From Candidatus Marinacidobacterales bacterium (GTDB lineage: Bacteria; Acidobacteriota; Vicinamibacteria; Marinacidobacterales; DATDRI01), in the NCBI GenBank assembly GCA_965226495.1, contig OZ245365.1:4416001-4480000 (forward strand): a stretch of 64,000 nucleotides of DNA, in the 5' to 3' direction. A model generated the notes under the pieces. That model saw nothing but the letters and a program-made list of their open reading frames with translations. It ran no database searches and was not told where the DNA came from. Shown in pieces: positions 1 to 64,000 of this stretch. The translations under genes and the position numbers were made by a program. Every line of letters begins with the position of its first letter. Position 1 is the stretch's first letter.

Positions 1-1
1 A

Positions 2-307
2 AACCTCGTCACCATCGATCACGGCAACGGTGAGTACACGCTAACCTGCCACTTGGCAACAGGAAGCGTGACGGTGGCCGTCGGCGACCGCGTGACGGCC
101 GGACAAGTTATCGGAAAAGTTGGACAGGCAGGCCTCGTTCACTTCAACATGATGAACGACGGCGAATGGCTCGAGGCCCATGGAGTCCCATCGCTCTTCA
201 GCGATTTCGAGCGTGTTCTTCCGGGCACCGCGCCTCAGCGTATCGAACGCGGCAACCCGAGGACGGGTTGGCTCGTGGCTCCCGTGGAGGGAGCTCCTAA
301 CTCTTAG
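2..307 (+). CDS. M23 family metallopeptidase, C-terminal part (5' truncated by window edge)
   Basis: Frame open from base 2: NLVTIDHGNGEYTLTCHLATGSVTVAVGDRVTAGQVIGKVG...VHF, the typical M23 'I.H..G..T.Y.HL...V..G+.V..GQ.IG.VG' pattern. Confidence 0.8.
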   Translation, partial: NLVTIDHGNGEYTLTCHLATGSVTVAVGDRVTAGQVIGKVGQAGLVHFNMMNDGEWLEAHGVPSLFSDFERVLPGTAPQRIERGNPRTGWLVAPVEGAPNS

Positions 308-1023
308 GCAAAGCGCTTCGAGTCTTCCGCCGCGTACTTGGCCACCTTGCTGTCCGCCGCGGACGTAATATCGAGAGCCTCGACGACGTCAGCCAGCTTG
401 GACGCAGGGATGGCGCAGGTCACCTCACTCGGCGACATTCCAGTTCGTACCCGGCTCAACATGCATCCGACACTGGCAGCGATCTCGCCTTGCTCCTTGG
501 CGATGGCGATGATGTGGCACTGCGGTTTCCCCTCGAATCGAAGTCCCGGAATGGCGTCATGAAGGATCATGAGTTGCGTGGCGTTGAGGCGCAACAGAAT
601 CACGTCGGGATCGAACGGTGTTTCCTCGAGTGGTCCGTAGGTGATGTAGCGGTGCCGCGTCTTGACCACCGGGATCTGCGGCACGACGTCCATGCTGACC
701 CATCCACTGTCGAGCAAAGCAGCCACATCGCTGTTTCCGGATACCTCATCCATCGTCTTGAGGCCATGTGTCAAGCTTCCGACGCTGCAATTGCCGTGGT
801 CCTCGGCGACGGTGCTGAACGTACGGTCCGTGGCCTTCATCCAGAAAACGCAGCCGGCGGGAACCTTACCGGTCCGTCCATCCGGCATCGGGTCCGCCAT
901 CGGTCCCTCGAATTGCGGAACCCCCTGCGACTCGTCGGAAAATGTGATGGCGATGGGAGCGGCTTGCAGCTTCAGTTTCGAGTTTAGCGCCGACGCGAGA
1001 TCGCGCCAGTTATCTCTGTTCAT
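304..1023 (-). CDS. DUF169 family protein
   Basis: Start re-assigned to ATG 1023 (GGAAGGAAAG upstream); 'L.L...PIAI', 'C.F', 'C..G', 'PL...F.PDVILL', 'C......A', 'S.GC..SR' Cys pattern of DUF169. Confidence 0.75.
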   Translation of the reverse strand: MNRDNWRDLASALNSKLKLQAAPIAITFSDESQGVPQFEGPMADPMPDGRTGKVPAGCVFWMKATDRTFSTVAEDHGNCSVGSLTHGLKTMDEVSGNSDVAALLDSGWVSMDVVPQIPVVKTRHRYITYGPLEETPFDPDVILLRLNATQLMILHDAIPGLRFEGKPQCHIIAIAKEQGEIAASVGCMLSRVRTGMSPSEVTCAIPASKLADVVEALDITSAADSKVAKYAAEDSKRFA

Positions 1024-1132
1024 GTGGATACTTTCCTTCCTGCGAGGTGTACGCATCGATGAACGCACCAGAGCACTATAGGCAAACCGCCCCCACGTGT
1101 GCAAGAATGCTCGCCCAGCGAGGAGGGAGAAA

Positions 1133-1536
1133 ATGGCACATAAACTTTATAGCGCGGTGGTCGACGATCTGCCGTGGGAGCCATGGAATCTCTATTTCAA
1201 GGGCGCACCGCCCAATCCCGAGGGCGGCGAGTACGGTGGCTGGTGCAAAGTCCTGAGGCGCGCCGAAGACGGGGACCCCGCTTGGACATTCTTGCTGAGG
1301 CTCGTCCCCCGGCCGGAAAGAAAGTTCGTTTCGCCGCCGTCTCTGGTAGTAACGAGGAGGGATATCTTCTAGCCGGCAGTGCCGTCGATTCGGAAGGCAA
1401 TCGTACCCAGCCGGGAAGCTACTTTTTTACAGGCAAAGGCACTCCCCACGCCGGCTTCCTGGACGAGGAGCATCTCGTCCTCGTGCACTACGACGGCGAA
1501 CCGGACATCATCAAGAAGTTTGAGATCACTGACTGA
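1133..1536 (+). pseudogene. Cupin-fold (ChrR-like) protein split by a 1-nt frameshift (possibly a sequencing error)
   Basis: GGAGGGAG RBS then ATG 1133 (MAHKLYSAVVDDLPW...TFLLRLVP); the protein continues in another frame (PAGKKVRF...EEGYLLAGS...QPGSYFFTGKGTPHAG). One extra C in the C5 run at 1306-1310 joins them. Confidence 0.65.
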
Positions 1537-1566
1537 GAGGCCACAAAGAGGCCCGTACTCTGGTCC

Positions 1567-3237
1567 TTACTGCTCCTTCGATCGCACCGTCGGGTACTCG
1601 ACGCCTAGCTGCTCGAGATACGTGTCATATTTCGACGGGTCGTAGTAGTACTTGCGCATCTCCTCACGAAAATCGGCCATCCGCTCGGTGTTCAAGTGGA
1701 CGGCGGGCGAGTCCGACTCCCCTATGAAAGGCGTGTATTGCCTGTCGTTCGTCTGCACGTCATTGAAGTAGCTCCAGGAAGCTCGAACCTTCTCCGCATC
1801 GAGAAAGAAGTCCAGGGCGGTCAACGCCAGCACCTTGGCGCCAGCCGTCGAGCCTTTGTGCGCGATCGGCGTCGCCATCGCCACCGCGCTCGACCAGTGG
1901 TGCCCACCACCACCCGTCGCGAAGTTGGCCGGATAGCGAAGCGTCACGGTCGGTACCACCCAGGATACGTCGCCGATATCGTCCGAGCCGCCTCCAGTGC
2001 GAGGCTTGGGAGCCGGCCCACGGATCTCCGTGAGCTCGGTCCGGAGACCGGCAACACCAGACCAAGGACCGCGGTTTTCCTCCTCCGGGTCGAATCCCAT
2101 CTCCGCTTGTAGAGCCAGGGCCAGCGCCAGGTCCGCCTCGGTCCACTCCGGCAATCCGACCTCCACGATATTCTCGTACATCGTCTCGGCGATCACCTTG
2201 TTGAAGTGCCTCGGCCATGCAGACCCCAAAATTCGCGACTCGACTTCGGTCTCGGTCATCGCCGCGGCAGCCTGGCTGATCGTCTGGCCGATGTCGTAGA
2301 GGCGCTTGATATGGTCGTAGTCGAGCTCGCGGTAAAAGTACCAGACCGATGCCAGCGGAGGCACAACGTTCGGCTGATCGCCGCCGTTGGTGATGACGTA
2401 GTGGATGCGAGTGGGAAGGCGAAGATGTTCGCGACGAAAGTTCCACGCCGTGTTCATCAGCTCGACCGCATCGAGCGCGCTTCGTCCAAGCCAAGGAGCA
2501 CCGGCGCCGTGCGCCGCTTTGCCGGTAAAAGTGTGCTCCACCGAGACCAATCCGTTTCCGGCCGCGTCGCCCCAACTCACGTTGAGATTGTCACTGACGT
2601 GAGTGAAGAACACCATGTCCACATCACTGAACACACCCTCCCGCACGAGGTAGGCTTTGGTAGCGACCAGCTCTTCCGCGACTCCCGGCCACAGCATCAA
2701 GGTACCGGGGATGCTCTCTCGCTCCATGATCTCTTTGAGCACCAGCGCCGCCGTGACGTTGACCGCCTGGCCGGAGTTGTGCCCCTCGCCGTGGCCCGGG
2801 GCTCCTTCGACGATGGGAGAGTGGTATGCCACCCCCGGCTTCTGAGAGGCTTTGGGAATGCCGTCGATGTCGCTGCCGAACGCGATCACCGGTTTGCCCG
2901 AGCCCCAACGCGCCACCCAAGCGGTGGGAATACCGGCGACTCCTCGCTCAACGCTGAAACCGTTCTCCTCGAGGATCCCGGTCACGAAACGGGAGGTTTC
3001 GACTTCTTGAAAACCCAGCTCACCGAAACTAAAGATGCTGTCGACCATCACCTGGGTGAGCTTGGCCCGCTTCTCAACCTCGACGAAAGCCTCGGTCTTG
3101 AAACGGTCGAGCCGGTCGTCAAGCGCGCCAGGCGCGCCAGGCGCGGCTACCGCGGCGGACGCCGCGAGCACGGCTTGGCTCGCCCAGGCAATCCCCACCA
3201 ACATGATCCATCGCACGAACATCGGCCTTCCTTTCAT
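1567..3237 (-). CDS. Secreted M20-family amidohydrolase, AbgB-like (aminobenzoyl-glutamate utilization protein B family)
   Basis: Signal peptide; ELGFQE, GHGEGHN, AEE, 'GKAAH...PWLGRSALDAVELMN', 'GGDQPNVVP', 'GSDDIGDVSWVVPT', HHW motifs. Confidence 0.85.
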   Translation of the reverse strand: MKGRPMFVRWIMLVGIAWASQAVLAASAAVAAPGAPGALDDRLDRFKTEAFVEVEKRAKLTQVMVDSIFSFGELGFQEVETSRFVTGILEENGFSVERGVAGIPTAWVARWGSGKPVIAFGSDIDGIPKASQKPGVAYHSPIVEGAPGHGEGHNSGQAVNVTAALVLKEIMERESIPGTLMLWPGVAEELVATKAYLVREGVFSDVDMVFFTHVSDNLNVSWGDAAGNGLVSVEHTFTGKAAHGAGAPWLGRSALDAVELMNTAWNFRREHLRLPTRIHYVITNGGDQPNVVPPLASVWYFYRELDYDHIKRLYDIGQTISQAAAAMTETEVESRILGSAWPRHFNKVIAETMYENIVEVGLPEWTEADLALALALQAEMGFDPEEENRGPWSGVAGLRTELTEIRGPAPKPRTGGGSDDIGDVSWVVPTVTLRYPANFATGGGGHHWSSAVAMATPIAHKGSTAGAKVLALTALDFFLDAEKVRASWSYFNDVQTNDRQYTPFIGESDSPAVHLNTERMADFREEMRKYYYDPSKYDTYLEQLGVEYPTVRSKEQ

Positions 3238-3251
3238 CTATTGGTAATCAG

Positions 3252-3968
3252 TCACGCCGCGGCCGGAGCTGGAGCCTTCCGCTTGCCCACCGCGAAGCCC
3301 GCCATCGCAAGAATGCTCAAGAAAACCGTGACCACGATGGAAACTCGGAAATGTCCGAGGACGTGCTGAGCCTGGGACAACTCGGCGGGCTGGAAGCCTT
3401 GGCCGGGAGCGTGGAAGTAATTGGTGCCCCCTAGGCCTTCCGTTACTTGGATGCCGTAGACAACTAACAACGTGAAACAAGCCGCCAGCAACAAGAAAGC
3501 GTTTCGCAAGTATCCCAGGGGCCGTGAGAGCAAGTAGCCGAGACTGGCAACACCCAGCGACATGACAACAGAGAAACACATCACGATGAGCTGCCCCACG
3601 ATGTGATCCCCGATTCCCATGCCGGCCGGCGCGTTTCCGGCCCCGGGGGCATGAAACCAACCGTGAATACCGGCGAAACCCTCGACCAGGATCGCTAGGA
3701 TGATGAAACCGTACATCGTCGCCGACAGCAAGAAGGCGATGGGGAGCAAATGGCGATAGCCGCTGAAGCCACTGGCCTTGGCCCGCTGACCGTAGATGAG
3801 CGCCGCGAGCGCCGTGACAATCGTCATGCTGACCAGATCAGTAGCTCGATCATAAGGCACGCCGGAGACCTCCACGATGAAGCGAAGGACTCCCATGGCG
3901 AGGATGGCGAGGAGACCGGTACGGACGAAGCTCAGGTAGTCACTAAGGCTCTTACCCAAGAGAGACAT
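3252..3968 (-). CDS. Uncharacterised multi-pass membrane protein with an internal FHAPG...H repeat
   Basis: ATG 3968 with GAGG upstream; about 6 hydrophobic segments; duplicated motif WFHAPGAG...DHIVG / YFHAPGQG...QHVLG. Confidence 0.7.
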   Translation of the reverse strand: MSLLGKSLSDYLSFVRTGLLAILAMGVLRFIVEVSGVPYDRATDLVSMTIVTALAALIYGQRAKASGFSGYRHLLPIAFLLSATMYGFIILAILVEGFAGIHGWFHAPGAGNAPAGMGIGDHIVGQLIVMCFSVVMSLGVASLGYLLSRPLGYLRNAFLLLAACFTLLVVYGIQVTEGLGGTNYFHAPGQGFQPAELSQAQHVLGHFRVSIVVTVFLSILAMAGFAVGKRKAPAPAAA

Positions 3969-4084
3969 GAAACCTACCTCGTGAAAAGAAGGGCTTATAC
4001 CACCGTCGGCGCCAGAGTATACCCCGACCGTAACGTAGTAAAATATGAACTGGTATCGCACACGCGGAAAGGGATCTTCGAAGC

Positions 4085-4423
4085 ATGGCCAAGACAGTGG
4101 ATTGGTACTACCAGCGCAAGGGCTGAACGAGCTGTGGAAAGGCGTCCAAGTTCATGGACGCGAACGGAATCGACGCCAAGGAAGTGATCCCGGCCTCTAG
4201 CAAGCTTGGACGGCGAGAAGCCGCGGAGCTCATTAGCGCTGCATCGAAGGTGATCGTGGCCAAGGGGAAAAAGGTCTCGTCCTTTCCCGGTGGAGAAGTT
4301 ACCGAGGAAAAAGTGGCCGCGCTGTTGGGTCCCACGGGCAATCTGCGCGCGCCCACCATCCGAGTCGGCAAGACCTTGCTGGTCGGCTTCAACGAGTCTT
4401 CGTACGAAAAAGCGCTCTTGTAA
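4085..4423 (+). CDS. ArsC/Spx-like thioredoxin-fold selenoprotein (UGA read as Sec, UxxC motif)
   Basis: ATG 4085 gives MAKTVDWYYQRKG-TGA(4124-4126)-TSCGKASKFMDAN..., in frame with the ORF-track protein 4154..4423 that ends in the ArsC-like 'LLGPTGNLRAPTIRVGKTLLVGFNE'. Confidence 0.88.
4142..4161 (+). promoter_or_regulatory. Candidate bacterial SECIS hairpin
   Basis: GCGTCCA-agttca-TGGACGC: perfect 7-bp stem; loop starts 22 nt after the in-frame UGA and has G at its second position. Confidence 0.7.
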
Positions 4424-4430
4424 TGTGACC

Positions 4431-6566
4431 CTATCGCCGGGCATCCCCACGAATTTGTGATAGCGGACTCATCTCGGGACCACCCTCTACGAGATCAAGA
4501 ATCAGCGACCCGGAGGGCGCGCGCGTCACGACCGCGTCCGGCGGTACCACGATCGTTGTTGCGGGTGTTTCCACGATGACCGGCCCTTCAAGCGAGTCCC
4601 CGGCGGCGAGCGATTCGAGCCGATAGACAGGTGTCGGGTGAGAACGACCGGCGAAAAAAGCATCGCGTTTGGTCCTCGGCTCTGGCTGGACCTTGTTAAC
4701 TTCTACTTTCGCCTGCGTTAACTCGGGTAGTGGGCACCGCGCGCTCGCATGCCAGGCGACGAACTCGACCTTCGAGCGCTCGTCCCGATGCGCGAAGACA
4801 CGCTCGTGAGTAGCGTGGAAATCGCGTCTGAGGACCTCCACGTCCTCGTCCCCCGCGAATGACTCGACGCGCAGCGGCACCTCGATCTCCCAATGCTGAC
4901 GCGGGTAACGCGCTTCGACCGCGAAGCGGATCGATGCCCCTTCGGGCGGCACACCGGATTCTGTGATGAAGGTTTCGCTAAGCCGCCTAAGCTCGGCTAG
5001 CGTGGCGTTCACTCCGACGAAGTCGAACGCGTCGGTATCGGTGGCCAGGAAGGCCGATTTGTCGCTGCGGAGATCCGAGACCAACGCACCGGTGGCACTC
5101 AGCCCCGCCGCCGTCTCGGGTACGACAATGCGCCGGACGCCTAGTCGCCGCGCGATGGGGACCGAGTACAAGCCCGCCCCACCCCCTCCGCCGATCATGA
5201 TCGCTCGGCGGGGATCGACGCCTTGGTTAAGGGTGATCTCTTCGATTGCGGTCACCATGCGCTCGCATGCCAGTTCGAAGATCGCGCCGGCTGCCTCTTC
5301 GACTCCGAGCCCTGAAGGCTTGGCGACCCCACGTTCCACCGCGGCGGTAGCGAGGGCCGGATCGAGCACCATCTTCCCACCGAGGAAGTATTGGGGATCG
5401 ATGTAGCCGAGTAGGACCGCGCTGTCGGTTACCGTGGGCTCCCCACCACCGTGACCGTAGGAAGCGGGACCCGGCTCGGAGCCGGCGCTTTCGGGACCCA
5501 CGTGTAGTAGGCCACCGTCGTCGACCCATGCGATGGATCCGCCACCGGCGCCGATCGACCGAACGTCAAGCGACGGAAACCCGAGCATGAATCCCGGGAA
5601 CGGCCCCACAGTGGCCTCACGATTCCAGGGGATCTCTCCGCCGCGCAGAAGGCTTACGTCGAAGGTGGTGCCTCCCGCATCCATCACGATCGCAGTGTCG
5701 ACCGACGCGTCGAGTCGAGCATAATGCTGCCCCGCGCTCGGCGCAGCTGCTGGGCCCGAACCCACCGAGTGGATCGGCGCGCGCGCAGCCTGGTCGGCGT
5801 CGAGAACTCCGCCAGAGGACGTGAGGGTGAGTAGCCGACCGGCGAATCCTTCCTCCTTCAATGTCTGGCTAATACCCGCGAAGTAGCGCGACATCAGCGG
5901 CTTGAGGGACGCATCGATCGAGGTGGCAGACGCCCGTCGGTACTCTCGAATCGTGGGGTTTAGTTGATGCGACAACGTGTACGGGACGCCGGGAAGGATT
6001 TCCTCGATGAGATCGCCAAGCACAAGCTCATGGGCGGGGTTGACGATGGACCAGAGAAGACAAACCGCGACGGCCTCGACTTTGATCTCGCCCAGACGCG
6101 CGAGTGTGTCGCGGGCAGCCGATTCGTCGAGCGGATGGTGAACGGTGCCATCCCAACGCATCCGTTCCGGGATCTCGAACGTCAAGGCACGGGGTACATA
6201 CGGCTCCGGGAACGGCTGGGAGAAGTCGAGTGTGCGAAGGCGCCCGCCCCCCTCGCGCCACAGCAGCGTATCGGGATGCCCTTCCGTGCACAAGAAGGCG
6301 GTACGCGCCGTCGACGACGTGACGATCGCGTTCGTGGCGCGCGTCGTGCCGTGCACGATCTGCGTCGCCCGGCCGAGAAGTTCCCGCGTGGATAGACCGA
6401 GACTGTCCGCGGCGATCCCGATGGTGTCGAGAAGCCCTCGGGTCGGGTCATCCGGTGTCGTGGAGCTCTTGAACAAGCGCAGGCCGCCGGGGAGACCGTC
6501 CACGATGAGATCCGTGAACGTCCCTCCCACATCCGCTCCCAAACGGAGCCGCGCTAACTCGCTCAT
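4431..6566 (-). CDS. Hydantoinase/oxoprolinase subunit A (ATP-dependent lactam/cyclic amide hydrolase)
   Basis: DVGGTFTD, HGTT..TNA, SGPAA, DAGGTTFDVS, SIGAGGGSIAW..G.L.VGPESAGS.PGPA.YG.GG..PTVTD. Confidence 0.92.
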   Translation of the reverse strand: MSELARLRLGADVGGTFTDLIVDGLPGGLRLFKSSTTPDDPTRGLLDTIGIAADSLGLSTRELLGRATQIVHGTTRATNAIVTSSTARTAFLCTEGHPDTLLWREGGGRLRTLDFSQPFPEPYVPRALTFEIPERMRWDGTVHHPLDESAARDTLARLGEIKVEAVAVCLLWSIVNPAHELVLGDLIEEILPGVPYTLSHQLNPTIREYRRASATSIDASLKPLMSRYFAGISQTLKEEGFAGRLLTLTSSGGVLDADQAARAPIHSVGSGPAAAPSAGQHYARLDASVDTAIVMDAGGTTFDVSLLRGGEIPWNREATVGPFPGFMLGFPSLDVRSIGAGGGSIAWVDDGGLLHVGPESAGSEPGPASYGHGGGEPTVTDSAVLLGYIDPQYFLGGKMVLDPALATAAVERGVAKPSGLGVEEAAGAIFELACERMVTAIEEITLNQGVDPRRAIMIGGGGGAGLYSVPIARRLGVRRIVVPETAAGLSATGALVSDLRSDKSAFLATDTDAFDFVGVNATLAELRRLSETFITESGVPPEGASIRFAVEARYPRQHWEIEVPLRVESFAGDEDVEVLRRDFHATHERVFAHRDERSKVEFVAWHASARCPLPELTQAKVEVNKVQPEPRTKRDAFFAGRSHPTPVYRLESLAAGDSLEGPVIVETPATTIVVPPDAVVTRAPSGSLILDLVEGGPEMSPLSQIRGDARR

Positions 6567-8335
6567 CAGCGATTGTCTTCTCTCTCACCACGTAGTCTGC
6601 GGGTTTCGTCCTCGTCGATCTCGTTCTCCGCCGTGATCGCGACGCGGTACACTTCTCGGGCGCGTTCCACACTGACCCAACCCTCGCGGACGTCGTGCAG
6701 GACTCGCGAGGGCTCCCGCTCCTCTGGCGGTCCGTAGCCACCGGCGCCACAGCATTTCGAGACGATTCTTTCGCCAGGCTCGAGGGTGACACGAAATCCC
6801 CACCCGAGATCTTCCGAGAGCTCGCCGTCCCGGCCGCGCTTCAACTGTGCGGCCGGTGCGCCGGTGCCACCGCCGCGCGCGCCACGCGAAGGGAAGTGGG
6901 TTCCATCGCTGCCGCCGATCACTTCGATCGGAGTATCCAGCGGCCCGAACTCGACGTAGGCGCCCGGCGCGCCTCGGAAGCGCCCTGCTCCCTCGCTGTC
7001 CGGGATCAAGCGCTCCTCGTAAATCATAATCGGGTGCCTGAGCTCGTCCACCTCGATGCTATCTCGCATCATCGTTCCTGCCGACCCGATACCGGCCAGC
7101 GTCAGCCAGCCGTCGGCTTTGGGTGCGCCGGCGCCGTGCGTGGTTCCGAGGACGAGGCCGTCCGCGAACCGGCGGTTGCCGTGTCGTGGATCGGTTCCCG
7201 AGATTTTGGCCCAAGCGGCGGGTAGCGTCGCGCCGACCTCGGCCATCCCGTAACCGTCACCGAGCTCCGCCATCGCCATGGTCACTTGTTTGGCAACGCG
7301 TTCAGCGAGATGGGTCGTTGCCATCGAGCAGCTCGTTGGGTGTCGCGGGATACCCACGATGCAGTTCTCGCGGAGGAAGACCTCCACGCGACGGAAACTT
7401 CCGGCATTCGTAGGGATGTACTCGTCGAGACTGGCGAAGACTCCGATGAGCCCGGCCGTCGAAGCGGTGGCCTCGCTCAAGTTGAGGCCATTCGGAACGC
7501 AGTCGATATTGTCGCGAAGATCCACCTCAACCTTCTGCTCCTCCGGATCGACGCTGACCTGTACGTTGAGCGGAATCCCCTCGGGAAACCCCGGCACGGG
7601 ATCGTAGCGACCCGTCGTGGTTCTCGACCCGGCAGGCAGGCGCGCGATCGCTGACTTCATCCGCTGCTCGCTGTAATCGAGCCACTGGAGCGTATAGCTT
7701 TCGAGAACCTCCGGTCCGACCTCCCGCAATAGCTCCAACAGCAGTCTCTCGCCGATTCTCGCCGCGCCGACCAAGGCCTGATAGTCGCCGTACCAGAGCT
7801 CTGGTATCCGGATCCGCATGCGGCACATGTTGATGATGTCGTCGATGTCCTCGTAGTCGTCTTGCACCTTGACCGCGGGGAAGATCAGCGCGCCTTCTTC
7901 GTAGACGTCCCTAGCTCGGAAGTGACGCGTCGCCGGGATGGAGTTGCCGGTGTCCGCGAGGTGTCCCTTCGACAACAGGGTGAAGCGGTGGACTCCCTCG
8001 TCATCGATCACCGGAACCAGGATGGCCCAGTCGGCGGCATGCGAGTTTCCATGGTACGGGGAGTTGTGGAGGAATGCGTCGCCACGCCGAAAATCCGGAT
8101 GGAGCTCCATCATCGACTTCGCCATCAGGTCCGCGCCGCGAAACACGTGGATGGGGATGCTGTCGTCCACCGCGAGTAACTCGTTGGCGGGTGTGAGAAC
8201 GGCGCACGAGCAGTCTCGCGCGCCGGCGAGAATGACCGACCGAGCACTCCGCCGCAGCGTATTGATCATCGCGCGGATGATGCCGTCGATGCGATTGTTC
8301 AACAGCGCGAGCTCGATGGGCCCCAGAGTCTTCAT
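6566..8335 (-). CDS. Hydantoinase B/oxoprolinase subunit
   Basis: ATG 8335 overlaps the upstream stop (ATGA); 'RRSARS...ARDCSC', 'HNSPYHGNSHAAD', 'DSEGAGRFRGAPG', 'GAGGYGPPEER'. Confidence 0.92.
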   Translation of the reverse strand: MKTLGPIELALLNNRIDGIIRAMINTLRRSARSVILAGARDCSCAVLTPANELLAVDDSIPIHVFRGADLMAKSMMELHPDFRRGDAFLHNSPYHGNSHAADWAILVPVIDDEGVHRFTLLSKGHLADTGNSIPATRHFRARDVYEEGALIFPAVKVQDDYEDIDDIINMCRMRIRIPELWYGDYQALVGAARIGERLLLELLREVGPEVLESYTLQWLDYSEQRMKSAIARLPAGSRTTTGRYDPVPGFPEGIPLNVQVSVDPEEQKVEVDLRDNIDCVPNGLNLSEATASTAGLIGVFASLDEYIPTNAGSFRRVEVFLRENCIVGIPRHPTSCSMATTHLAERVAKQVTMAMAELGDGYGMAEVGATLPAAWAKISGTDPRHGNRRFADGLVLGTTHGAGAPKADGWLTLAGIGSAGTMMRDSIEVDELRHPIMIYEERLIPDSEGAGRFRGAPGAYVEFGPLDTPIEVIGGSDGTHFPSRGARGGGTGAPAAQLKRGRDGELSEDLGWGFRVTLEPGERIVSKCCGAGGYGPPEEREPSRVLHDVREGWVSVERAREVYRVAITAENEIDEDETRRLRGEREDNR

Positions 8336-9942
8336 AGGAGGCCCGACGGAGCGTCCGGAGCCGACCAAACGGTCCGCCCATCGATCGCGACGAGAGTTGG
8401 CGTCAGCGACGGCCAGTCGTTCGGATCCTTAGCCAGCGGGTTTTCACTCCACACGACGAAATCGGCGGCGCTGGCAGGGGCGATCGTACCCACGTCGGCC
8501 CCGATGTAGGCACCACCGGCGCGGGTGAATAAACCGATCGCCTGAGCTGGGTCGAGCGCCTCCTTGTCCCCTAAACTCGACCCGTCCCATGCCTGGCGCG
8601 TGACCGCGATCTTGGCGCTGAGGAGCGGCGGGCATGGAAGCGTGTCGGAGCCGGCGGCGACCTCGACGTCAAGAGACATCATGCTGGCCAGCGGGTTCGA
8701 GCGACCTGCAAGTGGTCCCCATGCCTCGCGCATCTCCTCGACGAAGACGTACGCCAAAAGCGGCTGCACCGACACTCCGATGCCCAGCTCTCGGCAAGCG
8801 AGCATATCGCCAGTGTCCATCAGGAACGCGTGGGCCAGCGTGACCTGCCCGGGCGCCAGGGTCGCCCCTTCCTGACGAACGCTCCGAACGACGTCGATGA
8901 CCGCTTCGATCGCCGCACCGCCCATCACGTGAACGCACAGGGGCCATCCGCGATCCGCGCACAGCGAGACCAGAGTCTGGATCTCGTCCACGCTGTAGCG
9001 TGGGATCGCAGGCTCGGCGAGCTCTTCGCCTTTCCTCATCCACGAGCCCGAGAACTCGCCGTCGAGAAGTAGTTTGACCGCCCATGCCTGCAGGCGGTCG
9101 TCGCCTTCTAGCGGAAGAGCCGAGCTCGCAAGAAGGCGATCGAGCTCCTCCGCGAATGGCCGTCGATAGTCGAACCGATTCATCAACCGAACGCGTTGTG
9201 GCAAGGTGCCACGAGACCGGGCCGTCTTGTAAAGCTCCCATCCCGCATCGAAGCCCGCCGCCAAACCGGGATCGACGATGGTCGTGATGCCCATCCCCAG
9301 CAGTTGAACGCAGGCGTCCTCGAGAAGAGCCAGCTCGTGCTCATGATCCTGAGAGCCGAGATGATAGAGATAGTCGTTGACCGTTCTCACCGCCGGTCCC
9401 CGAAGGACTCTCTTCGTGCTGTCCCATTGATCCTCCGGAACGTCCTGCAGCTTGGACGCAAGCGTGGATGCTGCCAGCCGGTTCAGAACCGCGCGCTGCG
9501 GACGGCGGTAAAGGAAAACCGGATGATCCGGTGCCGCACGATCGAGCTCTTCGCTGCTGGGTAGCCGCCGCTCCGACAGATTCCGTTCGTGCCAGAGGGC
9601 GGTATCGCCGAAGGAGCGGATCCATGTGCCCCCGGGGAGACGGCGAGCGTGAGTATTCACCGCCTCCAGGACGTCAGCCAAACTCCGCGCTTCCCCGAGG
9701 TGCACCATGGCCAGGTCGTGGGCAACCTTCTGCAAGTGCATGTGCGTGTCGCAAAAGCCTGGAAAAACCGTGGCTCCGGCCAAATCGGTGCGGCGCGTCT
9801 GCGAGCTCGCCACTCGATCGAGCACCTCCCGTTCGCCGACCGCCACGAAACGGCCGCCGGAGATTGCTACCGCGTTTGCGGTGGGGCGACTGGCGTCGAA
9901 TGTTTCGATGTGCCCGTTGAACAGAAGCCAGTCCACACCCAT
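8332..9942 (-). CDS. Amidohydrolase family 3 (YtcJ-like metal-dependent hydrolase)
   Basis: 'DLAGATVFPGFCDTHMH', 'VKLLLDG', 'VHVMG', 'AGSD', 'GTIAP...ADFVV'. Confidence 0.9.
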   Translation of the reverse strand: MGVDWLLFNGHIETFDASRPTANAVAISGGRFVAVGEREVLDRVASSQTRRTDLAGATVFPGFCDTHMHLQKVAHDLAMVHLGEARSLADVLEAVNTHARRLPGGTWIRSFGDTALWHERNLSERRLPSSEELDRAAPDHPVFLYRRPQRAVLNRLAASTLASKLQDVPEDQWDSTKRVLRGPAVRTVNDYLYHLGSQDHEHELALLEDACVQLLGMGITTIVDPGLAAGFDAGWELYKTARSRGTLPQRVRLMNRFDYRRPFAEELDRLLASSALPLEGDDRLQAWAVKLLLDGEFSGSWMRKGEELAEPAIPRYSVDEIQTLVSLCADRGWPLCVHVMGGAAIEAVIDVVRSVRQEGATLAPGQVTLAHAFLMDTGDMLACRELGIGVSVQPLLAYVFVEEMREAWGPLAGRSNPLASMMSLDVEVAAGSDTLPCPPLLSAKIAVTRQAWDGSSLGDKEALDPAQAIGLFTRAGGAYIGADVGTIAPASAADFVVWSENPLAKDPNDWPSLTPTLVAIDGRTVWSAPDAPSGLL

Positions 9943-9949
9943 CTCCTCT

Positions 9950-11266
9950 TCAGGCTACCGAACGCGAGCCGTCGGATGAAACTTCGATGGTGGTTGGTGT
10001 CGAGTGCGGAGAATAGGGCATCACCATCGCCACCGCGGCGGTGACTGCCTGGGCGGCCATGACGTAGAACGGGATCCATCCGCCGAGATCCTTCGAGATG
10101 AGCGCCGTGGCGACGAGCGGCGCAGTGCCCCCGAAGACAGCGACCGCCACCGCGTAGGGGAAGCCGATGCCGGTGGAGCGAACCTCGGCCGGGAACTGCT
10201 CGGCCTGCACCGCGGCGAGCACCGCTCCAACACTTGCGAGGAGCAAGGAGCCGGATATTGCCGCGACGAGATACCAGCCAAAGGAACCGGTCTGCGCGGC
10301 CCGCAGCAACGGCCAGGCTAGCACGACGAATCCCAGGGCGTGTCCCACCAACAACGGCTTCGGCCCAATGAAGCGATCGGAGAGCTGCGCCATCAGCGGC
10401 ACTACGAGGATAAACAGAATCAACGCGATGAGGTTTCCGATAAACCCCTTGTGTAACGGCAGCCCGCCGACGATGAAAGCATACGTCGGCAGGAACGACA
10501 TCCAGATGTAGTACGTGACGGTGACGCCGACGCTCAGCCCGGCGACGCGCAACGATTCCTTCGGGTACACGCGTAAGACTTGCACCAGCGGGTTGCGCGC
10601 CACACGCCCAGCCCGTTCCACTTGCGTGAACTCCTCGGTCTCCTGCATCGAGACGCGGAGGTAAAGGACAAAGCCGGCCATCACTCCCCCGAGCAAAAAC
10701 GGCAACCGCCAGCCCCACTCCCCCAGCGCGGGTTGTGTAATCCACGAGGTCGTCGCCGCCGCCGCACCTGTGGCGAGGAGTGTACCCAGTCCGGCACCGA
10801 CGTGCTGAAGAGAGCCGGCCGACGCGCGTCGGCCCGGACCGCCGTGCTCGACCAACAAAGCGCTCGCCCCACCCCACTCGGCACCGGCCGAGACGCCTTG
10901 GACCAGACGGAATGCCACAAGGATCAATGGGGCCGCGATCCCGATCGTTCTGTAGCTCGGCGTCAGCCCGATCCCCAGGCTCGCCAGGCACATCGTTCCT
11001 ACGGTCAGGGCGAGCAGTTTCTTTCGGCCGAAGCGGTCCCCGTAGGGTGATAGGAACACGCCGCCGATAGGACGCGCGACAAACCCTAGGGCAAACGTAA
11101 GGAACGTAAGAAGGAGCGCGGTTCGCGCGTCCTGTTCCGGGAAAAATTGAGGGGCGAATACCGGCGCCAAGAGCCCGTAGATCGCCCAGTCGTACCATTC
11201 GATGAGATTGCCCATCGCTCCGGCGGCGACGTCACGCCATCGTCGTGCGCTCGATTGTTCGGACAT
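9950..11266 (-). CDS. MFS transporter, MHS family (KgtP/ProP-like)
   Basis: 'GNLIEWYDW', 'GFVARPIGG...GDRFGRK', 'RLVQGVSAGAEWGG', 'WGWRLPF', 'EQFPAEVRSTG'. Confidence 0.93.
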   Translation of the reverse strand: MSEQSSARRWRDVAAGAMGNLIEWYDWAIYGLLAPVFAPQFFPEQDARTALLLTFLTFALGFVARPIGGVFLSPYGDRFGRKKLLALTVGTMCLASLGIGLTPSYRTIGIAAPLILVAFRLVQGVSAGAEWGGASALLVEHGGPGRRASAGSLQHVGAGLGTLLATGAAAATTSWITQPALGEWGWRLPFLLGGVMAGFVLYLRVSMQETEEFTQVERAGRVARNPLVQVLRVYPKESLRVAGLSVGVTVTYYIWMSFLPTYAFIVGGLPLHKGFIGNLIALILFILVVPLMAQLSDRFIGPKPLLVGHALGFVVLAWPLLRAAQTGSFGWYLVAAISGSLLLASVGAVLAAVQAEQFPAEVRSTGIGFPYAVAVAVFGGTAPLVATALISKDLGGWIPFYVMAAQAVTAAVAMVMPYSPHSTPTTIEVSSDGSRSVA

Positions 11267-11278
11267 ACCGCCTGTCGC

Positions 11279-12439
11279 CTAGCTGGTCCGGTTCACTGCG
11301 GCGACGAGGTCATGCAAGATGTCGTCGCCTTTGCTCCAGTCGAACCACCGCAGGACGAAAACGAGATCGTTCTCTGGGTCTACCCAAACGATCCCTGAGC
11401 CGGCGCCCCGCGCCGCGAAGCTCGTCCGAGGAGCGCGTGGCCAATTCTTCCCTTCGGTATTGACCCACCACATGTAGCCGTATTCGTAGTCCGGATAGAC
11501 CTCGCAAGGGACTAGTGCTGCATCGATCCACTCCTCGGACAAGAGTTGTTGGTCTTTCCACTTTCCCCGGCGGAGATGCAGATAACCAAACCGAGCCAGG
11601 TCGCGCGTGCTCATCCACACGCCACCGCCCCAGTGGCCTCCCCCGCTTACGGAGAGGACCGTTTCTCCGTCCACGTCAACCTCGGAGTTCCGGTAACCGT
11701 GCCACTGCCAGGTGTCGGACGCATCGATGGGATCCATGATGGATTCCTTCAGCACATCGGGTAGAGGCCGCTTCCACAATCTAAGTAGTGACAGCGAGAG
11801 ACGGTTGACCCGCACGTCGTTGTGCCCGAGAACGGCTCCCGGCTCTTGGCGTACGTGCCCAGGCTTTTCCTCGGCCCAGTGCGGCTTGTCAAAGAGTGTC
11901 CCCTCCCACTCACTCGTTTGCTGAAGGAAGTGGTGCCAAGTGATCTTGGCATTGTGCGGAGAATCGAAACCACCGTCGTCGACGTACTTCTTCACCGGAT
12001 CGTGGAAGTTCTCGATGAGCCCCTGGTCGAACGCCAGACCCGCCGTAGTGGCAAGAAAGCTTTTTGTGATGCTGAAGGCCATGTCGACCCGCCTGGTGTC
12101 TCCGAACTCGGCCACGATGTAACCGTGTCGGAGAACGACCCCGTTGATCTCAGCTCGCTCTTTGGTTGGACCGATGAGCTCGTTGTGCGGCTCCTCGGCG
12201 ATGCGGATGCGCATCATCTCCGCGGGATCCATCGGAATGTCGGCGGCGTACTTCTTCGCCGTGGCTATCGCCTTATCGACTCCTTCACTGCTCATCCCGA
12301 CCTGCTCGGGTGTCTTCGCAATCCAGGCATCGCCGGGGCCCGGGAAGTAGATCTCGGGCACCGGATCGGATTGAGGTTGGGAAGCGCAGCCGAGGCCTAG
12401 CGCCAAAGCAAGCAGTGGTAGGGCGAACCTCTCGTCCAT
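11279..12439 (-). CDS. Beta-lactamase-family serine hydrolase, lipoprotein
   Basis: Lipobox LGLGC; SxxK in 'FSITKS'; 'HFLQQTS'; 'GGGVWMSTRDLARFG'; 'YGYMWW'. Confidence 0.88.
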   Translation of the reverse strand: MDERFALPLLALALGLGCASQPQSDPVPEIYFPGPGDAWIAKTPEQVGMSSEGVDKAIATAKKYAADIPMDPAEMMRIRIAEEPHNELIGPTKERAEINGVVLRHGYIVAEFGDTRRVDMAFSITKSFLATTAGLAFDQGLIENFHDPVKKYVDDGGFDSPHNAKITWHHFLQQTSEWEGTLFDKPHWAEEKPGHVRQEPGAVLGHNDVRVNRLSLSLLRLWKRPLPDVLKESIMDPIDASDTWQWHGYRNSEVDVDGETVLSVSGGGHWGGGVWMSTRDLARFGYLHLRRGKWKDQQLLSEEWIDAALVPCEVYPDYEYGYMWWVNTEGKNWPRAPRTSFAARGAGSGIVWVDPENDLVFVLRWFDWSKGDDILHDLVAAVNRTS

Positions 12440-12530
12440 GGCCCGGCAAGTCTGCCACCCTGGCCCGAGGGACGCAAGGTCTTTGGGTATTCACTCGTTT
12501 TCTGATATCTAGTGGAGTAGGAGGTATCGG

Positions 12531-13997
12531 ATGTCACGTCATGTAAGCGTATTTGTCGGTTCTACCATCGTTTTTTGGGCAACGTCTCTCGTTGGCCAGA
12601 CGCCCGGACCTCCTCAAGAGATCGCGACCCGGATCATCGACGCGGCGCGAGCCAACACGGGTGTCATTGAGATCACGCAGTACCTCAGCGACTGGATCGG
12701 TCCCCGCCTCGCCGGCTCCGAGCAGGAGCAGAAGGCGATTCAATGGACCGCCGAGCGAATGCGTGCGGATGGACTCTCGCACGTCCGTTTACAGCCGGTC
12801 ATGGTCCCGCGCTGGGTGCGAGGCGTCGAGACGGGTGAGCTCTTGAGCCCCTCCAATCAGCGCCTTCCTTTGACCGCACTCGGAGGAAGCGTTGCAACGC
12901 CGCCGGAGGGAATCACCGCCGAAGTGGTCGAAATCACTCGCTTCGACCAGCTCAGCGACGACGTCAAAGGCAAGATCGTTTATTACCACACGCCTCTGGA
13001 TCCTTCTCTCGAGCCAATGAACGCTTACGGCAACGTCATTCGATTTCGCAGTCGCGGCGCCGTGGAAGCGGCACGCTTTGGAGCAGTTGCTGCATTAATC
13101 CGATCTACCGGCACCCGGAGTCTGGGCGCACCCCACACCGGCTCGATGTACTACGCTGACGACGCTCCACGGATTCCTAATGCCGCGGTCAACATGGAGT
13201 CGGGTGATCTTTTGCATCGGCTGATTGCAGCAGGAGAGAAACCTCGGGCACGCATTGTGCTGACCCCACGCTCGGAGGGTGAGGTCGAATCAGCCAACGT
13301 GATCGGCGAGCTGCCGGGAACGGATCGTCCCGACGAAATCGTCGTCATCGGTACTCACCTCGACTCCTGGGATCTGGGAAGCGCCGCGGTCGATAATGCC
13401 GCCGGATGCGCGATCTCGATGGAGGTGCCGAAATTGCTCAAGGAGCTCGGCCTCATCCCGCGGCGCACCATCCGCGTCGTACTCTTCACGGCTGAGGAGA
13501 TCGGCAATCTCGGTGGTGAGCACTACGCGGACATGCCCCAGGAAGAGCTCAGCGCGCACGTCGCGGCCCTCGAAGGCGATCAGGGACCGGACCATCCGTT
13601 CGGTTTCCGGGTTAGCCGGGGCGACCTCATCGCGGGAACGAATCCGGTCCGGGATTCGGGAGACCCCGGTCTCGAAACGGCGCGAGCCACTTTGGAGAGA
13701 TGGGCGCGCGTTCTCGAGCCCGTGGGGGCGTCGCGGGTGGATGTCGGTGGTATTCAGGGAATGGGGGCTGACATTTCACCGCTCGCGAGAAAAGGGGTCC
13801 TCGGTGTGGCGCTACGTACCGACCAGTCGCGCTATATGACGCTTCACCACACGGACGCGGACACGTTCGACAAGATCAAGCCCGACGCGGTGAGGATGAA
13901 TCTAGCCGCCCTGGCCTTGATGACGTACGCGCTCGCCAACGCGCCGGAGAGTTTCTACGAGGGCTTGCGACCGGACGACGGCAGTTCTGAGAGATGA
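12531..13997 (+). CDS. Secreted M28 peptidase with PA domain (carboxypeptidase Q-like)
   Basis: 'IGPRLAGS', 'IGTHLDSWDLG..AVDN', 'FTAEEIG', 'HHTDADTFDKI'. Confidence 0.9.
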   Translation: MSRHVSVFVGSTIVFWATSLVGQTPGPPQEIATRIIDAARANTGVIEITQYLSDWIGPRLAGSEQEQKAIQWTAERMRADGLSHVRLQPVMVPRWVRGVETGELLSPSNQRLPLTALGGSVATPPEGITAEVVEITRFDQLSDDVKGKIVYYHTPLDPSLEPMNAYGNVIRFRSRGAVEAARFGAVAALIRSTGTRSLGAPHTGSMYYADDAPRIPNAAVNMESGDLLHRLIAAGEKPRARIVLTPRSEGEVESANVIGELPGTDRPDEIVVIGTHLDSWDLGSAAVDNAAGCAISMEVPKLLKELGLIPRRTIRVVLFTAEEIGNLGGEHYADMPQEELSAHVAALEGDQGPDHPFGFRVSRGDLIAGTNPVRDSGDPGLETARATLERWARVLEPVGASRVDVGGIQGMGADISPLARKGVLGVALRTDQSRYMTLHHTDADTFDKIKPDAVRMNLAALALMTYALANAPESFYEGLRPDDGSSER

Positions 13998-15445
13998 CGA
14001 AGGGACCACTTTCGCTTCTGGCCGTTCTTCTGCTGAGCAGCCTCGCCCAACAAGGTGACTCGGCACTGGTCGCCGATACCAAATCGACCGCGCAAGCTGC
14101 GGACGGCAGATTCATTTCCTGGCGCGAGCACATCATAGACGACCCGCTAATCGGTGCTTTACCCGATCTAGCCGGGAGCGACGGTTTGGCGATGGGTGAT
14201 TTGAATGAGGACGGCTTCGAGGACATTGTGTCAGTGCACGAATCGGACACCGTTTACGACGGCAGCCCGGTTGGTTATGTTCGAATCGCCTGGGGCACGG
14301 GCGATCCGGCACGGTGGCGATTGTCTACTTTGGCGTCGGGTCCCGAAGCAGCCGCGGCAGAGGATGTCTCCATTGCGGATGCTAACGGTGATGGTCATCT
14401 GGACGTCGTTGTAGCTTGCGAGCTCGCGCATCTAATCTATTTCGAGAATCCCGGCGCCGACGCCCAGAATTCTCGCCAATCTTCTCGATGGGAGCGAGTG
14501 ATCCCGCCAATAACGTCTGGTCGCGGTTCTTACATTCGTGCTTTCTTTGCCGACTTTGATAAAGACGGACGTCCAGAAGTGGTGGCAGCCAATAAAGGCG
14601 ATCAAAGCGCCGGAGAGGATGTTACCGAGCGGAGAAATATTTCCGTTTTCATCTTGCCCGAAAATCCACTGGAGGGATCTTTGTGGCGTGAGCAGGTGCT
14701 CGGCAAGGTTCGAGTACCCATCAATTCAGAGCCGGTTGATCTGGACGGCGACGGCGATCTCGATGTGGTCGCCGGTTCCCGCGGGGAAGGACGGATACTC
14801 TGGTTTGAGAACCTCGGTGAGATGCGATTCGCAGAGCATGCTATTGAAGTCTCCGGCATTCCGGCAGACCTCAGGATTACAGGCTTCAACATGGATTACG
14901 CAGACATAGATGGGGATGGTCGCCTTGACATCGTCGTCAACGCCTGGCCAGGGTCGCTGATCTGGTTAAAGCAGCCCGCTAGATTCGACGAACCGTGGGA
15001 ACTGTATCTGATAGGTACCTTCACGCCCGACCAACTGGTGAGTGTCCGCCTTGCAGACATCGACGGAGACGGCGATCTCGATGCTTTTGCCGGTGCCTAC
15101 AGTCGAGGCCCAAGAGATGCCGATGGTGCGGACATCAACCGTGACGACCCCATAGGACGTATCGGATGGTTCGAGAATCCCGGTGCCGATCCCGGTCAAC
15201 AGTGGCAACGTCACGACGTGTCACGCCGAAAGCGTGGCATGTACGACAAATGGCTAGCCCGCGATTTGGACGGGGATGGCGACCTGGACATGATCGGCAC
15301 CCGAGGGAACAGTTATCCATACGATGGAGTTATTTGGTTGGAGCAGGTTCGTACCGACGAGGCTCAGGCTGTATTTCAGCAAGGTCGCGACGAGGATAGT
15401 CAGCAAATGCCGCTACCCTCGGGCGAGTTAGGTGTGAAGCATTGA
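13994..15445 (+). CDS. Secreted FG-GAP/VCBS-repeat beta-propeller protein
   Basis: About 7 D.DGDG..D Ca-binding repeats; signal peptide; ATGA overlap with the M28 gene. Confidence 0.85.
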   Translation: MTKGPLSLLAVLLLSSLAQQGDSALVADTKSTAQAADGRFISWREHIIDDPLIGALPDLAGSDGLAMGDLNEDGFEDIVSVHESDTVYDGSPVGYVRIAWGTGDPARWRLSTLASGPEAAAAEDVSIADANGDGHLDVVVACELAHLIYFENPGADAQNSRQSSRWERVIPPITSGRGSYIRAFFADFDKDGRPEVVAANKGDQSAGEDVTERRNISVFILPENPLEGSLWREQVLGKVRVPINSEPVDLDGDGDLDVVAGSRGEGRILWFENLGEMRFAEHAIEVSGIPADLRITGFNMDYADIDGDGRLDIVVNAWPGSLIWLKQPARFDEPWELYLIGTFTPDQLVSVRLADIDGDGDLDAFAGAYSRGPRDADGADINRDDPIGRIGWFENPGADPGQQWQRHDVSRRKRGMYDKWLARDLDGDGDLDMIGTRGNSYPYDGVIWLEQVRTDEAQAVFQQGRDEDSQQMPLPSGELGVKH

Positions 15446-15495
15446 CGTGCTTAGATCCAGTTGGGATCTCCGGAAGGCCGAGGCGACTACTTTCT

Positions 15496-18180
15496 TCACT
15501 TCGGGGGGACGAGGCGTTTCAGCTCTTCCAACCAGTTCTGAACGAGAATGAGCTCCGGTTGAGAGGTTTCGTCGTTCGCACCGGCGTCCTTGATCATCAA
15601 GAAACGCTTGCCGTCGCGAGACACGTCATAGCTCCGACCGGGGGCGCCAGCCTCGGCAGAGTATGATTCCTCCAGGACGACCTCGGGGCTGCCGAAGGCG
15701 AAACTGGGGTCGGTGCGAACAGAGACCGCCATCAGTTGCCCGGTTGGATCCAGGTAGAACAACTCGCCGCCGTCCCGTGCCCAGAGTGGCCGTGTCCCAC
15801 CGCCTCTCGAGATCTGGTCCCGACCCTCGTCCACGTTGGGGAACGGGCGCACGTAGATTTCATATTCACCGGAGGCGTCCGACTGGTAGGCCAGCCATCG
15901 GCCGTCGGGTGAGATCTCGGCGTTCAGCTCGTTGAACTCGCTGGCCAGGAGAGGCTCCCCCAAACCGTCGCCCTCCAGAGAGAGCACGCCGAGATCGCGA
16001 CCTCGTTGGGGATGGTCCTCCCGATAGACCAGCTGCTTCCCGTCCAAGGAAAAGACATACGGGTACTGGTTGTTCCTGCTCTCGGTGAGCCGCTCGACCG
16101 TGCCAGTGCCGTCGGCCGCCTTCCAGAACAGATTCCAAGATCCGTCGCGGGCCGATGCGAATGCCACCCGCCGCCCGTCCGGTGTCCAGGTCGGATAGGC
16201 GTCGCCACCGGGGTCGAACGTGAGCCGCCGCAGCGTCTCGCGGGTGAAATTCCAGATCCAGATGTCACGTTCCTGATCGCGCACGTCGAGAGCGAGCCGG
16301 CTCCCATCGGGAGAAATGCGTGGGTAGGTGTAGTTCCGGGGCTCGGCCGCGAGCGCCTCTTCTCTTCCTTGTCGATCCACCCACACCAGCATTCTTTCTT
16401 GCCCTCGCGGATCGCCGGCGATATATACGAGGGATCCGTCCCGCGAGATGCCGAACTCCGCCGCGCCGCTGGATTTTGTGATGACACCTTCCAGGACGGG
16501 AATGGGGTCGCTCGTGACCTCGAGACGCTCGAGGTCGAAACCCACCGCTCGGAGCGTGCCGCCGGTGCCATAGACGATGTGACCCGTGGGCGCGTAGCGC
16601 GGGTTGCTTCCACCGGGAACGAGGACCTCGACCTCCCCGGTCACGAGTGACAGCACCGCAATCTGGGCGTTCTCGACTGGCCCACTCATTACGGTGAAGA
16701 GAACGCCCTCACCCGCGGGGAGGATCTCGGGCCACCGGTGACTCCCTTGTTTGTCGGGCGTTGTCAGCTGCTCCGGCTCGCCGCCACCTACCGGGACGCG
16801 CCAGAGCCTGCTGGGCGCACCCGCAGCGAAGACAATGGTGTCATCGGCTCCCCAACTCGCGCCGCGGTAGGGTAGTCCCGGAAGGTCACAGATGGTCACC
16901 GGCGGCCCCCCGAGGATCGAGACTTTCCGCAAAGTTAGCCCGTCAGTGTACGCGACCCAGCTACCGTCCGGTGAGACGAACGGTCCGCGGGCGACGTTGC
17001 TGAGCCCAGAGAGCGGCGTCGCCTCGAGCCGATCCAAGGAGCGCACGAAGAGGCGGGGTTGGCCGTCCAGGAAACCTCGATACACGATGCGCGAACCGTC
17101 CGGAGTGATGGCCAAGTTCCCAGTGCCTGAAAAGATGTCGAGGCGAGCGGCATTCGGCGGCCTCGCCACCACACGAACGAGAGGGCGTGGGGTTTCCGGT
17201 TTTAGACTCCAAACTGCGACCCCCACGATGACGCTCGAAACCAATGCCGCGGCGAGCGCGGCTATGGACGGCCGCATGCCGACGCGCTGAGGCACGACCG
17301 GCGCGGATACGCCTGGTTGTGAGCCGCCCTCGGTGATCCACTTCAGTTGGCGTTCGACGTCCCCGGCCGTCTGCCAACGCTCGTCGGGATCCTTGGCCAG
17401 GCACGTCTTGACGACGTGGTCCAGTGCGGGAGGCGACATGGCCTCGAGTTGGGAGATCGGAGGAGGATCGGACGTCATGATCGCACCGATCAAACTCGCC
17501 TGACTCTTGCCCTCGAACGCCCTCCGCCCGGTTATCATTTCGTAGAGCACCGCTCCAAAAGCAAAGATGTCCGTGCGGCCGTCCGCATCTTTCCCTTCGA
17601 GCTGCTCCGGTGCCATGTACTGGAAGGTGCCAAGGATGGAGCCTTCCGCGGTGAGAGACTTCTGCTGCGTCGGCAGAGAGGAGTCACTGCCACCACCCTC
17701 AGCTGCCGCCAGCTTCGCGAGTCCAAAATCCAAAAGCTTTGCCCCCGACTTGGTGAGCATGATGTTGCCGGGCTTCAGATCCCGATGCACCACACCTTGG
17801 CGATGTGCTTTGTCGAGGGCGTCCGCGATCTCGACGCCGTGGCGAAGCGCTTGATCAAGGGATAGTGCGCCTTTCTTCAGTCGCTCGGCCAGGTCTTCGC
17901 CTTCGAGGTACTCCATGACCAGGAAGTCCACGCCGTTCTCCTGGCCGATGTCGTGAAGCGTGCAGATGTGTGGATGATTCAGGCTGGAGACGGCTCGGGC
18001 TTCACGCTCGAAACGCTCCCGTCGCTCGGAGTGGCCGGAAACTTGAGAGGGAAGCACCTTGACGGCGACGGTGCGATCGAGGCGGGTGTCCTTGGCCTTG
18101 TAGACCTCGCCCATCCCACCCGCACCGATGGGTGCGAGGATCTCGTAGGGACCTAGTTTCCTGCCGGGTTCGAGTGCCAT
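15496..18180 (-). CDS. Hanks-type Ser/Thr kinase with TM helix and TolB/PD40 beta-propeller (paralog 1)
   Basis: GAGGMGEVY, VAVK, HRDLKPGN, DFGLAK, YMAPE; TM; repeated SPDG; C-terminal 'NWLEELKRLVP'. Confidence 0.95.
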   Translation of the reverse strand: MALEPGRKLGPYEILAPIGAGGMGEVYKAKDTRLDRTVAVKVLPSQVSGHSERRERFEREARAVSSLNHPHICTLHDIGQENGVDFLVMEYLEGEDLAERLKKGALSLDQALRHGVEIADALDKAHRQGVVHRDLKPGNIMLTKSGAKLLDFGLAKLAAAEGGGSDSSLPTQQKSLTAEGSILGTFQYMAPEQLEGKDADGRTDIFAFGAVLYEMITGRRAFEGKSQASLIGAIMTSDPPPISQLEAMSPPALDHVVKTCLAKDPDERWQTAGDVERQLKWITEGGSQPGVSAPVVPQRVGMRPSIAALAAALVSSVIVGVAVWSLKPETPRPLVRVVARPPNAARLDIFSGTGNLAITPDGSRIVYRGFLDGQPRLFVRSLDRLEATPLSGLSNVARGPFVSPDGSWVAYTDGLTLRKVSILGGPPVTICDLPGLPYRGASWGADDTIVFAAGAPSRLWRVPVGGGEPEQLTTPDKQGSHRWPEILPAGEGVLFTVMSGPVENAQIAVLSLVTGEVEVLVPGGSNPRYAPTGHIVYGTGGTLRAVGFDLERLEVTSDPIPVLEGVITKSSGAAEFGISRDGSLVYIAGDPRGQERMLVWVDRQGREEALAAEPRNYTYPRISPDGSRLALDVRDQERDIWIWNFTRETLRRLTFDPGGDAYPTWTPDGRRVAFASARDGSWNLFWKAADGTGTVERLTESRNNQYPYVFSLDGKQLVYREDHPQRGRDLGVLSLEGDGLGEPLLASEFNELNAEISPDGRWLAYQSDASGEYEIYVRPFPNVDEGRDQISRGGGTRPLWARDGGELFYLDPTGQLMAVSVRTDPSFAFGSPEVVLEESYSAEAGAPGRSYDVSRDGKRFLMIKDAGANDETSQPELILVQNWLEELKRLVPPK

Positions 18181-18184
18181 CTAA

Positions 18185-18300
18185 CCCTCACCCGGCGTCT
18201 GACGACGTTGATAGCAGCACGGCATCTTTTGACACCCTACCGTCCCCAAACAGGGAGAGGGAATAAAGGAAGAAAGCCATCATTGTTGAGCTGAAAATAG
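18185..18300. repeat. Shared leader repeat upstream of kinase paralogs (copy A)
   Basis: CCCTCACCCGGCGTCTGACG...GATAGCAGCACGG...GGGAGAGGG(A)ATAA...GAA(A/G)GCCATCAT, similar to 50097-50192 and 52853-52924. Confidence 0.8.
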
Positions 18301-18360
18301 TACCGCGCAGGTTGAAAAGTCAAAGAACAAGAAGGAAGCGAGTAGGGATGTCCCGGCCAG

Positions 18361-18746
18361 TCAGGATTTCCGGAAAGCCGCGTCCAAGGCGCGGTCGAAG
18401 GTCTTGATGAGCGAGACGCGGCGACGCTTGCAGCAAGCCAGGTGAAGAAGGTCGCGGGCTCCGAGCTCTGGGTAGCGCTCCACCAAGAGCCTTCCGAAAC
18501 GGACGTCCTCCGGCTCGACAGGCCACACCGACCCTACGCTGGACTCGACGAGAGCAAGCGCTGCATCCAAGGTCTCGATCCGCCGCACTGGCAAGTATGC
18601 GTGTAACAATTCCTGGAGAACTTCGGCTGAGGTAACGAGGTTTTCCTCTTTCTTGAGGCTCCGCTCGAAGAAAGCCCTCGACTCGGCACGCAGCGGGTGC
18701 TTTCGGCCCACCGCTACATGAAGACGTTAGTGTCGACTAAGGTCAT
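18361..18746 (-). pseudogene. vapC: VapC-like PIN-domain toxin with a 1-nt deletion near the 5' end
   Basis: ATG 18746 gives MTLVDTNVFM then TAG; adding one base (TA[C]GCG) gives YAVGRKHPLR...TSAEVLQE...ARDLLHLA...TFDRAL, a complete PIN domain. Confidence 0.8.
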
Positions 18747-18840
18747 GTTTCGGACTGACCGGAGGAACCGAGCGCTCGATTACGAAACGGTGCTCCTCCC
18801 AATCACGCTCAACGTCCTGTTCTTCCCAGCTACGGTTCAC
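18743..18840 (-). pseudogene. Probable C-terminal remnant of the cognate antitoxin
   Basis: Reads ...EQDVERDWEEHRFVIERS..., and a shifted frame ends SGQSET-TGA overlapping the vapC ATG; no N-terminal DNA-binding part because the immunity gene ends at 18849. Confidence 0.4.
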
Positions 18841-18848
18841 TCGGAGAC

Positions 18849-19517
18849 CTAAGCATCCTCCCAAATTGCAGCGAGACCAGCAAAGGGAGTGAAATCACGC
18901 GAGATCCCCTTCAAGATCTGAACAAACTGCTCCTCGCGTGCCGGATCCCAACGGTCTCTCGACTCCTTCTTGAGTTTCTCTACCAGCATTCGGCCTCGTT
19001 GGGGCTCGTCCTTCAATACGCAAATTGCCAGTTCGATGGCGGCTTTGGTTTCTGAAAGCACGTTGCTGTCGTCCAACTCGAACATTGCACTGAGATCCTC
19101 GATACTGTTTATTTTATGTAGGTACGGCAAGGCGAACTTCTCGATGGCTTCGAGTATCGAAACTTTTTGGGCTTCGACATCTTCCGTATCGGCAAATCGC
19201 CAATCGAACAACGCGTCGGTCGAGGGCAACAGATTGTAGATGTGCGTTCCGACCGTCACACCGCGACGTTTGCTGGCATCCGATACTCTCGGCCGGTATC
19301 TGTTCAGTAGCTCCTCAATCCTCGTAAACCGGAGGCCAGCCGAGAACTCCAGTCGATAGACGTCGCCGCCACGTGGAGTGAAATAGATCGACAAGGACCG
19401 CACGACTTCTCGATCGCGACGGACAAAACGTCTCTGCGACTTCCGGTAGCTGAATCCTGCTCTGTGAAGGATTGGTTCCAGCAGCTCGATGACCCTGTCG
19501 GTCAGAATCTTCATCAT
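18849..19517 (-). CDS. Candidate immunity protein (DUF4304-like) for the upstream nuclease toxin
   Basis: ATG overlaps the stop of the 4031-aa gene; 'LEPIL...GFSY.KS...FVRR' N-terminus and 'IEKFALPYL.KI.S.EDL' resemble DUF4304-type proteins; visibly more AT-rich than flanks. Confidence 0.65.
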   Translation of the reverse strand: MMKILTDRVIELLEPILHRAGFSYRKSQRRFVRRDREVVRSLSIYFTPRGGDVYRLEFSAGLRFTRIEELLNRYRPRVSDASKRRGVTVGTHIYNLLPSTDALFDWRFADTEDVEAQKVSILEAIEKFALPYLHKINSIEDLSAMFELDDSNVLSETKAAIELAICVLKDEPQRGRMLVEKLKKESRDRWDPAREEQFVQILKGISRDFTPFAGLAAIWEDA

Positions 19518-22500
19518 TGTTTGTCGGCGATCCTCTCTAGGAGCTTTTTGAGCGAAACCTTAGCCTCCACTGTCGTGATGCGACCCGTCGCGCCCTGGAG
19601 CTCGGCGTCCGCTGCTCTATCGCCTACGAAAGTGCCACCTTTTTTCTCCAGCTCCACGTCCTTCGCACGTTGGGCACGAGGTCGTTTTGCCCCGACCGTC
19701 TTCACTTCTACGTTGAATAGCTTCCCATCTCTTTTTCTTATTATGAGGACATCGATGACGCGTCTTTGGGGATTCTTTGCTGTTTTAACCGAGATACGTG
19801 TTCCCTTGACTCTAACTTTGGGATTCCTCAGAAGTTTCTCGAGAATTATTTCTTCGCCGAGATCGCCTTGTCTCTTGATGCCCAGGCCGGTCTTTCCTTT
19901 CGGCTGCTTGCCCGAGACCGTCTTACATTGGTTGTGAACCCAGGCTTCGGTCTTTCCGACGAAATACGTATGATCTTCCGCGACTTCGAAGTTGTAAACC
20001 GTCTCCGCCCCTCGTGGCGACCCGCGCACCTGACGTACCTTGAGCCATCCGTCGCGGGCGGTGAAAATGGAATCGTCCTCCCTCAATTGACCCGCCTCCA
20101 CCCAGCCGCGCCCGGTGACCCAGAAAGGATGCTCCTTGGTGACTCCCAGCGTTTCCGAGGTTCCGTCCGAAGCCACCAAATCTAGATCGAGCGTCTCCTT
20201 GTTGGGCGTGGAAGCCGGCGTGGGATCGATCAAGCTGCCCCGATCGGTCGCCACCGCTCTCAGGTCGTAGTCGCCGAAGCTCAGACTCAGCGCATCGGGA
20301 TCGAGGTTACCTTCCCAGGGCTCGGCGAGGTCCGCGGCTCCGAGGGGCAACCAGTCGATGTCGGCGGCGGCTTTGAACTCGAACTGCACTTCGGCCACGT
20401 CTCGGTCCTCTGTGGTAGCGAGCACGTGCAGCGCCGTATCGAACGCAGTCCCGTCGAGAGGGCTGACGATGATGGCCGCGGGCGGGCGGGTATCGATCTC
20501 GGCATCGGCCGGCAAAGAGGGCTCGCTGAGATTGCCCGCTTCGTCCATAGCGAAGACTTCGTAGGTGTAGTGGCCGTCCGGTAGATTGAGATCGAGAAAC
20601 TCGTCGGGCGTGATGACGAAATTGCGAAGATCCCCGACCACCAGCCCGTCGGCATTGGCGAGGCGGTCATCGCGAAACAGGAGATAGCCGAGCAGATCGT
20701 CCTCGGTATTGGGATCCCAGTCGAGCTGCACGTCGTTGATGACGGCGTCGGGGTCGGAGGCGACCTCGGTGGCCGTCAAACCGGTGGGCGCCGCGGGCGG
20801 GAGGTTGTCGATGATCACCACCACCGTATCGACACCGACGTTGCCCGTGAGATCTTCCCCTTCCAAGCGCAACGTGAAGGGAGCGCCTTCCGTCAGCCCC
20901 AACGTGCTCCACTGAGCGAGCAGATCGCTTTGAATCGGTACCGGCGAGCGACGCAAGAGCTCGAGTGTAGTGGGCGTTTCACCCGCACCCACGAACAACC
21001 GGTACTCCTTGAAGTCGTCTTGGCTGAACGCGGTGCCTTTGACATCGACGAGTCCGCTGACGGTTTCGCCGGTGGAAGGTCTTTGGATCCGAACCGTCGG
21101 TGGCGTCACATCCACGACGAGCTCGGCCGGATTCGAAGGATCGCTCTGGTTGCCGGCGAGATCGACGGCGACCACGGTATAGACGTAGGTACCTTCGAGC
21201 AGATCCGGATCGAGGTACGTTGTATCGGGCAGGAGCTCGGTGGTGATCCGCTCGCCGTCACGGGAGACGTGATAGCCGGCAAGATCGGGCTCGGTGTTGG
21301 CGGTCCAGTTCAGCCTGGCGCTATCACCATCCTCGAGCTCAACGGTCAATTGGATGGGAGGCGCCGGCGGCGTCAGATCGACGTGGACCTCGGAGAGCGT
21401 TGAGGCTTCGTTGCCAGCGGCATCCTCGGCATGCAGCCGAAGCGTGTAGAGACCATCTGGCGGTGGGGCGCGAAGCTCGATGAGCGGACCATCCGTGACC
21501 GAGCTCAAGCCGACTCCGATCTCCGTGAACGCTGCCGCAACGTCTTTCTCGCCTGGCGCTATCGACACCGCATACCGGGTCAAATGCTCGTCGCTCGCCG
21601 TGCCCACGAGGTTCTGAACTCCGACAAGAAAACCGCCATCGTCGGGATCGGTGATCGCGACCACGGGGGGCGTGTTGTCGACCGTAACCAGGACACGGGC
21701 CTCGCCGGTCTGACCCGCCCGGTCCTCGGCAATGAGCCTCAACGTAAAGGGACCATCATCGAGCGACGAAACATCCCACTGAGTGAGCTCCGCCGCGGTT
21801 GGCAACTCCGTCGCCGCGAAGATTTCGACAAACGCATCGGGAAGAGGCGCAGCGCCCGGAGCGAACTCCACGCGGTAAGTTTCGAGATGCTCCTCCACCA
21901 CGGTACCGAGGACCGGTGTCGGACCGCTCGCCCCGGACAGGAAGCTTCCCTCTGCCGGCCCGGTGAGCGTGACGACCGGCGCGGTGTTATCCACCTCGAA
22001 CGGGATGATGACCTCGGCACGGTTCTCTGCCTGGTCTTCGGCCTCCACCCGAACCGCATAGTCGCCGTCCTCGAGAGCGTCGAGGCGTGCCAGGATGGCG
22101 TTCATCCGATTCGCGTTGCCCCGGGCTAGCTCGGTCCAGACGGGAGCGGCCGGCTCGTTGGTGATCGAGATGACGTAGCTTTGTATCCGCTCGTCTTCAA
22201 TCGATCCTTGGATGGCGGCCTCACCGGTCAAGAAGCCGTCGGGCTCGGGGGCGTCGAGCACCACCACCGGCGGCGTGCGATCGACGATCACCGTGACGCG
22301 TTCTTCTTGATTGACGCTCGGATTGCCCGGGAGCTCGGCGCGGAGAAGCACCGCATAGAGCCCGTCCGGAGCGTCGTCTCCTCCATCGGTCTTGCCGTCC
22401 CAGGGTCGCACCGCGGCGCCAAAGCCAAGCACCTGTCCATCGACGAGGGTACGAACCGGAACGTCGCCCGGTTCGAGGAGGGTCAAGAAGACTCTGGCGT

Positions 22501-25500
22501 CGATATCGAGAGCGAAGCGAATGCTCGACGTCTCGCGCCTTCCGTCGCCATTGGGTGAGAAGAGACGCGGCGTTGCCTCGAGGTCTTGAATCAAGTTGGT
22601 ACGACTCGCGAGGTTGAGAGAGACGAACGTCTCTCCCTCGTTTCCGGCTAGATCCCTCCCGAGCAAACGGAGCGTGATGTCGCCTTCGAGACCAAATGTA
22701 TTCCAGACACCGGCCACCTCGGCGTCGAGCTCCGTGGCGCTGGCGAAAATCCGCGCCCAAGTCTCGGGCGCCAACCCGATCCCGAAATCGAGGCCGTAGG
22801 CCTGGAAGTTACGATCGGAGACCGAACCCACGACCTCCACGATCATCGTGATGGGATCGCCCAACTGCGGAAAGGCGATGTTCGTCTCGGGCGGCGTGTT
22901 GTCCACCTCGACCTCGACCCACCTCCGGGCTCGATTGCCGCAAGCGTCTTCATAGTCGGCAAATACCAGGTAGGTGCCGTCGGGCACCCGGGCACCGCCG
23001 TCGTTCGTGCCGTCCCAGATCTCGAACGCCAGATCGAGTAGCGAAAAGCGCGACAAGAGCGTTCGGACGCGCGAGCCGGTCACCACCGGGCGCCGCTTCT
23101 CGTCGATAAAGCCCGGAAAGATCTCGAGGTCGACGAAGGCAAGCTCCTGGCTCTCGATCTCCAGCGTGACGTCGTCGAGCGTGCCGTCGCCATTGGGTGA
23201 GAACAGACGGAGGTCGGACCTCAAACCGGCGCCCTCCACCTCACCATCGAAGAAGAAATTTGTTTCCGTGCAAACCAGCGCACCGCCCCAGTCGCTCGCC
23301 TCCAGCCGTAGAGTGGCGTCACCGGTGAAGGCGGGCTCGTCATCGCCGTAGGTACCCAGCGTCCCCGCGATGCGGAACCCTCCAGCGGCGCCTAGCGGCA
23401 CGACAAGAGGGGGGGATATTTCGAAGGTTAGACCCGCTTGGCCGTCTCGTGACAACACGAGCCGGTACTCGGCCGCGACGTCGTCGTCGACCACGCCCTC
23501 GACGTCGAATACGTTTCGGATCTCGCCGCCGATCTCCCGGGGAACCCCGCAGATCCTCTGTCCTTCGAGGGGGAAGTTGATGGCGATGGTGGGAGGCGAT
23601 TGATCGATGGGTAGTCTAATGGTCCTCTCCGTTCGATCATCATCTACATCGCTCAACCGAAAGACGAATGACTCGATGGGCTCGAGATCCTGAGTCTCGA
23701 GCAGAAATCTCTGCGGCTCCTCTATCGGCGGCCGGTTGACGCTGAAGAGGATGTCCTCTTGTCCGTCCGGAAGCAGGCGTGCCATGGTCAAGAGCTGTAG
23801 AGAGGTGCCCTTGCCGCTGTCGGGTGTCACAACGAACTGAAGCAACTGCGGCGCCGGATCGCCACAGGATTCGGCCACCACCGGGGCGATTTCGACGCTA
23901 ATCGTGAGACAGGGGCTTTTGAAGCCTACCTCTCGCGAGCGAATGCGGCGTCGGGCGGTCTCGCCGGTGGCCGGATCGACAAACGGCTCGGTCACGACGA
24001 CCACGAAGCTCTTGTAGGCTTTGCACGCCACCCAATCGTCGAAGCCAAACAGGATGACGCCGTCGGTGACGGCCTTGGGCTCGAAGCTTTGCTCGTTGGC
24101 GTAGCGTGGATCCTCATCGCTCTGGATGAACAGCTGGATCTCTTCCAGCTCCAGGGCCATGAACTCTTGCGCCCAAAGGACGATGTCTCGGAGGCCGAAG
24201 ACATTCTTCTTCTCTTCAACGAACCGAGCTACGTCGGCCGGTGGCTCGTCCGGCGGCGTTGGCAGTGGACCGCCATAGAACAGGCCATCGGTGAGCACCT
24301 GGAAAGTGTTCGAGAAGTGCTCGTTGCCTTCGAGATCGACCATGCGCAGGCGGAGGACCGTGACCACCCCCGGCATGACGCCGGCCATGTCCCAGACGAA
24401 TTGGAACCTTGGCTCGGGAATCTCGAAGCTCGGGGGCACAGGGTTGAAACCTACCGGCAGGAATTGCTCGATGCGTGTCTCCTGCCAGAAGACCTGCGCA
24501 AAGGGCCGAAACTGCACATGGACCTCGTCGATCTCCTCTCGCACCGTTTCGGCCAGGTTGAATCTTGCGTCGCCCTGTGCGAGCTGAATGAACGCGCCGA
24601 TGCCGTCGTCGGATGTCGTGGGAACGAAGCGCACCTCCTCGAGCCGTTCGAGTTTTCCTTCCTCGCTGAGAATATGCGAGCCGAAATCGGTCACGACGAT
24701 CTCTTCGAGCCCCAGAGGCGTCGTGACGAGGGTGCGATTCCCCGCCCGGTCGCTCGCGTCGAGACGAAACCGATTTCCAACGAACTCGTCCAGATCGAGG
24801 AAACGGGTGAGGCTTCCGTCGTCCTCCGCCAGGAGGAAGCCAGGAGTCAACGGAGACCAGGACAGAGGATCGGCCCCTTCACCCAGCTCGCGGAAGTCTT
24901 CCTTCAAATTGGGATCCACGACCGTGAACACGAGCTGCGGCGAAACGCCGGCGACCTCCTCACCACTCGAGGAAGAGTTCACTCTCTGATAAGCGCTCTT
25001 CAGGAGCAGCTCGACCTCGGGTGGTGTCGAGTCGACGTGGATGAAGAACTCGAAGTTCTGCACGGTCATCCGGTACTCGCCATCGGGAACCGGCAGGCCT
25101 CTTTGGTCGCGTCCATCCCACACCAGCTCCTGGAGCCCGATCACGGGGTGATCGCGCTCGATGGTGCGGACCCGATCCCCTTTGTCGTTGAAGAATCCGA
25201 ACTCCAGACTGATTGGCTCGAGCACCCGATAACCAACGGTTGCGCTGTCCTGAATTCCGTCGCCGTTGGGAGAGATGAACTGCGGGGTGCGGAACAAATC
25301 GGTGATACTGGGGATATCGTTCCAGGAAACCCGTTTGACCGCACGGCGTTGGTTGCCCGCCAGATCGTGAACGGTGAGACGCACCAGGTAGGAGCCTGGC
25401 GAGGGCGGCACCCAGGTTGTAAAACGGGCGTCGACGACCGGCTCCGCGGCGGGCGGACCAATGGGGCTGAAGCTTCCCGGGCTCGAGGCGCGAGCGAATT

Positions 25501-28500
25501 CAAGCGTGTAGTGCGAGAAGTGAAGATCGGCGGCGGTGCCCTCGATGAGAACGCCTCCCACCGTGGACGATCGTCTCGCCCTCAAGTCGGCGGTGAGGTT
25601 CATCAGAGAGCGGAACGACCACTCGTCGGCGAACCCACGCAGGAAGCAGGGGCTGGTGACATCGTTGCGCGCGTCCCGCGACTGGAAGAGGAGCTGGCGT
25701 CCGGTGGGCGAGAAGCCGCGCACCGCCCGGTGGTTGAAGTCCTCGAAGAGCTCGACACGCCGATTGTCCTCGTCTAGCAAGAAGGCCAAGGTCCGCGAGA
25801 AGCTCGAATCGAGCACCGCGCGCTCGTTGGGAACCCAAAAGTCGTCACCAAACGTGTCGATGAAATCGTCGTCCTCCAGCGTCTCGGCCGCCGAGCCGTA
25901 GGCCTCGAAGGCAAGGCTCAACACATCGCCGGGAGCGGCGCCGATCTCGGCCAGCGGAATCTTGAACTCGTAGTACTTGTGGGGATGAAGGACGCGTCCG
26001 GTATGAGTGAAGCCAACGATGCCGTAACGAGAATCGGCGGTGGTGATACGGAACGCCTTGACGCCTTCCGAGGTTAGTACCTGAAGTTCTGCCCAGTCCC
26101 GACCGCCATCGACCGTATTGTCGACCGTGAAGTCGAGCGCGGCGTAGAGATGCTCATCGTCGCTTCCCGCCCAGCCCACTACCGTGGCCGCGGGATGGCC
26201 GGTGTCGGGCTTCGACCACTGCTCGAAGAGAGGCTCGTCGAGACCGTCAGCCGAGGTCTGGAGACCATCGACCTTCAGTCCTTCCTCGCTGGACAGTCGG
26301 TAGTTGTAAACGCCCTCCTCCCGGGGATAGCGCAAAGGACGCACGCGGAGGCCACTGAGCGTTTCCTCACGAGCGATGAGATTGAGGCGCACGGGCTCGC
26401 CTTCGGGAAGGCCACTCCACCCCAGCTCAACGCCTCGCTCGTGGAGATCGATGACCTCGTAATCCGCATAGCCGACCTCATCCAGGACGTCATCACCGGT
26501 ATCGTCTCGAAGCGCCCGGTCGGGAAGGAAGATATGGTCTCCCACGCGCAGCGTGACGTTGTCCACATGTGCCGCCTCGTGACCACTTTGCGTAATCTTG
26601 ACCTTGAACTCGCCGTCGGCGTCGGGTAGATGCTCGCTCAGATCGAGCTCTTGTTCGGCGTATTCGAGGCCGTAGTGCAACACGCCGCGCGCAACCCATG
26701 CGGTTCCGTCCCAAGTGTGGATACGATAAGACTCTCCAACCTCGAGGTGACTCTGAGCGATCGACTCGACCTCGCCGGTCACGGTATTCACGACGAACAG
26801 ACGATCGAAGAAGAAGCTAAAAAAGTCGATGCTGTAGGAGACGCGGACGACGAGCTCATCGCCAAAGCTCGACCAAGACGGTGTCTCGACGAAGTCGAGC
26901 TCGAGATCGCCGCTCTCTTGATCGGGATGCGGCGTCAGAGGGAAACGGATCGTGCGTAGCCGCTCACCCCGAGCGTCAAAGATAACCAACTGAGGCTCGG
27001 GTCCCGTTTGATCCACCACCGCCAGCCTCTGGCCGTCCGGCGACCAGGCGTGGTTGCGGGAAACGACGCCGAGGTCCGTCATCTCGCCGGTGGCGATTCC
27101 GACCAATACAGTTGCCGGGCCGCTGCTGAACTGTCGGAGAACCAATTGGCGCTCGTCCGGAGAAATCGTGATATCAAATAGAGAGCCGGTGCCTCTGAAC
27201 ACCTCACGAGGCGGCAAGAAACCGCCGAGAGGATGCGCTTCGAGGAGCCTACCCGACTCTCGGCGCACCAGCAGCGTTTCGCCGCCTTCGGCAAAATCAA
27301 CGATGTCGGTTCCAATCTGGTTGATGACCGGACGGCGGTTGTTGCCGCGCCCATCGGCCGTCCAGATCTCGCCTCGGAAGCCCTTCTCGAAAGCGATGCG
27401 CGTGCCGGTGCGATTGACCCTCAGCTCGTTGGGACTCTCGGTGGCTGAGAAAAAATCGGCCGGTATGAGCTCCTGCAGACCCCCGCCGCTCGAATCCACA
27501 CGATAGATGCCACGGGCGAACAGCGGGTCGCCCGTACCGGTGATCGCGAAGTAGAAGAACTCCTCGTCGTCGGTAGTCTGAAAATAGCTCACCGTCGGGA
27601 GCTCGCAGGTGAGATTGGTGAAGAGCTCGAAGTCGGTCCCGACCGCTCTCAGCAGCGAGGAGCGATTCGTATCGACGCTGACGGTCGCTCGCCCGATGGT
27701 GGTTCCGGCGCTGCCGACGGCAAGGAGCGCATAGTCGGCATCCGTCACCAGTCGGCCGCGGTGATCGAGACCGTCCCACTCGAAGCTTCCCGTGTCGCCG
27801 CTAAGAACGTCCGAAGTCCGGACCACCTCATCGCGCTCGTTTCTAACCTCGATGCGCACGTCCGCCGGTTCATCGAGACCATAGAAGAGCTCGGTCGAAT
27901 CCTGAATGCCGTCGCCGTTGGGCGAGATATGGCGATGGGTGACGAAGACGTTGCCTTCCTGAGCCGCCACGTTGATCTGCGCCCGGTTATTGACCTTCGA
28001 GCTCTCCAAGATCAGATCCGCAGGGTCGAGCAAGGCGACGATCGGCCGGGTCTCGCCGCCCGTGAACGTCCAGGTAAAAGACACCTCGGCGCCCGCCAAG
28101 CCTGCCACCGAGAAGACCTGATCGCCTCCCACCTGCATCCCGGCACCGTCAGGATCGCCCTCGAAGGCCTGCGCCACGACACCGTCCGCTCCCTGCTCAC
28201 CCAAGTTGCTGTTGGTCAGCGTGAGGGTGACGGTATCGCCGGGCCTCGGGAAACGCGGCTCCAGACGAAGCGCGGCAGGGGAGATGGCGAGATCCGGTAG
28301 GCTCAGCACTTCGAGCTTCTTGAAGCCCGAGTTGTCGTCCTCTCGAAACTCCGGGATGAGGTCGTCGGGATCGGCGACGACGAAGATGAAGCGGTCGCCG
28401 GCATCGGGAACCGGGCTCCAAACGAATTCCGCCATCACGCTGGCCGCCGGCGCCAGCTCAGAAATCACCGTGGTACCGATGAGCTCACCGCCTTCCCCCG

Positions 28501-31500
28501 GATTACCGTCGTAGAAGGCGATCATCACGTTGCTGGCGAGCTCGCCGCCCGAGTTGTTCACGACCGCCGCCAGCGTCACCGGCGCGCCCTCGAGTCCAGG
28601 ATCGGGCGCAAAGGACAACTCGAGCGATCGAATCGAAAGATTGGCCGGCCCAATGTCTTCCGTGGTGAAGGGAAGCAGGGCGAGATTGTTGGTCTCATCC
28701 ACCTCGGGCACCGAGGCGTCGGGGTCGAGCTCGGCCAGGAAACTCAGGTCGCCGATCCGGTCCACCCGCCACAAGACGGTTTGGGTGAGGGTTTCTCCCC
28801 CGTCGAGCTGAAGCACGTTGCGACCGAGCTCGATGACGCTGCCGCCATCGAGGATCGCGTAACGCACCGCGGTGCTCGGGGTGTCGACGGTGCCCCGATT
28901 CCGAAGCGTGATGCGGAAAGTCGCATCTTCGCCGCGCAAGGCGGCGCCGTCGACGAGCTCGACATCCGCCGGGACCACCTCCAGATCGAGGGTGGGCAAC
29001 GTCGTGACGGAGGTCGAGGCACGGTTGTTGCCCTCGCTGGCTTCGACAATGTCGTCTTCGGGGTCGAGACGAAAGGTGAAGTGGGTGACGCCCGCTTGGA
29101 GAAGTAGGTAAGAGAAGTTGACCACCGTCGTTTGCCGCTGCGGGAAGTTCACCATCTTGGTCTCGAGGAGCTCGCCACCCTCGGGGCTTCCCACCCAGAA
29201 CTCGACGCTCACGTCGGCCGCATCGGTGCGGCCCAGATTGCGGGCCTGTACGCTGAATCCGAGAGTGGTCGGGAGGGTGGCGGGCGCGGGTGGCGTCACC
29301 ACAATGTCCACGGGGCGAATCTCGAGATCGGCTTCGGCAGGAGCGGGAGCCACTTCGATGTCGAGTCGGGCGCGGTTATCGAGCTCGCTGAGCTCGTTCA
29401 CCGCGCTGTCCGGGTCCAACACGGCCACCAGGGTATGGTTGCCAGGAAGATCGAAGCTGTCCCAAAACACCTTGACCGTGGCGGTGCGCCCAGCAGAAAG
29501 GCTCGGCAGCTCGACATCCGCAAAGGAAACACCGCCCGAGTCGGGGTCGCCGTCGAAGAATCTCACCAGACCCGAGGGGGCTACCGTGGCGCCGTCGTTG
29601 GCAACCTGCAACGTGAGCTCGACCCGATCGCCATCACGAGGCTCGGCCGGAGACGCCTGGATGGGGCCTGCAAAGCGCCAGTTGAGAAACGCGGAACGCT
29701 GAAGGGCGTCGATGGCGAGCGCGGTGGCGTAGGTGCTCCCCGCCCAACTTCCTTCCAAAGTTTGTCGCGTGCGCAGATAGCTGCCGGCCTCCTCGGCTCG
29801 GATGGTCGCGAGCGCGTCCAAGGCGATGACGGTGCGTAAGACGGAGGCGGTGTCGTGGACGGTGCTCGGGCTATCGCCAAAGCCGCCGTCGGGATTCTGC
29901 CGCGAGGCCAACCACTCGAGGGCCCGTGTCGAGACCTCGGTTTGTCTTCCCACCGCCTTCAGAGCGGCGAGTACGAGGGTAGTGACGCGGGCTCGGCTGG
30001 CACCTTCGAGCACGTTGCTCCAGCCTCCATCCAGGTTCTGGTGTGCGACGAGGAAATCTCCTGCTTTCGACATGGCCGCCTCAACACCCGGCCGGTCCCC
30101 GAGCGCCAACACGGCCAGGGCGGTATCGAGGGGATCGCTTCGAAAGCCCGGCGACAAGCCCCACCCACCGTCTTCATTTTGGAGATCCAGCAGCTCGCTT
30201 CTTGCGTCTTCGCCACCATCGAGCAGACGGGTGAGGCTGCGGGCCTGGCGGGCCAGACCGTCCACGTTGGGGGGCGCGAGCGCTCCGATCCAGTCGAGCG
30301 CGCGGGCCTTGCCCGCAAAGACCGGATCCAGATCGCTCAACATCTCGAGCGAGACGGTGGTGTCGCGGAGGCGCGTCGGGGGAGTGTCCTCCCAGAAGCC
30401 TTCGGTCGTTTGCTGTAGCCGAAGCCAGGCCAAGCCATCGGCGATGCTGGCCTCGGTGGGGCGAATCGTACCGGGGTCGATCCCGGAGGGCTCGCCGCGA
30501 GCCACGTCGAGTCGTGCCTCCGGGAAGACCTGAACGATGGCCCGACCGCCGGTAACGACCGAGAAGCGGGTTTGAAAGGCGTCACGAACGCGGGACAGAG
30601 CGGCTACCAGCCCACTCGTAACCTCGTCGCCGGGACGTTTGAGAAGGATGAAAGCCGCACGGAAATCCTTCTGTGACTCCGCGGCGCTGGGGCTGCGGAG
30701 CCCCTCCACGGCGATGATGTCGTCCAAGGTGACGGGCGAGGCGGTGCCGCTGACCGTCGCTCCTCGCTCCGGCAGCCGGGTACGATCGATCTCGGGATTA
30801 TCGATCAGAAAGAACGGCTGTACTTCCTCCGGTGCGAAGAACCCCGCAAGATACAAATCGAGAGGACTGTAGAACCGGCGCGCATCGCGACCCAAAAAAG
30901 TCCCATCTCCCTGATCCCGCCAGTCGTGTCCATACATGATCGAGGCATCGGTATCGAGGAGAAAGCTCCAGTGGGCATCCTGCGCACCAAGCAAGGCTGA
31001 GCTTTCTGGACCGTTGAACTCCACGAAGCAACACCACTGGTGCATCACCTCATGCGCCATGGTGGCAAGGAGTTGTTCGAAATCCGGGTTCAGCGGGTCC
31101 GTTTTCCAGCGGCCGAGAGCGGCCATATCGACATAACCGAGGAGGCGCCCTTCGCTTCCAAAAAAATCGGTGTTATCGAAGACGGGGAGCCCGATCCCGG
31201 AAACCTGATTCTGGACCCCGAGATGAAATGCCAGAACATCGCCCGAATCGGGATCGGACGTATTGAACTCGAACGTAGTAAAGATGATGAGAAAGTCGAA
31301 GTTGTCGGGATGCTGCAGGTAGAACTCCTGCGCAATGAGGGTACGGGGCTCGAGGTTAAAGGAGCCGTCTTCGAGCTGCCGGCTGTAGTTGCCGATCAGC
31401 TCGATCACCGAGATGTGGTCTCGATCTTCGACGAATCTCGCCTCGAACTCGCCCGAAGAGATGAGCGACTCGATCGGGCCGCTGGCTTGCGCAAAAAGCA

Positions 31501-31609
31501 TCGTCGGGCAAAGCAGCGCATAGAGCAGCGACATGAGCAAGGGCGCACGCCGCACCGGGGGGACGGAACTCCTAATCCTGCGCTTGCTCCTTGGCCGGAC
31601 CCACACCAC
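19514..31609 (-). CDS. Giant secreted multidomain protein (zincin, prenyltransferase-like repeats, CARDB x5, FlgD-Ig, beta-propeller, CBM9-like, Ig/Fn3) ending in a Hint domain and PD-(D/E)xK nuclease toxin
   Basis: 4031-aa uninterrupted ORF; GAGG before GTG; AHEVMHQW; QNxDGGW repeats; five 'DP...V.E..E.NN' CARDB ends; four SPNGDG motifs; 'T.EHPFWV...GW..A..L', 'TVYNFEV...HTYFVG....VHN'; 'G..GE', 'IDVL', 'VEVKT'. Confidence 0.9.
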   Translation of the reverse strand: MVWVRPRSKRRIRSSVPPVRRAPLLMSLLYALLCPTMLFAQASGPIESLISSGEFEARFVEDRDHISVIELIGNYSRQLEDGSFNLEPRTLIAQEFYLQHPDNFDFLIIFTTFEFNTSDPDSGDVLAFHLGVQNQVSGIGLPVFDNTDFFGSEGRLLGYVDMAALGRWKTDPLNPDFEQLLATMAHEVMHQWCCFVEFNGPESSALLGAQDAHWSFLLDTDASIMYGHDWRDQGDGTFLGRDARRFYSPLDLYLAGFFAPEEVQPFFLIDNPEIDRTRLPERGATVSGTASPVTLDDIIAVEGLRSPSAAESQKDFRAAFILLKRPGDEVTSGLVAALSRVRDAFQTRFSVVTGGRAIVQVFPEARLDVARGEPSGIDPGTIRPTEASIADGLAWLRLQQTTEGFWEDTPPTRLRDTTVSLEMLSDLDPVFAGKARALDWIGALAPPNVDGLARQARSLTRLLDGGEDARSELLDLQNEDGGWGLSPGFRSDPLDTALAVLALGDRPGVEAAMSKAGDFLVAHQNLDGGWSNVLEGASRARVTTLVLAALKAVGRQTEVSTRALEWLASRQNPDGGFGDSPSTVHDTASVLRTVIALDALATIRAEEAGSYLRTRQTLEGSWAGSTYATALAIDALQRSAFLNWRFAGPIQASPAEPRDGDRVELTLQVANDGATVAPSGLVRFFDGDPDSGGVSFADVELPSLSAGRTATVKVFWDSFDLPGNHTLVAVLDPDSAVNELSELDNRARLDIEVAPAPAEADLEIRPVDIVVTPPAPATLPTTLGFSVQARNLGRTDAADVSVEFWVGSPEGGELLETKMVNFPQRQTTVVNFSYLLLQAGVTHFTFRLDPEDDIVEASEGNNRASTSVTTLPTLDLEVVPADVELVDGAALRGEDATFRITLRNRGTVDTPSTAVRYAILDGGSVIELGRNVLQLDGGETLTQTVLWRVDRIGDLSFLAELDPDASVPEVDETNNLALLPFTTEDIGPANLSIRSLELSFAPDPGLEGAPVTLAAVVNNSGGELASNVMIAFYDGNPGEGGELIGTTVISELAPAASVMAEFVWSPVPDAGDRFIFVVADPDDLIPEFREDDNSGFKKLEVLSLPDLAISPAALRLEPRFPRPGDTVTLTLTNSNLGEQGADGVVAQAFEGDPDGAGMQVGGDQVFSVAGLAGAEVSFTWTFTGGETRPIVALLDPADLILESSKVNNRAQINVAAQEGNVFVTHRHISPNGDGIQDSTELFYGLDEPADVRIEVRNERDEVVRTSDVLSGDTGSFEWDGLDHRGRLVTDADYALLAVGSAGTTIGRATVSVDTNRSSLLRAVGTDFELFTNLTCELPTVSYFQTTDDEEFFYFAITGTGDPLFARGIYRVDSSGGGLQELIPADFFSATESPNELRVNRTGTRIAFEKGFRGEIWTADGRGNNRRPVINQIGTDIVDFAEGGETLLVRRESGRLLEAHPLGGFLPPREVFRGTGSLFDITISPDERQLVLRQFSSGPATVLVGIATGEMTDLGVVSRNHAWSPDGQRLAVVDQTGPEPQLVIFDARGERLRTIRFPLTPHPDQESGDLELDFVETPSWSSFGDELVVRVSYSIDFFSFFFDRLFVVNTVTGEVESIAQSHLEVGESYRIHTWDGTAWVARGVLHYGLEYAEQELDLSEHLPDADGEFKVKITQSGHEAAHVDNVTLRVGDHIFLPDRALRDDTGDDVLDEVGYADYEVIDLHERGVELGWSGLPEGEPVRLNLIAREETLSGLRVRPLRYPREEGVYNYRLSSEEGLKVDGLQTSADGLDEPLFEQWSKPDTGHPAATVVGWAGSDDEHLYAALDFTVDNTVDGGRDWAELQVLTSEGVKAFRITTADSRYGIVGFTHTGRVLHPHKYYEFKIPLAEIGAAPGDVLSLAFEAYGSAAETLEDDDFIDTFGDDFWVPNERAVLDSSFSRTLAFLLDEDNRRVELFEDFNHRAVRGFSPTGRQLLFQSRDARNDVTSPCFLRGFADEWSFRSLMNLTADLRARRSSTVGGVLIEGTAADLHFSHYTLEFARASSPGSFSPIGPPAAEPVVDARFTTWVPPSPGSYLVRLTVHDLAGNQRRAVKRVSWNDIPSITDLFRTPQFISPNGDGIQDSATVGYRVLEPISLEFGFFNDKGDRVRTIERDHPVIGLQELVWDGRDQRGLPVPDGEYRMTVQNFEFFIHVDSTPPEVELLLKSAYQRVNSSSSGEEVAGVSPQLVFTVVDPNLKEDFRELGEGADPLSWSPLTPGFLLAEDDGSLTRFLDLDEFVGNRFRLDASDRAGNRTLVTTPLGLEEIVVTDFGSHILSEEGKLERLEEVRFVPTTSDDGIGAFIQLAQGDARFNLAETVREEIDEVHVQFRPFAQVFWQETRIEQFLPVGFNPVPPSFEIPEPRFQFVWDMAGVMPGVVTVLRLRMVDLEGNEHFSNTFQVLTDGLFYGGPLPTPPDEPPADVARFVEEKKNVFGLRDIVLWAQEFMALELEEIQLFIQSDEDPRYANEQSFEPKAVTDGVILFGFDDWVACKAYKSFVVVVTEPFVDPATGETARRRIRSREVGFKSPCLTISVEIAPVVAESCGDPAPQLLQFVVTPDSGKGTSLQLLTMARLLPDGQEDILFSVNRPPIEEPQRFLLETQDLEPIESFVFRLSDVDDDRTERTIRLPIDQSPPTIAINFPLEGQRICGVPREIGGEIRNVFDVEGVVDDDVAAEYRLVLSRDGQAGLTFEISPPLVVPLGAAGGFRIAGTLGTYGDDEPAFTGDATLRLEASDWGGALVCTETNFFFDGEVEGAGLRSDLRLFSPNGDGTLDDVTLEIESQELAFVDLEIFPGFIDEKRRPVVTGSRVRTLLSRFSLLDLAFEIWDGTNDGGARVPDGTYLVFADYEDACGNRARRWVEVEVDNTPPETNIAFPQLGDPITMIVEVVGSVSDRNFQAYGLDFGIGLAPETWARIFASATELDAEVAGVWNTFGLEGDITLRLLGRDLAGNEGETFVSLNLASRTNLIQDLEATPRLFSPNGDGRRETSSIRFALDIDARVFLTLLEPGDVPVRTLVDGQVLGFGAAVRPWDGKTDGGDDAPDGLYAVLLRAELPGNPSVNQEERVTVIVDRTPPVVVLDAPEPDGFLTGEAAIQGSIEDERIQSYVISITNEPAAPVWTELARGNANRMNAILARLDALEDGDYAVRVEAEDQAENRAEVIIPFEVDNTAPVVTLTGPAEGSFLSGASGPTPVLGTVVEEHLETYRVEFAPGAAPLPDAFVEIFAATELPTAAELTQWDVSSLDDGPFTLRLIAEDRAGQTGEARVLVTVDNTPPVVAITDPDDGGFLVGVQNLVGTASDEHLTRYAVSIAPGEKDVAAAFTEIGVGLSSVTDGPLIELRAPPPDGLYTLRLHAEDAAGNEASTLSEVHVDLTPPAPPIQLTVELEDGDSARLNWTANTEPDLAGYHVSRDGERITTELLPDTTYLDPDLLEGTYVYTVVAVDLAGNQSDPSNPAELVVDVTPPTVRIQRPSTGETVSGLVDVKGTAFSQDDFKEYRLFVGAGETPTTLELLRRSPVPIQSDLLAQWSTLGLTEGAPFTLRLEGEDLTGNVGVDTVVVIIDNLPPAAPTGLTATEVASDPDAVINDVQLDWDPNTEDDLLGYLLFRDDRLANADGLVVGDLRNFVITPDEFLDLNLPDGHYTYEVFAMDEAGNLSEPSLPADAEIDTRPPAAIIVSPLDGTAFDTALHVLATTEDRDVAEVQFEFKAAADIDWLPLGAADLAEPWEGNLDPDALSLSFGDYDLRAVATDRGSLIDPTPASTPNKETLDLDLVASDGTSETLGVTKEHPFWVTGRGWVEAGQLREDDSIFTARDGWLKVRQVRGSPRGAETVYNFEVAEDHTYFVGKTEAWVHNQCKTVSGKQPKGKTGLGIKRQGDLGEEIILEKLLRNPKVRVKGTRISVKTAKNPQRRVIDVLIIRKRDGKLFNVEVKTVGAKRPRAQRAKDVELEKKGGTFVGDRAADAELQGATGRITTVEAKVSLKKLLERIADKQ
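19517..19930 (-). other. C-terminal restriction-endonuclease-fold toxin domain (138 aa)
   Basis: Highly basic; QGDLGEE...RRVIDVLI...FNVEVKT...Q, the E...D...ExK order of PD-(D/E)xK nucleases. Confidence 0.75.
19931..20209 (-). other. Pretoxin Hint (intein-like) domain lacking its N-terminal block A
   Basis: Block B TKEHPFW, block F VYNFEV..DHTYFV and terminal His-Asn (19931-19936) are present; no upstream C-F..GT.V motif, and the sequence joins directly onto an Ig-like repeat (…DPTPAS|TPNKETLDL). Confidence 0.8.
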
Positions 31610-31612
31610 GGG

Positions 31613-32017
31613 TCACCTCTGATTTGGCTTTTCGCGGCTCGGGGCCGGTTTCTTCGCCAGCTGGTCGTCGGGGGGGGTTCGATGTAGAACGAGAAGGCGG
31701 GACTTTTGGCCTAAACCTTTGCTCTTGAAGAGCCAGACGGTTCGTATTTCCCCTGGCTCGTCGGGAGAGTCGGCCTCGAGACGCTCCTCGAGAACCAGCC
31801 GATCCTCCAAGACCTCTTCAACCACGGCGGTGGTGCCGGAAATCGAGCTTCCGATCTCCAGAAGCTGGAGCTTTCCCTTGGGGAGCCGAACCACGGCCTT
31901 GCCGTCCACCGAAGAAAGGGAAACGAGGACGACTTCCTCGAGTTTGCTATCTTCGACCGCTTGGGCGGGGAGAGCCAGCAAGAGGGAGAAAATTGAGATC
32001 CGCAACACCATTCCCAT
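31613..32017 (-). CDS. Small exported protein resembling the PilP / GspC-HR beta domain
   Basis: Signal peptide; 'LEEVVLVSL...KAVVRLPKGKLQLLEIGSSI....AVVEEVLEDRLVLEE' follows the PilP/GspC-HR pattern; stop lies 3 nt before the giant gene. Confidence 0.55.
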   Translation of the reverse strand: MGMVLRISIFSLLLALPAQAVEDSKLEEVVLVSLSSVDGKAVVRLPKGKLQLLEIGSSISGTTAVVEEVLEDRLVLEERLEADSPDEPGEIRTVWLFKSKGLGQKSRLLVLHRTPPDDQLAKKPAPSREKPNQR

Positions 32018-32263
32018 GCCCTTCAGCCAACCGACAAAAACCCATTAGGGACTTAGACTTCCGGTGGTCGGCTTCTACTGTTCGCGCGTGGCTGGGGGTC
32101 GCGGAACTCGACCGGGAACATATCACGTTTTCGTCGCAGGGGAAACAGGAGAGTTGGTCGAGGCACCTTGAGGTTTTCGGGCTCACTCTTTGCCCGCTTC
32201 CGCCAGTTGATGTACGTTTCGACGCCTCGGGAGATGCCGGCTTCTTCGATTTCTCTGTCCGAC

Positions 32264-32968
32264 CTAGATGGGTTCAAACGTAGCCCTTACCCAGGTGTAG
32301 TAAACGCTGGTGATCGACTCGAAACCGGAATCGGTGCCGACGAAGAGCCATACCGCTCCCGAGGAGTCCGAGGTCACGTTGATCGACCCCGAATCACTCG
32401 AGAGCTGCTTGAGCTCCCACTGTGGCGTTTCCCCGCATAGGATCGAGTTCGCGACGTCGCCAATCGCCAGGGCGTCTTCGCCGCTGTTCGTCTGTGTCCC
32501 CTTGTCCACGGTCATGAGCCAGAACCCGCCCTCGGCCATCCGGTCCGGCTCGACCGCCGAGACCCCTGCCTTCACGGTCACGCCCTCGCCGGGAGCTCCA
32601 CCGACGCCGAAACATCCATTCGGAACCGCCGTGGCAAACTCGACACCGAACTGGACCCGGTAGGGCGTGTCGGGCGAGAGCCCCGCGATCTGCCCTTTGT
32701 AGTACATCCACAGGTCATCGCTGTGGTTATTGCCGAAAATGAATAAGCCGTTACCGGATCCGCTCAAGGGCTCGGGAAGAGGCCGATAGTCGGCCACCAG
32801 CTCGTAGAACTCGTCCTCCCCGACCGGATAGTCGGCAAAATCGCCCACCCATCCTCGGTCGGTTTGGAGAAAATCGAGAGCGACCGTGATCGCCTCGTCG
32901 TTCGAACAGGCTGTAACTGAGACGCTGGCCGTGAGAAGAAGCAAGAACGTAAGAAGATGTTTTGTCAC
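32264..32968 (-). CDS. Uncharacterised lipoprotein (beta-rich)
   Basis: Lipobox VTAC; 234-aa ORF overlapping the dipeptidase stop (GTGA). Confidence 0.7.
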   Translation of the reverse strand: MTKHLLTFLLLLTASVSVTACSNDEAITVALDFLQTDRGWVGDFADYPVGEDEFYELVADYRPLPEPLSGSGNGLFIFGNNHSDDLWMYYKGQIAGLSPDTPYRVQFGVEFATAVPNGCFGVGGAPGEGVTVKAGVSAVEPDRMAEGGFWLMTVDKGTQTNSGEDALAIGDVANSILCGETPQWELKQLSSDSGSINVTSDSSGAVWLFVGTDSGFESITSVYYTWVRATFEPI

Positions 32969-34347
32969 TTGTCATTGTCCTCGGAAAGATGAAAGAGGAA
33001 TCGAACGTATGTTTCGATGCCTCGGAAGAAGTTCGGTAAGTGGAGTTTTTCGTTCGGTCCGTGAATGCCGTCGGTGGGCATGGCGAAACCCATAAGCACT
33101 AACTCGGAGGTGAGCATGTTTTGTAGCAAGCCGACGACCGGCACGCTCCCCCCCTCCCTTCTGTGAATGGGCGGAACCCCCCAGACTTCCTCGAGGGATT
33201 GAGCGGCTGCCCGTATGACTTTCGACTCGAGGTTTACCGCGGACGCGGGCGCGTGGTGTAGCTCCTCGAGCTCCCACGACACGGTGTCGGGCGCGTTCTG
33301 ACGGAGGTATTCCGAGAGCTGCTCGTAGACCCTTCCGCTGTCCTGATCGGGCACTAACCGTATCGAGATCTTCGCCGACGCTCGGGCCGGAATCACCGTC
33401 TTCGCACCTTCGCCGGTGAATCCACCCGTTGCTCCACAGATCTCGAGCGTGGGGCGCGCACCGACTCGTTCGAGCGTCGAATAGCCTTTCTCACCCCAAA
33501 GCGCGGGGACACCAGTCTCCTTCTTCCAAGCCTCGTCGGAATAAGGAGCCCGAAGAAGCGCCTCGCGCTCTTCTGAGGTCAAGTCCCGGACTTTGTCGTA
33601 GAAGCCGGGCAGCGTCACACGGCCGTCCTCATCGTGCATACCGGCGATGAGCTCGCAAAGAACCTGGAGGGGATTGTGAACAGATCCCCCGAAGACACCC
33701 GAATGTAGATCTTTCTTGGGACCTCGGATTTCAAGCTCGAAGAACGCATTGCCTCGCAACGAAACATCGAGAGCGGGAATATCGGGATTTTCGATCGGCG
33801 CGTCACAAACCAAAACCGCATCACAGTCGAGTTTCTTCCGGTACTTGTCGAGAAACCCGGGAAGTCCCGGCGAGCCGATTTCTTCCTCCCCTTCCCAAAG
33901 GAGCTTCAAGTTCACCGGCAGCCCGCCGTGCTTCATCAAGGCCTCGACCGCTTGGAGGAACGAGATGATCTGCCCCTTCATGTCTGCGGCCCCGCGCGCG
34001 AAGATGTCATCACCACGAATCGTCGGTTGAAACGGATCGCTCGTCCACTCGTCGATAGGGTCGACCGGTTGCACGTCGTAGTGACCGTAGACGACGACCG
34101 TCGGCTTGCCGGGGGCGTTTAGCCACTCGCCGTAGACAACGGGGTGCCGCTCGGTGGGAACGATCTCGACACCGTCGAAACCGAGCTTCCGCAGGCGGTC
34201 CGCTAACCAATCGGCCGCCCGTTGGACGTCCGTTTGATGTTCGCTCAACGTCGAGATGCTGGGTATCGAAAGAAACTCCTTCAGCGTGGCGAGATGCGCC
34301 TCACGGTTTTTCTGGGCCGTTTCGATCGCGCCCTCGATTTCCATCAC
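32965..34347 (-). CDS. M20 family dipeptidase
   Basis: YGHYDVQP, ARGAADMKGQ, EGEEEIGS, DLHSG, EGGSVP, HGPNEK. Confidence 0.93.
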   Translation of the reverse strand: MMEIEGAIETAQKNREAHLATLKEFLSIPSISTLSEHQTDVQRAADWLADRLRKLGFDGVEIVPTERHPVVYGEWLNAPGKPTVVVYGHYDVQPVDPIDEWTSDPFQPTIRGDDIFARGAADMKGQIISFLQAVEALMKHGGLPVNLKLLWEGEEEIGSPGLPGFLDKYRKKLDCDAVLVCDAPIENPDIPALDVSLRGNAFFELEIRGPKKDLHSGVFGGSVHNPLQVLCELIAGMHDEDGRVTLPGFYDKVRDLTSEEREALLRAPYSDEAWKKETGVPALWGEKGYSTLERVGARPTLEICGATGGFTGEGAKTVIPARASAKISIRLVPDQDSGRVYEQLSEYLRQNAPDTVSWELEELHHAPASAVNLESKVIRAAAQSLEEVWGVPPIHRREGGSVPVVGLLQNMLTSELVLMGFAMPTDGIHGPNEKLHLPNFFRGIETYVRFLFHLSEDNDK

Positions 34348-34382
34348 GACTTGGTCTCCCGCTCACAATCGCAATGGGTTCC

Positions 34383-34994
34383 CTAAAGGCTCATCATCAA
34401 AAATCCACAGAAAGCAGGATTATTTGGCGCAAGATTCTTACTCACTTTACCTTTCATCTCGTTAATCGATTTCCGATACTGACGGTAAAAATCCCAAGAG
34501 GGAGTTGCATTGTACTTCAGATCTAGGCCGATCTTTTCAATGACTAACTTTGTGGTTGTAGGCTTAACGAACACTTCTTTGTTTTGGCGGTAATAGGCTT
34601 GAATCACAGTAGCGAGAGGCCACTTCGCAAGCTTTTCTTTCTTAAGCTCATCAACCAATAGATCGAAGCCCTGTTTTTCTTTACCGTGAAGAAGCTCGTA
34701 GAAAGCCTCTGCAAAGATCTCCTTATTTCTCTTCGGCAACTTTGTAATCATGTCCCGAAACTTAGGCTTTTCAAACATCGAAATCATCGTGGAACGTGAT
34801 ACAAGCTTTGCCGAGGCAGCGATTATCTCATTGGTGTCTCCAAAGGAGTTTTTGGAGAGCTTTTCTTTGGCAAATCCTTCGAGTTGCCCCATCTTGTGCT
34901 TTTTTCCCAACTCAACCATGGAGGGGTGGCCAAATCCTCCCGGATACTTTTTTAGGAATTTCTTCTCAGCCGCCTTGAGTGCCTTTGTATTCAT
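34383..34994 (-). CDS. Lys-rich hypothetical protein in an AT-rich segment
   Basis: 203-aa ORF with GGGAGAG RBS; codon usage clearly more AT-rich than neighbours. Confidence 0.75.
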   Translation of the reverse strand: MNTKALKAAEKKFLKKYPGGFGHPSMVELGKKHKMGQLEGFAKEKLSKNSFGDTNEIIAASAKLVSRSTMISMFEKPKFRDMITKLPKRNKEIFAEAFYELLHGKEKQGFDLLVDELKKEKLAKWPLATVIQAYYRQNKEVFVKPTTTKLVIEKIGLDLKYNATPSWDFYRQYRKSINEMKGKVSKNLAPNNPAFCGFLMMSL

Positions 34995-35064
34995 CTTTTT
35001 CTCTCCCTAGATTGATGCCCTTGACTTACTATCCGGCCGTAACATATTACTCATTCACAACACG

Positions 35065-36066
35065 ATGCCGAAAGACACACTCATCACCACCGTCGATTCC
35101 CACACCGCCGGGGAGCCCACGCGGGTCATCACCGAAGGACTCCCGCCGATTCCAGGCGACACCATTGGCCAACAGATGGCCTATTTCCGGGCGAATCTGG
35201 ATTACATCCGCACCGCTCTGCTTCACGAGCCCAGGGGCAATCACCACTTGGTCGGCGCGGTCCTCCTTCCCTCGAATCGTCCAGACGCCGATTTCGGCGC
35301 TTTCTACCTGGATCACAGCCGCTGCTTCAGCATGTGCGGTCACGCGACGATTGGTATAGGGGTGACGCTCGCCAAGACCGGTCGCATCGAAGCCGTCGAG
35401 CCCGAGACGAAGGTGGTCCTGGACACGCCCGCCGGGCTGGTGACCATACGGCTCAGGATCGAGGACGGCCACGCAGTAAGCGGTACCTTGACCAACGTGC
35501 CCTGCTTCCTCCATACCAAAGATATTCCAGTGAGATTCGAGGGTCGGAGCCTGTCCGTCGATATGGCCTACGGCGGCAGTTTCTTCGTGGTGGCGCGAGC
35601 CGAAGATCTGGATAGCGAGATTCGACCTGAGAACGTTCCGAAGCTCGCCCGTTATTCGGGCCTCATCGCGGGTGAGGTTTCAAAGACCATCAGCCCAGCT
35701 CACCCCGAGCATGACGGCCCGGGGTACGAAGACCTGGTCTACTTCCACGGCGATGCCCGCGGCTCACCGGCCGATTTCCGAAGCCTGGCGGTTGGAGGCA
35801 GTGGAAATTTCGACCGCTCTCCCTGCGGGACCGGGACCTCGGCTCGACTGGCAGCGATGTACGCGCGCGGCGAGCTCGGCCCGGGAGAGTCGATACTCGT
35901 CGAGAGCGTCCTCGGCACCTCGTTCGAAGCCAGGATCGCCGAGACCTGCAAAGTGGGAGACTTCCCTGCTGTCGTCCCGGAGATCACGACGGCGGCCTTC
36001 GTCACCGGATACCATCAATTCCTCATTGACCCCGAAGACCCCTTGAAAGACGGTTTTCTCCTGTAG
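35065..36066 (+). CDS. Proline racemase family enzyme, probably a hydroxyproline 2-epimerase
   Basis: DSHTAGEPTR, EPRG, MCGH and DRSPCGTGT (both catalytic Cys present); 'LVGA' and 'RLA' rather than 'MFGA' and 'KMA'. Confidence 0.85.
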   Translation: MPKDTLITTVDSHTAGEPTRVITEGLPPIPGDTIGQQMAYFRANLDYIRTALLHEPRGNHHLVGAVLLPSNRPDADFGAFYLDHSRCFSMCGHATIGIGVTLAKTGRIEAVEPETKVVLDTPAGLVTIRLRIEDGHAVSGTLTNVPCFLHTKDIPVRFEGRSLSVDMAYGGSFFVVARAEDLDSEIRPENVPKLARYSGLIAGEVSKTISPAHPEHDGPGYEDLVYFHGDARGSPADFRSLAVGGSGNFDRSPCGTGTSARLAAMYARGELGPGESILVESVLGTSFEARIAETCKVGDFPAVVPEITTAAFVTGYHQFLIDPEDPLKDGFLL

Positions 36067-36180
36067 CAGGGTGCTGAAGAATGGCCGGCACCCTGCGCGA
36101 GCGGAGCGAGCCCGGCCCGAGTGGGCCGACGAAACGTTAGGCGCGCGAACGAGGAGTGAGCGCGCATTGAGGCACTAGAC

Positions 36181-36294
36181 GTGAACGAGCTCGTTTCTAT
36201 CATCTTTAGCCTCACCCCCATCGCTCTTGCGATAGGCATCGGCATCTGGCGTCGTCGACAGATCCTCCGCCAAGAAGAACGAGACGGCCGTTGA
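36181..36294 (+). CDS. 37-aa single-TM protein, candidate accessory subunit of the SSS transporter
   Basis: GAGG upstream, GTG 36181: VNELVSIIFSLTPIALAIGIGIWRRRQILRQEERDGR*; its stop overlaps the transporter start (TTGA). Confidence 0.6.
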   Translation: MNELVSIIFSLTPIALAIGIGIWRRRQILRQEERDGR

Positions 36295-37757
36295 GCATCG
36301 AGCTCGCTGTTTTCTTGGCCTATCTCCTAGGCCTCCTCGCCTTCGGGTTCTATTTCTACGGCAAGACCAAAGGCGTCGAAGACTACTACGTCGCCGGGCG
36401 TGGGCTGGGCCGATGGGTGCTCGCGTTCACACACGAAGCGAGCGATCTCTCCGGCTTTCTGCTATTGGCCCTCCCGGGGTTCGCCTACATGTTCGGCATG
36501 GCGGGGGCATGGATGGTCTGGGTGGGAACGACCGGCGTACTTTTCGTTTTCGCCATCAACTCGGTCGCGGTGCGGCGATTCGGCCTGCGGTACGGAGCAA
36601 TCACCGTCCCGGACATTCTAGAAACCCGCTACTACGATGCCGAGAAGAAACACCTCCGCATCGTCAGCGTGGTCTTCATCGTTACGTGCACGTTTCTCTA
36701 CGTGAGCGCCCAATGTATGGCGGCCGGTAAGATTCTCGAGCTCGCGTTCGGGCTCGACTACACGATGGGCGTTTTACTCGGCGGAAGCGTGATTCTGATC
36801 TATACCGCCATGGGAGGCATGAGGGCCGTCGCTTGGACCGATTTCGTGCAAGGGATTCTCATGATCGTGGGAGTCGTTCTCGCCTGCGTCCTGGCGGTGC
36901 GCGCCGCAGGTGGCATAGAAGGCGTCTTCTCCGGGCTTCGAGAGATTGACCCTAGTCTGACGACGCCTTTTCCCGACTCCGCGATGGTGCTGATGGGGAT
37001 CGGATTCGTTCTTGGCGGCGGTTCCTTCTCGTATCTCGGCCAACCCCACCTCCAAATGCGCTACCTCTCCGCTCGCTCCAACCGAGATCTCGCCGACGCG
37101 CTGGTCGTCTCTCTCGTCATCGTCTCGATCTTCTCCTTCGGCGCGTTCGTTGCGGGAGCGGCGGGAAGAGTGATCTATCCCGAATTGAGCATGCTCCCCG
37201 GTGCGAGCAACGAGAACATTCTGCTTCATCTCTTCAGCGATCAGTTCCCGGGTTTCTTGAGCGGGCTCTTGCTGGCGGCGGCGATGGCCGCCCTGATGTC
37301 GAGTGCCGACTCGTGGCTCCTCGTCTCCTCGAGCGGCGTGGCGAGAGATCTCTACCAACAAGTCCTGAGACCCGACGCCAGCGAAGAGACGATGCTTCGT
37401 GTCAGCCGCTATGCCACCGCGGGTATCGCCGTGCTTGGAATCCTCACCGCCCTCATCCCCCGGTCGATCATGTGGGCGGTCTGGCTCCCGTGGGGCGGGC
37501 TCGCCCAGTTCGGCCCAGTGCTTGTCTTGGGTATGTACTGGAAACGAGCGACGCGAAAGGCCGCGATCGCTAGCCTAGTGTCTGGCTTCGCGGTCAACAT
37601 GGGCTGGTACCTCCTAGGCTGGCACGAGACTCTGAACCAGGCGGTGCCGGGGATGATGGTGGGGGTGACGGTGTTGGTCGTCGTGTCGCTCGCGGACGAG
37701 CCTCCGCCGAAGGAGATTGACGGTCTGGTCGATTACGTCCGCACCGGCCGCACCTGA
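36291..37757 (+). CDS. Sodium:solute symporter, PutP-like
   Basis: 'EDYYVAGRGLG', 'ASDLSG..LLALPG', 'YTAMGGMRAVAWTDFVQG', 'YLGQPH', 'AALMSSADS'. Confidence 0.93.
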   Translation: MSIELAVFLAYLLGLLAFGFYFYGKTKGVEDYYVAGRGLGRWVLAFTHEASDLSGFLLLALPGFAYMFGMAGAWMVWVGTTGVLFVFAINSVAVRRFGLRYGAITVPDILETRYYDAEKKHLRIVSVVFIVTCTFLYVSAQCMAAGKILELAFGLDYTMGVLLGGSVILIYTAMGGMRAVAWTDFVQGILMIVGVVLACVLAVRAAGGIEGVFSGLREIDPSLTTPFPDSAMVLMGIGFVLGGGSFSYLGQPHLQMRYLSARSNRDLADALVVSLVIVSIFSFGAFVAGAAGRVIYPELSMLPGASNENILLHLFSDQFPGFLSGLLLAAAMAALMSSADSWLLVSSSGVARDLYQQVLRPDASEETMLRVSRYATAGIAVLGILTALIPRSIMWAVWLPWGGLAQFGPVLVLGMYWKRATRKAAIASLVSGFAVNMGWYLLGWHETLNQAVPGMMVGVTVLVVVSLADEPPPKEIDGLVDYVRTGRT

Positions 37758-37777
37758 AATCTCGCCCGGGCGAGATT
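37758..37777. repeat. Perfect 20-bp palindrome between convergent genes (GCCCGGGC-core family)
   Basis: AATCTCGCCCGGGCGAGATT equals its own reverse complement. Confidence 0.75.
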
Positions 37778-37791
37778 CTCTCTTGGGTCGA

Positions 37792-38478
37792 TTAGGGTAC
37801 CAAAGGTCCCCATTTGTCGATGTACGCGTCCCGGCAGCTCCGATCCAGGGTGATGCGCTGCCGGGGAACGTCTGAAACCTCGCCGTGGCCACACCCTCGC
37901 TGCTCATTGTCAGACTTACGCTTTTCCGAAGACACAGCACAATCGAAACCAGTCCCAGAACGCCTCGCGATGATACGGACGGGCGCCCTTGAATGCCAAT
38001 GGACCGCAGCACACCCTGGCTCCTCGCCCACTTCTATGAACTTGGACGTAGGATACGCGTCCCCTGAAAAAATCAGTACGTCTACCGTTATGGGCTCGGT
38101 AACTTTCCGGAATCCTTCGAAATCGATGCCTCCACTGTTTCCGGAAATCCCGAACGTTTGCGAGGTCGTTTCGAACTCCACGTCGGGCGGAAAGTCAGAA
38201 ATGGTAACCGTATAGGTCCCTGGGAAGTTCTCGTCGAAGACGTAGTGACCCCCTGTTCCTGTTGTCTGGATCTCGGGCGACGACATCGACTCGGAGGTCA
38301 GTGTCACGGTGATGTTCCTTGCCCCGACATTGTCTATCCTCACGAAGCCGCCAACGGCTCCGAGCACGCCCAGGATATCGTTCGGACCGAACATCTCTTC
38401 ATGTTTTTCGCAGTCCGCGGCAATGAGTGTAAGCACGATCAAGATCCCAAAAAGGAACTTTTTCATACACGCCATCAT
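37792..38478 (-). CDS. Secreted or lipid-anchored hypothetical protein with a carboxypeptidase-regulatory/transthyretin-like Ig domain and Cys-containing C-terminus
   Basis: AAGGAGA RBS; signal 'MKKFLFGILIVLTLIAADC'; 'TTG..G.Y.F....PGTYTVTI' motif. Confidence 0.6.
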   Translation of the reverse strand: MMACMKKFLFGILIVLTLIAADCEKHEEMFGPNDILGVLGAVGGFVRIDNVGARNITVTLTSESMSSPEIQTTGTGGHYVFDENFPGTYTVTISDFPPDVEFETTSQTFGISGNSGGIDFEGFRKVTEPITVDVLIFSGDAYPTSKFIEVGEEPGCAAVHWHSRAPVRIIARRSGTGFDCAVSSEKRKSDNEQRGCGHGEVSDVPRQRITLDRSCRDAYIDKWGPLVP

Positions 38479-38674
38479 CGTCTCCTTTTCCCCGAGCTGA
38501 GAGCTTCTCGCGGAACGAGGCTTCGACCGCCACAGGCGAACGTGAGCGCCTATTGGTCTGTTATGGTCAGTGCCACGGTTACCGGGCACCGCTTTAGGTT
38601 TGTTTATTAGATTTTTACCAGTATACGGAACCGGTTCGGGTTTTGCAATAGAGTTTGAGCCGAAACAACCGAAC

Positions 38675-38705
38675 TTTGCCCGGGCGAGATTTTCGCCCGG
38701 GCAAA
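38675..38705. repeat. Hairpin made of two GCCCGGGC-core units (REP-like or terminator)
   Basis: TTTGCCCGGGCGA-gattt-TCGCCCGGGCAAA, 13-bp perfect stem just downstream of the 38725 gene. Confidence 0.75.
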
Positions 38706-38724
38706 ATTATCGCGGGACGGAGGT

Positions 38725-39150
38725 TTAATTCGACTCGAGGTGCTCCCTACCCTGGGCGATGATGGGTAGGACGTCGTTCTTCCCCACGAACTCGTAGACC
38801 GTTAGGCCCTGTCGCAGCAGAGCGACTTCGCCCTTCATCGTTTTCAACTTTGTCATCAATTTGTCGGCATTCGCTTGGTCCGGCGTGCTGATGACGTTGA
38901 GCTGAACCCTTTTTCCGTTCACGTCATAGAGGGTGTTTCGAAGACTACTGAGGCTCACACCGAGCTTCTGAGCGATTTGCTTGGTCTGATCCACAGGGGC
39001 ATCAAAGTCTGAGACAACTTTCCAGTCAGCGGGCATTTCCGGAGCCGGTGGCGCTTTGGAGATTGTTTCGCTGCCATTGGCAGAACATGCCGCGAAGCAA
39101 ACGAGAATCCCTAATGCGGCCAACCACAACATTTCGGTTCTTTTGTACAC
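38725..39150 (-). CDS. Small lipoprotein, hypothetical
   Basis: GAGAGG RBS before GTG 39150; lipobox FAAC; last gene of the ECF operon. Confidence 0.65.
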   Translation of the reverse strand: MYKRTEMLWLAALGILVCFAACSANGSETISKAPPAPEMPADWKVVSDFDAPVDQTKQIAQKLGVSLSSLRNTLYDVNGKRVQLNVISTPDQANADKLMTKLKTMKGEVALLRQGLTVYEFVGKNDVLPIIAQGREHLESN

Positions 39151-39170
39151 AGCGGACCTCTCTTTCCTGT

Positions 39171-42100
39171 TTAGGACGATGGCTTCTGGTCGGCGAACGA
39201 GTGTCGGAGTTGAGCGACATACGCCTTCCCATGACGGGCCGCGAGACCTAGCCCCACGAGCACAGAAAGCACCATGGGGAGGGTGGCGCTCACGTGATAG
39301 AAGCCGATGGTGACAAGCAGAATGACGGCACCGATGCCGGCAACTGCAAGGGCCCGCCGCTGCTCGAGGCGAGCGTCTCCGCGTCGTGACAACCAGATGC
39401 CGGTCCAGAAAAGTCCGATGCCCAACAGGTTTACGAGCTGTCCGGTGAACGCTCCCCCGGCGGACGCGTAAGGCACGGAGAACCATGCATCATGGTCCGA
39501 TTGGTTGGCGTAGAGTTTCTCGAAAGCGTAGTGCACACCGGACGTCGGAACGGTGATACGGAGCGGCTCCAGAGCTTGCTGCGCGCCAGCCGCGTCCCCG
39601 AGCTTGGCGAACTCGGCCTCGAGCTCGCTCGCGGAGACCGGCGCTCCGACTCTCACGATATCCATGTTCGTTGAAGGAGCTCCATAGCGCATCTCAGCCG
39701 GCAGAAAGGCGTCCCAGCGGGATTCGGTCACCAGGATGTCCGGGCGCGGTAGGGCGGCGGCGACTTTACCGAGGCGACGGATCCCATCGCCCTCGGTGGC
39801 GTAGACGATCTGGACCGGGAAGCCTCGGGTCGAGTTGAGGATCTTGATGAGAACGCTCGAGGTCTCCTCTTCGTCGTCACCGTCGGAACGAGCCGGGTTC
39901 TCCTGTTTTCCATTCACGAAGACCGACCAGATCTGTGATCCTTCCGGAAGCTGCACACGCAGGAACTGCTTGCGGCTGTTTCGCACGACGAAGTTTGCCG
40001 TTGTAACGAAAAGGCCGTCCCGTGTAAAAAGCGTTCGGTAATCGGCGCGATCGATGACCGCTTCCTGCGTACCCAGCACGCGATGGCGAGTCACGTTGAG
40101 TGCCAAGCGGTGCGGTGGATCGGCATGGACGTACTTGTAGGCCAAGAGGATAGGGTTGGTGGTTCGCAGAACAAGCTGCTGAGGAAGCTCTTTGATATCG
40201 AGCGCGGAGAGTTGCTCGGTTGCGGCCGGCTGGACCTCCACTGCACTCAAGGCCTCGACAGCGATGCGGCCTTGCTCCACTTCGGCGCCCCGAACCGTCA
40301 ACGTCGGGACCTCGACTTCGGACGCATCATCGACCAGGATACGTTCGTAAGTAAGCTCGATACGGAATTGCCCTTCCATTTCTTGCGTGAACTCGATGCT
40401 GACGAGCTGCGCGTCGTCTTGCGGATTGACCGCGTAGGTGCGTAGCGACGGGGCGGTGAGACTCAAGAGGTTGATCCCCTCGGGAAGCTCGAGCTCGAGC
40501 GTGCTGACTCGACCCGACTTCAAGTGAATCTCCAAACTCGCCGCCCCCGTCAAGGTCACCTCACCGAGAGAGATCAGCGTGTCGACCTGAGCATCGAATT
40601 TACCTTGCACCACTTCCGGGGTCGACGTTTCGACCATGACCCGAGGGAGCGCATCGGCGTACTTGAACGTGTGGGCGATGGTCATCGTCACCTCGTCGCG
40701 GACGAAAGCAGGAAGTTGATTTTCGCCCACCCGCGTCGCTTGGGTCTCGTCCGGCTCGCCCACTGGACTCAAGGCGAGGTCGTGACTGGCGAGAAGTGCC
40801 AGCATCCCCTTTTGGCGTTGCACACCCGCAGCCAGGAAGAGTGGTGCCTGAATGCCGCCTTGCTCGGCACCGGGAGCCAAGGAGCGGTCGTAGAAAATGT
40901 CGAACAGAAGCTGTCCTTTCAATTGACGGTCGAGAAAAACTGTCACCGTCCTAGGCGCACCCCGTCGCGTAGAGGGTGCCAGTCGCCAGTCTGCCACCGC
41001 ACCCGACTCTGCGCTGATGCGATTGATCTGAACGTCATCCGGCACCGCGAGCTCGATCACATGGGTCTCACCGCGATTGACCTCGTACTGCACGGTGAGC
41101 CTTCCGTTGAGCACGCCTTCTTCCGCATGAAGAACGTGATAGAGAGACGCGTTCGAGCGCACCTCGGCCCTGATGTTCTCCGGCACCGCCTCCGACCAGG
41201 AAAAAGACACGTGGCCGGTAAGGGGCACATGAACCGTGGCTACTGTCGCTCCATCTCGGATGCGGCTCCTAACGCTGGCGGCCGGCGTCACGCTGAGCTC
41301 CTTTTTTCCGGGAAGCGTTAGGTCCTGAAACTCACGCGAAGCGTGACGGGTACTTTAGGAACCTCGAGATTCACGCGCGGAGGGCCGTCCCCGCTGACCA
41401 CCGGTACCTGAAACTCGACGACGACACTGTGTACGCCGCGCCCTTTGACCAGAGTCACGAAACGATCGCCTTTCACCAGAATCGGAGCGTCCTTCCCATC
41501 AACCTTCAGGTTGCTCATCGTCACGCTTTGCGGCAAAAGAGAAAGAGTCGCCGTCTCGTCGCTGAAGAGCTCGACGCTGAGTTTTCCTGACCAGTCCACG
41601 GCGTTCCCGACCAGACGGCCGGAATAGCTCGCTCGGCTGATGGTGTGTCCTGTCCGAGCGGGCGTCCGCCAGGAAATCTGCACGCCGGATGTCGTGGGGA
41701 TCGTCGCACTGACTCTCGTGGTGTTGCCGCTTGGGGAGATTTGGACTCCCGCTGCGGGGATGAGAGCCACGTCGAGCCCAGTGCCGGGAAGACTCGCCGT
41801 CAACTGAGTGGCTGCCGCTTGGGGCAGGGGCACCGCCAAGGAGAAGCCGGCGTCGGAGCGCATCGCATCGACGCGGTACAAGAGGTTCATAGTGTAAGAA
41901 CCCGATTTCTTGGTGCTCCACGCGAGTCCGTCGGGTGTCGCGAGCAACTGGATAGGGTTCCCTCCAATCGTGGCGGCTTCGACCGGAGTGCCGGCGGGTA
42001 GGACCGGTACGAGGACCCAATCGTCTTCCAAGACGTCGATCGTGAGGTCGACCCGGATCTGTCCGCTGACGCGAGGCTCAGTGGCCGCGACTTGAACGGA

Positions 42101-42307
42101 GACTCTTGCATTACCCAGCGCGTAGCTGGCGGGCGCCAGACGCGGTAGCCGCGACGGGTCGCGCGACTTCTCGAGCAATGCCTTGTAGACCTCGAGCGGA
42201 AGCTGAACCTGCCCGGTCTTGTCATCTTCCACTTGTACTGCTTCCGCTGCCAGGCCCAGTGAGGGAAAGAGCAGCAAGAAAGCCAGCAAGAGTGTTTGGG
42301 TCTTCAT
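39171..42307 (-). pseudogene. Large exported beta-rich protein (about 1040 aa) with C-terminal TM helices, split by a frameshift near 41310-41345
   Basis: ORF 42307..41318 has a signal peptide; the frame of ORF 41291..39171 extends upstream as DLTLPGKKELSVTPAA and has no convincing start, so the two read as one gene. Confidence 0.65.
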
Positions 42308-42349
42308 CGTCGTTACCTCGTGTCGTTAGTTGCCTGCGACAACCTCACG

Positions 42350-44911
42350 CTAGTTAATCGGCGGTTGGGGCTGTACCTTCAATCGAGCTGCATAACGCAG
42401 CGAGTCCGACAAATAATTCCGTGGTCCTGGCTGCTCCACCACCTGCGTGCCGAGGAGCGTCGTGTATTCGTTCAGCATCGCGATGTCGCGGGCTAGATCT
42501 CCATTTTGAAGTCCTGGGAGCTCCAGACGGAGTCCCGTCAACAAACCGTTAAACTCCGTCAAGAGGCGCGTGGCTTCGGCTTGATTCGCTTGAGCGAGCG
42601 CAACCCCCGCCTCCTCGAGAACCGCGGACAGGCGCTGGGCGAGTAAGTTCTTCAGCACGTTGTACTCGAGGGGTCCGGCTGCCTTTTGTTGGCGTTCGAG
42701 CGCGAGGCGAGCTCGCGACACTCCGTTTCGCAGGAAAGCTAGATCCTTGTACCGAACGGTCACATCGGCGATGGCCCCTGGCCCGGAAGCCACCACGTCG
42801 AGCACGATGGCATGTTCATCGCCGGCGTAGAAATTGGGAATCACGATCTGGATACCCTCTTCATCCTCGCCGCGATCGGCTTCGATGCCGAGGTTGCGCG
42901 ACAGTCGGAGGTCGACACTTTGTTCGGCTTCTCGGACCTTTTGCGCCCGGACTTCGTCCAGCCGTTCCGAGCCAAGCACGTCTACCAACTTGACGCCGCG
43001 CGCCAATCGGATCCGCAAGCGAACGGCTCTCGCAACGACACGACTCGCGGCAGAAAGCTCCAGGTCGACCAGACCCGCCGCCTCCGAACCGAGCTCCAAC
43101 AAGCGGCGGTTTCCCTGACCGGCAAGCGCCACGCGCTCGAGCTCGTTCGGGGTGACATTGCCTCCCACTCCCACGACGCTCAAGGGAATCCCAGCCACCG
43201 CACTCTGATGGGCGAGACCCGAGAGCGTCCCGGTCGCGTCGCCGAGGGACTGGCTCGTGACCAAAAGTACCAGGCTGCTGCCTAGAACAGCGGTAGGGTC
43301 GTCGTCTTGGTTGACGCTCTGGATCGCCTTCGCGGCAGCGCCGGCGAGTGTCAGCGTTGGGTCATCAAAAGGCGCGACAGACTCTGCAGGCCCGAAGAAT
43401 CGGTTCCATGTAACGGCGATGGTCCCGTGACGAAAGTCGTCCGGTTCCAACACCAAGCCTCCGGGGCGGCCTGCGACGACGAGCCGGAATCGATCTCCGA
43501 GCTCCTTGGCCTCGTTGAGCGCCAGAAGTAAAGCGCGCATGCTCGCGGCTATGTCCACTGGAATCTCACCGCGCAAATCGAGAACGACTCCGACGTTCAT
43601 CGCCGGACGGCGCCCGGCGTGCCGCTCGATGGCCTTGAGGCCAATCTGCACCAAGAAGCGATTCTCCCCGGAGAGTCCCCGCCGATCTGCGTGCAGGTAG
43701 ACGGCCACTGCCGCATTGTCCGGGGAGTCAAAAGGCTGAGGCGTCGGCCGCACCGCGTTGTGAAGGCGAAGTGGTGTCGTTGTGTAGGACGCGAGAGCCG
43801 CAGGGTCATATTGCCGTAGACGTGCCTGGAGAAACCGCGTTGCGGGATCACCAGGTAGATAGGTATTGGCCCAGTAGCCCTTGGCGTCCTTGAACGTGAG
43901 GCCGTCGAGCGAAGCTCGTTCGGCGAGAAAGGCCAGCGCCGCTTCGCGGGGCACTGCACCACTCAGACCAAACTGGTCATCGCCTCCAACGCTTTGGCCA
44001 ACGCCGACGGCTTCGCCAGACTTGAGTCGACTCTTCTTGCCGATGGATTCAGTGAGACTGGTCTCTCCGGTTGTCGTGACGATCTCGTCCTTAGAGTCAA
44101 CCGAGCCCTTGGTGGGGGCGTTTTCAAACCCGCCCCGATAGTAGGATCGCGAGCGGCGGTCAGCGAATTCGACGCGTCCGCCTGCGACGCCCGCAATATC
44201 GGAATCGCGCTTGTCAAAGAACTCTCGTTCCTCATCGGAGGTGTCGGAATACCGTTCGCCCGACGCTCTCGGCGGCTGTGTATCGCTCGGCTTCAGAGCC
44301 AGAGTTGGGACCGAGCTCGAGGGTTTCTTGTTCAACTTCTGTTCTTTAAACGACGGTCGAGGTGGCTGGGTGGCTGGAAGACTCTTGAGCGCATCAACTC
44401 TCGCCTCACCGCGCCCGCCTTCGCGATGAGCCTCTTGCTCGGTCGGGGAGAAGTGTCGTGCCGCAAGACGCTTTCTCTCTTGATCGTCTTTCTCTTGGCG
44501 GTTCCGTTGGACCATGTTCGCAACTTCCGGTTCTCTCGAATAACTAGATCGCCCCCTAGTAAGCAAGCTCATCATAGAAGCCATCGCTACTCCCGCAACG
44601 ACCGCAGCAGCAGCGACGCCGGCCCATCGAACCCGGCCAGAGGAATGAGCTCGTTCCGGTCTCGTCGGGGTTACGCTTACGTCGCCGCTCTCGCGAAGCT
44701 CCGGCCTCGCGAGAAGTTTCTCGACGACATCACTAGGGGCGTCGACCACGGGCATTTCCCGCAAGCTGTCGTTCAGCTCGCTAAGCGTCTCGAGGAAGGA
44801 AAAGCACTCGGTGCATTCCTTGAGATGCTGCTGTGCTCCCTCGTTCTCACGGACGGCCTGCGGCCCCTCGGCAGCGAGCATGTCCTGCAATTCTTTGCAG
44901 ATGGATTTCAT
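42350..44911 (-). CDS. Anti-sigma-like protein: N-terminal HxxxCxxC zinc motif, TM helix, low-complexity linker, VWA-like domain
   Basis: ATG 44911 overlaps the sigma stop; HLKECTEC; TM 'WAGVAAAAVVAGVAM'; 'RRPAMNVGVVLD', 'VLLVTS', 'LSVVGVG...LERVALAGQG'. Confidence 0.75.
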   Translation of the reverse strand: MKSICKELQDMLAAEGPQAVRENEGAQQHLKECTECFSFLETLSELNDSLREMPVVDAPSDVVEKLLARPELRESGDVSVTPTRPERAHSSGRVRWAGVAAAAVVAGVAMASMMSLLTRGRSSYSREPEVANMVQRNRQEKDDQERKRLAARHFSPTEQEAHREGGRGEARVDALKSLPATQPPRPSFKEQKLNKKPSSSVPTLALKPSDTQPPRASGERYSDTSDEEREFFDKRDSDIAGVAGGRVEFADRRSRSYYRGGFENAPTKGSVDSKDEIVTTTGETSLTESIGKKSRLKSGEAVGVGQSVGGDDQFGLSGAVPREAALAFLAERASLDGLTFKDAKGYWANTYLPGDPATRFLQARLRQYDPAALASYTTTPLRLHNAVRPTPQPFDSPDNAAVAVYLHADRRGLSGENRFLVQIGLKAIERHAGRRPAMNVGVVLDLRGEIPVDIAASMRALLLALNEAKELGDRFRLVVAGRPGGLVLEPDDFRHGTIAVTWNRFFGPAESVAPFDDPTLTLAGAAAKAIQSVNQDDDPTAVLGSSLVLLVTSQSLGDATGTLSGLAHQSAVAGIPLSVVGVGGNVTPNELERVALAGQGNRRLLELGSEAAGLVDLELSAASRVVARAVRLRIRLARGVKLVDVLGSERLDEVRAQKVREAEQSVDLRLSRNLGIEADRGEDEEGIQIVIPNFYAGDEHAIVLDVVASGPGAIADVTVRYKDLAFLRNGVSRARLALERQQKAAGPLEYNVLKNLLAQRLSAVLEEAGVALAQANQAEATRLLTEFNGLLTGLRLELPGLQNGDLARDIAMLNEYTTLLGTQVVEQPGPRNYLSDSLRYAARLKVQPQPPIN

Positions 44912-45564
44912 GAGGATTCCCTTTGCAAGACGGCATTGCGCCGCGCCAACTTGTCGACGAGCGTGAGGCGAGCGCGCCTCAAGTGGGTCTTGACTGTGTT
45001 GAGTGGCAGTTCCAGCGCGGCGGCGATATCTTTTTGCGCCAAGTTCTCGATACACGCGAGCACGAGGACCTCACGCTGCATGAGAGGAAGTTTACGGATC
45101 TCTTCCTCGAGCCACGTCGCCATTTGCCTTGCAACGGCCACGCGTTCTCCGTCGGGCGCCGGATCCGGAACCTCTCGCCGTGACTCCATGAAAACAAGCT
45201 CTTTGACTCGCTGCTTGCGGTGATGCGTTCGCACGGTGTTGGCCACGATCGTGAAAAGCCACGGATGGAGAGGACGCTCGCTCTGAAATTGCCCTGCCGC
45301 ACGATGCACCTTGATGAAAATGTCTTGGAACACGTCGTCTCGATCCGATTCCCCGACCCCACACCGAACGAGGTACGAGTAAACGGGCGCTCGGTACCTG
45401 GCTACGAGTTTTGGGAAGGCGGAGGCATCGCCATCACGGTGGCGTAGGAGGAGCTCTCGCTCGTCCGATAGGCCGCGCTCGCTCCGCGCCGCCGCGTTCG
45501 CTTCCTGGATCATCGCCTCACCATAGGTCTCGACAGTCTCAACAGGCTCAACGGGCCCCCGCAT
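44908..45564 (-). CDS. ECF RNA polymerase sigma factor
   Basis: 'D.SAF..LV.RY', 'DDVFQDIF', 'WLFTIVAN', 'LPLMQREVLVL', 'IAAALELPLNTVKTHLRRAR'; start uncertain (45564 or 45513). Confidence 0.93.
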   Translation of the reverse strand: MRGPVEPVETVETYGEAMIQEANAAARSERGLSDERELLLRHRDGDASAFPKLVARYRAPVYSYLVRCGVGESDRDDVFQDIFIKVHRAAGQFQSERPLHPWLFTIVANTVRTHHRKQRVKELVFMESRREVPDPAPDGERVAVARQMATWLEEEIRKLPLMQREVLVLACIENLAQKDIAAALELPLNTVKTHLRRARLTLVDKLARRNAVLQRESS

Positions 45565-45577
45565 ATCTACTGAGGCA

Positions 45578-45603
45578 TACAAACCAAAGCCGGAAAGGTT
45601 TCA
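45578..45603 (-). promoter_or_regulatory. Candidate ECF-type autoregulatory promoter
   Basis: TGAAAC-N16-TGTA on the minus strand, 13 nt upstream of ATG 45564; close to the SigW-type TGAAAC-N16-CGTA consensus. Confidence 0.6.
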
Positions 45604-45729
45604 GGAAAAACTGGGTTTTTCGGGATTTCTTCTATGGTAACACGTTACCGGAGAGGGCTATAGGCTTGTAAGGTATTGAAGAACAACGCCTTATAAAGAA
45701 TCGTACCGGCTTCGCTTTGAACGCCGGAT

Positions 45730-45950
45730 TTATCCACCAGCGAATTGGGGACCTAACACGGAGTCAAGCAGGCTTAGGAGCTCCCGGCTGCTGCCTACAT
45801 AGAGGACGATGACCTTGCCGAATTTGTAGAAGTGCGGAGTGGAAACCCAATTGATGATCGTCGTACCCACTGAGGAACCGTCCGGTGAGACACGAGCTCC
45901 TTCTCCCTGAGCCGCCGCCGCGTTCTCATACTCGAGCGTAACGTTTCTCG
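45730..45950 (-). pseudogene. C-terminal fragment of a hypothetical protein
   Basis: Protein-like '...EYENAAAAQGEGARVSPDGSSVG...WVSTPHFYK.G.VIVLYVG...LGPQFAGG*' with no plausible start or RBS upstream. Confidence 0.5.
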
Positions 45951-46262
45951 ACGAGGCTGAACGCCAAGCGCTATCCACACCCGACAGTCAAGCGTGTCCG
46001 GCGACTTCTTTTCCGTCCGGACGAAGGACGTGGCCCTGCAAGAATGAAGATCGTTGAGAAAAATAATTCATTTTTGGCTTGACAGCCTTTTCGAAGCGAC
46101 ATTAAAAACATGGGAGGTCCGATCTGGAGTGGGTCTGTACGCGCGATAAAGAAACCACAGTCACTCGCGTTTGCTTTGATAGACGTCGAAAGTGTCTCGC
46201 TGCGTGCGCGTGCAACACGGGCGTGCACAGAGCGTCGAAAAAGTCCATGCTATAAATGGCGT

Positions 46263-47549
46263 ATGAACAAAAAAGACGAATTGAAATCGCTTTCCCGACT
46301 ATCGGATGACGAGCTTCTTGTTCGACTGTCGAAGGTTTTGAAACAGTCGCGGCGTGTCGAGTCGGTTCTCGTTGCCCATATCGCCGAAGTCGATGCACGC
46401 CGACTGTTTGCCCGTGAAGCATCGTCATCGATGTTTCAGTATTGCGTCGACGTGTTGCACTTGTCCGAGGCAGAAGCCTACCTACGGATAGCCGCCGCAC
46501 GTGCATCGCGCCGATATCCGGCGCTGCTGACGATGCTCGACGATGGGCGTCTTCACTTGAGTGGCATTGCGGTGCTGGCGCCGCATCTTACCGACGCCAA
46601 TTGCGAGGAGCTCTTGGCTCGAGCAACCCACAAGACCAAGCGCGAGCTCCTGCTGCTGGTGGCGGAGATTGAGCCGAAACCGGATGTCTTACCCTCCATC
46701 CGGAAGCTTCCGCAGCGGCGTCCGAAACCGGCAAACGAACACCGTACGTCAGGCGCCGAGAGTGCCCCGTCCGGCCCGTCTGGAAAAAGTAGTCCAGCCC
46801 CTGAACCCGAGCCCGCCCCGGCTCCCGAAACGGCTGACAAGCCGCCGGTCGTCGAGCCGCTGGCGCCTGCGCGCTACAGAGTGCAGTTCCCCGCGAGTGC
46901 CGAGCTTCACGACAAGCTCCAACGGCTCGCGGCGCTCATGCCGGGTGCCGACCTCGCTTCCATGATCGAAGCGTCGGTGACGGAGAAACTCGAACGGCTC
47001 GAGGCCAAGCGCCTCGGCAAAGTCAAAAATCCGAGAAAGAGCCTCGAAAACGCTGACACGTCGCCGGGAGCGCGCGGAATCCCCGCTCCGGTGAAGCGTT
47101 TCGTGTGGGCGCGCGATCAGGCTCAGTGCACGTTTGAGAGCAGCAATGGTAGACGATGTCCTGAGCGCCTAGGGCTGCAGTTCCATCACCACGATCCCTA
47201 CGGGCTCGGCGGCGATCGAAGTGCCGACAATGTCAGACTCTTGTGTCGTCCTCACAATCTCTACATGGCGGAGATGGACTACGGCAAAGACAAAATGGAG
47301 GAGTACCGGCGTTCCGCCGACCGGGTCGGTGAACCGAAGCCGTCGTTTCCACTCTTTCCGGACAGAGCTCAAGAAACGCCGCCCCTTCGTGCTGCCCTGC
47401 AACTCGCAACGAAGGAAGGAAGCCATCATCTCGTCGGGACGAGGCGCTCCAGCTCCCCGAACCAGTTGAGGACGACGTTGATTTGCGTGGGTCCCGAGCT
47501 CTCTTCGGCTCGAACCATCAGAAACCTGCCATCCGGCGCTACGTCGTAG
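46263..47549 (+). CDS. HNH endonuclease with a helical (DUF222-like) N-terminal region; probable selfish element
   Basis: 'RFVWARDQAQCTF....RRC.....LQFHH..P...GG....DNVRLLC..HN'; N-terminal 'LSDDELL..L...HIAEVDARRLF...SSMFQYC..VL.LSE.EAY.RI.AAR'; ATG 46263 follows TGcTATAAAT. Confidence 0.85.
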   Translation: MNKKDELKSLSRLSDDELLVRLSKVLKQSRRVESVLVAHIAEVDARRLFAREASSSMFQYCVDVLHLSEAEAYLRIAAARASRRYPALLTMLDDGRLHLSGIAVLAPHLTDANCEELLARATHKTKRELLLLVAEIEPKPDVLPSIRKLPQRRPKPANEHRTSGAESAPSGPSGKSSPAPEPEPAPAPETADKPPVVEPLAPARYRVQFPASAELHDKLQRLAALMPGADLASMIEASVTEKLERLEAKRLGKVKNPRKSLENADTSPGARGIPAPVKRFVWARDQAQCTFESSNGRRCPERLGLQFHHHDPYGLGGDRSADNVRLLCRPHNLYMAEMDYGKDKMEEYRRSADRVGEPKPSFPLFPDRAQETPPLRAALQLATKEGSHHLVGTRRSSSPNQLRTTLICVGPELSSARTIRNLPSGATS

Positions 47550-50086
47550 CCGGTGGCGGGGTTTCCAGTCGACAAGCCCGATCGGTAACGAGGTCCCTCA
47601 AACAGCAAAATGGGTTTCCCTGGCGCAAGCTGCGGCTCCGTCGCGATGGCGACCGCCATCATCTTGTCGACAATCCGGTAGAAGAGCTCCCCGCCGTCGC
47701 GGGACCACATGGGCTCCGCGCCGCCCCCGGTCGATATCTGTAGCTTGCCTCCGGGGTCGGGAAAGGCAGTGACGTAGACTTCTTCTCGACCGGACTCGTT
47801 GGAGACATAAGCCAGCCAGCGATCGTCGGGTGAGAGCATCCCGGTGTGCTCGTCGAAAGGCGTCTCAAGGAGCATCTCCGGCTCCCGTTCCTCCTCTAGG
47901 CGCACCATCCCGATGTCGCGGCCCGTTGTGTCACTATGTTGTCTGAAGACGATCGTCTTCCCATCCGATGAGATCGATGTGGGTATCCGGTAGGCCCCCG
48001 TCGTCAGTTGCTCGGCGGTGCCGCTTCCGTTCGCGGCCTTTGAGAAGATATGAAAGTTGTCCTCCCGATTAGAGGCAAAGATGACCCGCTCACCGTCTGG
48101 CGACCAGAGGGGCCTCAAATTGAGGCCCTGTCCGAAGGTCAGTCGGGTCAACGTGCCGCGCCCCAGCTCCAGCAGCCAGGTGTCATAGCCGTTGGCATCC
48201 AAGATAGCGACGGCGAGACGCTGGCCGTCCGGTGAGAGGCGAGGATCCAAATACGTCCACAAAGCTTCCGCCGCAGGTAGCTCCACTCCTTGCCGATCGA
48301 CCCAGACCAGCTTGCTCCCGCCCCCAGCACCGACGCCCGACACATAGGCAAGCGATCCATCGTCGGCCACCGCGAATTGCGCCTCACCTACGCCGGAGCG
48401 TCGAATACCTTCGATGACAGGACTGGGCTCTCCGGTCGGCTCGATGCGGTCGGCATCAAATGGCATGGCAAAGAGTGTGGCCCCGCGGGCAAAGAGCAAG
48501 TGGCCCGAGGAAGCGTAGCGCGGATAGGCGCCGCCCCGGTGCAAGACTTTCCTTTCGCCCGTCTCGAGGAGAACCGCTTCGAGGATCCCGTCGTCGAACG
48601 TCCCGCCTTGCGGCCTCATGAAAAGCACAGCCTTCCCATTCGGGAGAAACCACGGCCAGCGGTGGGTGAGCTCGCCTTCGTTCAACTGCGTGAGCTCTAC
48701 CGGAGTCCCGCCGGAAGCAGGCACGCGGTAGAGCCCGGTCGTGCCTGTCGGGGTATAGACGATCGTATCGTCGGGTCCCCAGGTGCCGCCGCGGAGGCTC
48801 GACGCCTCTGCAATGGTGAGCACCGCACCACCACCGACCGACACTTTCTTCATAACACCGGCAGCGAAAAACGCCAGCCAGCGACCGTCGGGCGAAAAGA
48901 AAGGCAAGTAGGCGCCTTCCGTGTCGCTGAGCGGTGTGGCTTCCAGGTTGTCGAGCGTCCGGATGTAAAGCTGAGTATTCACACCGGGCATCTGGCCAAC
49001 GAAGGCCAGCATCTGACCGTCTGGAGAAAGCACCGGCGTCCCGCCCACTCCCGTGTATAGTTGACTGTCGCCCGCCCCGAAATTCAACGAAAACCGCACC
49101 GGCGGATCAGGAGTGCTTCCGGATGGCCACAAGATCCACAGTGTCGCGGCGAAGGCGACGGCGAAGAAACCTGCCAGAGCCCACGCGAGCCTGGGAGCCG
49201 GTGCCTTGACCGCCTCGTGTGCCTCGGTCGGCTCGCCGAGGATTTCCTGAATCTCGACGCGAACGTCCCCGATAGATTGGCGACGGTCTTTGCGATCTTT
49301 CCTGAGACACCGGCGCAGGAGGTTCTGGATCCGCGGGTCGACATCTGAAACCGCCTTCCAATCAGGCTCCGTCTTGAGAATGCTCGCCAGAACGTCCGAG
49401 ACGTCATCGCCGCCGAACGCCTTCCGTCCCGTCAACATCTCGTAGAGCACGATACCGAAGGAGAAGATGTCGCTGCGTTTATCAACCGCTTTGCCTTTCG
49501 CCTGCTCCGGGCTCATGTAAGCCGCGGTGCCCAGAATCACACCCGCCCGCGTCGCATCCCGGCTGAGTGTCGGAGAAAAAGAGGAATCACTGTCGCTCGT
49601 TTCTTCCGTGAAGGCCTTGGCCAGTCCGAAGTCCAGCACCTTCACTTGACCTTCGGGATTGACCTTGATGTTCGCGGGCTTCAGGTCGCGATGGATGATT
49701 CCTTTTTCGTGAGCCGCCTCCACCGCTTCCGCAATCTGTTGGCAAAGCGGAAGCGACTCATCGACGGCAATGGGCCCACGGGCAATCCGCTCGGCGAGAG
49801 TCTCACCCTCCACGAGCTCCATGGCCAAGAAGGGCTTGCCTTCGGCCTCCTCGACTCCATAGAGCGTGGCGATACCAGGATGATTAAGCGCTGCAAGGAG
49901 CTTTGCTTCTCGCTGGAAACGAGCCAGTTTTTCCGGATGTTGCGTGAACTCCTCGGGAAGGACTTTGATCGCGACCTCACGACCGAGCTTGCTGTCCCTG
50001 GCGCGATAGACCTCGGCCATGCCCCCGGCCCCGAGGGGTGAGAGGATCTCGTAGGGGCCTAACTTGGTGCCAGCTTCGAGTGCCAT
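47426..50086 (-). CDS. Ser/Thr kinase-TM-TolB/PD40 propeller (paralog 2)
   Basis: Start re-assigned to MALEAGTKLG (ATG 50086); complete kinase motifs; SPDG repeats. Confidence 0.95.
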   Translation of the reverse strand: MALEAGTKLGPYEILSPLGAGGMAEVYRARDSKLGREVAIKVLPEEFTQHPEKLARFQREAKLLAALNHPGIATLYGVEEAEGKPFLAMELVEGETLAERIARGPIAVDESLPLCQQIAEAVEAAHEKGIIHRDLKPANIKVNPEGQVKVLDFGLAKAFTEETSDSDSSFSPTLSRDATRAGVILGTAAYMSPEQAKGKAVDKRSDIFSFGIVLYEMLTGRKAFGGDDVSDVLASILKTEPDWKAVSDVDPRIQNLLRRCLRKDRKDRRQSIGDVRVEIQEILGEPTEAHEAVKAPAPRLAWALAGFFAVAFAATLWILWPSGSTPDPPVRFSLNFGAGDSQLYTGVGGTPVLSPDGQMLAFVGQMPGVNTQLYIRTLDNLEATPLSDTEGAYLPFFSPDGRWLAFFAAGVMKKVSVGGGAVLTIAEASSLRGGTWGPDDTIVYTPTGTTGLYRVPASGGTPVELTQLNEGELTHRWPWFLPNGKAVLFMRPQGGTFDDGILEAVLLETGERKVLHRGGAYPRYASSGHLLFARGATLFAMPFDADRIEPTGEPSPVIEGIRRSGVGEAQFAVADDGSLAYVSGVGAGGGSKLVWVDRQGVELPAAEALWTYLDPRLSPDGQRLAVAILDANGYDTWLLELGRGTLTRLTFGQGLNLRPLWSPDGERVIFASNREDNFHIFSKAANGSGTAEQLTTGAYRIPTSISSDGKTIVFRQHSDTTGRDIGMVRLEEEREPEMLLETPFDEHTGMLSPDDRWLAYVSNESGREEVYVTAFPDPGGKLQISTGGGAEPMWSRDGGELFYRIVDKMMAVAIATEPQLAPGKPILLFEGPRYRSGLSTGNPATGYDVAPDGRFLMVRAEESSGPTQINVVLNWFGELERLVPTR

Positions 50087-50096
50087 CAGTCTCTTG

Positions 50097-50192
50097 CCCT
50101 CACCCGGCGTCTGACGTCGTCGATAGCAGCACGGAATCCGTTGACGCCCGACTTCTCCCAAAGGGAGAGGGATAACGGAAGGAAGCCATCAT
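50097..50192. repeat. Shared kinase leader repeat (copy B)
   Basis: Near-identical start to 18185-18220, followed by CTCCC-aaa-GGGAG and GGAAGGAAGCCATCAT. Confidence 0.8.
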
Positions 50193-52849
50193 CTTGTCGG
50201 GACGAGGCGCTTCAGCTCCCCGAACCAATTGAGGACGACATTGATTTGCATGGCGGCCGCCGAGCTCTCTTCGGCTCGAACCATCAGAAACCGGCCATCC
50301 CGCGCTACGTCGTAGCCGGTGCCGGGATTTCCACCTGGAACGACCGATAGATCGCCTCCCTCGAAGAGCAAAGTGGGGCTCCCCGGAGCAAACTGCGGCT
50401 CCGTGGAGATGGCGACCGCCATCATCTTGTCGCCAATCCGGTAGAAGATCTCCCCGCCGTCGCGGGACCACAAGGGCTCCGTGCCACCCTCGGTCGATAT
50501 CTGCACCTTGCCACCGGGGCCGGGGAAAGGCCTCAAGAAGATCTCTTCTCGACCGGAATCGTTGGAGACATAAGCCAGCCAGCGATCGTTGGGTGAGAGC
50601 ATCCCGGTGTGCTCTTCGAAGGAGGTTTGAAGAAGCATCTCCGGCTCGCTCTCACCCTCCAGGCGCACCATCCCGATGTCTCGGCCTGTGGTTTCACTAT
50701 TTTGTCTGAAGACGATCGTCTTCCCATCCGATGAGATCGATGTGGGTATGCGATAGGCCCCCGTCGTCAGTTGCTCGGCGGTGCCGCTTCCGTCCGCGGG
50801 CTTGGAGAAGATATTGAAGTTCACGCCCCCACCCCGGTTCGATCCGAAGATGACCCGCTCACCGCCTGGAGACCAGAGGGGCCTTGCATTCTGTCCACCG
50901 AATGTCAGTCGGGTCAAGGTGCCGCGCCCCAGCTCGAGCAACCAGATGTCATAGGCGTTCGATTCTTGGATAAAAACGGCGAGGCGCTTGCCGTCTGGTG
51001 AGAGGCGAGGGTCTATATACTGCTGCAAAGTTCCCGCCGCAGGCTGCTCGACTCCTTGACGATCGACCCAGACCAGTTTCCTCTCCACCGCAGCACCCAG
51101 GCCATAGACGAGCGTTCCATCGTCGGCCACCGCGAAGAGCGCCCTACCGTCACCGGGGTCGGCTCCAACGCCTTCGATGACAGGACTGGGCTCTCCGGTC
51201 GGTTCGATGCGGTCGGCATCAAATGGCATGGCAAAGAGTGTGGCCTCGCGGGCATAGAGCAGGTGACCCGAGGAAGCGTAGCGCGGATAGGTCCCACCCC
51301 GGTGCACGACTTTCCTTTCGCCCGTCTCGAGGAGAACCGCTTCGAGGGTCGCGTCGTTGAACGACCCGCCCGTTCGCACGACGAAAAGCACCGCCTCCCC
51401 GTTCGGTAGAAACCACGGCCAGTGGTGGCTGGACTCACCTTCGCTCAACGTCGTGAGTTCGACCGGAGCCCCGCCGGAAGCGGGCACACGATAGAGCCCG
51501 GTTCTACTGGCATAAACGATCGTATCGTCGGGTCCCCAGGTGCCGCCGTGGGTGTTCTGCGCATCGGCAATGGTAAGCGCCGCGCCACCAACGACCGACA
51601 CCTTCTTCAGAGCATCGGAAGTGAAGAACGCCAGCCACCGACCATCGGGCGAGAAGAAAGAGACGCGGGCGTTTTCGGTGCCGCTGAGCGGTGTGGGTTC
51701 CAGGCTGTCGAGGGACCGGATGTAGAGCTGTCTATTTCCACCGGGCATCTGGCCCACGAAGGCCAGCATCTTCCCGTCCGAAGAAAGCGTCGGCGCCCCG
51801 CCCGGTCCCGTCCATAGTTGAACATCGTCGGCACCGAGGTTCACGGAAAAACGCACCGGTGGTTCAGGCGCGCTTGCGGTCGGCCACAACGCCCAGAGTG
51901 TTGCCAACAATGTGATGGTGAGGACACCGGCAATGCCCTGCCAAAGCATGTTGGCTCGAGGCTTCGCTCTCTCGGACGGCGCGACAACATCGGGCTCGGC
52001 GAGGATTTCTTGAATCTCGACACGGACGTCTCCGATCGCTTGGAGGCGGTTTTTGCGATCTTTCCTGAGGCATCGGCGCAAGAGGTTCTGGACCCGCGGG
52101 TCGAGATCAGAAACCGCGGTCCAATCGGGCTCCATTTTGATGATGCTCGCCAGAACGTCCGAGACCTCATCCCCGCCGAACGCCTTCCGTCCCGTCAACA
52201 TCTCGTAGAGCACGATACCGAAGGAGAAGATGTCGCTGCGTTTATCAACCGCTTTGCCTTTCGCCTGCTCCGGGCTCATGTAAGCCGCGGTGCCCAGAAT
52301 CACACCCGCTCGCGTCGAGTCTCGGCTCAGTGTCGGAGAGAAGGACGAATCACTGTCGGGCGTTTCTTCCGTGAAGGCCTTGGCCAGTCCGAAGTCGAGT
52401 ACCTTCACTTGGCCTTCGGGATTGACCTTGATGTTGGCGGGCTTGAGGTCGCGATGGATGACGCCCTTTTCGTGCGCGGCCTCCAGTGCCTCAGCTATTT
52501 GTTGAGAGAGCGTCATCGCCTCATCGACGGGGAGTGGCCCGCGGGCAATCCGCTCGGCGAGCGTTTCCCCATCGACAAGCTCCATGACCAAGAACGGCTT
52601 GGTTTCGAACTCCTCGACTCCATAGAGCGTGGCTATCCCAGGATGATTCAGCGCGGCCAGGAGCCTCGCCTCTCGCTCGAATCGGGCTAGCCGTTCTTCG
52701 TTCTGCGTGAACTCTTCGGGTAGGACTTTGATCGCGACGTCACGACCGAGTTTGGTGTCTCGAGCGCTGTAGACTTCGCCCATTCCCCCCGCACCAATAG
52801 GTGCGAGGATCTCGTAGAGACCGAGACGCTGACCCGCGCTAAGAGCCAT
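50189..52849 (-). CDS. Ser/Thr kinase-TM-TolB/PD40 propeller (paralog 3), a close tandem paralog of paralog 2
   Basis: Complete kinase motifs; long stretches nearly identical in DNA to 47426-50086. Confidence 0.95.
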   Translation of the reverse strand: MALSAGQRLGLYEILAPIGAGGMGEVYSARDTKLGRDVAIKVLPEEFTQNEERLARFEREARLLAALNHPGIATLYGVEEFETKPFLVMELVDGETLAERIARGPLPVDEAMTLSQQIAEALEAAHEKGVIHRDLKPANIKVNPEGQVKVLDFGLAKAFTEETPDSDSSFSPTLSRDSTRAGVILGTAAYMSPEQAKGKAVDKRSDIFSFGIVLYEMLTGRKAFGGDEVSDVLASIIKMEPDWTAVSDLDPRVQNLLRRCLRKDRKNRLQAIGDVRVEIQEILAEPDVVAPSERAKPRANMLWQGIAGVLTITLLATLWALWPTASAPEPPVRFSVNLGADDVQLWTGPGGAPTLSSDGKMLAFVGQMPGGNRQLYIRSLDSLEPTPLSGTENARVSFFSPDGRWLAFFTSDALKKVSVVGGAALTIADAQNTHGGTWGPDDTIVYASRTGLYRVPASGGAPVELTTLSEGESSHHWPWFLPNGEAVLFVVRTGGSFNDATLEAVLLETGERKVVHRGGTYPRYASSGHLLYAREATLFAMPFDADRIEPTGEPSPVIEGVGADPGDGRALFAVADDGTLVYGLGAAVERKLVWVDRQGVEQPAAGTLQQYIDPRLSPDGKRLAVFIQESNAYDIWLLELGRGTLTRLTFGGQNARPLWSPGGERVIFGSNRGGGVNFNIFSKPADGSGTAEQLTTGAYRIPTSISSDGKTIVFRQNSETTGRDIGMVRLEGESEPEMLLQTSFEEHTGMLSPNDRWLAYVSNDSGREEIFLRPFPGPGGKVQISTEGGTEPLWSRDGGEIFYRIGDKMMAVAISTEPQFAPGSPTLLFEGGDLSVVPGGNPGTGYDVARDGRFLMVRAEESSAAAMQINVVLNWFGELKRLVPTR

Positions 52850-52852
52850 GGC

Positions 52853-52924
52853 CCCTCACCCTACCCTCTCCCAGAGGGAGAGGGAATAAAGGAAGGAAGC
52901 CAGCATCATTGTGGTGAAAATAGC
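52853..52924. repeat. Shared kinase leader repeat (copy C) with a CCCTCTCCC/GGGAGAGGG hairpin
   Basis: CCCTCACCCTACCCTCTCCC-aga-GGGAGAGGGAATAAAGGAAGGAAGCC...CATCATTGT...TGAAAATAG. Confidence 0.8.
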
Positions 52925-53038
52925 CCTTCACACGCTCTGAAGTCAATGGGAGACGAACCTTGCCCGGCCGAGGACAAGACGAGGATGAGCTTTGCGGGAG
53001 GAGTCTCGTCGGCCCGGCCATTCGTCCTCCCCGTCTCG

Positions 53039-53359
53039 TTAGTCGGCTGTTTCCAGCGTCGAGGTGTCGAGTAGCTGAGCGCCATGGAGGACGCGCACGA
53101 CCCAGACCGTGGTGCCTTCAATCCGAAAGATGGTGCGGTAGGGACCCGAGACGATGTGGCGGTATTCAACGCCGATGTCGTCTGCCTCCGGAACCACGGG
53201 GCAGCGCTTGGGAAGCTGAGATAGCGTCCTGATTTGACGTTCAAACTCAGCGAACCACTGCGCAGCTCTGACCGGTGAATCCCGCTCGATGTAATCATAG
53301 ATACCGAGTGCATCCCGCTCAGCAGAGCGGGCGATCTCAACTCGGTATCTTTTTGGCAC
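53039..53359 (-). CDS. RelE/ParE family toxin
   Basis: 'YRVEI...AERD...IYDYI..DSP..A..W', 'L...P.RCP', 'YRTIFRI....VWVVRVLHGA'. Confidence 0.9.
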   Translation of the reverse strand: MPKRYRVEIARSAERDALGIYDYIERDSPVRAAQWFAEFERQIRTLSQLPKRCPVVPEADDIGVEYRHIVSGPYRTIFRIEGTTVWVVRVLHGAQLLDTSTLETAD

Positions 53360-53621
53360 GCTTGACTTCCTTCAGGAACGCGCTTGCCGAGCGTGTACGC
53401 CCTCGCCGGATGTCCTCCTCGCCCTCGGCCAGAAGCCCAACGAGATTCAGGGCCTTCAACTTTCGCTCGAAGGTTTCCACATCGATCAAGACAGCATCTG
53501 GCTTTCCGTTGACTGTAACGACTACGGGTCGGCCCGTCTCCCGTATCTGCTCGAGCACCGCCCGCAGGTTCTTCTTCAGCTCCGAGACGGTCTTGACGTC
53601 CTCGGTTAAGCTAAATGCCAC
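53337..53621 (-). CDS. Phd/YefM family antitoxin
   Basis: 'TVSELKKN...VLEQIRETGRPVVVTVNGKPDAVL'; overlaps the toxin start. Confidence 0.92.
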   Translation of the reverse strand: MAFSLTEDVKTVSELKKNLRAVLEQIRETGRPVVVTVNGKPDAVLIDVETFERKLKALNLVGLLAEGEEDIRRGRTRSASAFLKEVKRAKKIPS

Positions 53622-53634
53622 GACGCCCCCCTTT

Positions 53635-53654
53635 TTTAGTATTCAATTTAGTAT
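53635..53654 (-). promoter_or_regulatory. Candidate TA promoter/operator
   Basis: TTTAGTAT direct repeats (53635-53642, 53647-53654) in an AT-rich patch containing TATACT on the minus strand, just upstream of the antitoxin. Confidence 0.45.
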
Positions 53655-53758
53655 ATTAAAGAGTACCTTTTGGAGTCCCCGGATGTCAAATCCCTGCCCC
53701 CGAGTACTTTTCAGGTACTTTCTCGCCTGATAGGACCGGCCTCAGCCGGTGGCTTGGC

Positions 53759-53776
53759 TTGCCCGGGCGAGATTTT
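53759..53776. repeat. Third site of the GCCCGGGCGAGATTTT motif
   Basis: TTGCCCGGGCGAGATTTT, identical to 38676-38693. Confidence 0.65.
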
Positions 53777-53907
53777 CTCGAGCGGTTGCCTCAAAGGCCT
53801 AGGGTCGGGTACGATGCCGCCCTCGCTCCCCCAAAGCGAGAAAGCACCGGACGCACCCTCCCAACCAGCCGTCCTGGATTCATTAATGATAACCAAAGGA
53901 CGAAATC

Positions 53908-54573
53908 ATGAGACTCATCATCGCGGGTATCGCGATCCTCCTATGGGGGGCCGCCGCCCAGGCTGACGAAAGGCAAGAGAAAGAAGAAGATACAGACGCT
54001 GAATCGGAAGAAGTCGAGCTCGTTTTGAGTGCGGAGCATCCTTGTCTGGCGGTCAAAGATTGTGGCGGACCGATCCTTCTAGAGATTCCTGAAAAGGACA
54101 CCCGCAAGCAAGCGGAACCGATGCCGGGGTTTTTTGCCTCGTTAATGGTGACCTCGTTCGCCGACTTCGCCAGCACCGAAATCGCTCTCAGAAACGGGGC
54201 CGAAGAGGCGAATCCGCTAAGTCGAGCTCGTTTTGAGTGCGGAGCATCCTTGTCTGGCGGTCAAAGATTGTGGCGGACCGATCCTTCTAGAGATTCCTGA
54301 AAAGGACACCCGCAAGCAAGCGGAACCGATGCCGGGGTTTTTTGCCTCGTTAATGGTGACCTCGTTCGCCGACTTCGCCAGCACCGAAATCGCTCTCAGA
54401 AACGGGGCCGAAGAGGCGAATCCGCTAATGCAGAATCTACGAATCGCCGCCAGCGTCGCCGCCCCTCTCGCCGTCTACTTGGGAAGAAGCTGGGCCCGAA
54501 GACGCGGATCGCGTTGTACATTGGAGTGTCGGTAGGCTGGGCGTACGTGGCTATGCACAACGTCAATCAGTAG
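53908..54573 (+). pseudogene. Exported/membrane protein (DUF5658-like) disrupted by a 208-bp tandem duplication and a second frameshift
   Basis: Signal peptide; 'ADFASTEIALRNGAEEANPLM'; the natural-looking tail KKLGPKTRIALYIGVSVGWAYVAMHNVNQ* lies in another frame after about 54485. Confidence 0.6.
54011..54426. repeat. Exact 208-bp tandem direct duplication
   Basis: 54011-54218 repeated at 54219-54426, AA microhomology at the junction. Confidence 0.92.
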
Positions 54574-54639
54574 CCGGCGCATTGAAAACGGGCGGACGGA
54601 CCGGGGTTGGATCCGTCTGGACGAGATTGTCTCGAGGGG

Positions 54640-55566
54640 TCAGTCCTCCGCCAACCAGCAGCGGGCTTGGTGGGATTCCGAAATCTGAAACATCGGTGGT
54701 TCTTCCTCCCGGCATCGCGCTTCGACGTATGGGCAGCGGTTGGCGAAGCGGCAACCGGACTCCGGACGACTGAGCTCAGTTAGTTCTCCTTGAACAGCCG
54801 CGCCGTCGAGGTCTGCCGCCGCGAGCAGTGCTTGGGTGTAAGGATGGGCCGCCATCGAGAAGATCTCTTCGGTGGGAGCGCTCTCCACGACTTGCCCGAG
54901 GTACATCACCAAGACTCGGTGCGCCAAGAAGCGAACGACGCCAAGGTCGTGTGAAACGAAAAGATAGGCGAGTCCTTTCTTCTCCTGTAGCTCGATCAAC
55001 AGATTCACGATCTGGCCACGGACCGAGAGGTCGAGTGCCGAGGTGGGCTCGTCCAAGAAGATAAACTCCGGATCGGTGGCCAACGCCCGAGCGATGCTGA
55101 CACGTTGAAGCTGACCGCCGCTCATCTCGGTTCTTCGTCGGTTCGAGAACCTTTGGTCGAGACCGACTTGACTCAAGAGATCTCCGATTCGCTCGTTTCT
55201 CTCCGACGCGGGGTAATGTCGCAAGGAGTCTCGTAGCGTCCCTTCAACCGAGTAGACCGGATTTATCGATCCGAGCGGATTCTGGAAGACGATCTGCATG
55301 CGTCGCCTGAAGGGACGGAGGGCGCTGGTCCCAAGCTTTTGGATCTCGACACCGTCGAAATCGATCCGCCCTTCGTCTGGTTCCACGAGACGAACCAAGC
55401 ACCGCCCCACTGTCGATTTGCCGCACCCACTTTCACCGACGAGGCCCAGCGTTTCGCCGCGTTCGATTTGGAAAGACGCCCCATCGACCGCAGTCACGCT
55501 ATCGCGCCCGGCGAGAAAACCGTAGCGTCGAAAACGCTTGGTCAAACCGTCAACGTCGATGAGCAT
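54640..55566 (-). CDS. Oligopeptide/dipeptide ABC transporter ATPase (OppF/DppF-like)
   Basis: GESGCGKS, MSGGQLQR, LDEPTSALD, HPYT, 'GCRFANRCP...C' tail. Confidence 0.93.
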   Translation of the reverse strand: MLIDVDGLTKRFRRYGFLAGRDSVTAVDGASFQIERGETLGLVGESGCGKSTVGRCLVRLVEPDEGRIDFDGVEIQKLGTSALRPFRRRMQIVFQNPLGSINPVYSVEGTLRDSLRHYPASERNERIGDLLSQVGLDQRFSNRRRTEMSGGQLQRVSIARALATDPEFIFLDEPTSALDLSVRGQIVNLLIELQEKKGLAYLFVSHDLGVVRFLAHRVLVMYLGQVVESAPTEEIFSMAAHPYTQALLAAADLDGAAVQGELTELSRPESGCRFANRCPYVEARCREEEPPMFQISESHQARCWLAED

Positions 55567-55569
55567 GGT

Positions 55570-56529
55570 CTAGATCGTTTTCTCTCGGTAAAGAAGACAC
55601 CGCACCCATTGACCGATGTGAATCTCGTATGGCAACGGTTCGTACGAACGGCACTCGTCCATCACGTCCGGGCAGCGATTCGCAAAGGCACATCCCGCGA
55701 TCGGATTGCGGAGATCCGGGACACTACCTGGAACGAACGCCATGCGATCCGCTTTAGGATTTAAGCAGGATAGGAGCGCCCTGGTGTAAGGATGGGCGGG
55801 ACCGCCAAGGACCTGATCGCGGGATCCGAACTCTACGACTTGACCGGCGTACATCACCGCCAAGAAATCGCAGGCCTTTCGAATGAGGCCCATGTCGTGG
55901 GAGATCAAAAGCACCGTGGTTTCAGCCTCTCGTACTCGTTCCAACAATTTGGCGAGCACCTGTTGCTGTACGGTTACGTCCAAACCCGAGGTGGGCTCGT
56001 CGGCGATAAGAACACGGGGCGAGCAAATCAGAGCCATCGCATTCATGACGCGCTGACACTGTCCGCCGGAGAGCTGGTGAGGAAAAGCGTCGAGTTGTTC
56101 TTCGGCATCGGAGAGCCCCACGTCCCGCAGCATCTTAGTGGCCGATTCGAGCGCTACCTCCGCGTTGCTCCCATGGTGCCGTTGGTGAAGGCGTGCGATC
56201 TGTCTTCCAATCGGGATGAGAGGATGGAGCGCTTCTTTGGCGTTTTGGAAAATGATGGCGAGCTCTCGTCCTCGGACGCCTTCCCAATCGTCTTCGGTGA
56301 GCGTCAGCAAGTCACGACCGTCCAGGCGAATCCTTCCGGAAACGATTCGTGCGTTTCCCGGGAGAAGCCCCATGGCGGCGAGCGCCGTCATGCTCTTGCC
56401 GGATCCAGTTTCTCCGACGAGGCCCGTCACCTTTCCGGGAGCGAGCTCGAGATCGACACCCCGCAGCACCTGAACGGGATGACTCCCCTCGCCGAGTTGC
56501 ACGCGTAGCTCCCGGACTCGAAGGCTCAT
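55570..56529 (-). CDS. Oligopeptide/dipeptide ABC transporter ATPase (OppD/DppD-like)
   Basis: GETGSGKS, FPHQLSGGQCQR, ADEPTSGLDVTVQ, HPYT. Confidence 0.93.
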   Translation of the reverse strand: MSLRVRELRVQLGEGSHPVQVLRGVDLELAPGKVTGLVGETGSGKSMTALAAMGLLPGNARIVSGRIRLDGRDLLTLTEDDWEGVRGRELAIIFQNAKEALHPLIPIGRQIARLHQRHHGSNAEVALESATKMLRDVGLSDAEEQLDAFPHQLSGGQCQRVMNAMALICSPRVLIADEPTSGLDVTVQQQVLAKLLERVREAETTVLLISHDMGLIRKACDFLAVMYAGQVVEFGSRDQVLGGPAHPYTRALLSCLNPKADRMAFVPGSVPDLRNPIAGCAFANRCPDVMDECRSYEPLPYEIHIGQWVRCLLYREKTI

Positions 56530-57329
56530 GCTTCCCTATCCACCACGGCGTGAATGCGATCGCCCATGAGCTGAAAGGCGTAGACCCCAATCACAATAGC
56601 AATGCCGGGAAAGAACGAGACCCACCATTGGCCGGTCACGATGTAATTGGCACCCTGCTGCACCATCAGTCCCCACTCGGGCTCCGGAACCTTCACTCCA
56701 AGGCCGAGGAAAGAAAGGCCGGCGATGATCTGGATGGACCAGGCGCAGTTGATGGAGAACTGAGCCATTACCGGGCCGACGGTGTTAGGCAGGATGTGGC
56801 GAAAAACGATGGCCAGAGTTCCGTGCCCTGCGGCCCTCGCGGCTTCGACGAACTCGGCAGATCGCATCGGCATCACCACGCTACGCACAATCTTTACGTA
56901 AACCGGTATGTTGATGATGGCAATGACTACGACCAAGTTTGTCAGGGTCACGCCGAGGGCAGTTAGGACAGCCATGGCAAAGAGTACAACCGGAAACGAT
57001 TGGATGATCTCGGTTATCCTCTGAAGTAAGTTGTCTGACCAACCTCCTAGATAGCCGCTCAGCGCCCCGAGGATGGACCCGAACCCCATCGCCAGACCGG
57101 CGGCAGAAAACGCAAGGAGGAGATCCGTCCGAGCTCCGTAAAGAATGCGGGTGAAGATATCCATCCCGAACCCATCGGTCCCAAACCAGTTCTGGGCGGA
57201 TGGCGGGAGCAAACGCTTCGACGAGTCGAGACCGACGGGGTCGTGGCTCATCAAGAGTGGACCGAAGATCGCCAACAAGAACAAGAAGATCAAAAGCCAC
57301 ACCGAGCGGGATGCAAGAAGCTGGCGCAC
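56526..57329 (-). CDS. Peptide ABC transporter permease (OppC/DppC-like)
   Basis: 'WFGTDGFG.DIF.RI.YGAR', EAA motif 'EFVEAARAAG', 'LSFLGLG...PEPEWG'. Confidence 0.93.
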   Translation of the reverse strand: MRQLLASRSVWLLIFLFLLAIFGPLLMSHDPVGLDSSKRLLPPSAQNWFGTDGFGMDIFTRILYGARTDLLLAFSAAGLAMGFGSILGALSGYLGGWSDNLLQRITEIIQSFPVVLFAMAVLTALGVTLTNLVVVIAIINIPVYVKIVRSVVMPMRSAEFVEAARAAGHGTLAIVFRHILPNTVGPVMAQFSINCAWSIQIIAGLSFLGLGVKVPEPEWGLMVQQGANYIVTGQWWVSFFPGIAIVIGVYAFQLMGDRIHAVVDREA

Positions 57330-58363
57330 TAGGTTCGCGTCCTGGGATCGATGAGCAGCTGCAACAGATCGAGACCCACATAGAGGGTGACGTAGATGAG
57401 CGCGCTGACCAAGACCACGCCTTGAACTGCGGCGTAGTCACTCGCGTTCATAGCCTGCAGAGCGTAAAGCCCCATGCCCGGCCAAGAGAAAACGCTTTCC
57501 ACCAGAACCGTTCCACCGAGCAGGAACCCGAAGGAGATGCCGACGATATTGAGAACCGGCAAAAAACCCAGCCAAAAGGCACGAAAGATCCACTCACGAC
57601 GCGGAAGTCCCAGCGCGCGGGAAGCGAGTATCGGTTGAGAGTCCAGAGCGGCTCTCAGGCTGACGCGGATCTGGTTCAAGATGGGAGCCTGCACCGCGAG
57701 CGCTAGCGTGAGGCTTGGGAGAATCAACGCTCGAGCCGCCAACCAGAAAAGCGAGAGATCCCCCGCTACCAAAGTGTCGATGAGTAAGAGACCGGTGAAA
57801 CGAGGCGGCATCGTCGCCAGAGGCAATCGACCCATCGGCGGCGGGAAGAGTTGGAGCCTGAAGAAGAACACGTAGATCAACATCAACCCCAGCCAAAACT
57901 GAGGCACCGCCACGCCGCCGGTGGAGACGAAACGAGCAAAGCGATTCCATCGCGTCCCTGGTTTGAGGGCCGCCAGAGATCCAAGTGGAAAGGCAATCAG
58001 CAGAGCCAGAACGAACGAAACCAGGGCGAGCTCGAGCGTGGCGGGAAAGCGCTCATAGATATCGGTGGTGACCGGATTGGATGTCGTCCAGGCATCCCCC
58101 AAGTCACCTCGCAGTAGACCTCCCATATAGATGAAGTACTGTTCGACGATCGGCCGGTCGAATCCGTATTGGGCCATCGCTTCTTGGATTGTCGCCTCAT
58201 CGGCACGATTCCCCACGATGAGATAGACGGGATTGCCAGGAAGCAGTCGGGCGACGACGAAGGTGACCAGCGTGACGCCCCAGACGACGACGAGCGCGAG
58301 GGCCAACCGCCGCAAAGCTTGCTGTACGAGTCTCATCCTATGCGCCTTCTTGAACGTCGACAC
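57329..58363 (-). CDS. Peptide ABC transporter permease (OppB/DppB-like)
   Basis: 'LLPGNPV', 'G.DRP...QY', 'GDLG', 'FPATLELA', 'VLVESVFSWPGMG'; start may be 58336. Confidence 0.93.
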   Translation of the reverse strand: MSTFKKAHRMRLVQQALRRLALALVVVWGVTLVTFVVARLLPGNPVYLIVGNRADEATIQEAMAQYGFDRPIVEQYFIYMGGLLRGDLGDAWTTSNPVTTDIYERFPATLELALVSFVLALLIAFPLGSLAALKPGTRWNRFARFVSTGGVAVPQFWLGLMLIYVFFFRLQLFPPPMGRLPLATMPPRFTGLLLIDTLVAGDLSLFWLAARALILPSLTLALAVQAPILNQIRVSLRAALDSQPILASRALGLPRREWIFRAFWLGFLPVLNIVGISFGFLLGGTVLVESVFSWPGMGLYALQAMNASDYAAVQGVVLVSALIYVTLYVGLDLLQLLIDPRTRT

Positions 58364-58468
58364 GTCTTCGGGGATCGAGTACGATCGCCTCCCGGGTCGG
58401 CGGCCTAGTGCAGTAGGTTATCAGATCGACTCGGGGAATCCATTCCGACTTCGCGCAGGGACGAAATT

Positions 58469-60517
58469 ATGAGCAAATGTCGCATCGCTGTGGACATCGG
58501 TGGCACTTTCACGGACCTGGTAATGCTGGAGGAAGACGGCCAGCTGCGGATGGCGAAGGTTCCCTCGACCCCTCCCGACTACTCCGCGGGTGTTACGAAC
58601 GCCCTGTCGCAAGTGCTCGATGACTTCTCCGAGATGCGGACCTTCGTCCATGGCACGACCGCCCAACTGAATGCGTTCTTGGAAAGAAAAGGCGTCCGCA
58701 CCGCACTCTTGACCACCAAGGGCTTCGGCGATGTGTACGCCATGGGGCGAGGTAGTCGCATTCGCATGTACGATCTGCACTACCGAAACGAGGAGCCCCT
58801 GGTACCCCGCCATTTGACCTTCGAGGTGGAAGAACGCCTGGACGGAGCGGGCAACGTCATCCAACCGCTCAATCAGGACGAGCTCCCGCAGCTCCTCAAA
58901 GAGCTGCAGAAGAGGGACATCAAGTCGCTCGCGGTGTGTTTTCTCCACTCGTATTTGAACCCGGCTCACGAGGAAGCGGTAGCCGAGTTCTTTCGCGAGC
59001 AAGCGCCGAATATTTTTGTGTCTCCGTCGCATCGGGTCTGCCGCGAATGGCGAGAGTTCGAGCGAACGAGCACCGTCGTGCTGAACGCGTACGTTTCGCC
59101 CATCTTGGAGACCTATCTTCGCAAACTAAGGAAAGCACTCGAGGATCGCGGGTACAACAAGAAAGTCTACCTGATGCAATCCAACGGTGGGTTGATCCAG
59201 GCCGCTGAAGCCGAATCGCGGGGCGTGCTGACTCTCATGTCGGGGCCGGTAGGAGGGAGCGTCGGAAGCAAAGCGCTCGCCAAGCAGATGGACGAGCCCA
59301 ATCTCATCTGCGTCGATATGGGCGGGACGAGCTTCGATGTCAGCTTGATCGTCGACGGTCAGACGGCGGTGACGTCGGAAAAGATCCTTGGGGGTTTCCC
59401 GGTGCTGGCTCCGATGGTCGACCTCCACACCATCGGCGCCGGAGGCGGCAGCATCGCGTGGAACGATGCCGGTGCTTTGCGCGTCGGACCTCAAAGTGCA
59501 GGGGCGGCACCGGGGCCGGCTTGTTACGGGCGGGGTGGTGAAGTGCCCACCGTCACCGATGCGAATCTCGTGCTGGGTCGGATCAATCCGGAAACCTCAC
59601 TGGCCGGCGAGGTCGAGCTTTTGCCCGATCGCTCGCTGGCGGTCGTGAAAAAGCTCGGAGACCAGTTCGGGTTGAGCACCGAGAAAATGGCGGAAGGCAT
59701 TATCGATGTCGTGAATTCCCAGATGGCTAACGCTATTCGAACCGTGACGATCAGCAAAGGCATCGATCCACGGACTTTTGGACTAGTCGCCTTTGGCGGA
59801 GCCGGCCCGATGCATGCTGCGCTCATCGCGCGCGAGCTCGATGTCTCTCGGGTGCTCGTCCCGAACGTCGCCGGAGCCTTCTCGGCATGGGGAATGCTGA
59901 AGACAGATCTCCGGCACGACGTTTCGCAAACCTTTATCGAGCCCATGAGCAAACTGGACTGGAAGGATTTGGAGGATCAGTTTCAAAAGCTCGAGAAGGA
60001 TCTGGGGCTCGTGCTGGCGGCGGAGGAGATTCCGCCCGATGACATGAAATTCGTGCGCTCCCTCGACATGCGCTACCTCGGGCAGGAGTACTTCATCAAC
60101 GTACCGCTCCCCGAGAGGCTCGTTCTAGAGAAAAAAGCGGCCCCCGACCTCAAAAAGCTCTTCGACGAGCTCTACGGGCGGGCCTACGGGCACAAGAACA
60201 TGGCGGAGGAAATCGAAGTCGTGAACCTTCGTGTCGAGGCGCACGGGATTCTTCATACTGGAGAGAGGGCGGATTCGAAGAGCGTGGTCTCCCAGACGAA
60301 GTCGAACGACGCAGCGGTCACGCGCTCTGTGATTTTCTATGGGGAGCCCGTCGCAACGAAATTCATTCAGCGCGGAAGCCTAAAACCGGGAGACGCCGAG
60401 GACGGTCCGGTCATCGTGGAGGAGCAATCCTGCACCACTGTCGTTCCTCCCGACTTTCGCCTCAGCATGGACGAGTACTGGAATCTCGTCATCGAACGTA
60501 AGGAGAAAACGCCATGA
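58469..60517 (+). CDS. Hydantoinase/oxoprolinase subunit A (second copy)
   Basis: DIGGTFTD, HGTT, REFERTST..LNAY, SGPVGG, DMGGTSFDVS, IGAGGGSIAW. Confidence 0.93.
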   Translation: MSKCRIAVDIGGTFTDLVMLEEDGQLRMAKVPSTPPDYSAGVTNALSQVLDDFSEMRTFVHGTTAQLNAFLERKGVRTALLTTKGFGDVYAMGRGSRIRMYDLHYRNEEPLVPRHLTFEVEERLDGAGNVIQPLNQDELPQLLKELQKRDIKSLAVCFLHSYLNPAHEEAVAEFFREQAPNIFVSPSHRVCREWREFERTSTVVLNAYVSPILETYLRKLRKALEDRGYNKKVYLMQSNGGLIQAAEAESRGVLTLMSGPVGGSVGSKALAKQMDEPNLICVDMGGTSFDVSLIVDGQTAVTSEKILGGFPVLAPMVDLHTIGAGGGSIAWNDAGALRVGPQSAGAAPGPACYGRGGEVPTVTDANLVLGRINPETSLAGEVELLPDRSLAVVKKLGDQFGLSTEKMAEGIIDVVNSQMANAIRTVTISKGIDPRTFGLVAFGGAGPMHAALIARELDVSRVLVPNVAGAFSAWGMLKTDLRHDVSQTFIEPMSKLDWKDLEDQFQKLEKDLGLVLAAEEIPPDDMKFVRSLDMRYLGQEYFINVPLPERLVLEKKAAPDLKKLFDELYGRAYGHKNMAEEIEVVNLRVEAHGILHTGERADSKSVVSQTKSNDAAVTRSVIFYGEPVATKFIQRGSLKPGDAEDGPVIVEEQSCTTVVPPDFRLSMDEYWNLVIERKEKTP

Positions 60518-62238
60518 GCGCGCCGATCGATCCCATCACCACCGAGGTCATCCGGAACGGCTACAACGCGACCGCGGAGGACATGAGCACTGTTCTCGGA
60601 CGGAGCGCCTTCTCACCGGTGATCTACGAATGTCACGACTACGGGATCGGCCTCTTCAACGAAAAGGTCGAGACACTCGGTCAGGCTCCCGGACACCCAT
60701 TCTTCATTGGCGGACTCGATTCCGGCGCCAAAGCGGTGATCGAAAAGTACGGACTCGACGACCTCCACGAGGGGGATGTCTTCACGGTGAACGACAGCTA
60801 CATCACCGGTGGTCACTTGAACGACGTCGATGTGATCAGTGTCTTGACGTACAAGGGCGAGCTCATCGGCTTTGCCGCGATCCGCGCCCATTGGATCGAC
60901 ATCGGTACCGCGGAGCCAGGATTCCCGGTGAACACGACCGAGATTTATCAAGAGGGCGTGCGTTGGGGCGCGACGCGCATCATGTCGCAAGGCGAATATG
61001 TGGAAGACGTGCTGGACATCCTACTTCTCAATAGCCGGCGGCCCAAGACTCTCAGGGGGGACCTGAATGCGCAGGTATCGGCGGCACGCATGGGTGAGAA
61101 GCGCTACCGCGAGCTCATCGATCGGTTTGGCCTGAAGACGTTGCGGGCCTGCACCCAGAATATTTTCGACGCCACCGAGGCGAAGTACCGAAAGTTCATC
61201 GCAACCATTCCGGACGGTGTTTATGAAGCCGAAGGTTACGCTGACGACGATTTCATCACCAAGGATCCCGTCCTGGTGAAGATCAAAGTGACGGTGGCGG
61301 GCGACGAAATGGTCATCGACACCACCGGTTCCAGTAAGCAACGCACCGGCAATATCAACTGCGGCTTCGCCAACACCGTCTCCGGGGCTAGGCTCGCCCT
61401 CGCTTTTCTTTATCCCGACCCTCACCCGGAGGTGAACCACGGGAGCTTCATCCCGCTCGACGTCATCTCCGAGCCGGGCTCGGTCTTTGCGGCCGAGCAG
61501 CCTGCCGCCTGCATGCATCCCCACCCGGGCATGTTGATGCTGGATCTGGTCATCAAGGCGTTGGCACCCGTCCTGCGGGACAACGCGGCTGCCGGACTCC
61601 CGGGTGACTCGTGGAATGTCTTGATCATGGGAGAGCGTCCCGGGAGCCGGGAATTCTACTGTAGCACCGAGGCGCTGGACGGAGGATGGGGAGCCAGCGC
61701 TAAGACAGACGGGGAGAGCGCGCTCATCCACTCCGCTGCCGGGGACTTCCGCAACATCCCGGTCGAATCGCTCGAGGGTCGTTTCCCGATCCGGATCAAT
61801 CGCTTCCAGCTCGGGCAGGACACCGGCGGACCGGGCCATCACCGCGGCGGATTGAACGTGGTCAAGGAGTACGAGTTACTGACCGACTCGCGAGTGACGC
61901 TCCACTTCGATCGCACCCACACGCCCTCCTGGGGACTCTTCGACGGGGAAGCCGGCTCGATCCCCAACGTTACGGTCCATCATCCCGATTCAGACGAAAC
62001 CGAGAAGGTCTTGAAGGTCGAGCAGATGCCCCTTAAGAAAGGTGCGCGGCTGGTGTGCGAGACCGGTGGAGGGGGAGGTTTCGGTAGTCCGCTCGAGCGA
62101 GACCCGGAGCTGGTCCGGGTGGACGCGATGAACGGCTACGTGAGCCACCAGGCCGCAGAAGACACATACGGCGTCGTGCTGACGGGAGAAGACCTCCGGG
62201 TGGACGCCGAAGCTACCAAGAAGCTGCGGAGCAAATAA
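60514..62238 (+). CDS. Hydantoinase B/oxoprolinase subunit (second copy)
   Basis: 'DPITTEVI', 'RSAFSPVIYE..D', 'ND.Y..G.HLND', 'AHWIDIG', 'GGPG.HRGG', 'GGGGFGSPLER'. Confidence 0.93.
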   Translation: MSAPIDPITTEVIRNGYNATAEDMSTVLGRSAFSPVIYECHDYGIGLFNEKVETLGQAPGHPFFIGGLDSGAKAVIEKYGLDDLHEGDVFTVNDSYITGGHLNDVDVISVLTYKGELIGFAAIRAHWIDIGTAEPGFPVNTTEIYQEGVRWGATRIMSQGEYVEDVLDILLLNSRRPKTLRGDLNAQVSAARMGEKRYRELIDRFGLKTLRACTQNIFDATEAKYRKFIATIPDGVYEAEGYADDDFITKDPVLVKIKVTVAGDEMVIDTTGSSKQRTGNINCGFANTVSGARLALAFLYPDPHPEVNHGSFIPLDVISEPGSVFAAEQPAACMHPHPGMLMLDLVIKALAPVLRDNAAAGLPGDSWNVLIMGERPGSREFYCSTEALDGGWGASAKTDGESALIHSAAGDFRNIPVESLEGRFPIRINRFQLGQDTGGPGHHRGGLNVVKEYELLTDSRVTLHFDRTHTPSWGLFDGEAGSIPNVTVHHPDSDETEKVLKVEQMPLKKGARLVCETGGGGGFGSPLERDPELVRVDAMNGYVSHQAAEDTYGVVLTGEDLRVDAEATKKLRSK

Positions 62239-62357
62239 CCCGGGGTCCAAATAACCCGGGGTCTGATCTAAAATTGTGCACGCACCGGCTGTGCACAAAA
62301 TTGGATCAGACCCTTGTAACATTTCTGGATCTGACCCCCGTTACTGACCCCCGTTAC
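62233..62357. repeat. Cluster of GGGGTC/GACCCC REP-like repeats and hairpin between convergent genes
   Basis: AAATAACCCGGGGTC twice; GGGTCTGATC...TGTGCAC / GTGCACA...GATCAGACCC inverted arms; CTGACCCCCGTTA twice. Confidence 0.75.
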
Positions 62358-64000
62358 TTAAGGTAACGATCGAAGTGCTCGGCTAGCCTCGTCATTCCGT
62401 ACCGCGCGTTGTAGTCCTTGGCCGTCCATTCGTGGGGAGAGTTCGGTATCACCACGAACTCGAAGTCCTTCCCCAGCTGCATCAGCTTCTCGGCGAGCGC
62501 GATGGAGTCCTTGAACAAGACGACGCTGTCCCCCATCCCATGCATGATCATCAAGTGATCCTCTAGATCCTCGCCGTAGCTATAGGCGGAGACCTTCTTG
62601 TACACGTCAGGGTGGGTGTTCGGGCGCCCGGCGACGTTCACCTGCCCGGTCATGGCATGCCAAACGTTCGTCGCGGGAGCACTGGCTACGCCGGCTTTGT
62701 AGACCCCGGGTTTCTTGAAGAGGCTCATCGCGGTCATCAAGCCGCCATAACTACTTCCCCACATGCCGACGCGCTCTGCGTCCACATAGGGCAACGTCTT
62801 CAGATACTCGAGACCGCTATATAGATCCTCGATGTCGATACCGCCGTAGTCCCGGATGAGCCCTTCCCGAAAGGGGCGGCCGTAGCCGACGCTCCCCCGC
62901 GTGTCCACTTGAAAGACGATGTAGTCTCCTTCGAGGACGAAATACTGCTGGATCAGACTGTAGAGCCCGCGGAATATCTGTCGATCCCCCCATCGCTTGC
63001 GCACCGAATTGGGATAGACCGGTCCGAGAATGACCGGGTGCTTCTTCGACTTATCCAGGTTGGGTGGCTCCAAGAGACGACCATGGAGCGTCACGCCGTC
63101 CAAGTGGCTCTTAAAGGTGACGTACTTGGGCTCGACCCAGTCGTACTGCGCGAACTCCGCGGAAGGAGAATGCGTGATGCGGCGCTCAGCCGAACCACCT
63201 TCCGAGTCAGCGATGTAGAGCTCGGTCGGCGTCATGTCGTTCGAGTGGAGGAGCGCCACTTTTGAGCCGTCGGGAGACGGATACGGATGATGGACACCGG
63301 GAGTCGATGTGATCTTTTGGATCTTGCCTCCATCCTCGCTCATACGGTAGACGTGACGCTCGTAAGGGCTCTCCTGGGTGGATACGAAAAAGACTTCCTT
63401 GGTGTGAGGGGAGGTCCACAAGAAAGCCGAACCCGACTCTCCGACCACGCTCCACTCACCATCAGTGAGCCGCTTCGCGTCCCTCCCGCCGGCTAGGTCG
63501 AGTGAGTACAAATGATGTCGACCGTCCTTGTCGGAGATGAACACGATTCCCTCGCCATCGCTTTGCCAGGTTGAGTTCCACGCTGATGAAACTCGTGTCG
63601 CCCGGTAGTCGTGCCAGACTTCTCGCAGGGAACCCTCTTCTGGATTCGCGAGGAAGAGCCAGCGATCTTCGGCGTTCTGCGGAGACTGATCGATCAGCAA
63701 CTGATTGCCATCCGGGGACCACGCGAAGTTGGCGACACCACGATCCGTGTTGTCCGGAAGGTTCAACCTCTGTAACTTGCCGGTCCGCACCGAGTAAATC
63801 GCTAAATCGCGCACGTGGTCGTTGTCACCGGGGTAGTCACGGCGCACCCGATGCGCCACCGTTTCCTCCCCCAGGTAATCGGGAATGACGATCTCCCGTA
63901 CCCGGCTTCGGTCATCGATATGAAGCGCGATGTACCGGCCGTCGGGTGACCAACGGTAACGACTCACCTCGACGTCGGGGCGAGAAAAACCCGAACCGCA
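62354..64000 (-). CDS. S9 family (dipeptidyl peptidase IV-like) peptidase, 5' truncated by window edge
   Basis: Propeller WSPDG repeats; nucleophile GSSYGG; 'MHGMGDSVV'; His in 'SPHEW'. Confidence 0.92.
   Translation of the reverse strand, partial: CGSGFSRPDVEVSRYRWSPDGRYIALHIDDRSRVREIVIPDYLGEETVAHRVRRDYPGDNDHVRDLAIYSVRTGKLQRLNLPDNTDRGVANFAWSPDGNQLLIDQSPQNAEDRWLFLANPEEGSLREVWHDYRATRVSSAWNSTWQSDGEGIVFISDKDGRHHLYSLDLAGGRDAKRLTDGEWSVVGESGSAFLWTSPHTKEVFFVSTQESPYERHVYRMSEDGGKIQKITSTPGVHHPYPSPDGSKVALLHSNDMTPTELYIADSEGGSAERRITHSPSAEFAQYDWVEPKYVTFKSHLDGVTLHGRLLEPPNLDKSKKHPVILGPVYPNSVRKRWGDRQIFRGLYSLIQQYFVLEGDYIVFQVDTRGSVGYGRPFREGLIRDYGGIDIEDLYSGLEYLKTLPYVDAERVGMWGSSYGGLMTAMSLFKKPGVYKAGVASAPATNVWHAMTGQVNVAGRPNTHPDVYKKVSAYSYGEDLEDHLMIMHGMGDSVVLFKDSIALAEKLMQLGKDFEFVVIPNSPHEWTAKDYNARYGMTRLAEHFDRYLK

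Follow-up and report, generated by a model that had tools for sequence, protein, structure and literature searches.

A giant CARDB protein ending in a nuclease: a probable in-frame fusion within a giant/RHS-toxin operon of a Marinacidobacterales bacterium

The window analysed here is a stretch of 64,000 nucleotides from a Candidatus Marinacidobacterales genome assembled as one 6.34-Mb contig. On its reverse strand, on which all features described below are located, three closely spaced genes encode a small exported protein of 134 residues (P0003; 31613..32017), a giant protein of 4031 residues (P0001; 19514..31609), and a putative immunity protein of 222 residues (P0002; 18849..19517). The TGA codon of the P0003 gene ends 3 nt before the GTG start of the giant gene, and the stop codon of the latter shares 4 nt (ATGA) with the start of the P0002 gene. 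All three open reading frames claimed in a sequence-only reading of this DNA are real and carry the features described there, as judged by ORF calls, Pfam, and inspection of the sequence; the two spacings, namely that of the small gene stopping just before the giant start and that of the overlapping, AT-richer downstream gene, are also as it had them. The GC content of the giant body is 0.63 (GC3, 0.76), as compared with 0.52 (GC3, 0.57) for the C-terminal toxin domain and 0.53 (GC3, 0.63) for the immunity gene.

The giant body (residues 1–3800; 20210..31609) corresponds to the first ~3800 residues of a family of ~6000-residue proteins. It starts with a signal-peptide-like N-terminus (residues 1–41, read from the sequence), followed by an unannotated domain (residues 42–400; 30410..31486) that contains an HExxH motif (HEVMH, residues 186–190) and gave neither a Pfam match at E ≤ 1 nor a sequence match in the PDB. 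An alpha–alpha toroid of squalene-cyclase/prenyltransferase-like type (residues 468–630; 29720..30208) matches SQHop_cyclase_C, Prenyltrans, and SQHop_cyclase_N in Pfam, and the C.EQ thioester motif is absent from residues 381–700. Five stretches of CARDB repeats (residues ~650–1200; 28010..29662; Pfam CARDB E, 4e-46) lead into a long Ig-like stalk (20210..28009) composed of FlgD_ig, Big_13, Big_3_3, Big_7, PKD-like, and PD40-like segments in Pfam. No RHS, haemagglutinin, LXG, MuF, or MafB family was matched in the giant at E ≤ 0.01, in agreement with the earlier remark that such repeats are lacking, and no RHS_repeat or Rhs-associated core was found ahead of the toxin at the same threshold. 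Pfam thus bore out that a CARDB/Ig giant without RHS repeats carries a C-terminal HINT-type pretoxin segment.

The PT-HINT segment (residues 3801–3893; 19931..20209) is truncated and covers positions 41–136 of the 137 positions of the Pfam profile PF07591, with scores of 48.1 bits for the whole protein and 53.7 bits for its last 248 residues (cut-off, 27.7). The ~230 residues of Hint motifs initially described resolve into 93 residues of a partial HINT and 138 residues of nuclease, the HN end of the former standing as described. This C-terminal end (...EAWVHN, residues 3888–3893) is identical in P0004 and L027, the two relatives of the tip that have a full HINT, and block B (T.EH) is also retained. 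Profile positions 1–40 are absent, and with them the N-terminal block that holds the Cys nucleophile, and no Cys occurs between residues 2890 and 3895 of the giant; in both relatives the HINT begins with CFVAGT, 46 residues earlier than in the window protein. The sequence of P0004 opens on the tail of an RHS core (...YAKNNP..DPTGE); its 84% identity to the giant sets in exactly at residue 3801 of the latter. The metagenome locus L027 encodes an RHS protein that is at least 3549 residues long, with a HINT 63% identical to that of the window, followed by a toxin that reads differently from the window toxin (by eye only). Both relatives are RHS carriers, and the sequence marks residues 3801–4031 as the terminal part of an RHS-type toxin. 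The self-cleavage ascribed to the protein is doubtful, because its HINT lacks the first 40 positions and the Cys. In HINT domains, C-terminal Asn cyclisation, as in inteins, is not known to require an N-terminal Cys chemically.

The last 138 residues of the tip (residues 3894–4031; 19517..19930, with the stop codon at 19514–19516) are a predicted PD-(D/E)xK-type nuclease domain. Such a domain had been claimed to follow the HINT, and both the conserved motif and the fold-like model agree with it. All conserved residues (Gly22, Glu26, Asp60, Glu75, Val76, Lys77, Gln87, Lys90, and Asp91) are retained in the window; at Glu26, Asp60, Glu75, Lys77, and Gln87, conservation across the 56 sequences aligned is 90% or higher. 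In the AF2 model (pLDDT, 90), these five residues fall on H18–34, E57–65, E71–78, and H85–97 of an alpha–beta–beta–beta–alpha core. Comparison of the model fold by VIA-align gave VRR-NUC (PDB entry ID, 4qbn; Z, 7.1), NucS (2vld; Z, 6.2), Hjc (1gef; Z, 6.1), and TnsA (1t0f; Z, 6.1), and the top rows of a Foldseek search were nearly all nucleases of the restriction-endonuclease fold, with E-values of at least 0.014. As the Z values are middling, the fold assignment is carried by the agreement among these rows together with the motif.

Relatives of the toxin domain number 108 at E ≤ 1e-3, the proteins ranging from 76 to 2857 residues, and in nearly all of the matches listed the domain is located at or near the C-terminus; the carriers include RHS, PT-HINT, Tox-PAAR-like, and PT-TG proteins. 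Such C-terminal occurrence on unrelated carriers is one feature of polymorphic toxin systems as conceived by Zhang et al. (2012, Biol Direct 7:18). The motif string listed in Table 2 of that study for Tox-REase-1, -6, and -7 (E/GxxxE, D, ExK, Q) fits the window toxin, the comparison with Tox-REase-1 and -6 being one of motif strings only. No Pfam Tox-REase family matched the tail at E ≤ 1 or any of the 56 aligned members at E ≤ 0.01. The toxin profile matches the toxin end of Pseudomonas protegens RhsA (7q97_A; E, 5.5e-5), for whose toxin a DNase function has been predicted (PMC8765631). The tip is of the same kind as in RHS/YD polymorphic toxins, in which a HINT and a nuclease are followed by a downstream immunity gene (Zhang et al. 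2012), whereas the window gene has neither RHS repeats nor an Rhs core, its HINT is truncated, and its carrier is a different protein family.

The 222-residue product may be a coupled immunity protein, as proposed: in addition to the ATGA overlap, P0002 is predicted to bind the toxin domain, with a complex score of 0.85 versus 0.64 for the best control, a value that is just over the mark and reflects the model's own confidence only. The only relatives found for P0002, which have 183, 222, and 130 residues, are ~70% identical to it. It also shows a weak likeness to DUF4304 in Pfam (14.8 bits versus a cut-off of 23.2; E, 0.028; profile positions 2–114 of 115), for which the Atlas feature score was 0.94 but recognition was below the 2300 mark.

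By sequence comparison, the fusion junction separates codon 3800 (Ser) from codon 3801 (Thr) (20207..20212). At this point the last Ig-like domain of the stalk is without its final strand; in 12 relatives aligned, the family continues with '..I.V.Y.D(V/L)TRP..' where the window protein turns to HINT sequence. The breakpoint cuts both the Ig-like domain and the HINT in mid-domain, which argues for an illegitimate deletion or recombination and not for domain shuffling. The 7-mer CCACGCC is present on both sides of the junction, and the drop in GC content coincides with it. This drop, and the fact that contigs of run X14 break at 20181–20210, might suggest an assembly chimera, in which case the junction would not exist in the organism; we regard this as hardly credible, since the junction near 20210, on whose reality the sequence-only reading had made its case depend, is bridged by contigs of X15 (17 kb, covering 18300–22300), X16 (4.3 kb, covering 18300–22250), and, from a different study, X1 (163 nt, covering 20121–20283), each with 0 differences, and is crossed at 100% and 99.94% identity by C-terminal gene pieces of two other assemblies (P0237 and P0238), these contigs and proteins being not all independent in that one or more may be source data. 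The source genome being a single contig also speaks against a chimera. The fusion is present in all near-identical assemblies, and the gene is called in pieces in five other assemblies. Run X14 contains, in addition, a second HINT contig that is 85% alike.

The stalk belongs to a family with 378 relatives at E ≤ 1e-10, of which the best 120 formed the alignment set. Residues 38–3798 of the giant are collinear with residues 63–3847 of an ortholog (G038) at 49% identity, and the ortholog runs for another 2375 residues past the end of this alignment. Among the best 120 of the 378 relatives, the alignment ends at residues 3780–3839 of the giant in 112, which extend 959–3423 residues further. Residues 1–3800 of the window protein represent a collinear family member, with its signal peptide, HExxH domain, toroid, CARDB repeats, and Ig-like stalk, but one without the last ~2200 residues of the family and with a toxin tip that occurs at E < 0.01 in none of these 120 relatives. 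No PT-HINT or RHS accession appears in their precomputed Pfam lists, as inspected by eye. The sequence-only reading had envisaged an undescribed class of toxins and had pointed to the C-termini of stalk homologs as a test; with 0 of the 120 carrying the tip, a class on this carrier is not supported. For the best 120 of 378 relatives, these results also speak against alternative toxin tips on the same stalk, which would make this carrier itself polymorphic. The HE..H motif is kept in all of the same 120 members, and proteins named "CARDB domain-containing protein" come from Thermoanaerobaculia, Gammaproteobacteria, Myxococcota, Undibacterium, Duganella, and others. The family is very large, widespread, and uncharacterised, with an HExxH motif invariant among the best 120 relatives, and as a by-product of this analysis it may outweigh the toxin itself in worth.

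The neighbours of full-length giants show what may have been lost from the window. The gene of a 6012-residue paralog in the same genome overlaps by 4 nt with the next one downstream, which encodes a 3596-residue Transglut_core+DUF6531+RHS protein, and a giant of 5829 residues in another genome (G098) has a Transglut_core+DUF6531+RHS neighbour with the same 4-nt overlap. An RHS protein is encoded next downstream of a third giant (G008), and next downstream of the G038 ortholog is a Transglut_core ORF ended by the contig end; in G010, an Rhs core is located 27.5 kb downstream of the giant on the same strand, at the expected distance. An RHS gene or its start thus directly follows the giant at four loci read, with an Rhs core at a distance at a fifth. 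At the loci read, no RHS gene behind a giant contains a HINT, and an RHS–HINT neighbour of a giant was not seen directly. The genome of the window has three Rhs cores, all away from the window giant, and a single PT-HINT, which is the window's own; two genomes of the same genus gave no giant match with the query used. The Transglut_core+DUF6531+RHS genes, which we presume to be the parent of the part lost from the window, share their architecture with the signal-peptide RHS toxins with an N-terminal inactive transglutaminase domain described by Zhang et al. (2012), whereas both the transglutaminase and the RHS part are missing altogether from the window. A constant place behind a ~6000-residue giant is not mentioned for such toxins in the accessible text of that study.

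On this basis, the window gene is probably an in-frame fusion that a deletion or an illegitimate recombination event created within a conserved giant/RHS-toxin operon. The ancestral operon would have encoded a PilP-like small protein, a ~6000-residue giant, a transglutaminase–RHS toxin, and an immunity protein. Approximately 17 kb may have been lost, comprising the last ~2200 residues of the giant and nearly all of the RHS protein, as far as position 40 of the pretoxin HINT in the latter; the remnant would be residues 1–3800 of the giant joined in mid-domain to 93 HINT residues, the 138-residue nuclease, and the cognate immunity gene. The RHS genes behind giants indicate that the raw material for such a deletion was probably in place. 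The single-deletion route is a matter of parsimony and not of observation, because no ancestor or sister strain with an undeleted operon was found for the window locus and the nearest giant ortholog is only 49–58% identical. Capture of the tip and its immunity gene from a separate or foreign RHS locus by recombination would account for the GC3 values of toxin and immunity gene below that of the giant, for the lack of any other PT-HINT in the genome, for the RHS neighbours without HINT, and for the broken X14 contigs with their second HINT contig, and polymorphic toxins are known for swapping their tips (Zhang et al. 2012). It would, however, require two events, an insertion and a loss of the giant's C-terminus and RHS neighbour, in place of one deletion, and RHS genes or a core already follow giants at the five loci mentioned, making such a capture quite unlikely.

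At present, the fusion would most likely leave the cytoplasm by means of its Sec-type signal peptide, as a surface or secreted giant of reduced length that carries the nuclease as cargo at its C-terminus. A HINT without its nucleophile and about one-third of its fold could probably not free the toxin, and with the loss of the RHS shell that encloses such toxins, delivery into neighbouring cells would be unlikely. Synthesised at the end of a very long chain, the nuclease could fold in the cytoplasm of the producer, where the immunity protein would still be needed; this need may keep the toxin–immunity pair intact in the manner of an addiction module.

That the fusion continues to serve as a weapon seems unlikely to us. 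In that reading, the protein would be a newly born, surface-displayed toxin, in which the nuclease is carried on the Ig stalk, the half HINT cuts after HN, and neighbours are the target; the frame open over 4031 codons, the intact set of conserved nuclease residues, the coupled immunity gene with its predicted binding, the retained HN and block B, and the recurrence of the junction in several assemblies and runs would all suit it, and HINT domains occur on all stalk types, some toxins having extra adhesion domains (Zhang et al. 2012). Nevertheless, the absence of the tip from the best 120 of 378 stalk relatives, the cutting of both domains in mid-fold, the missing Cys and 40 HINT positions, the lack of an RHS shell and of a recognisable translocation segment, and a distance of only ~20 residues from HN to the nuclease core are at odds with a working toxin; the gene being in pieces in five other assemblies would, if the breaks are real, also indicate weak selection. 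Such a toxin amounts to the view of the sequence-only reading reduced to a single lineage. Separately, a fusion that is in frame, free of stops, and equipped with all conserved nuclease residues and an immunity gene also fits one that is still in use.

On the deletion reading, a deletion scar can pass for a striking 'new carrier' of a polymorphic toxin tip, and is exposed by the simple check of where the homologies of the stalk family and of the pretoxin domain each end. As a natural in-frame fusion in which a toxin–immunity pair would have outlasted its whole delivery shell, the gene also bears on the persistence of orphan toxin modules.

The upstream protein P0003 has a signal peptide and a beta-sandwich, and its likeness to the PilP/GspC HR domain, also perceived earlier, is consistent with a sub-cut-off Pfam match to T2SSC (E, 3e-4; 21 bits versus a 27-bit cut-off) and with the structural search. 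Its AF2 model (pLDDT, 74, from a 5-row alignment) has PilP at Foldseek ranks 1–5 and 7 (3jc8, 2lc4, 4av2, 2ivw, and 2y4x being the best matches), at probabilities of 0.87–1.0 but E-values of only 0.014–0.5, and GspC (3oss) at rank 16, every E-value being at least 0.014. The ORFs scanned include no secretin or pilus gene next to P0003. A small gene of the same pattern directly precedes the giant in all four relatives examined. As the companion of every giant examined, with or without a toxin tip, P0003 belongs to the giant family and not to the toxin, at variance with the export-helper role first assigned to it.

The PilP-like gene stands before the giant at every locus examined and the transglutaminase–RHS gene after it wherever readable, a gene order that points to a functional link, genetically testable, between the giants and RHS toxins. 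A PilP/GspC-like protein, a ~6000-residue giant, and a transglutaminase–RHS toxin might even constitute an undescribed Sec-dependent apparatus for the display or delivery of RHS toxins, an idea to which we assign a small chance. In that case, the window gene would be a natural 'Rosetta-stone' fusion, with giant and toxin acting in the same place, and a nuclease hung on the stalk of the giant may still reach target cells. The apparatus would also be widespread, given the 378 giants found at E ≤ 1e-10.

The locus consists of three genes on the reverse strand: a 134-aa ORF (P0003; 31613–32017), the 4031-aa giant (P0001; 19514–31609), and a 222-aa ORF (P0002; 18849–19517). The stop codon of P0003 lies 3 nt ahead of the GTG start of P0001, and the stop of P0001 and the start of P0002 overlap as ATGA. 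Pfam searches of P0001 revealed a squalene-cyclase/prenyltransferase-like toroid (aa 468–630), five CARDB stretches, Ig-like domains (FlgD_ig, Big_13, Big_3_3, and others), and a PT-HINT domain (aa 3801–3893; score over the family cut-off), but none of the RHS, haemagglutinin, LXG, MuF, or MafB families was found with Pfam or NCBIfam. The GC content (GC3 in parentheses) is 0.52 (0.57) for the toxin domain, 0.53 (0.63) for P0002, and 0.63 (0.76) for the giant body. The parts list of the sequence-only reading was right. A reading of the toroid as an α2-macroglobulin (A2M)-like thioester domain was rejected, because it contains no C.EQ motif. The N-terminal domain (30410–31486; aa 42–400) carries an HExxH motif, present in all 120 giant family members compared, followed by a conserved HW...D.DAS..YG stretch. 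It has neither a Pfam family nor a PDB sequence match, its Atlas matches (0.85–0.87) are to unnamed clusters only, and it may represent an undescribed metallopeptidase domain.

P0001 belongs to a family of giants, 378 of which (2217–7055 aa) were retrieved at E ≤ 1e-10 with residues 40–640 as the query; the median length of the best 120 of these 378 is 6034 aa. In 112 of the best 120, the alignment to P0001 stops at residues 3780–3839, and the proteins run 959–3423 residues (median, ~2260) past that point; in the other eight it stops earlier. Residues 38–3798 are collinear with the ortholog in the related genome G038 (49% identity), which runs 2375 residues further, and three further relatives give the same picture. 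In the local alignment, the family reads DPAPT.I.V.Y.D(V/L)TRP through the last Ig-like strand, and the window protein turns from DPTPAS to TPNKETLDL. The tip (aa 3801–4031) has no match at E < 0.01 in the best 120 of the 378 giants. A conserved C-terminal anchor was not found in the giants: when the last 500 aa of three of them were compared with the ends of the 120, few or no matches resulted.

The HINT side is broken at the same point, the match of P0001 spanning only positions 41–136 of the 137-position profile. P0004, an RHS-type relative of the tip, begins in the final stretch of an Rhs core (YAKNNP..DPTGE) and continues with a full HINT from CFVAGT; its 84% identity to the window protein begins exactly at window residue 3801, 46 residues inside the P0004 HINT. 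A metagenomic RHS protein (L027; at least 3549 aa), composed of Big_5, DUF6531, RHS repeats, and a full HINT (profile positions 1–136), is 63% identical to the window protein over the HINT; the toxin behind it differs from the window toxin, as judged by eye only. There is no cysteine in residues 2890–3895 of P0001. P0001 is thus a chimera, interrupted within a domain on either side of the junction. The 7-mer CCACGCC occurs on both sides of the junction and may possibly represent microhomology, a point that we do not press.

An assembly artefact at the junction (20207–20212, reverse strand) is very unlikely. The genome assembly is one contig of 6.34 Mb, and Logan contigs from the sequencing runs X15 (17,152 nt, over 18300–22300) and X16 (4,295 nt, over 18300–22250) agree with it without a difference. 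A 163-nt contig from a metagenome of another study (X1) spans 20121–20283; the assembly may itself derive from one of these three runs. Proteins from two further assemblies, P0237 (aa 3310–4031; 100% identity) and P0238 (aa 682–4031; 99.94%), also cross the joint. The junction near 20210, on the bridging of which the sequence-only reading had made its proposal depend, is thus spanned by contigs and by proteins, and it is the same in every near-identical assembly. In another run (X14), contigs end precisely at the junction, overlapping by 30 nt (20181–20210), and a separate 796-nt contig is ~85% alike over 19932–20086, with 23 differences; it would fit that this sample holds a second HINT-bearing sequence sharing the tip side.

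In five other near-identical assemblies (99.9% amino-acid identity), the giant is called in two pieces, with the break at codon 3206 (21991) in three, codon 3261 (21826) in one, and codon ~690 (~29540) in one. These split calls may reflect either genuine frameshift alleles or indels introduced in assembly; the breaks are perhaps assembly errors, because the contigs of X15 (over 18300–22300) and X16 (over 18300–22250) are free of indels across codons 3103–4031.

The 138-aa tail behind the HINT remnant has no Pfam or NCBIfam family (E ≤ 1 or 0.01), and the Tox-REase Pfam models match neither the tail nor the aligned members of its family. HMMER, run exhaustively against 1.84 billion representatives, gave 108 relatives at E ≤ 1e-3 (three of them at ≤ 1e-10). 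The carriers are 76–2857 aa long, and nearly all listed matches place the domain at or near the C-terminus. In the homolog search, P0004 was the only close relative among proteins up to 2000 aa. An alignment of the tail with 55 HMMER matches picked from the shorter ones (56 sequences) shows conservation of G22, E26, D60, E75-V76-K77, Q87, K90, and D91 (numbered within the tail), all of which the window protein has. Weak matches among the 56 members are to the PD-(D/E)xK families DUF4143 (19), NERD (11), UPF0102 (7), and NucS_C (3), and the upstream parts in some of them are RHS (3), PT-HINT (3), Tox-PAAR-like (1), and PT-TG (1). The toxin profile also matches the Rhs effector 7q97 in its C-terminal region (E, 5.5e-5), the toxin of which is described as a predicted DNase (PMC8765631), and weakly an Hjc-like protein. 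In the AlphaFold model (pLDDT, 90), the secondary structure follows the α-β-β-β-α order, and the conserved residues fall where this fold would place them. The model most closely resembles VRR-NUC, Hjc, NucS, TnsA, and FAN1 (Z, 6–7), and its top Foldseek rows are nearly all PD-(D/E)xK nucleases with weak E-values. Neither this model nor that of P0003 has a Foldseek match at E ≤ 0.001. The window toxin's motifs fit the motif string of Tox-REase-1, -6, and -7 in Zhang et al. 2012. Altogether, the tip appears to be a toxin of known kind. P0004 itself (490 aa, from an ENA contig) matches the window toxin up to the first nuclease strand and is unrelated from there to its end, and it looks frameshifted or truncated ahead of the D/ExK residues.

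The downstream gene product P0002, a putative immunity protein, has only a few relatives, all ~70% identical (183, 222, and 130 aa), with no second copy in its own genome, no NCBIfam family, and no relatives in the genome or metagenome contigs searched with P0002 or its alignment A2. Its likeness to DUF4304 is weak, and the DUF4304 literature searched contained nothing related to this system. The predicted complex of P0002 with the toxin domain scored 0.85 vs 0.64 for the best of three controls, a margin equal to the minimum required; of 80 solved complexes, 58 attained the score mark, as did 2 of 110 mismatched pairs. The partner pLDDT is at least 87, at least 77% of the contacts are common to the runs, and the modeling supports binding of P0002 to the toxin domain. 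Just downstream of P0002 is a 116-aa PIN-domain ORF (18361–18711, reverse strand; E, 9e-13) covering only positions 13–116 of the 120-position profile; the N-terminal part is therefore missing, and the ORF may be a VapC-type toxin remnant.

The upstream protein P0003 had been taken as the toxin's own export helper. Its Pfam match to T2SSC is under the cut-off, and its model (pLDDT, 74) retrieved PilP at Foldseek ranks 1–5 and 7 and GspC at rank 16, with weak E-values. Since a signal-peptide protein of the same pattern (133–178 aa) adjoins the giant upstream in all four relatives examined (the paralog in the same genome, G008, and two G038 loci), P0003 is a companion of the giant family and not of the toxin, and the export-helper proposal does not hold.

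These neighborhoods also point to where the tip may have come from. The giant paralog in the same genome (6012 aa; C1:3119521..3137559, reverse strand) shares 4 nt with a 3596-aa Transglut_core+DUF6531+RHS gene, and forms with it and a 136-aa PilP-like gene an operon at G000:C1:3108734-3137905 (reverse strand). The 5829-aa giant of G098 is followed, with the same 4-nt overlap, by a Transglut_core+DUF6531+RHS gene, the 4638-aa giant of G008 by an RHS gene that includes an Rhs core, and the G038 ortholog by a Transglut_core ORF ended by the contig edge; G010 has a co-directional Rhs core 27.5 kb beyond the N-terminus of its giant, downstream, an association by position only. Signal-peptide RHS toxins with an inactive transglutaminase are described in Zhang et al. 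2012, and a preprint names CARDB as one of the domains that vary at the N-terminus of bacterial teneurin-like YD proteins. The giant–RHS operon is not described in the portions of the CARDB, Rhs, and toxin literature compared; the architectures listed in Additional File 1 of Zhang et al. 2012 may include Ig- or CARDB-bearing toxins.

A single deletion from the middle of the giant to HINT position 40 of an adjoining RHS gene would give exactly the present P0001, with a size of approximately (2260 + 3340) × 3, or roughly 17 kb; we infer this route from the gene arrangement. No relative with an undeleted form of this locus was found, HINT is absent from the RHS neighbors of the giants examined, and the two same-genus genomes gave no giant with this query. 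For the flanking M20 peptidase, clear orthologs exist in both G001 and G002. The flanking Ser/Thr kinase–PD40 β-propeller gene (15496–18180, reverse strand) belongs to a hugely expanded family: three related genomes contain 28, 77, and 111 matches at E ≤ 1e-30, many of which have in-frame stops; these numbers of matches per relative make a synteny test via the kinase uninformative. Elsewhere in the same genome are two possible orphan RHS C-terminal modules, seen as Rhs-associated core matches 2.4 kb apart (G000:C1:4996299-4996544 and 4998669-4998914) in short open frames of 332 and 341 aa.

P0001 is thus a single-lineage fusion of a truncated giant and an orphaned RHS-type toxin end. As read from its sequence, the fusion would be exported via a Sec-type signal peptide. 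The HINT would probably be unable to free the toxin, because the nucleophile and about a third of the fold are lost. In RhsA, the shell encloses the toxin, and the cleaved toxin stays inside until delivery (PMC8765631); delivery of the window toxin into other cells is unlikely, because the RHS shell is absent. P0002 may have been kept because the nuclease, synthesized at the end of a very long chain, could act in the producing cell. The open frame, the intact catalytic residues, the intact P0002, and the same junction throughout near-identical assemblies are also compatible with a fusion still in use, from which the split giant calls in five assemblies, if real, point away. The proposal of a new class of self-cleaving surface toxin is not borne out, with the tip absent from the best 120 of the 378 giants and the HINT without its nucleophile. 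A more promising lead than the fusion is the conserved module made up of a PilP-like gene, a ~6000-aa giant with an invariant HExxH, and a transglutaminase–RHS toxin. Outside the locus, a 203-aa ORF without a Pfam family (34383–34994, reverse strand) lies where the GC content is 0.44 (34500–34999), compared with 0.61 for the window.
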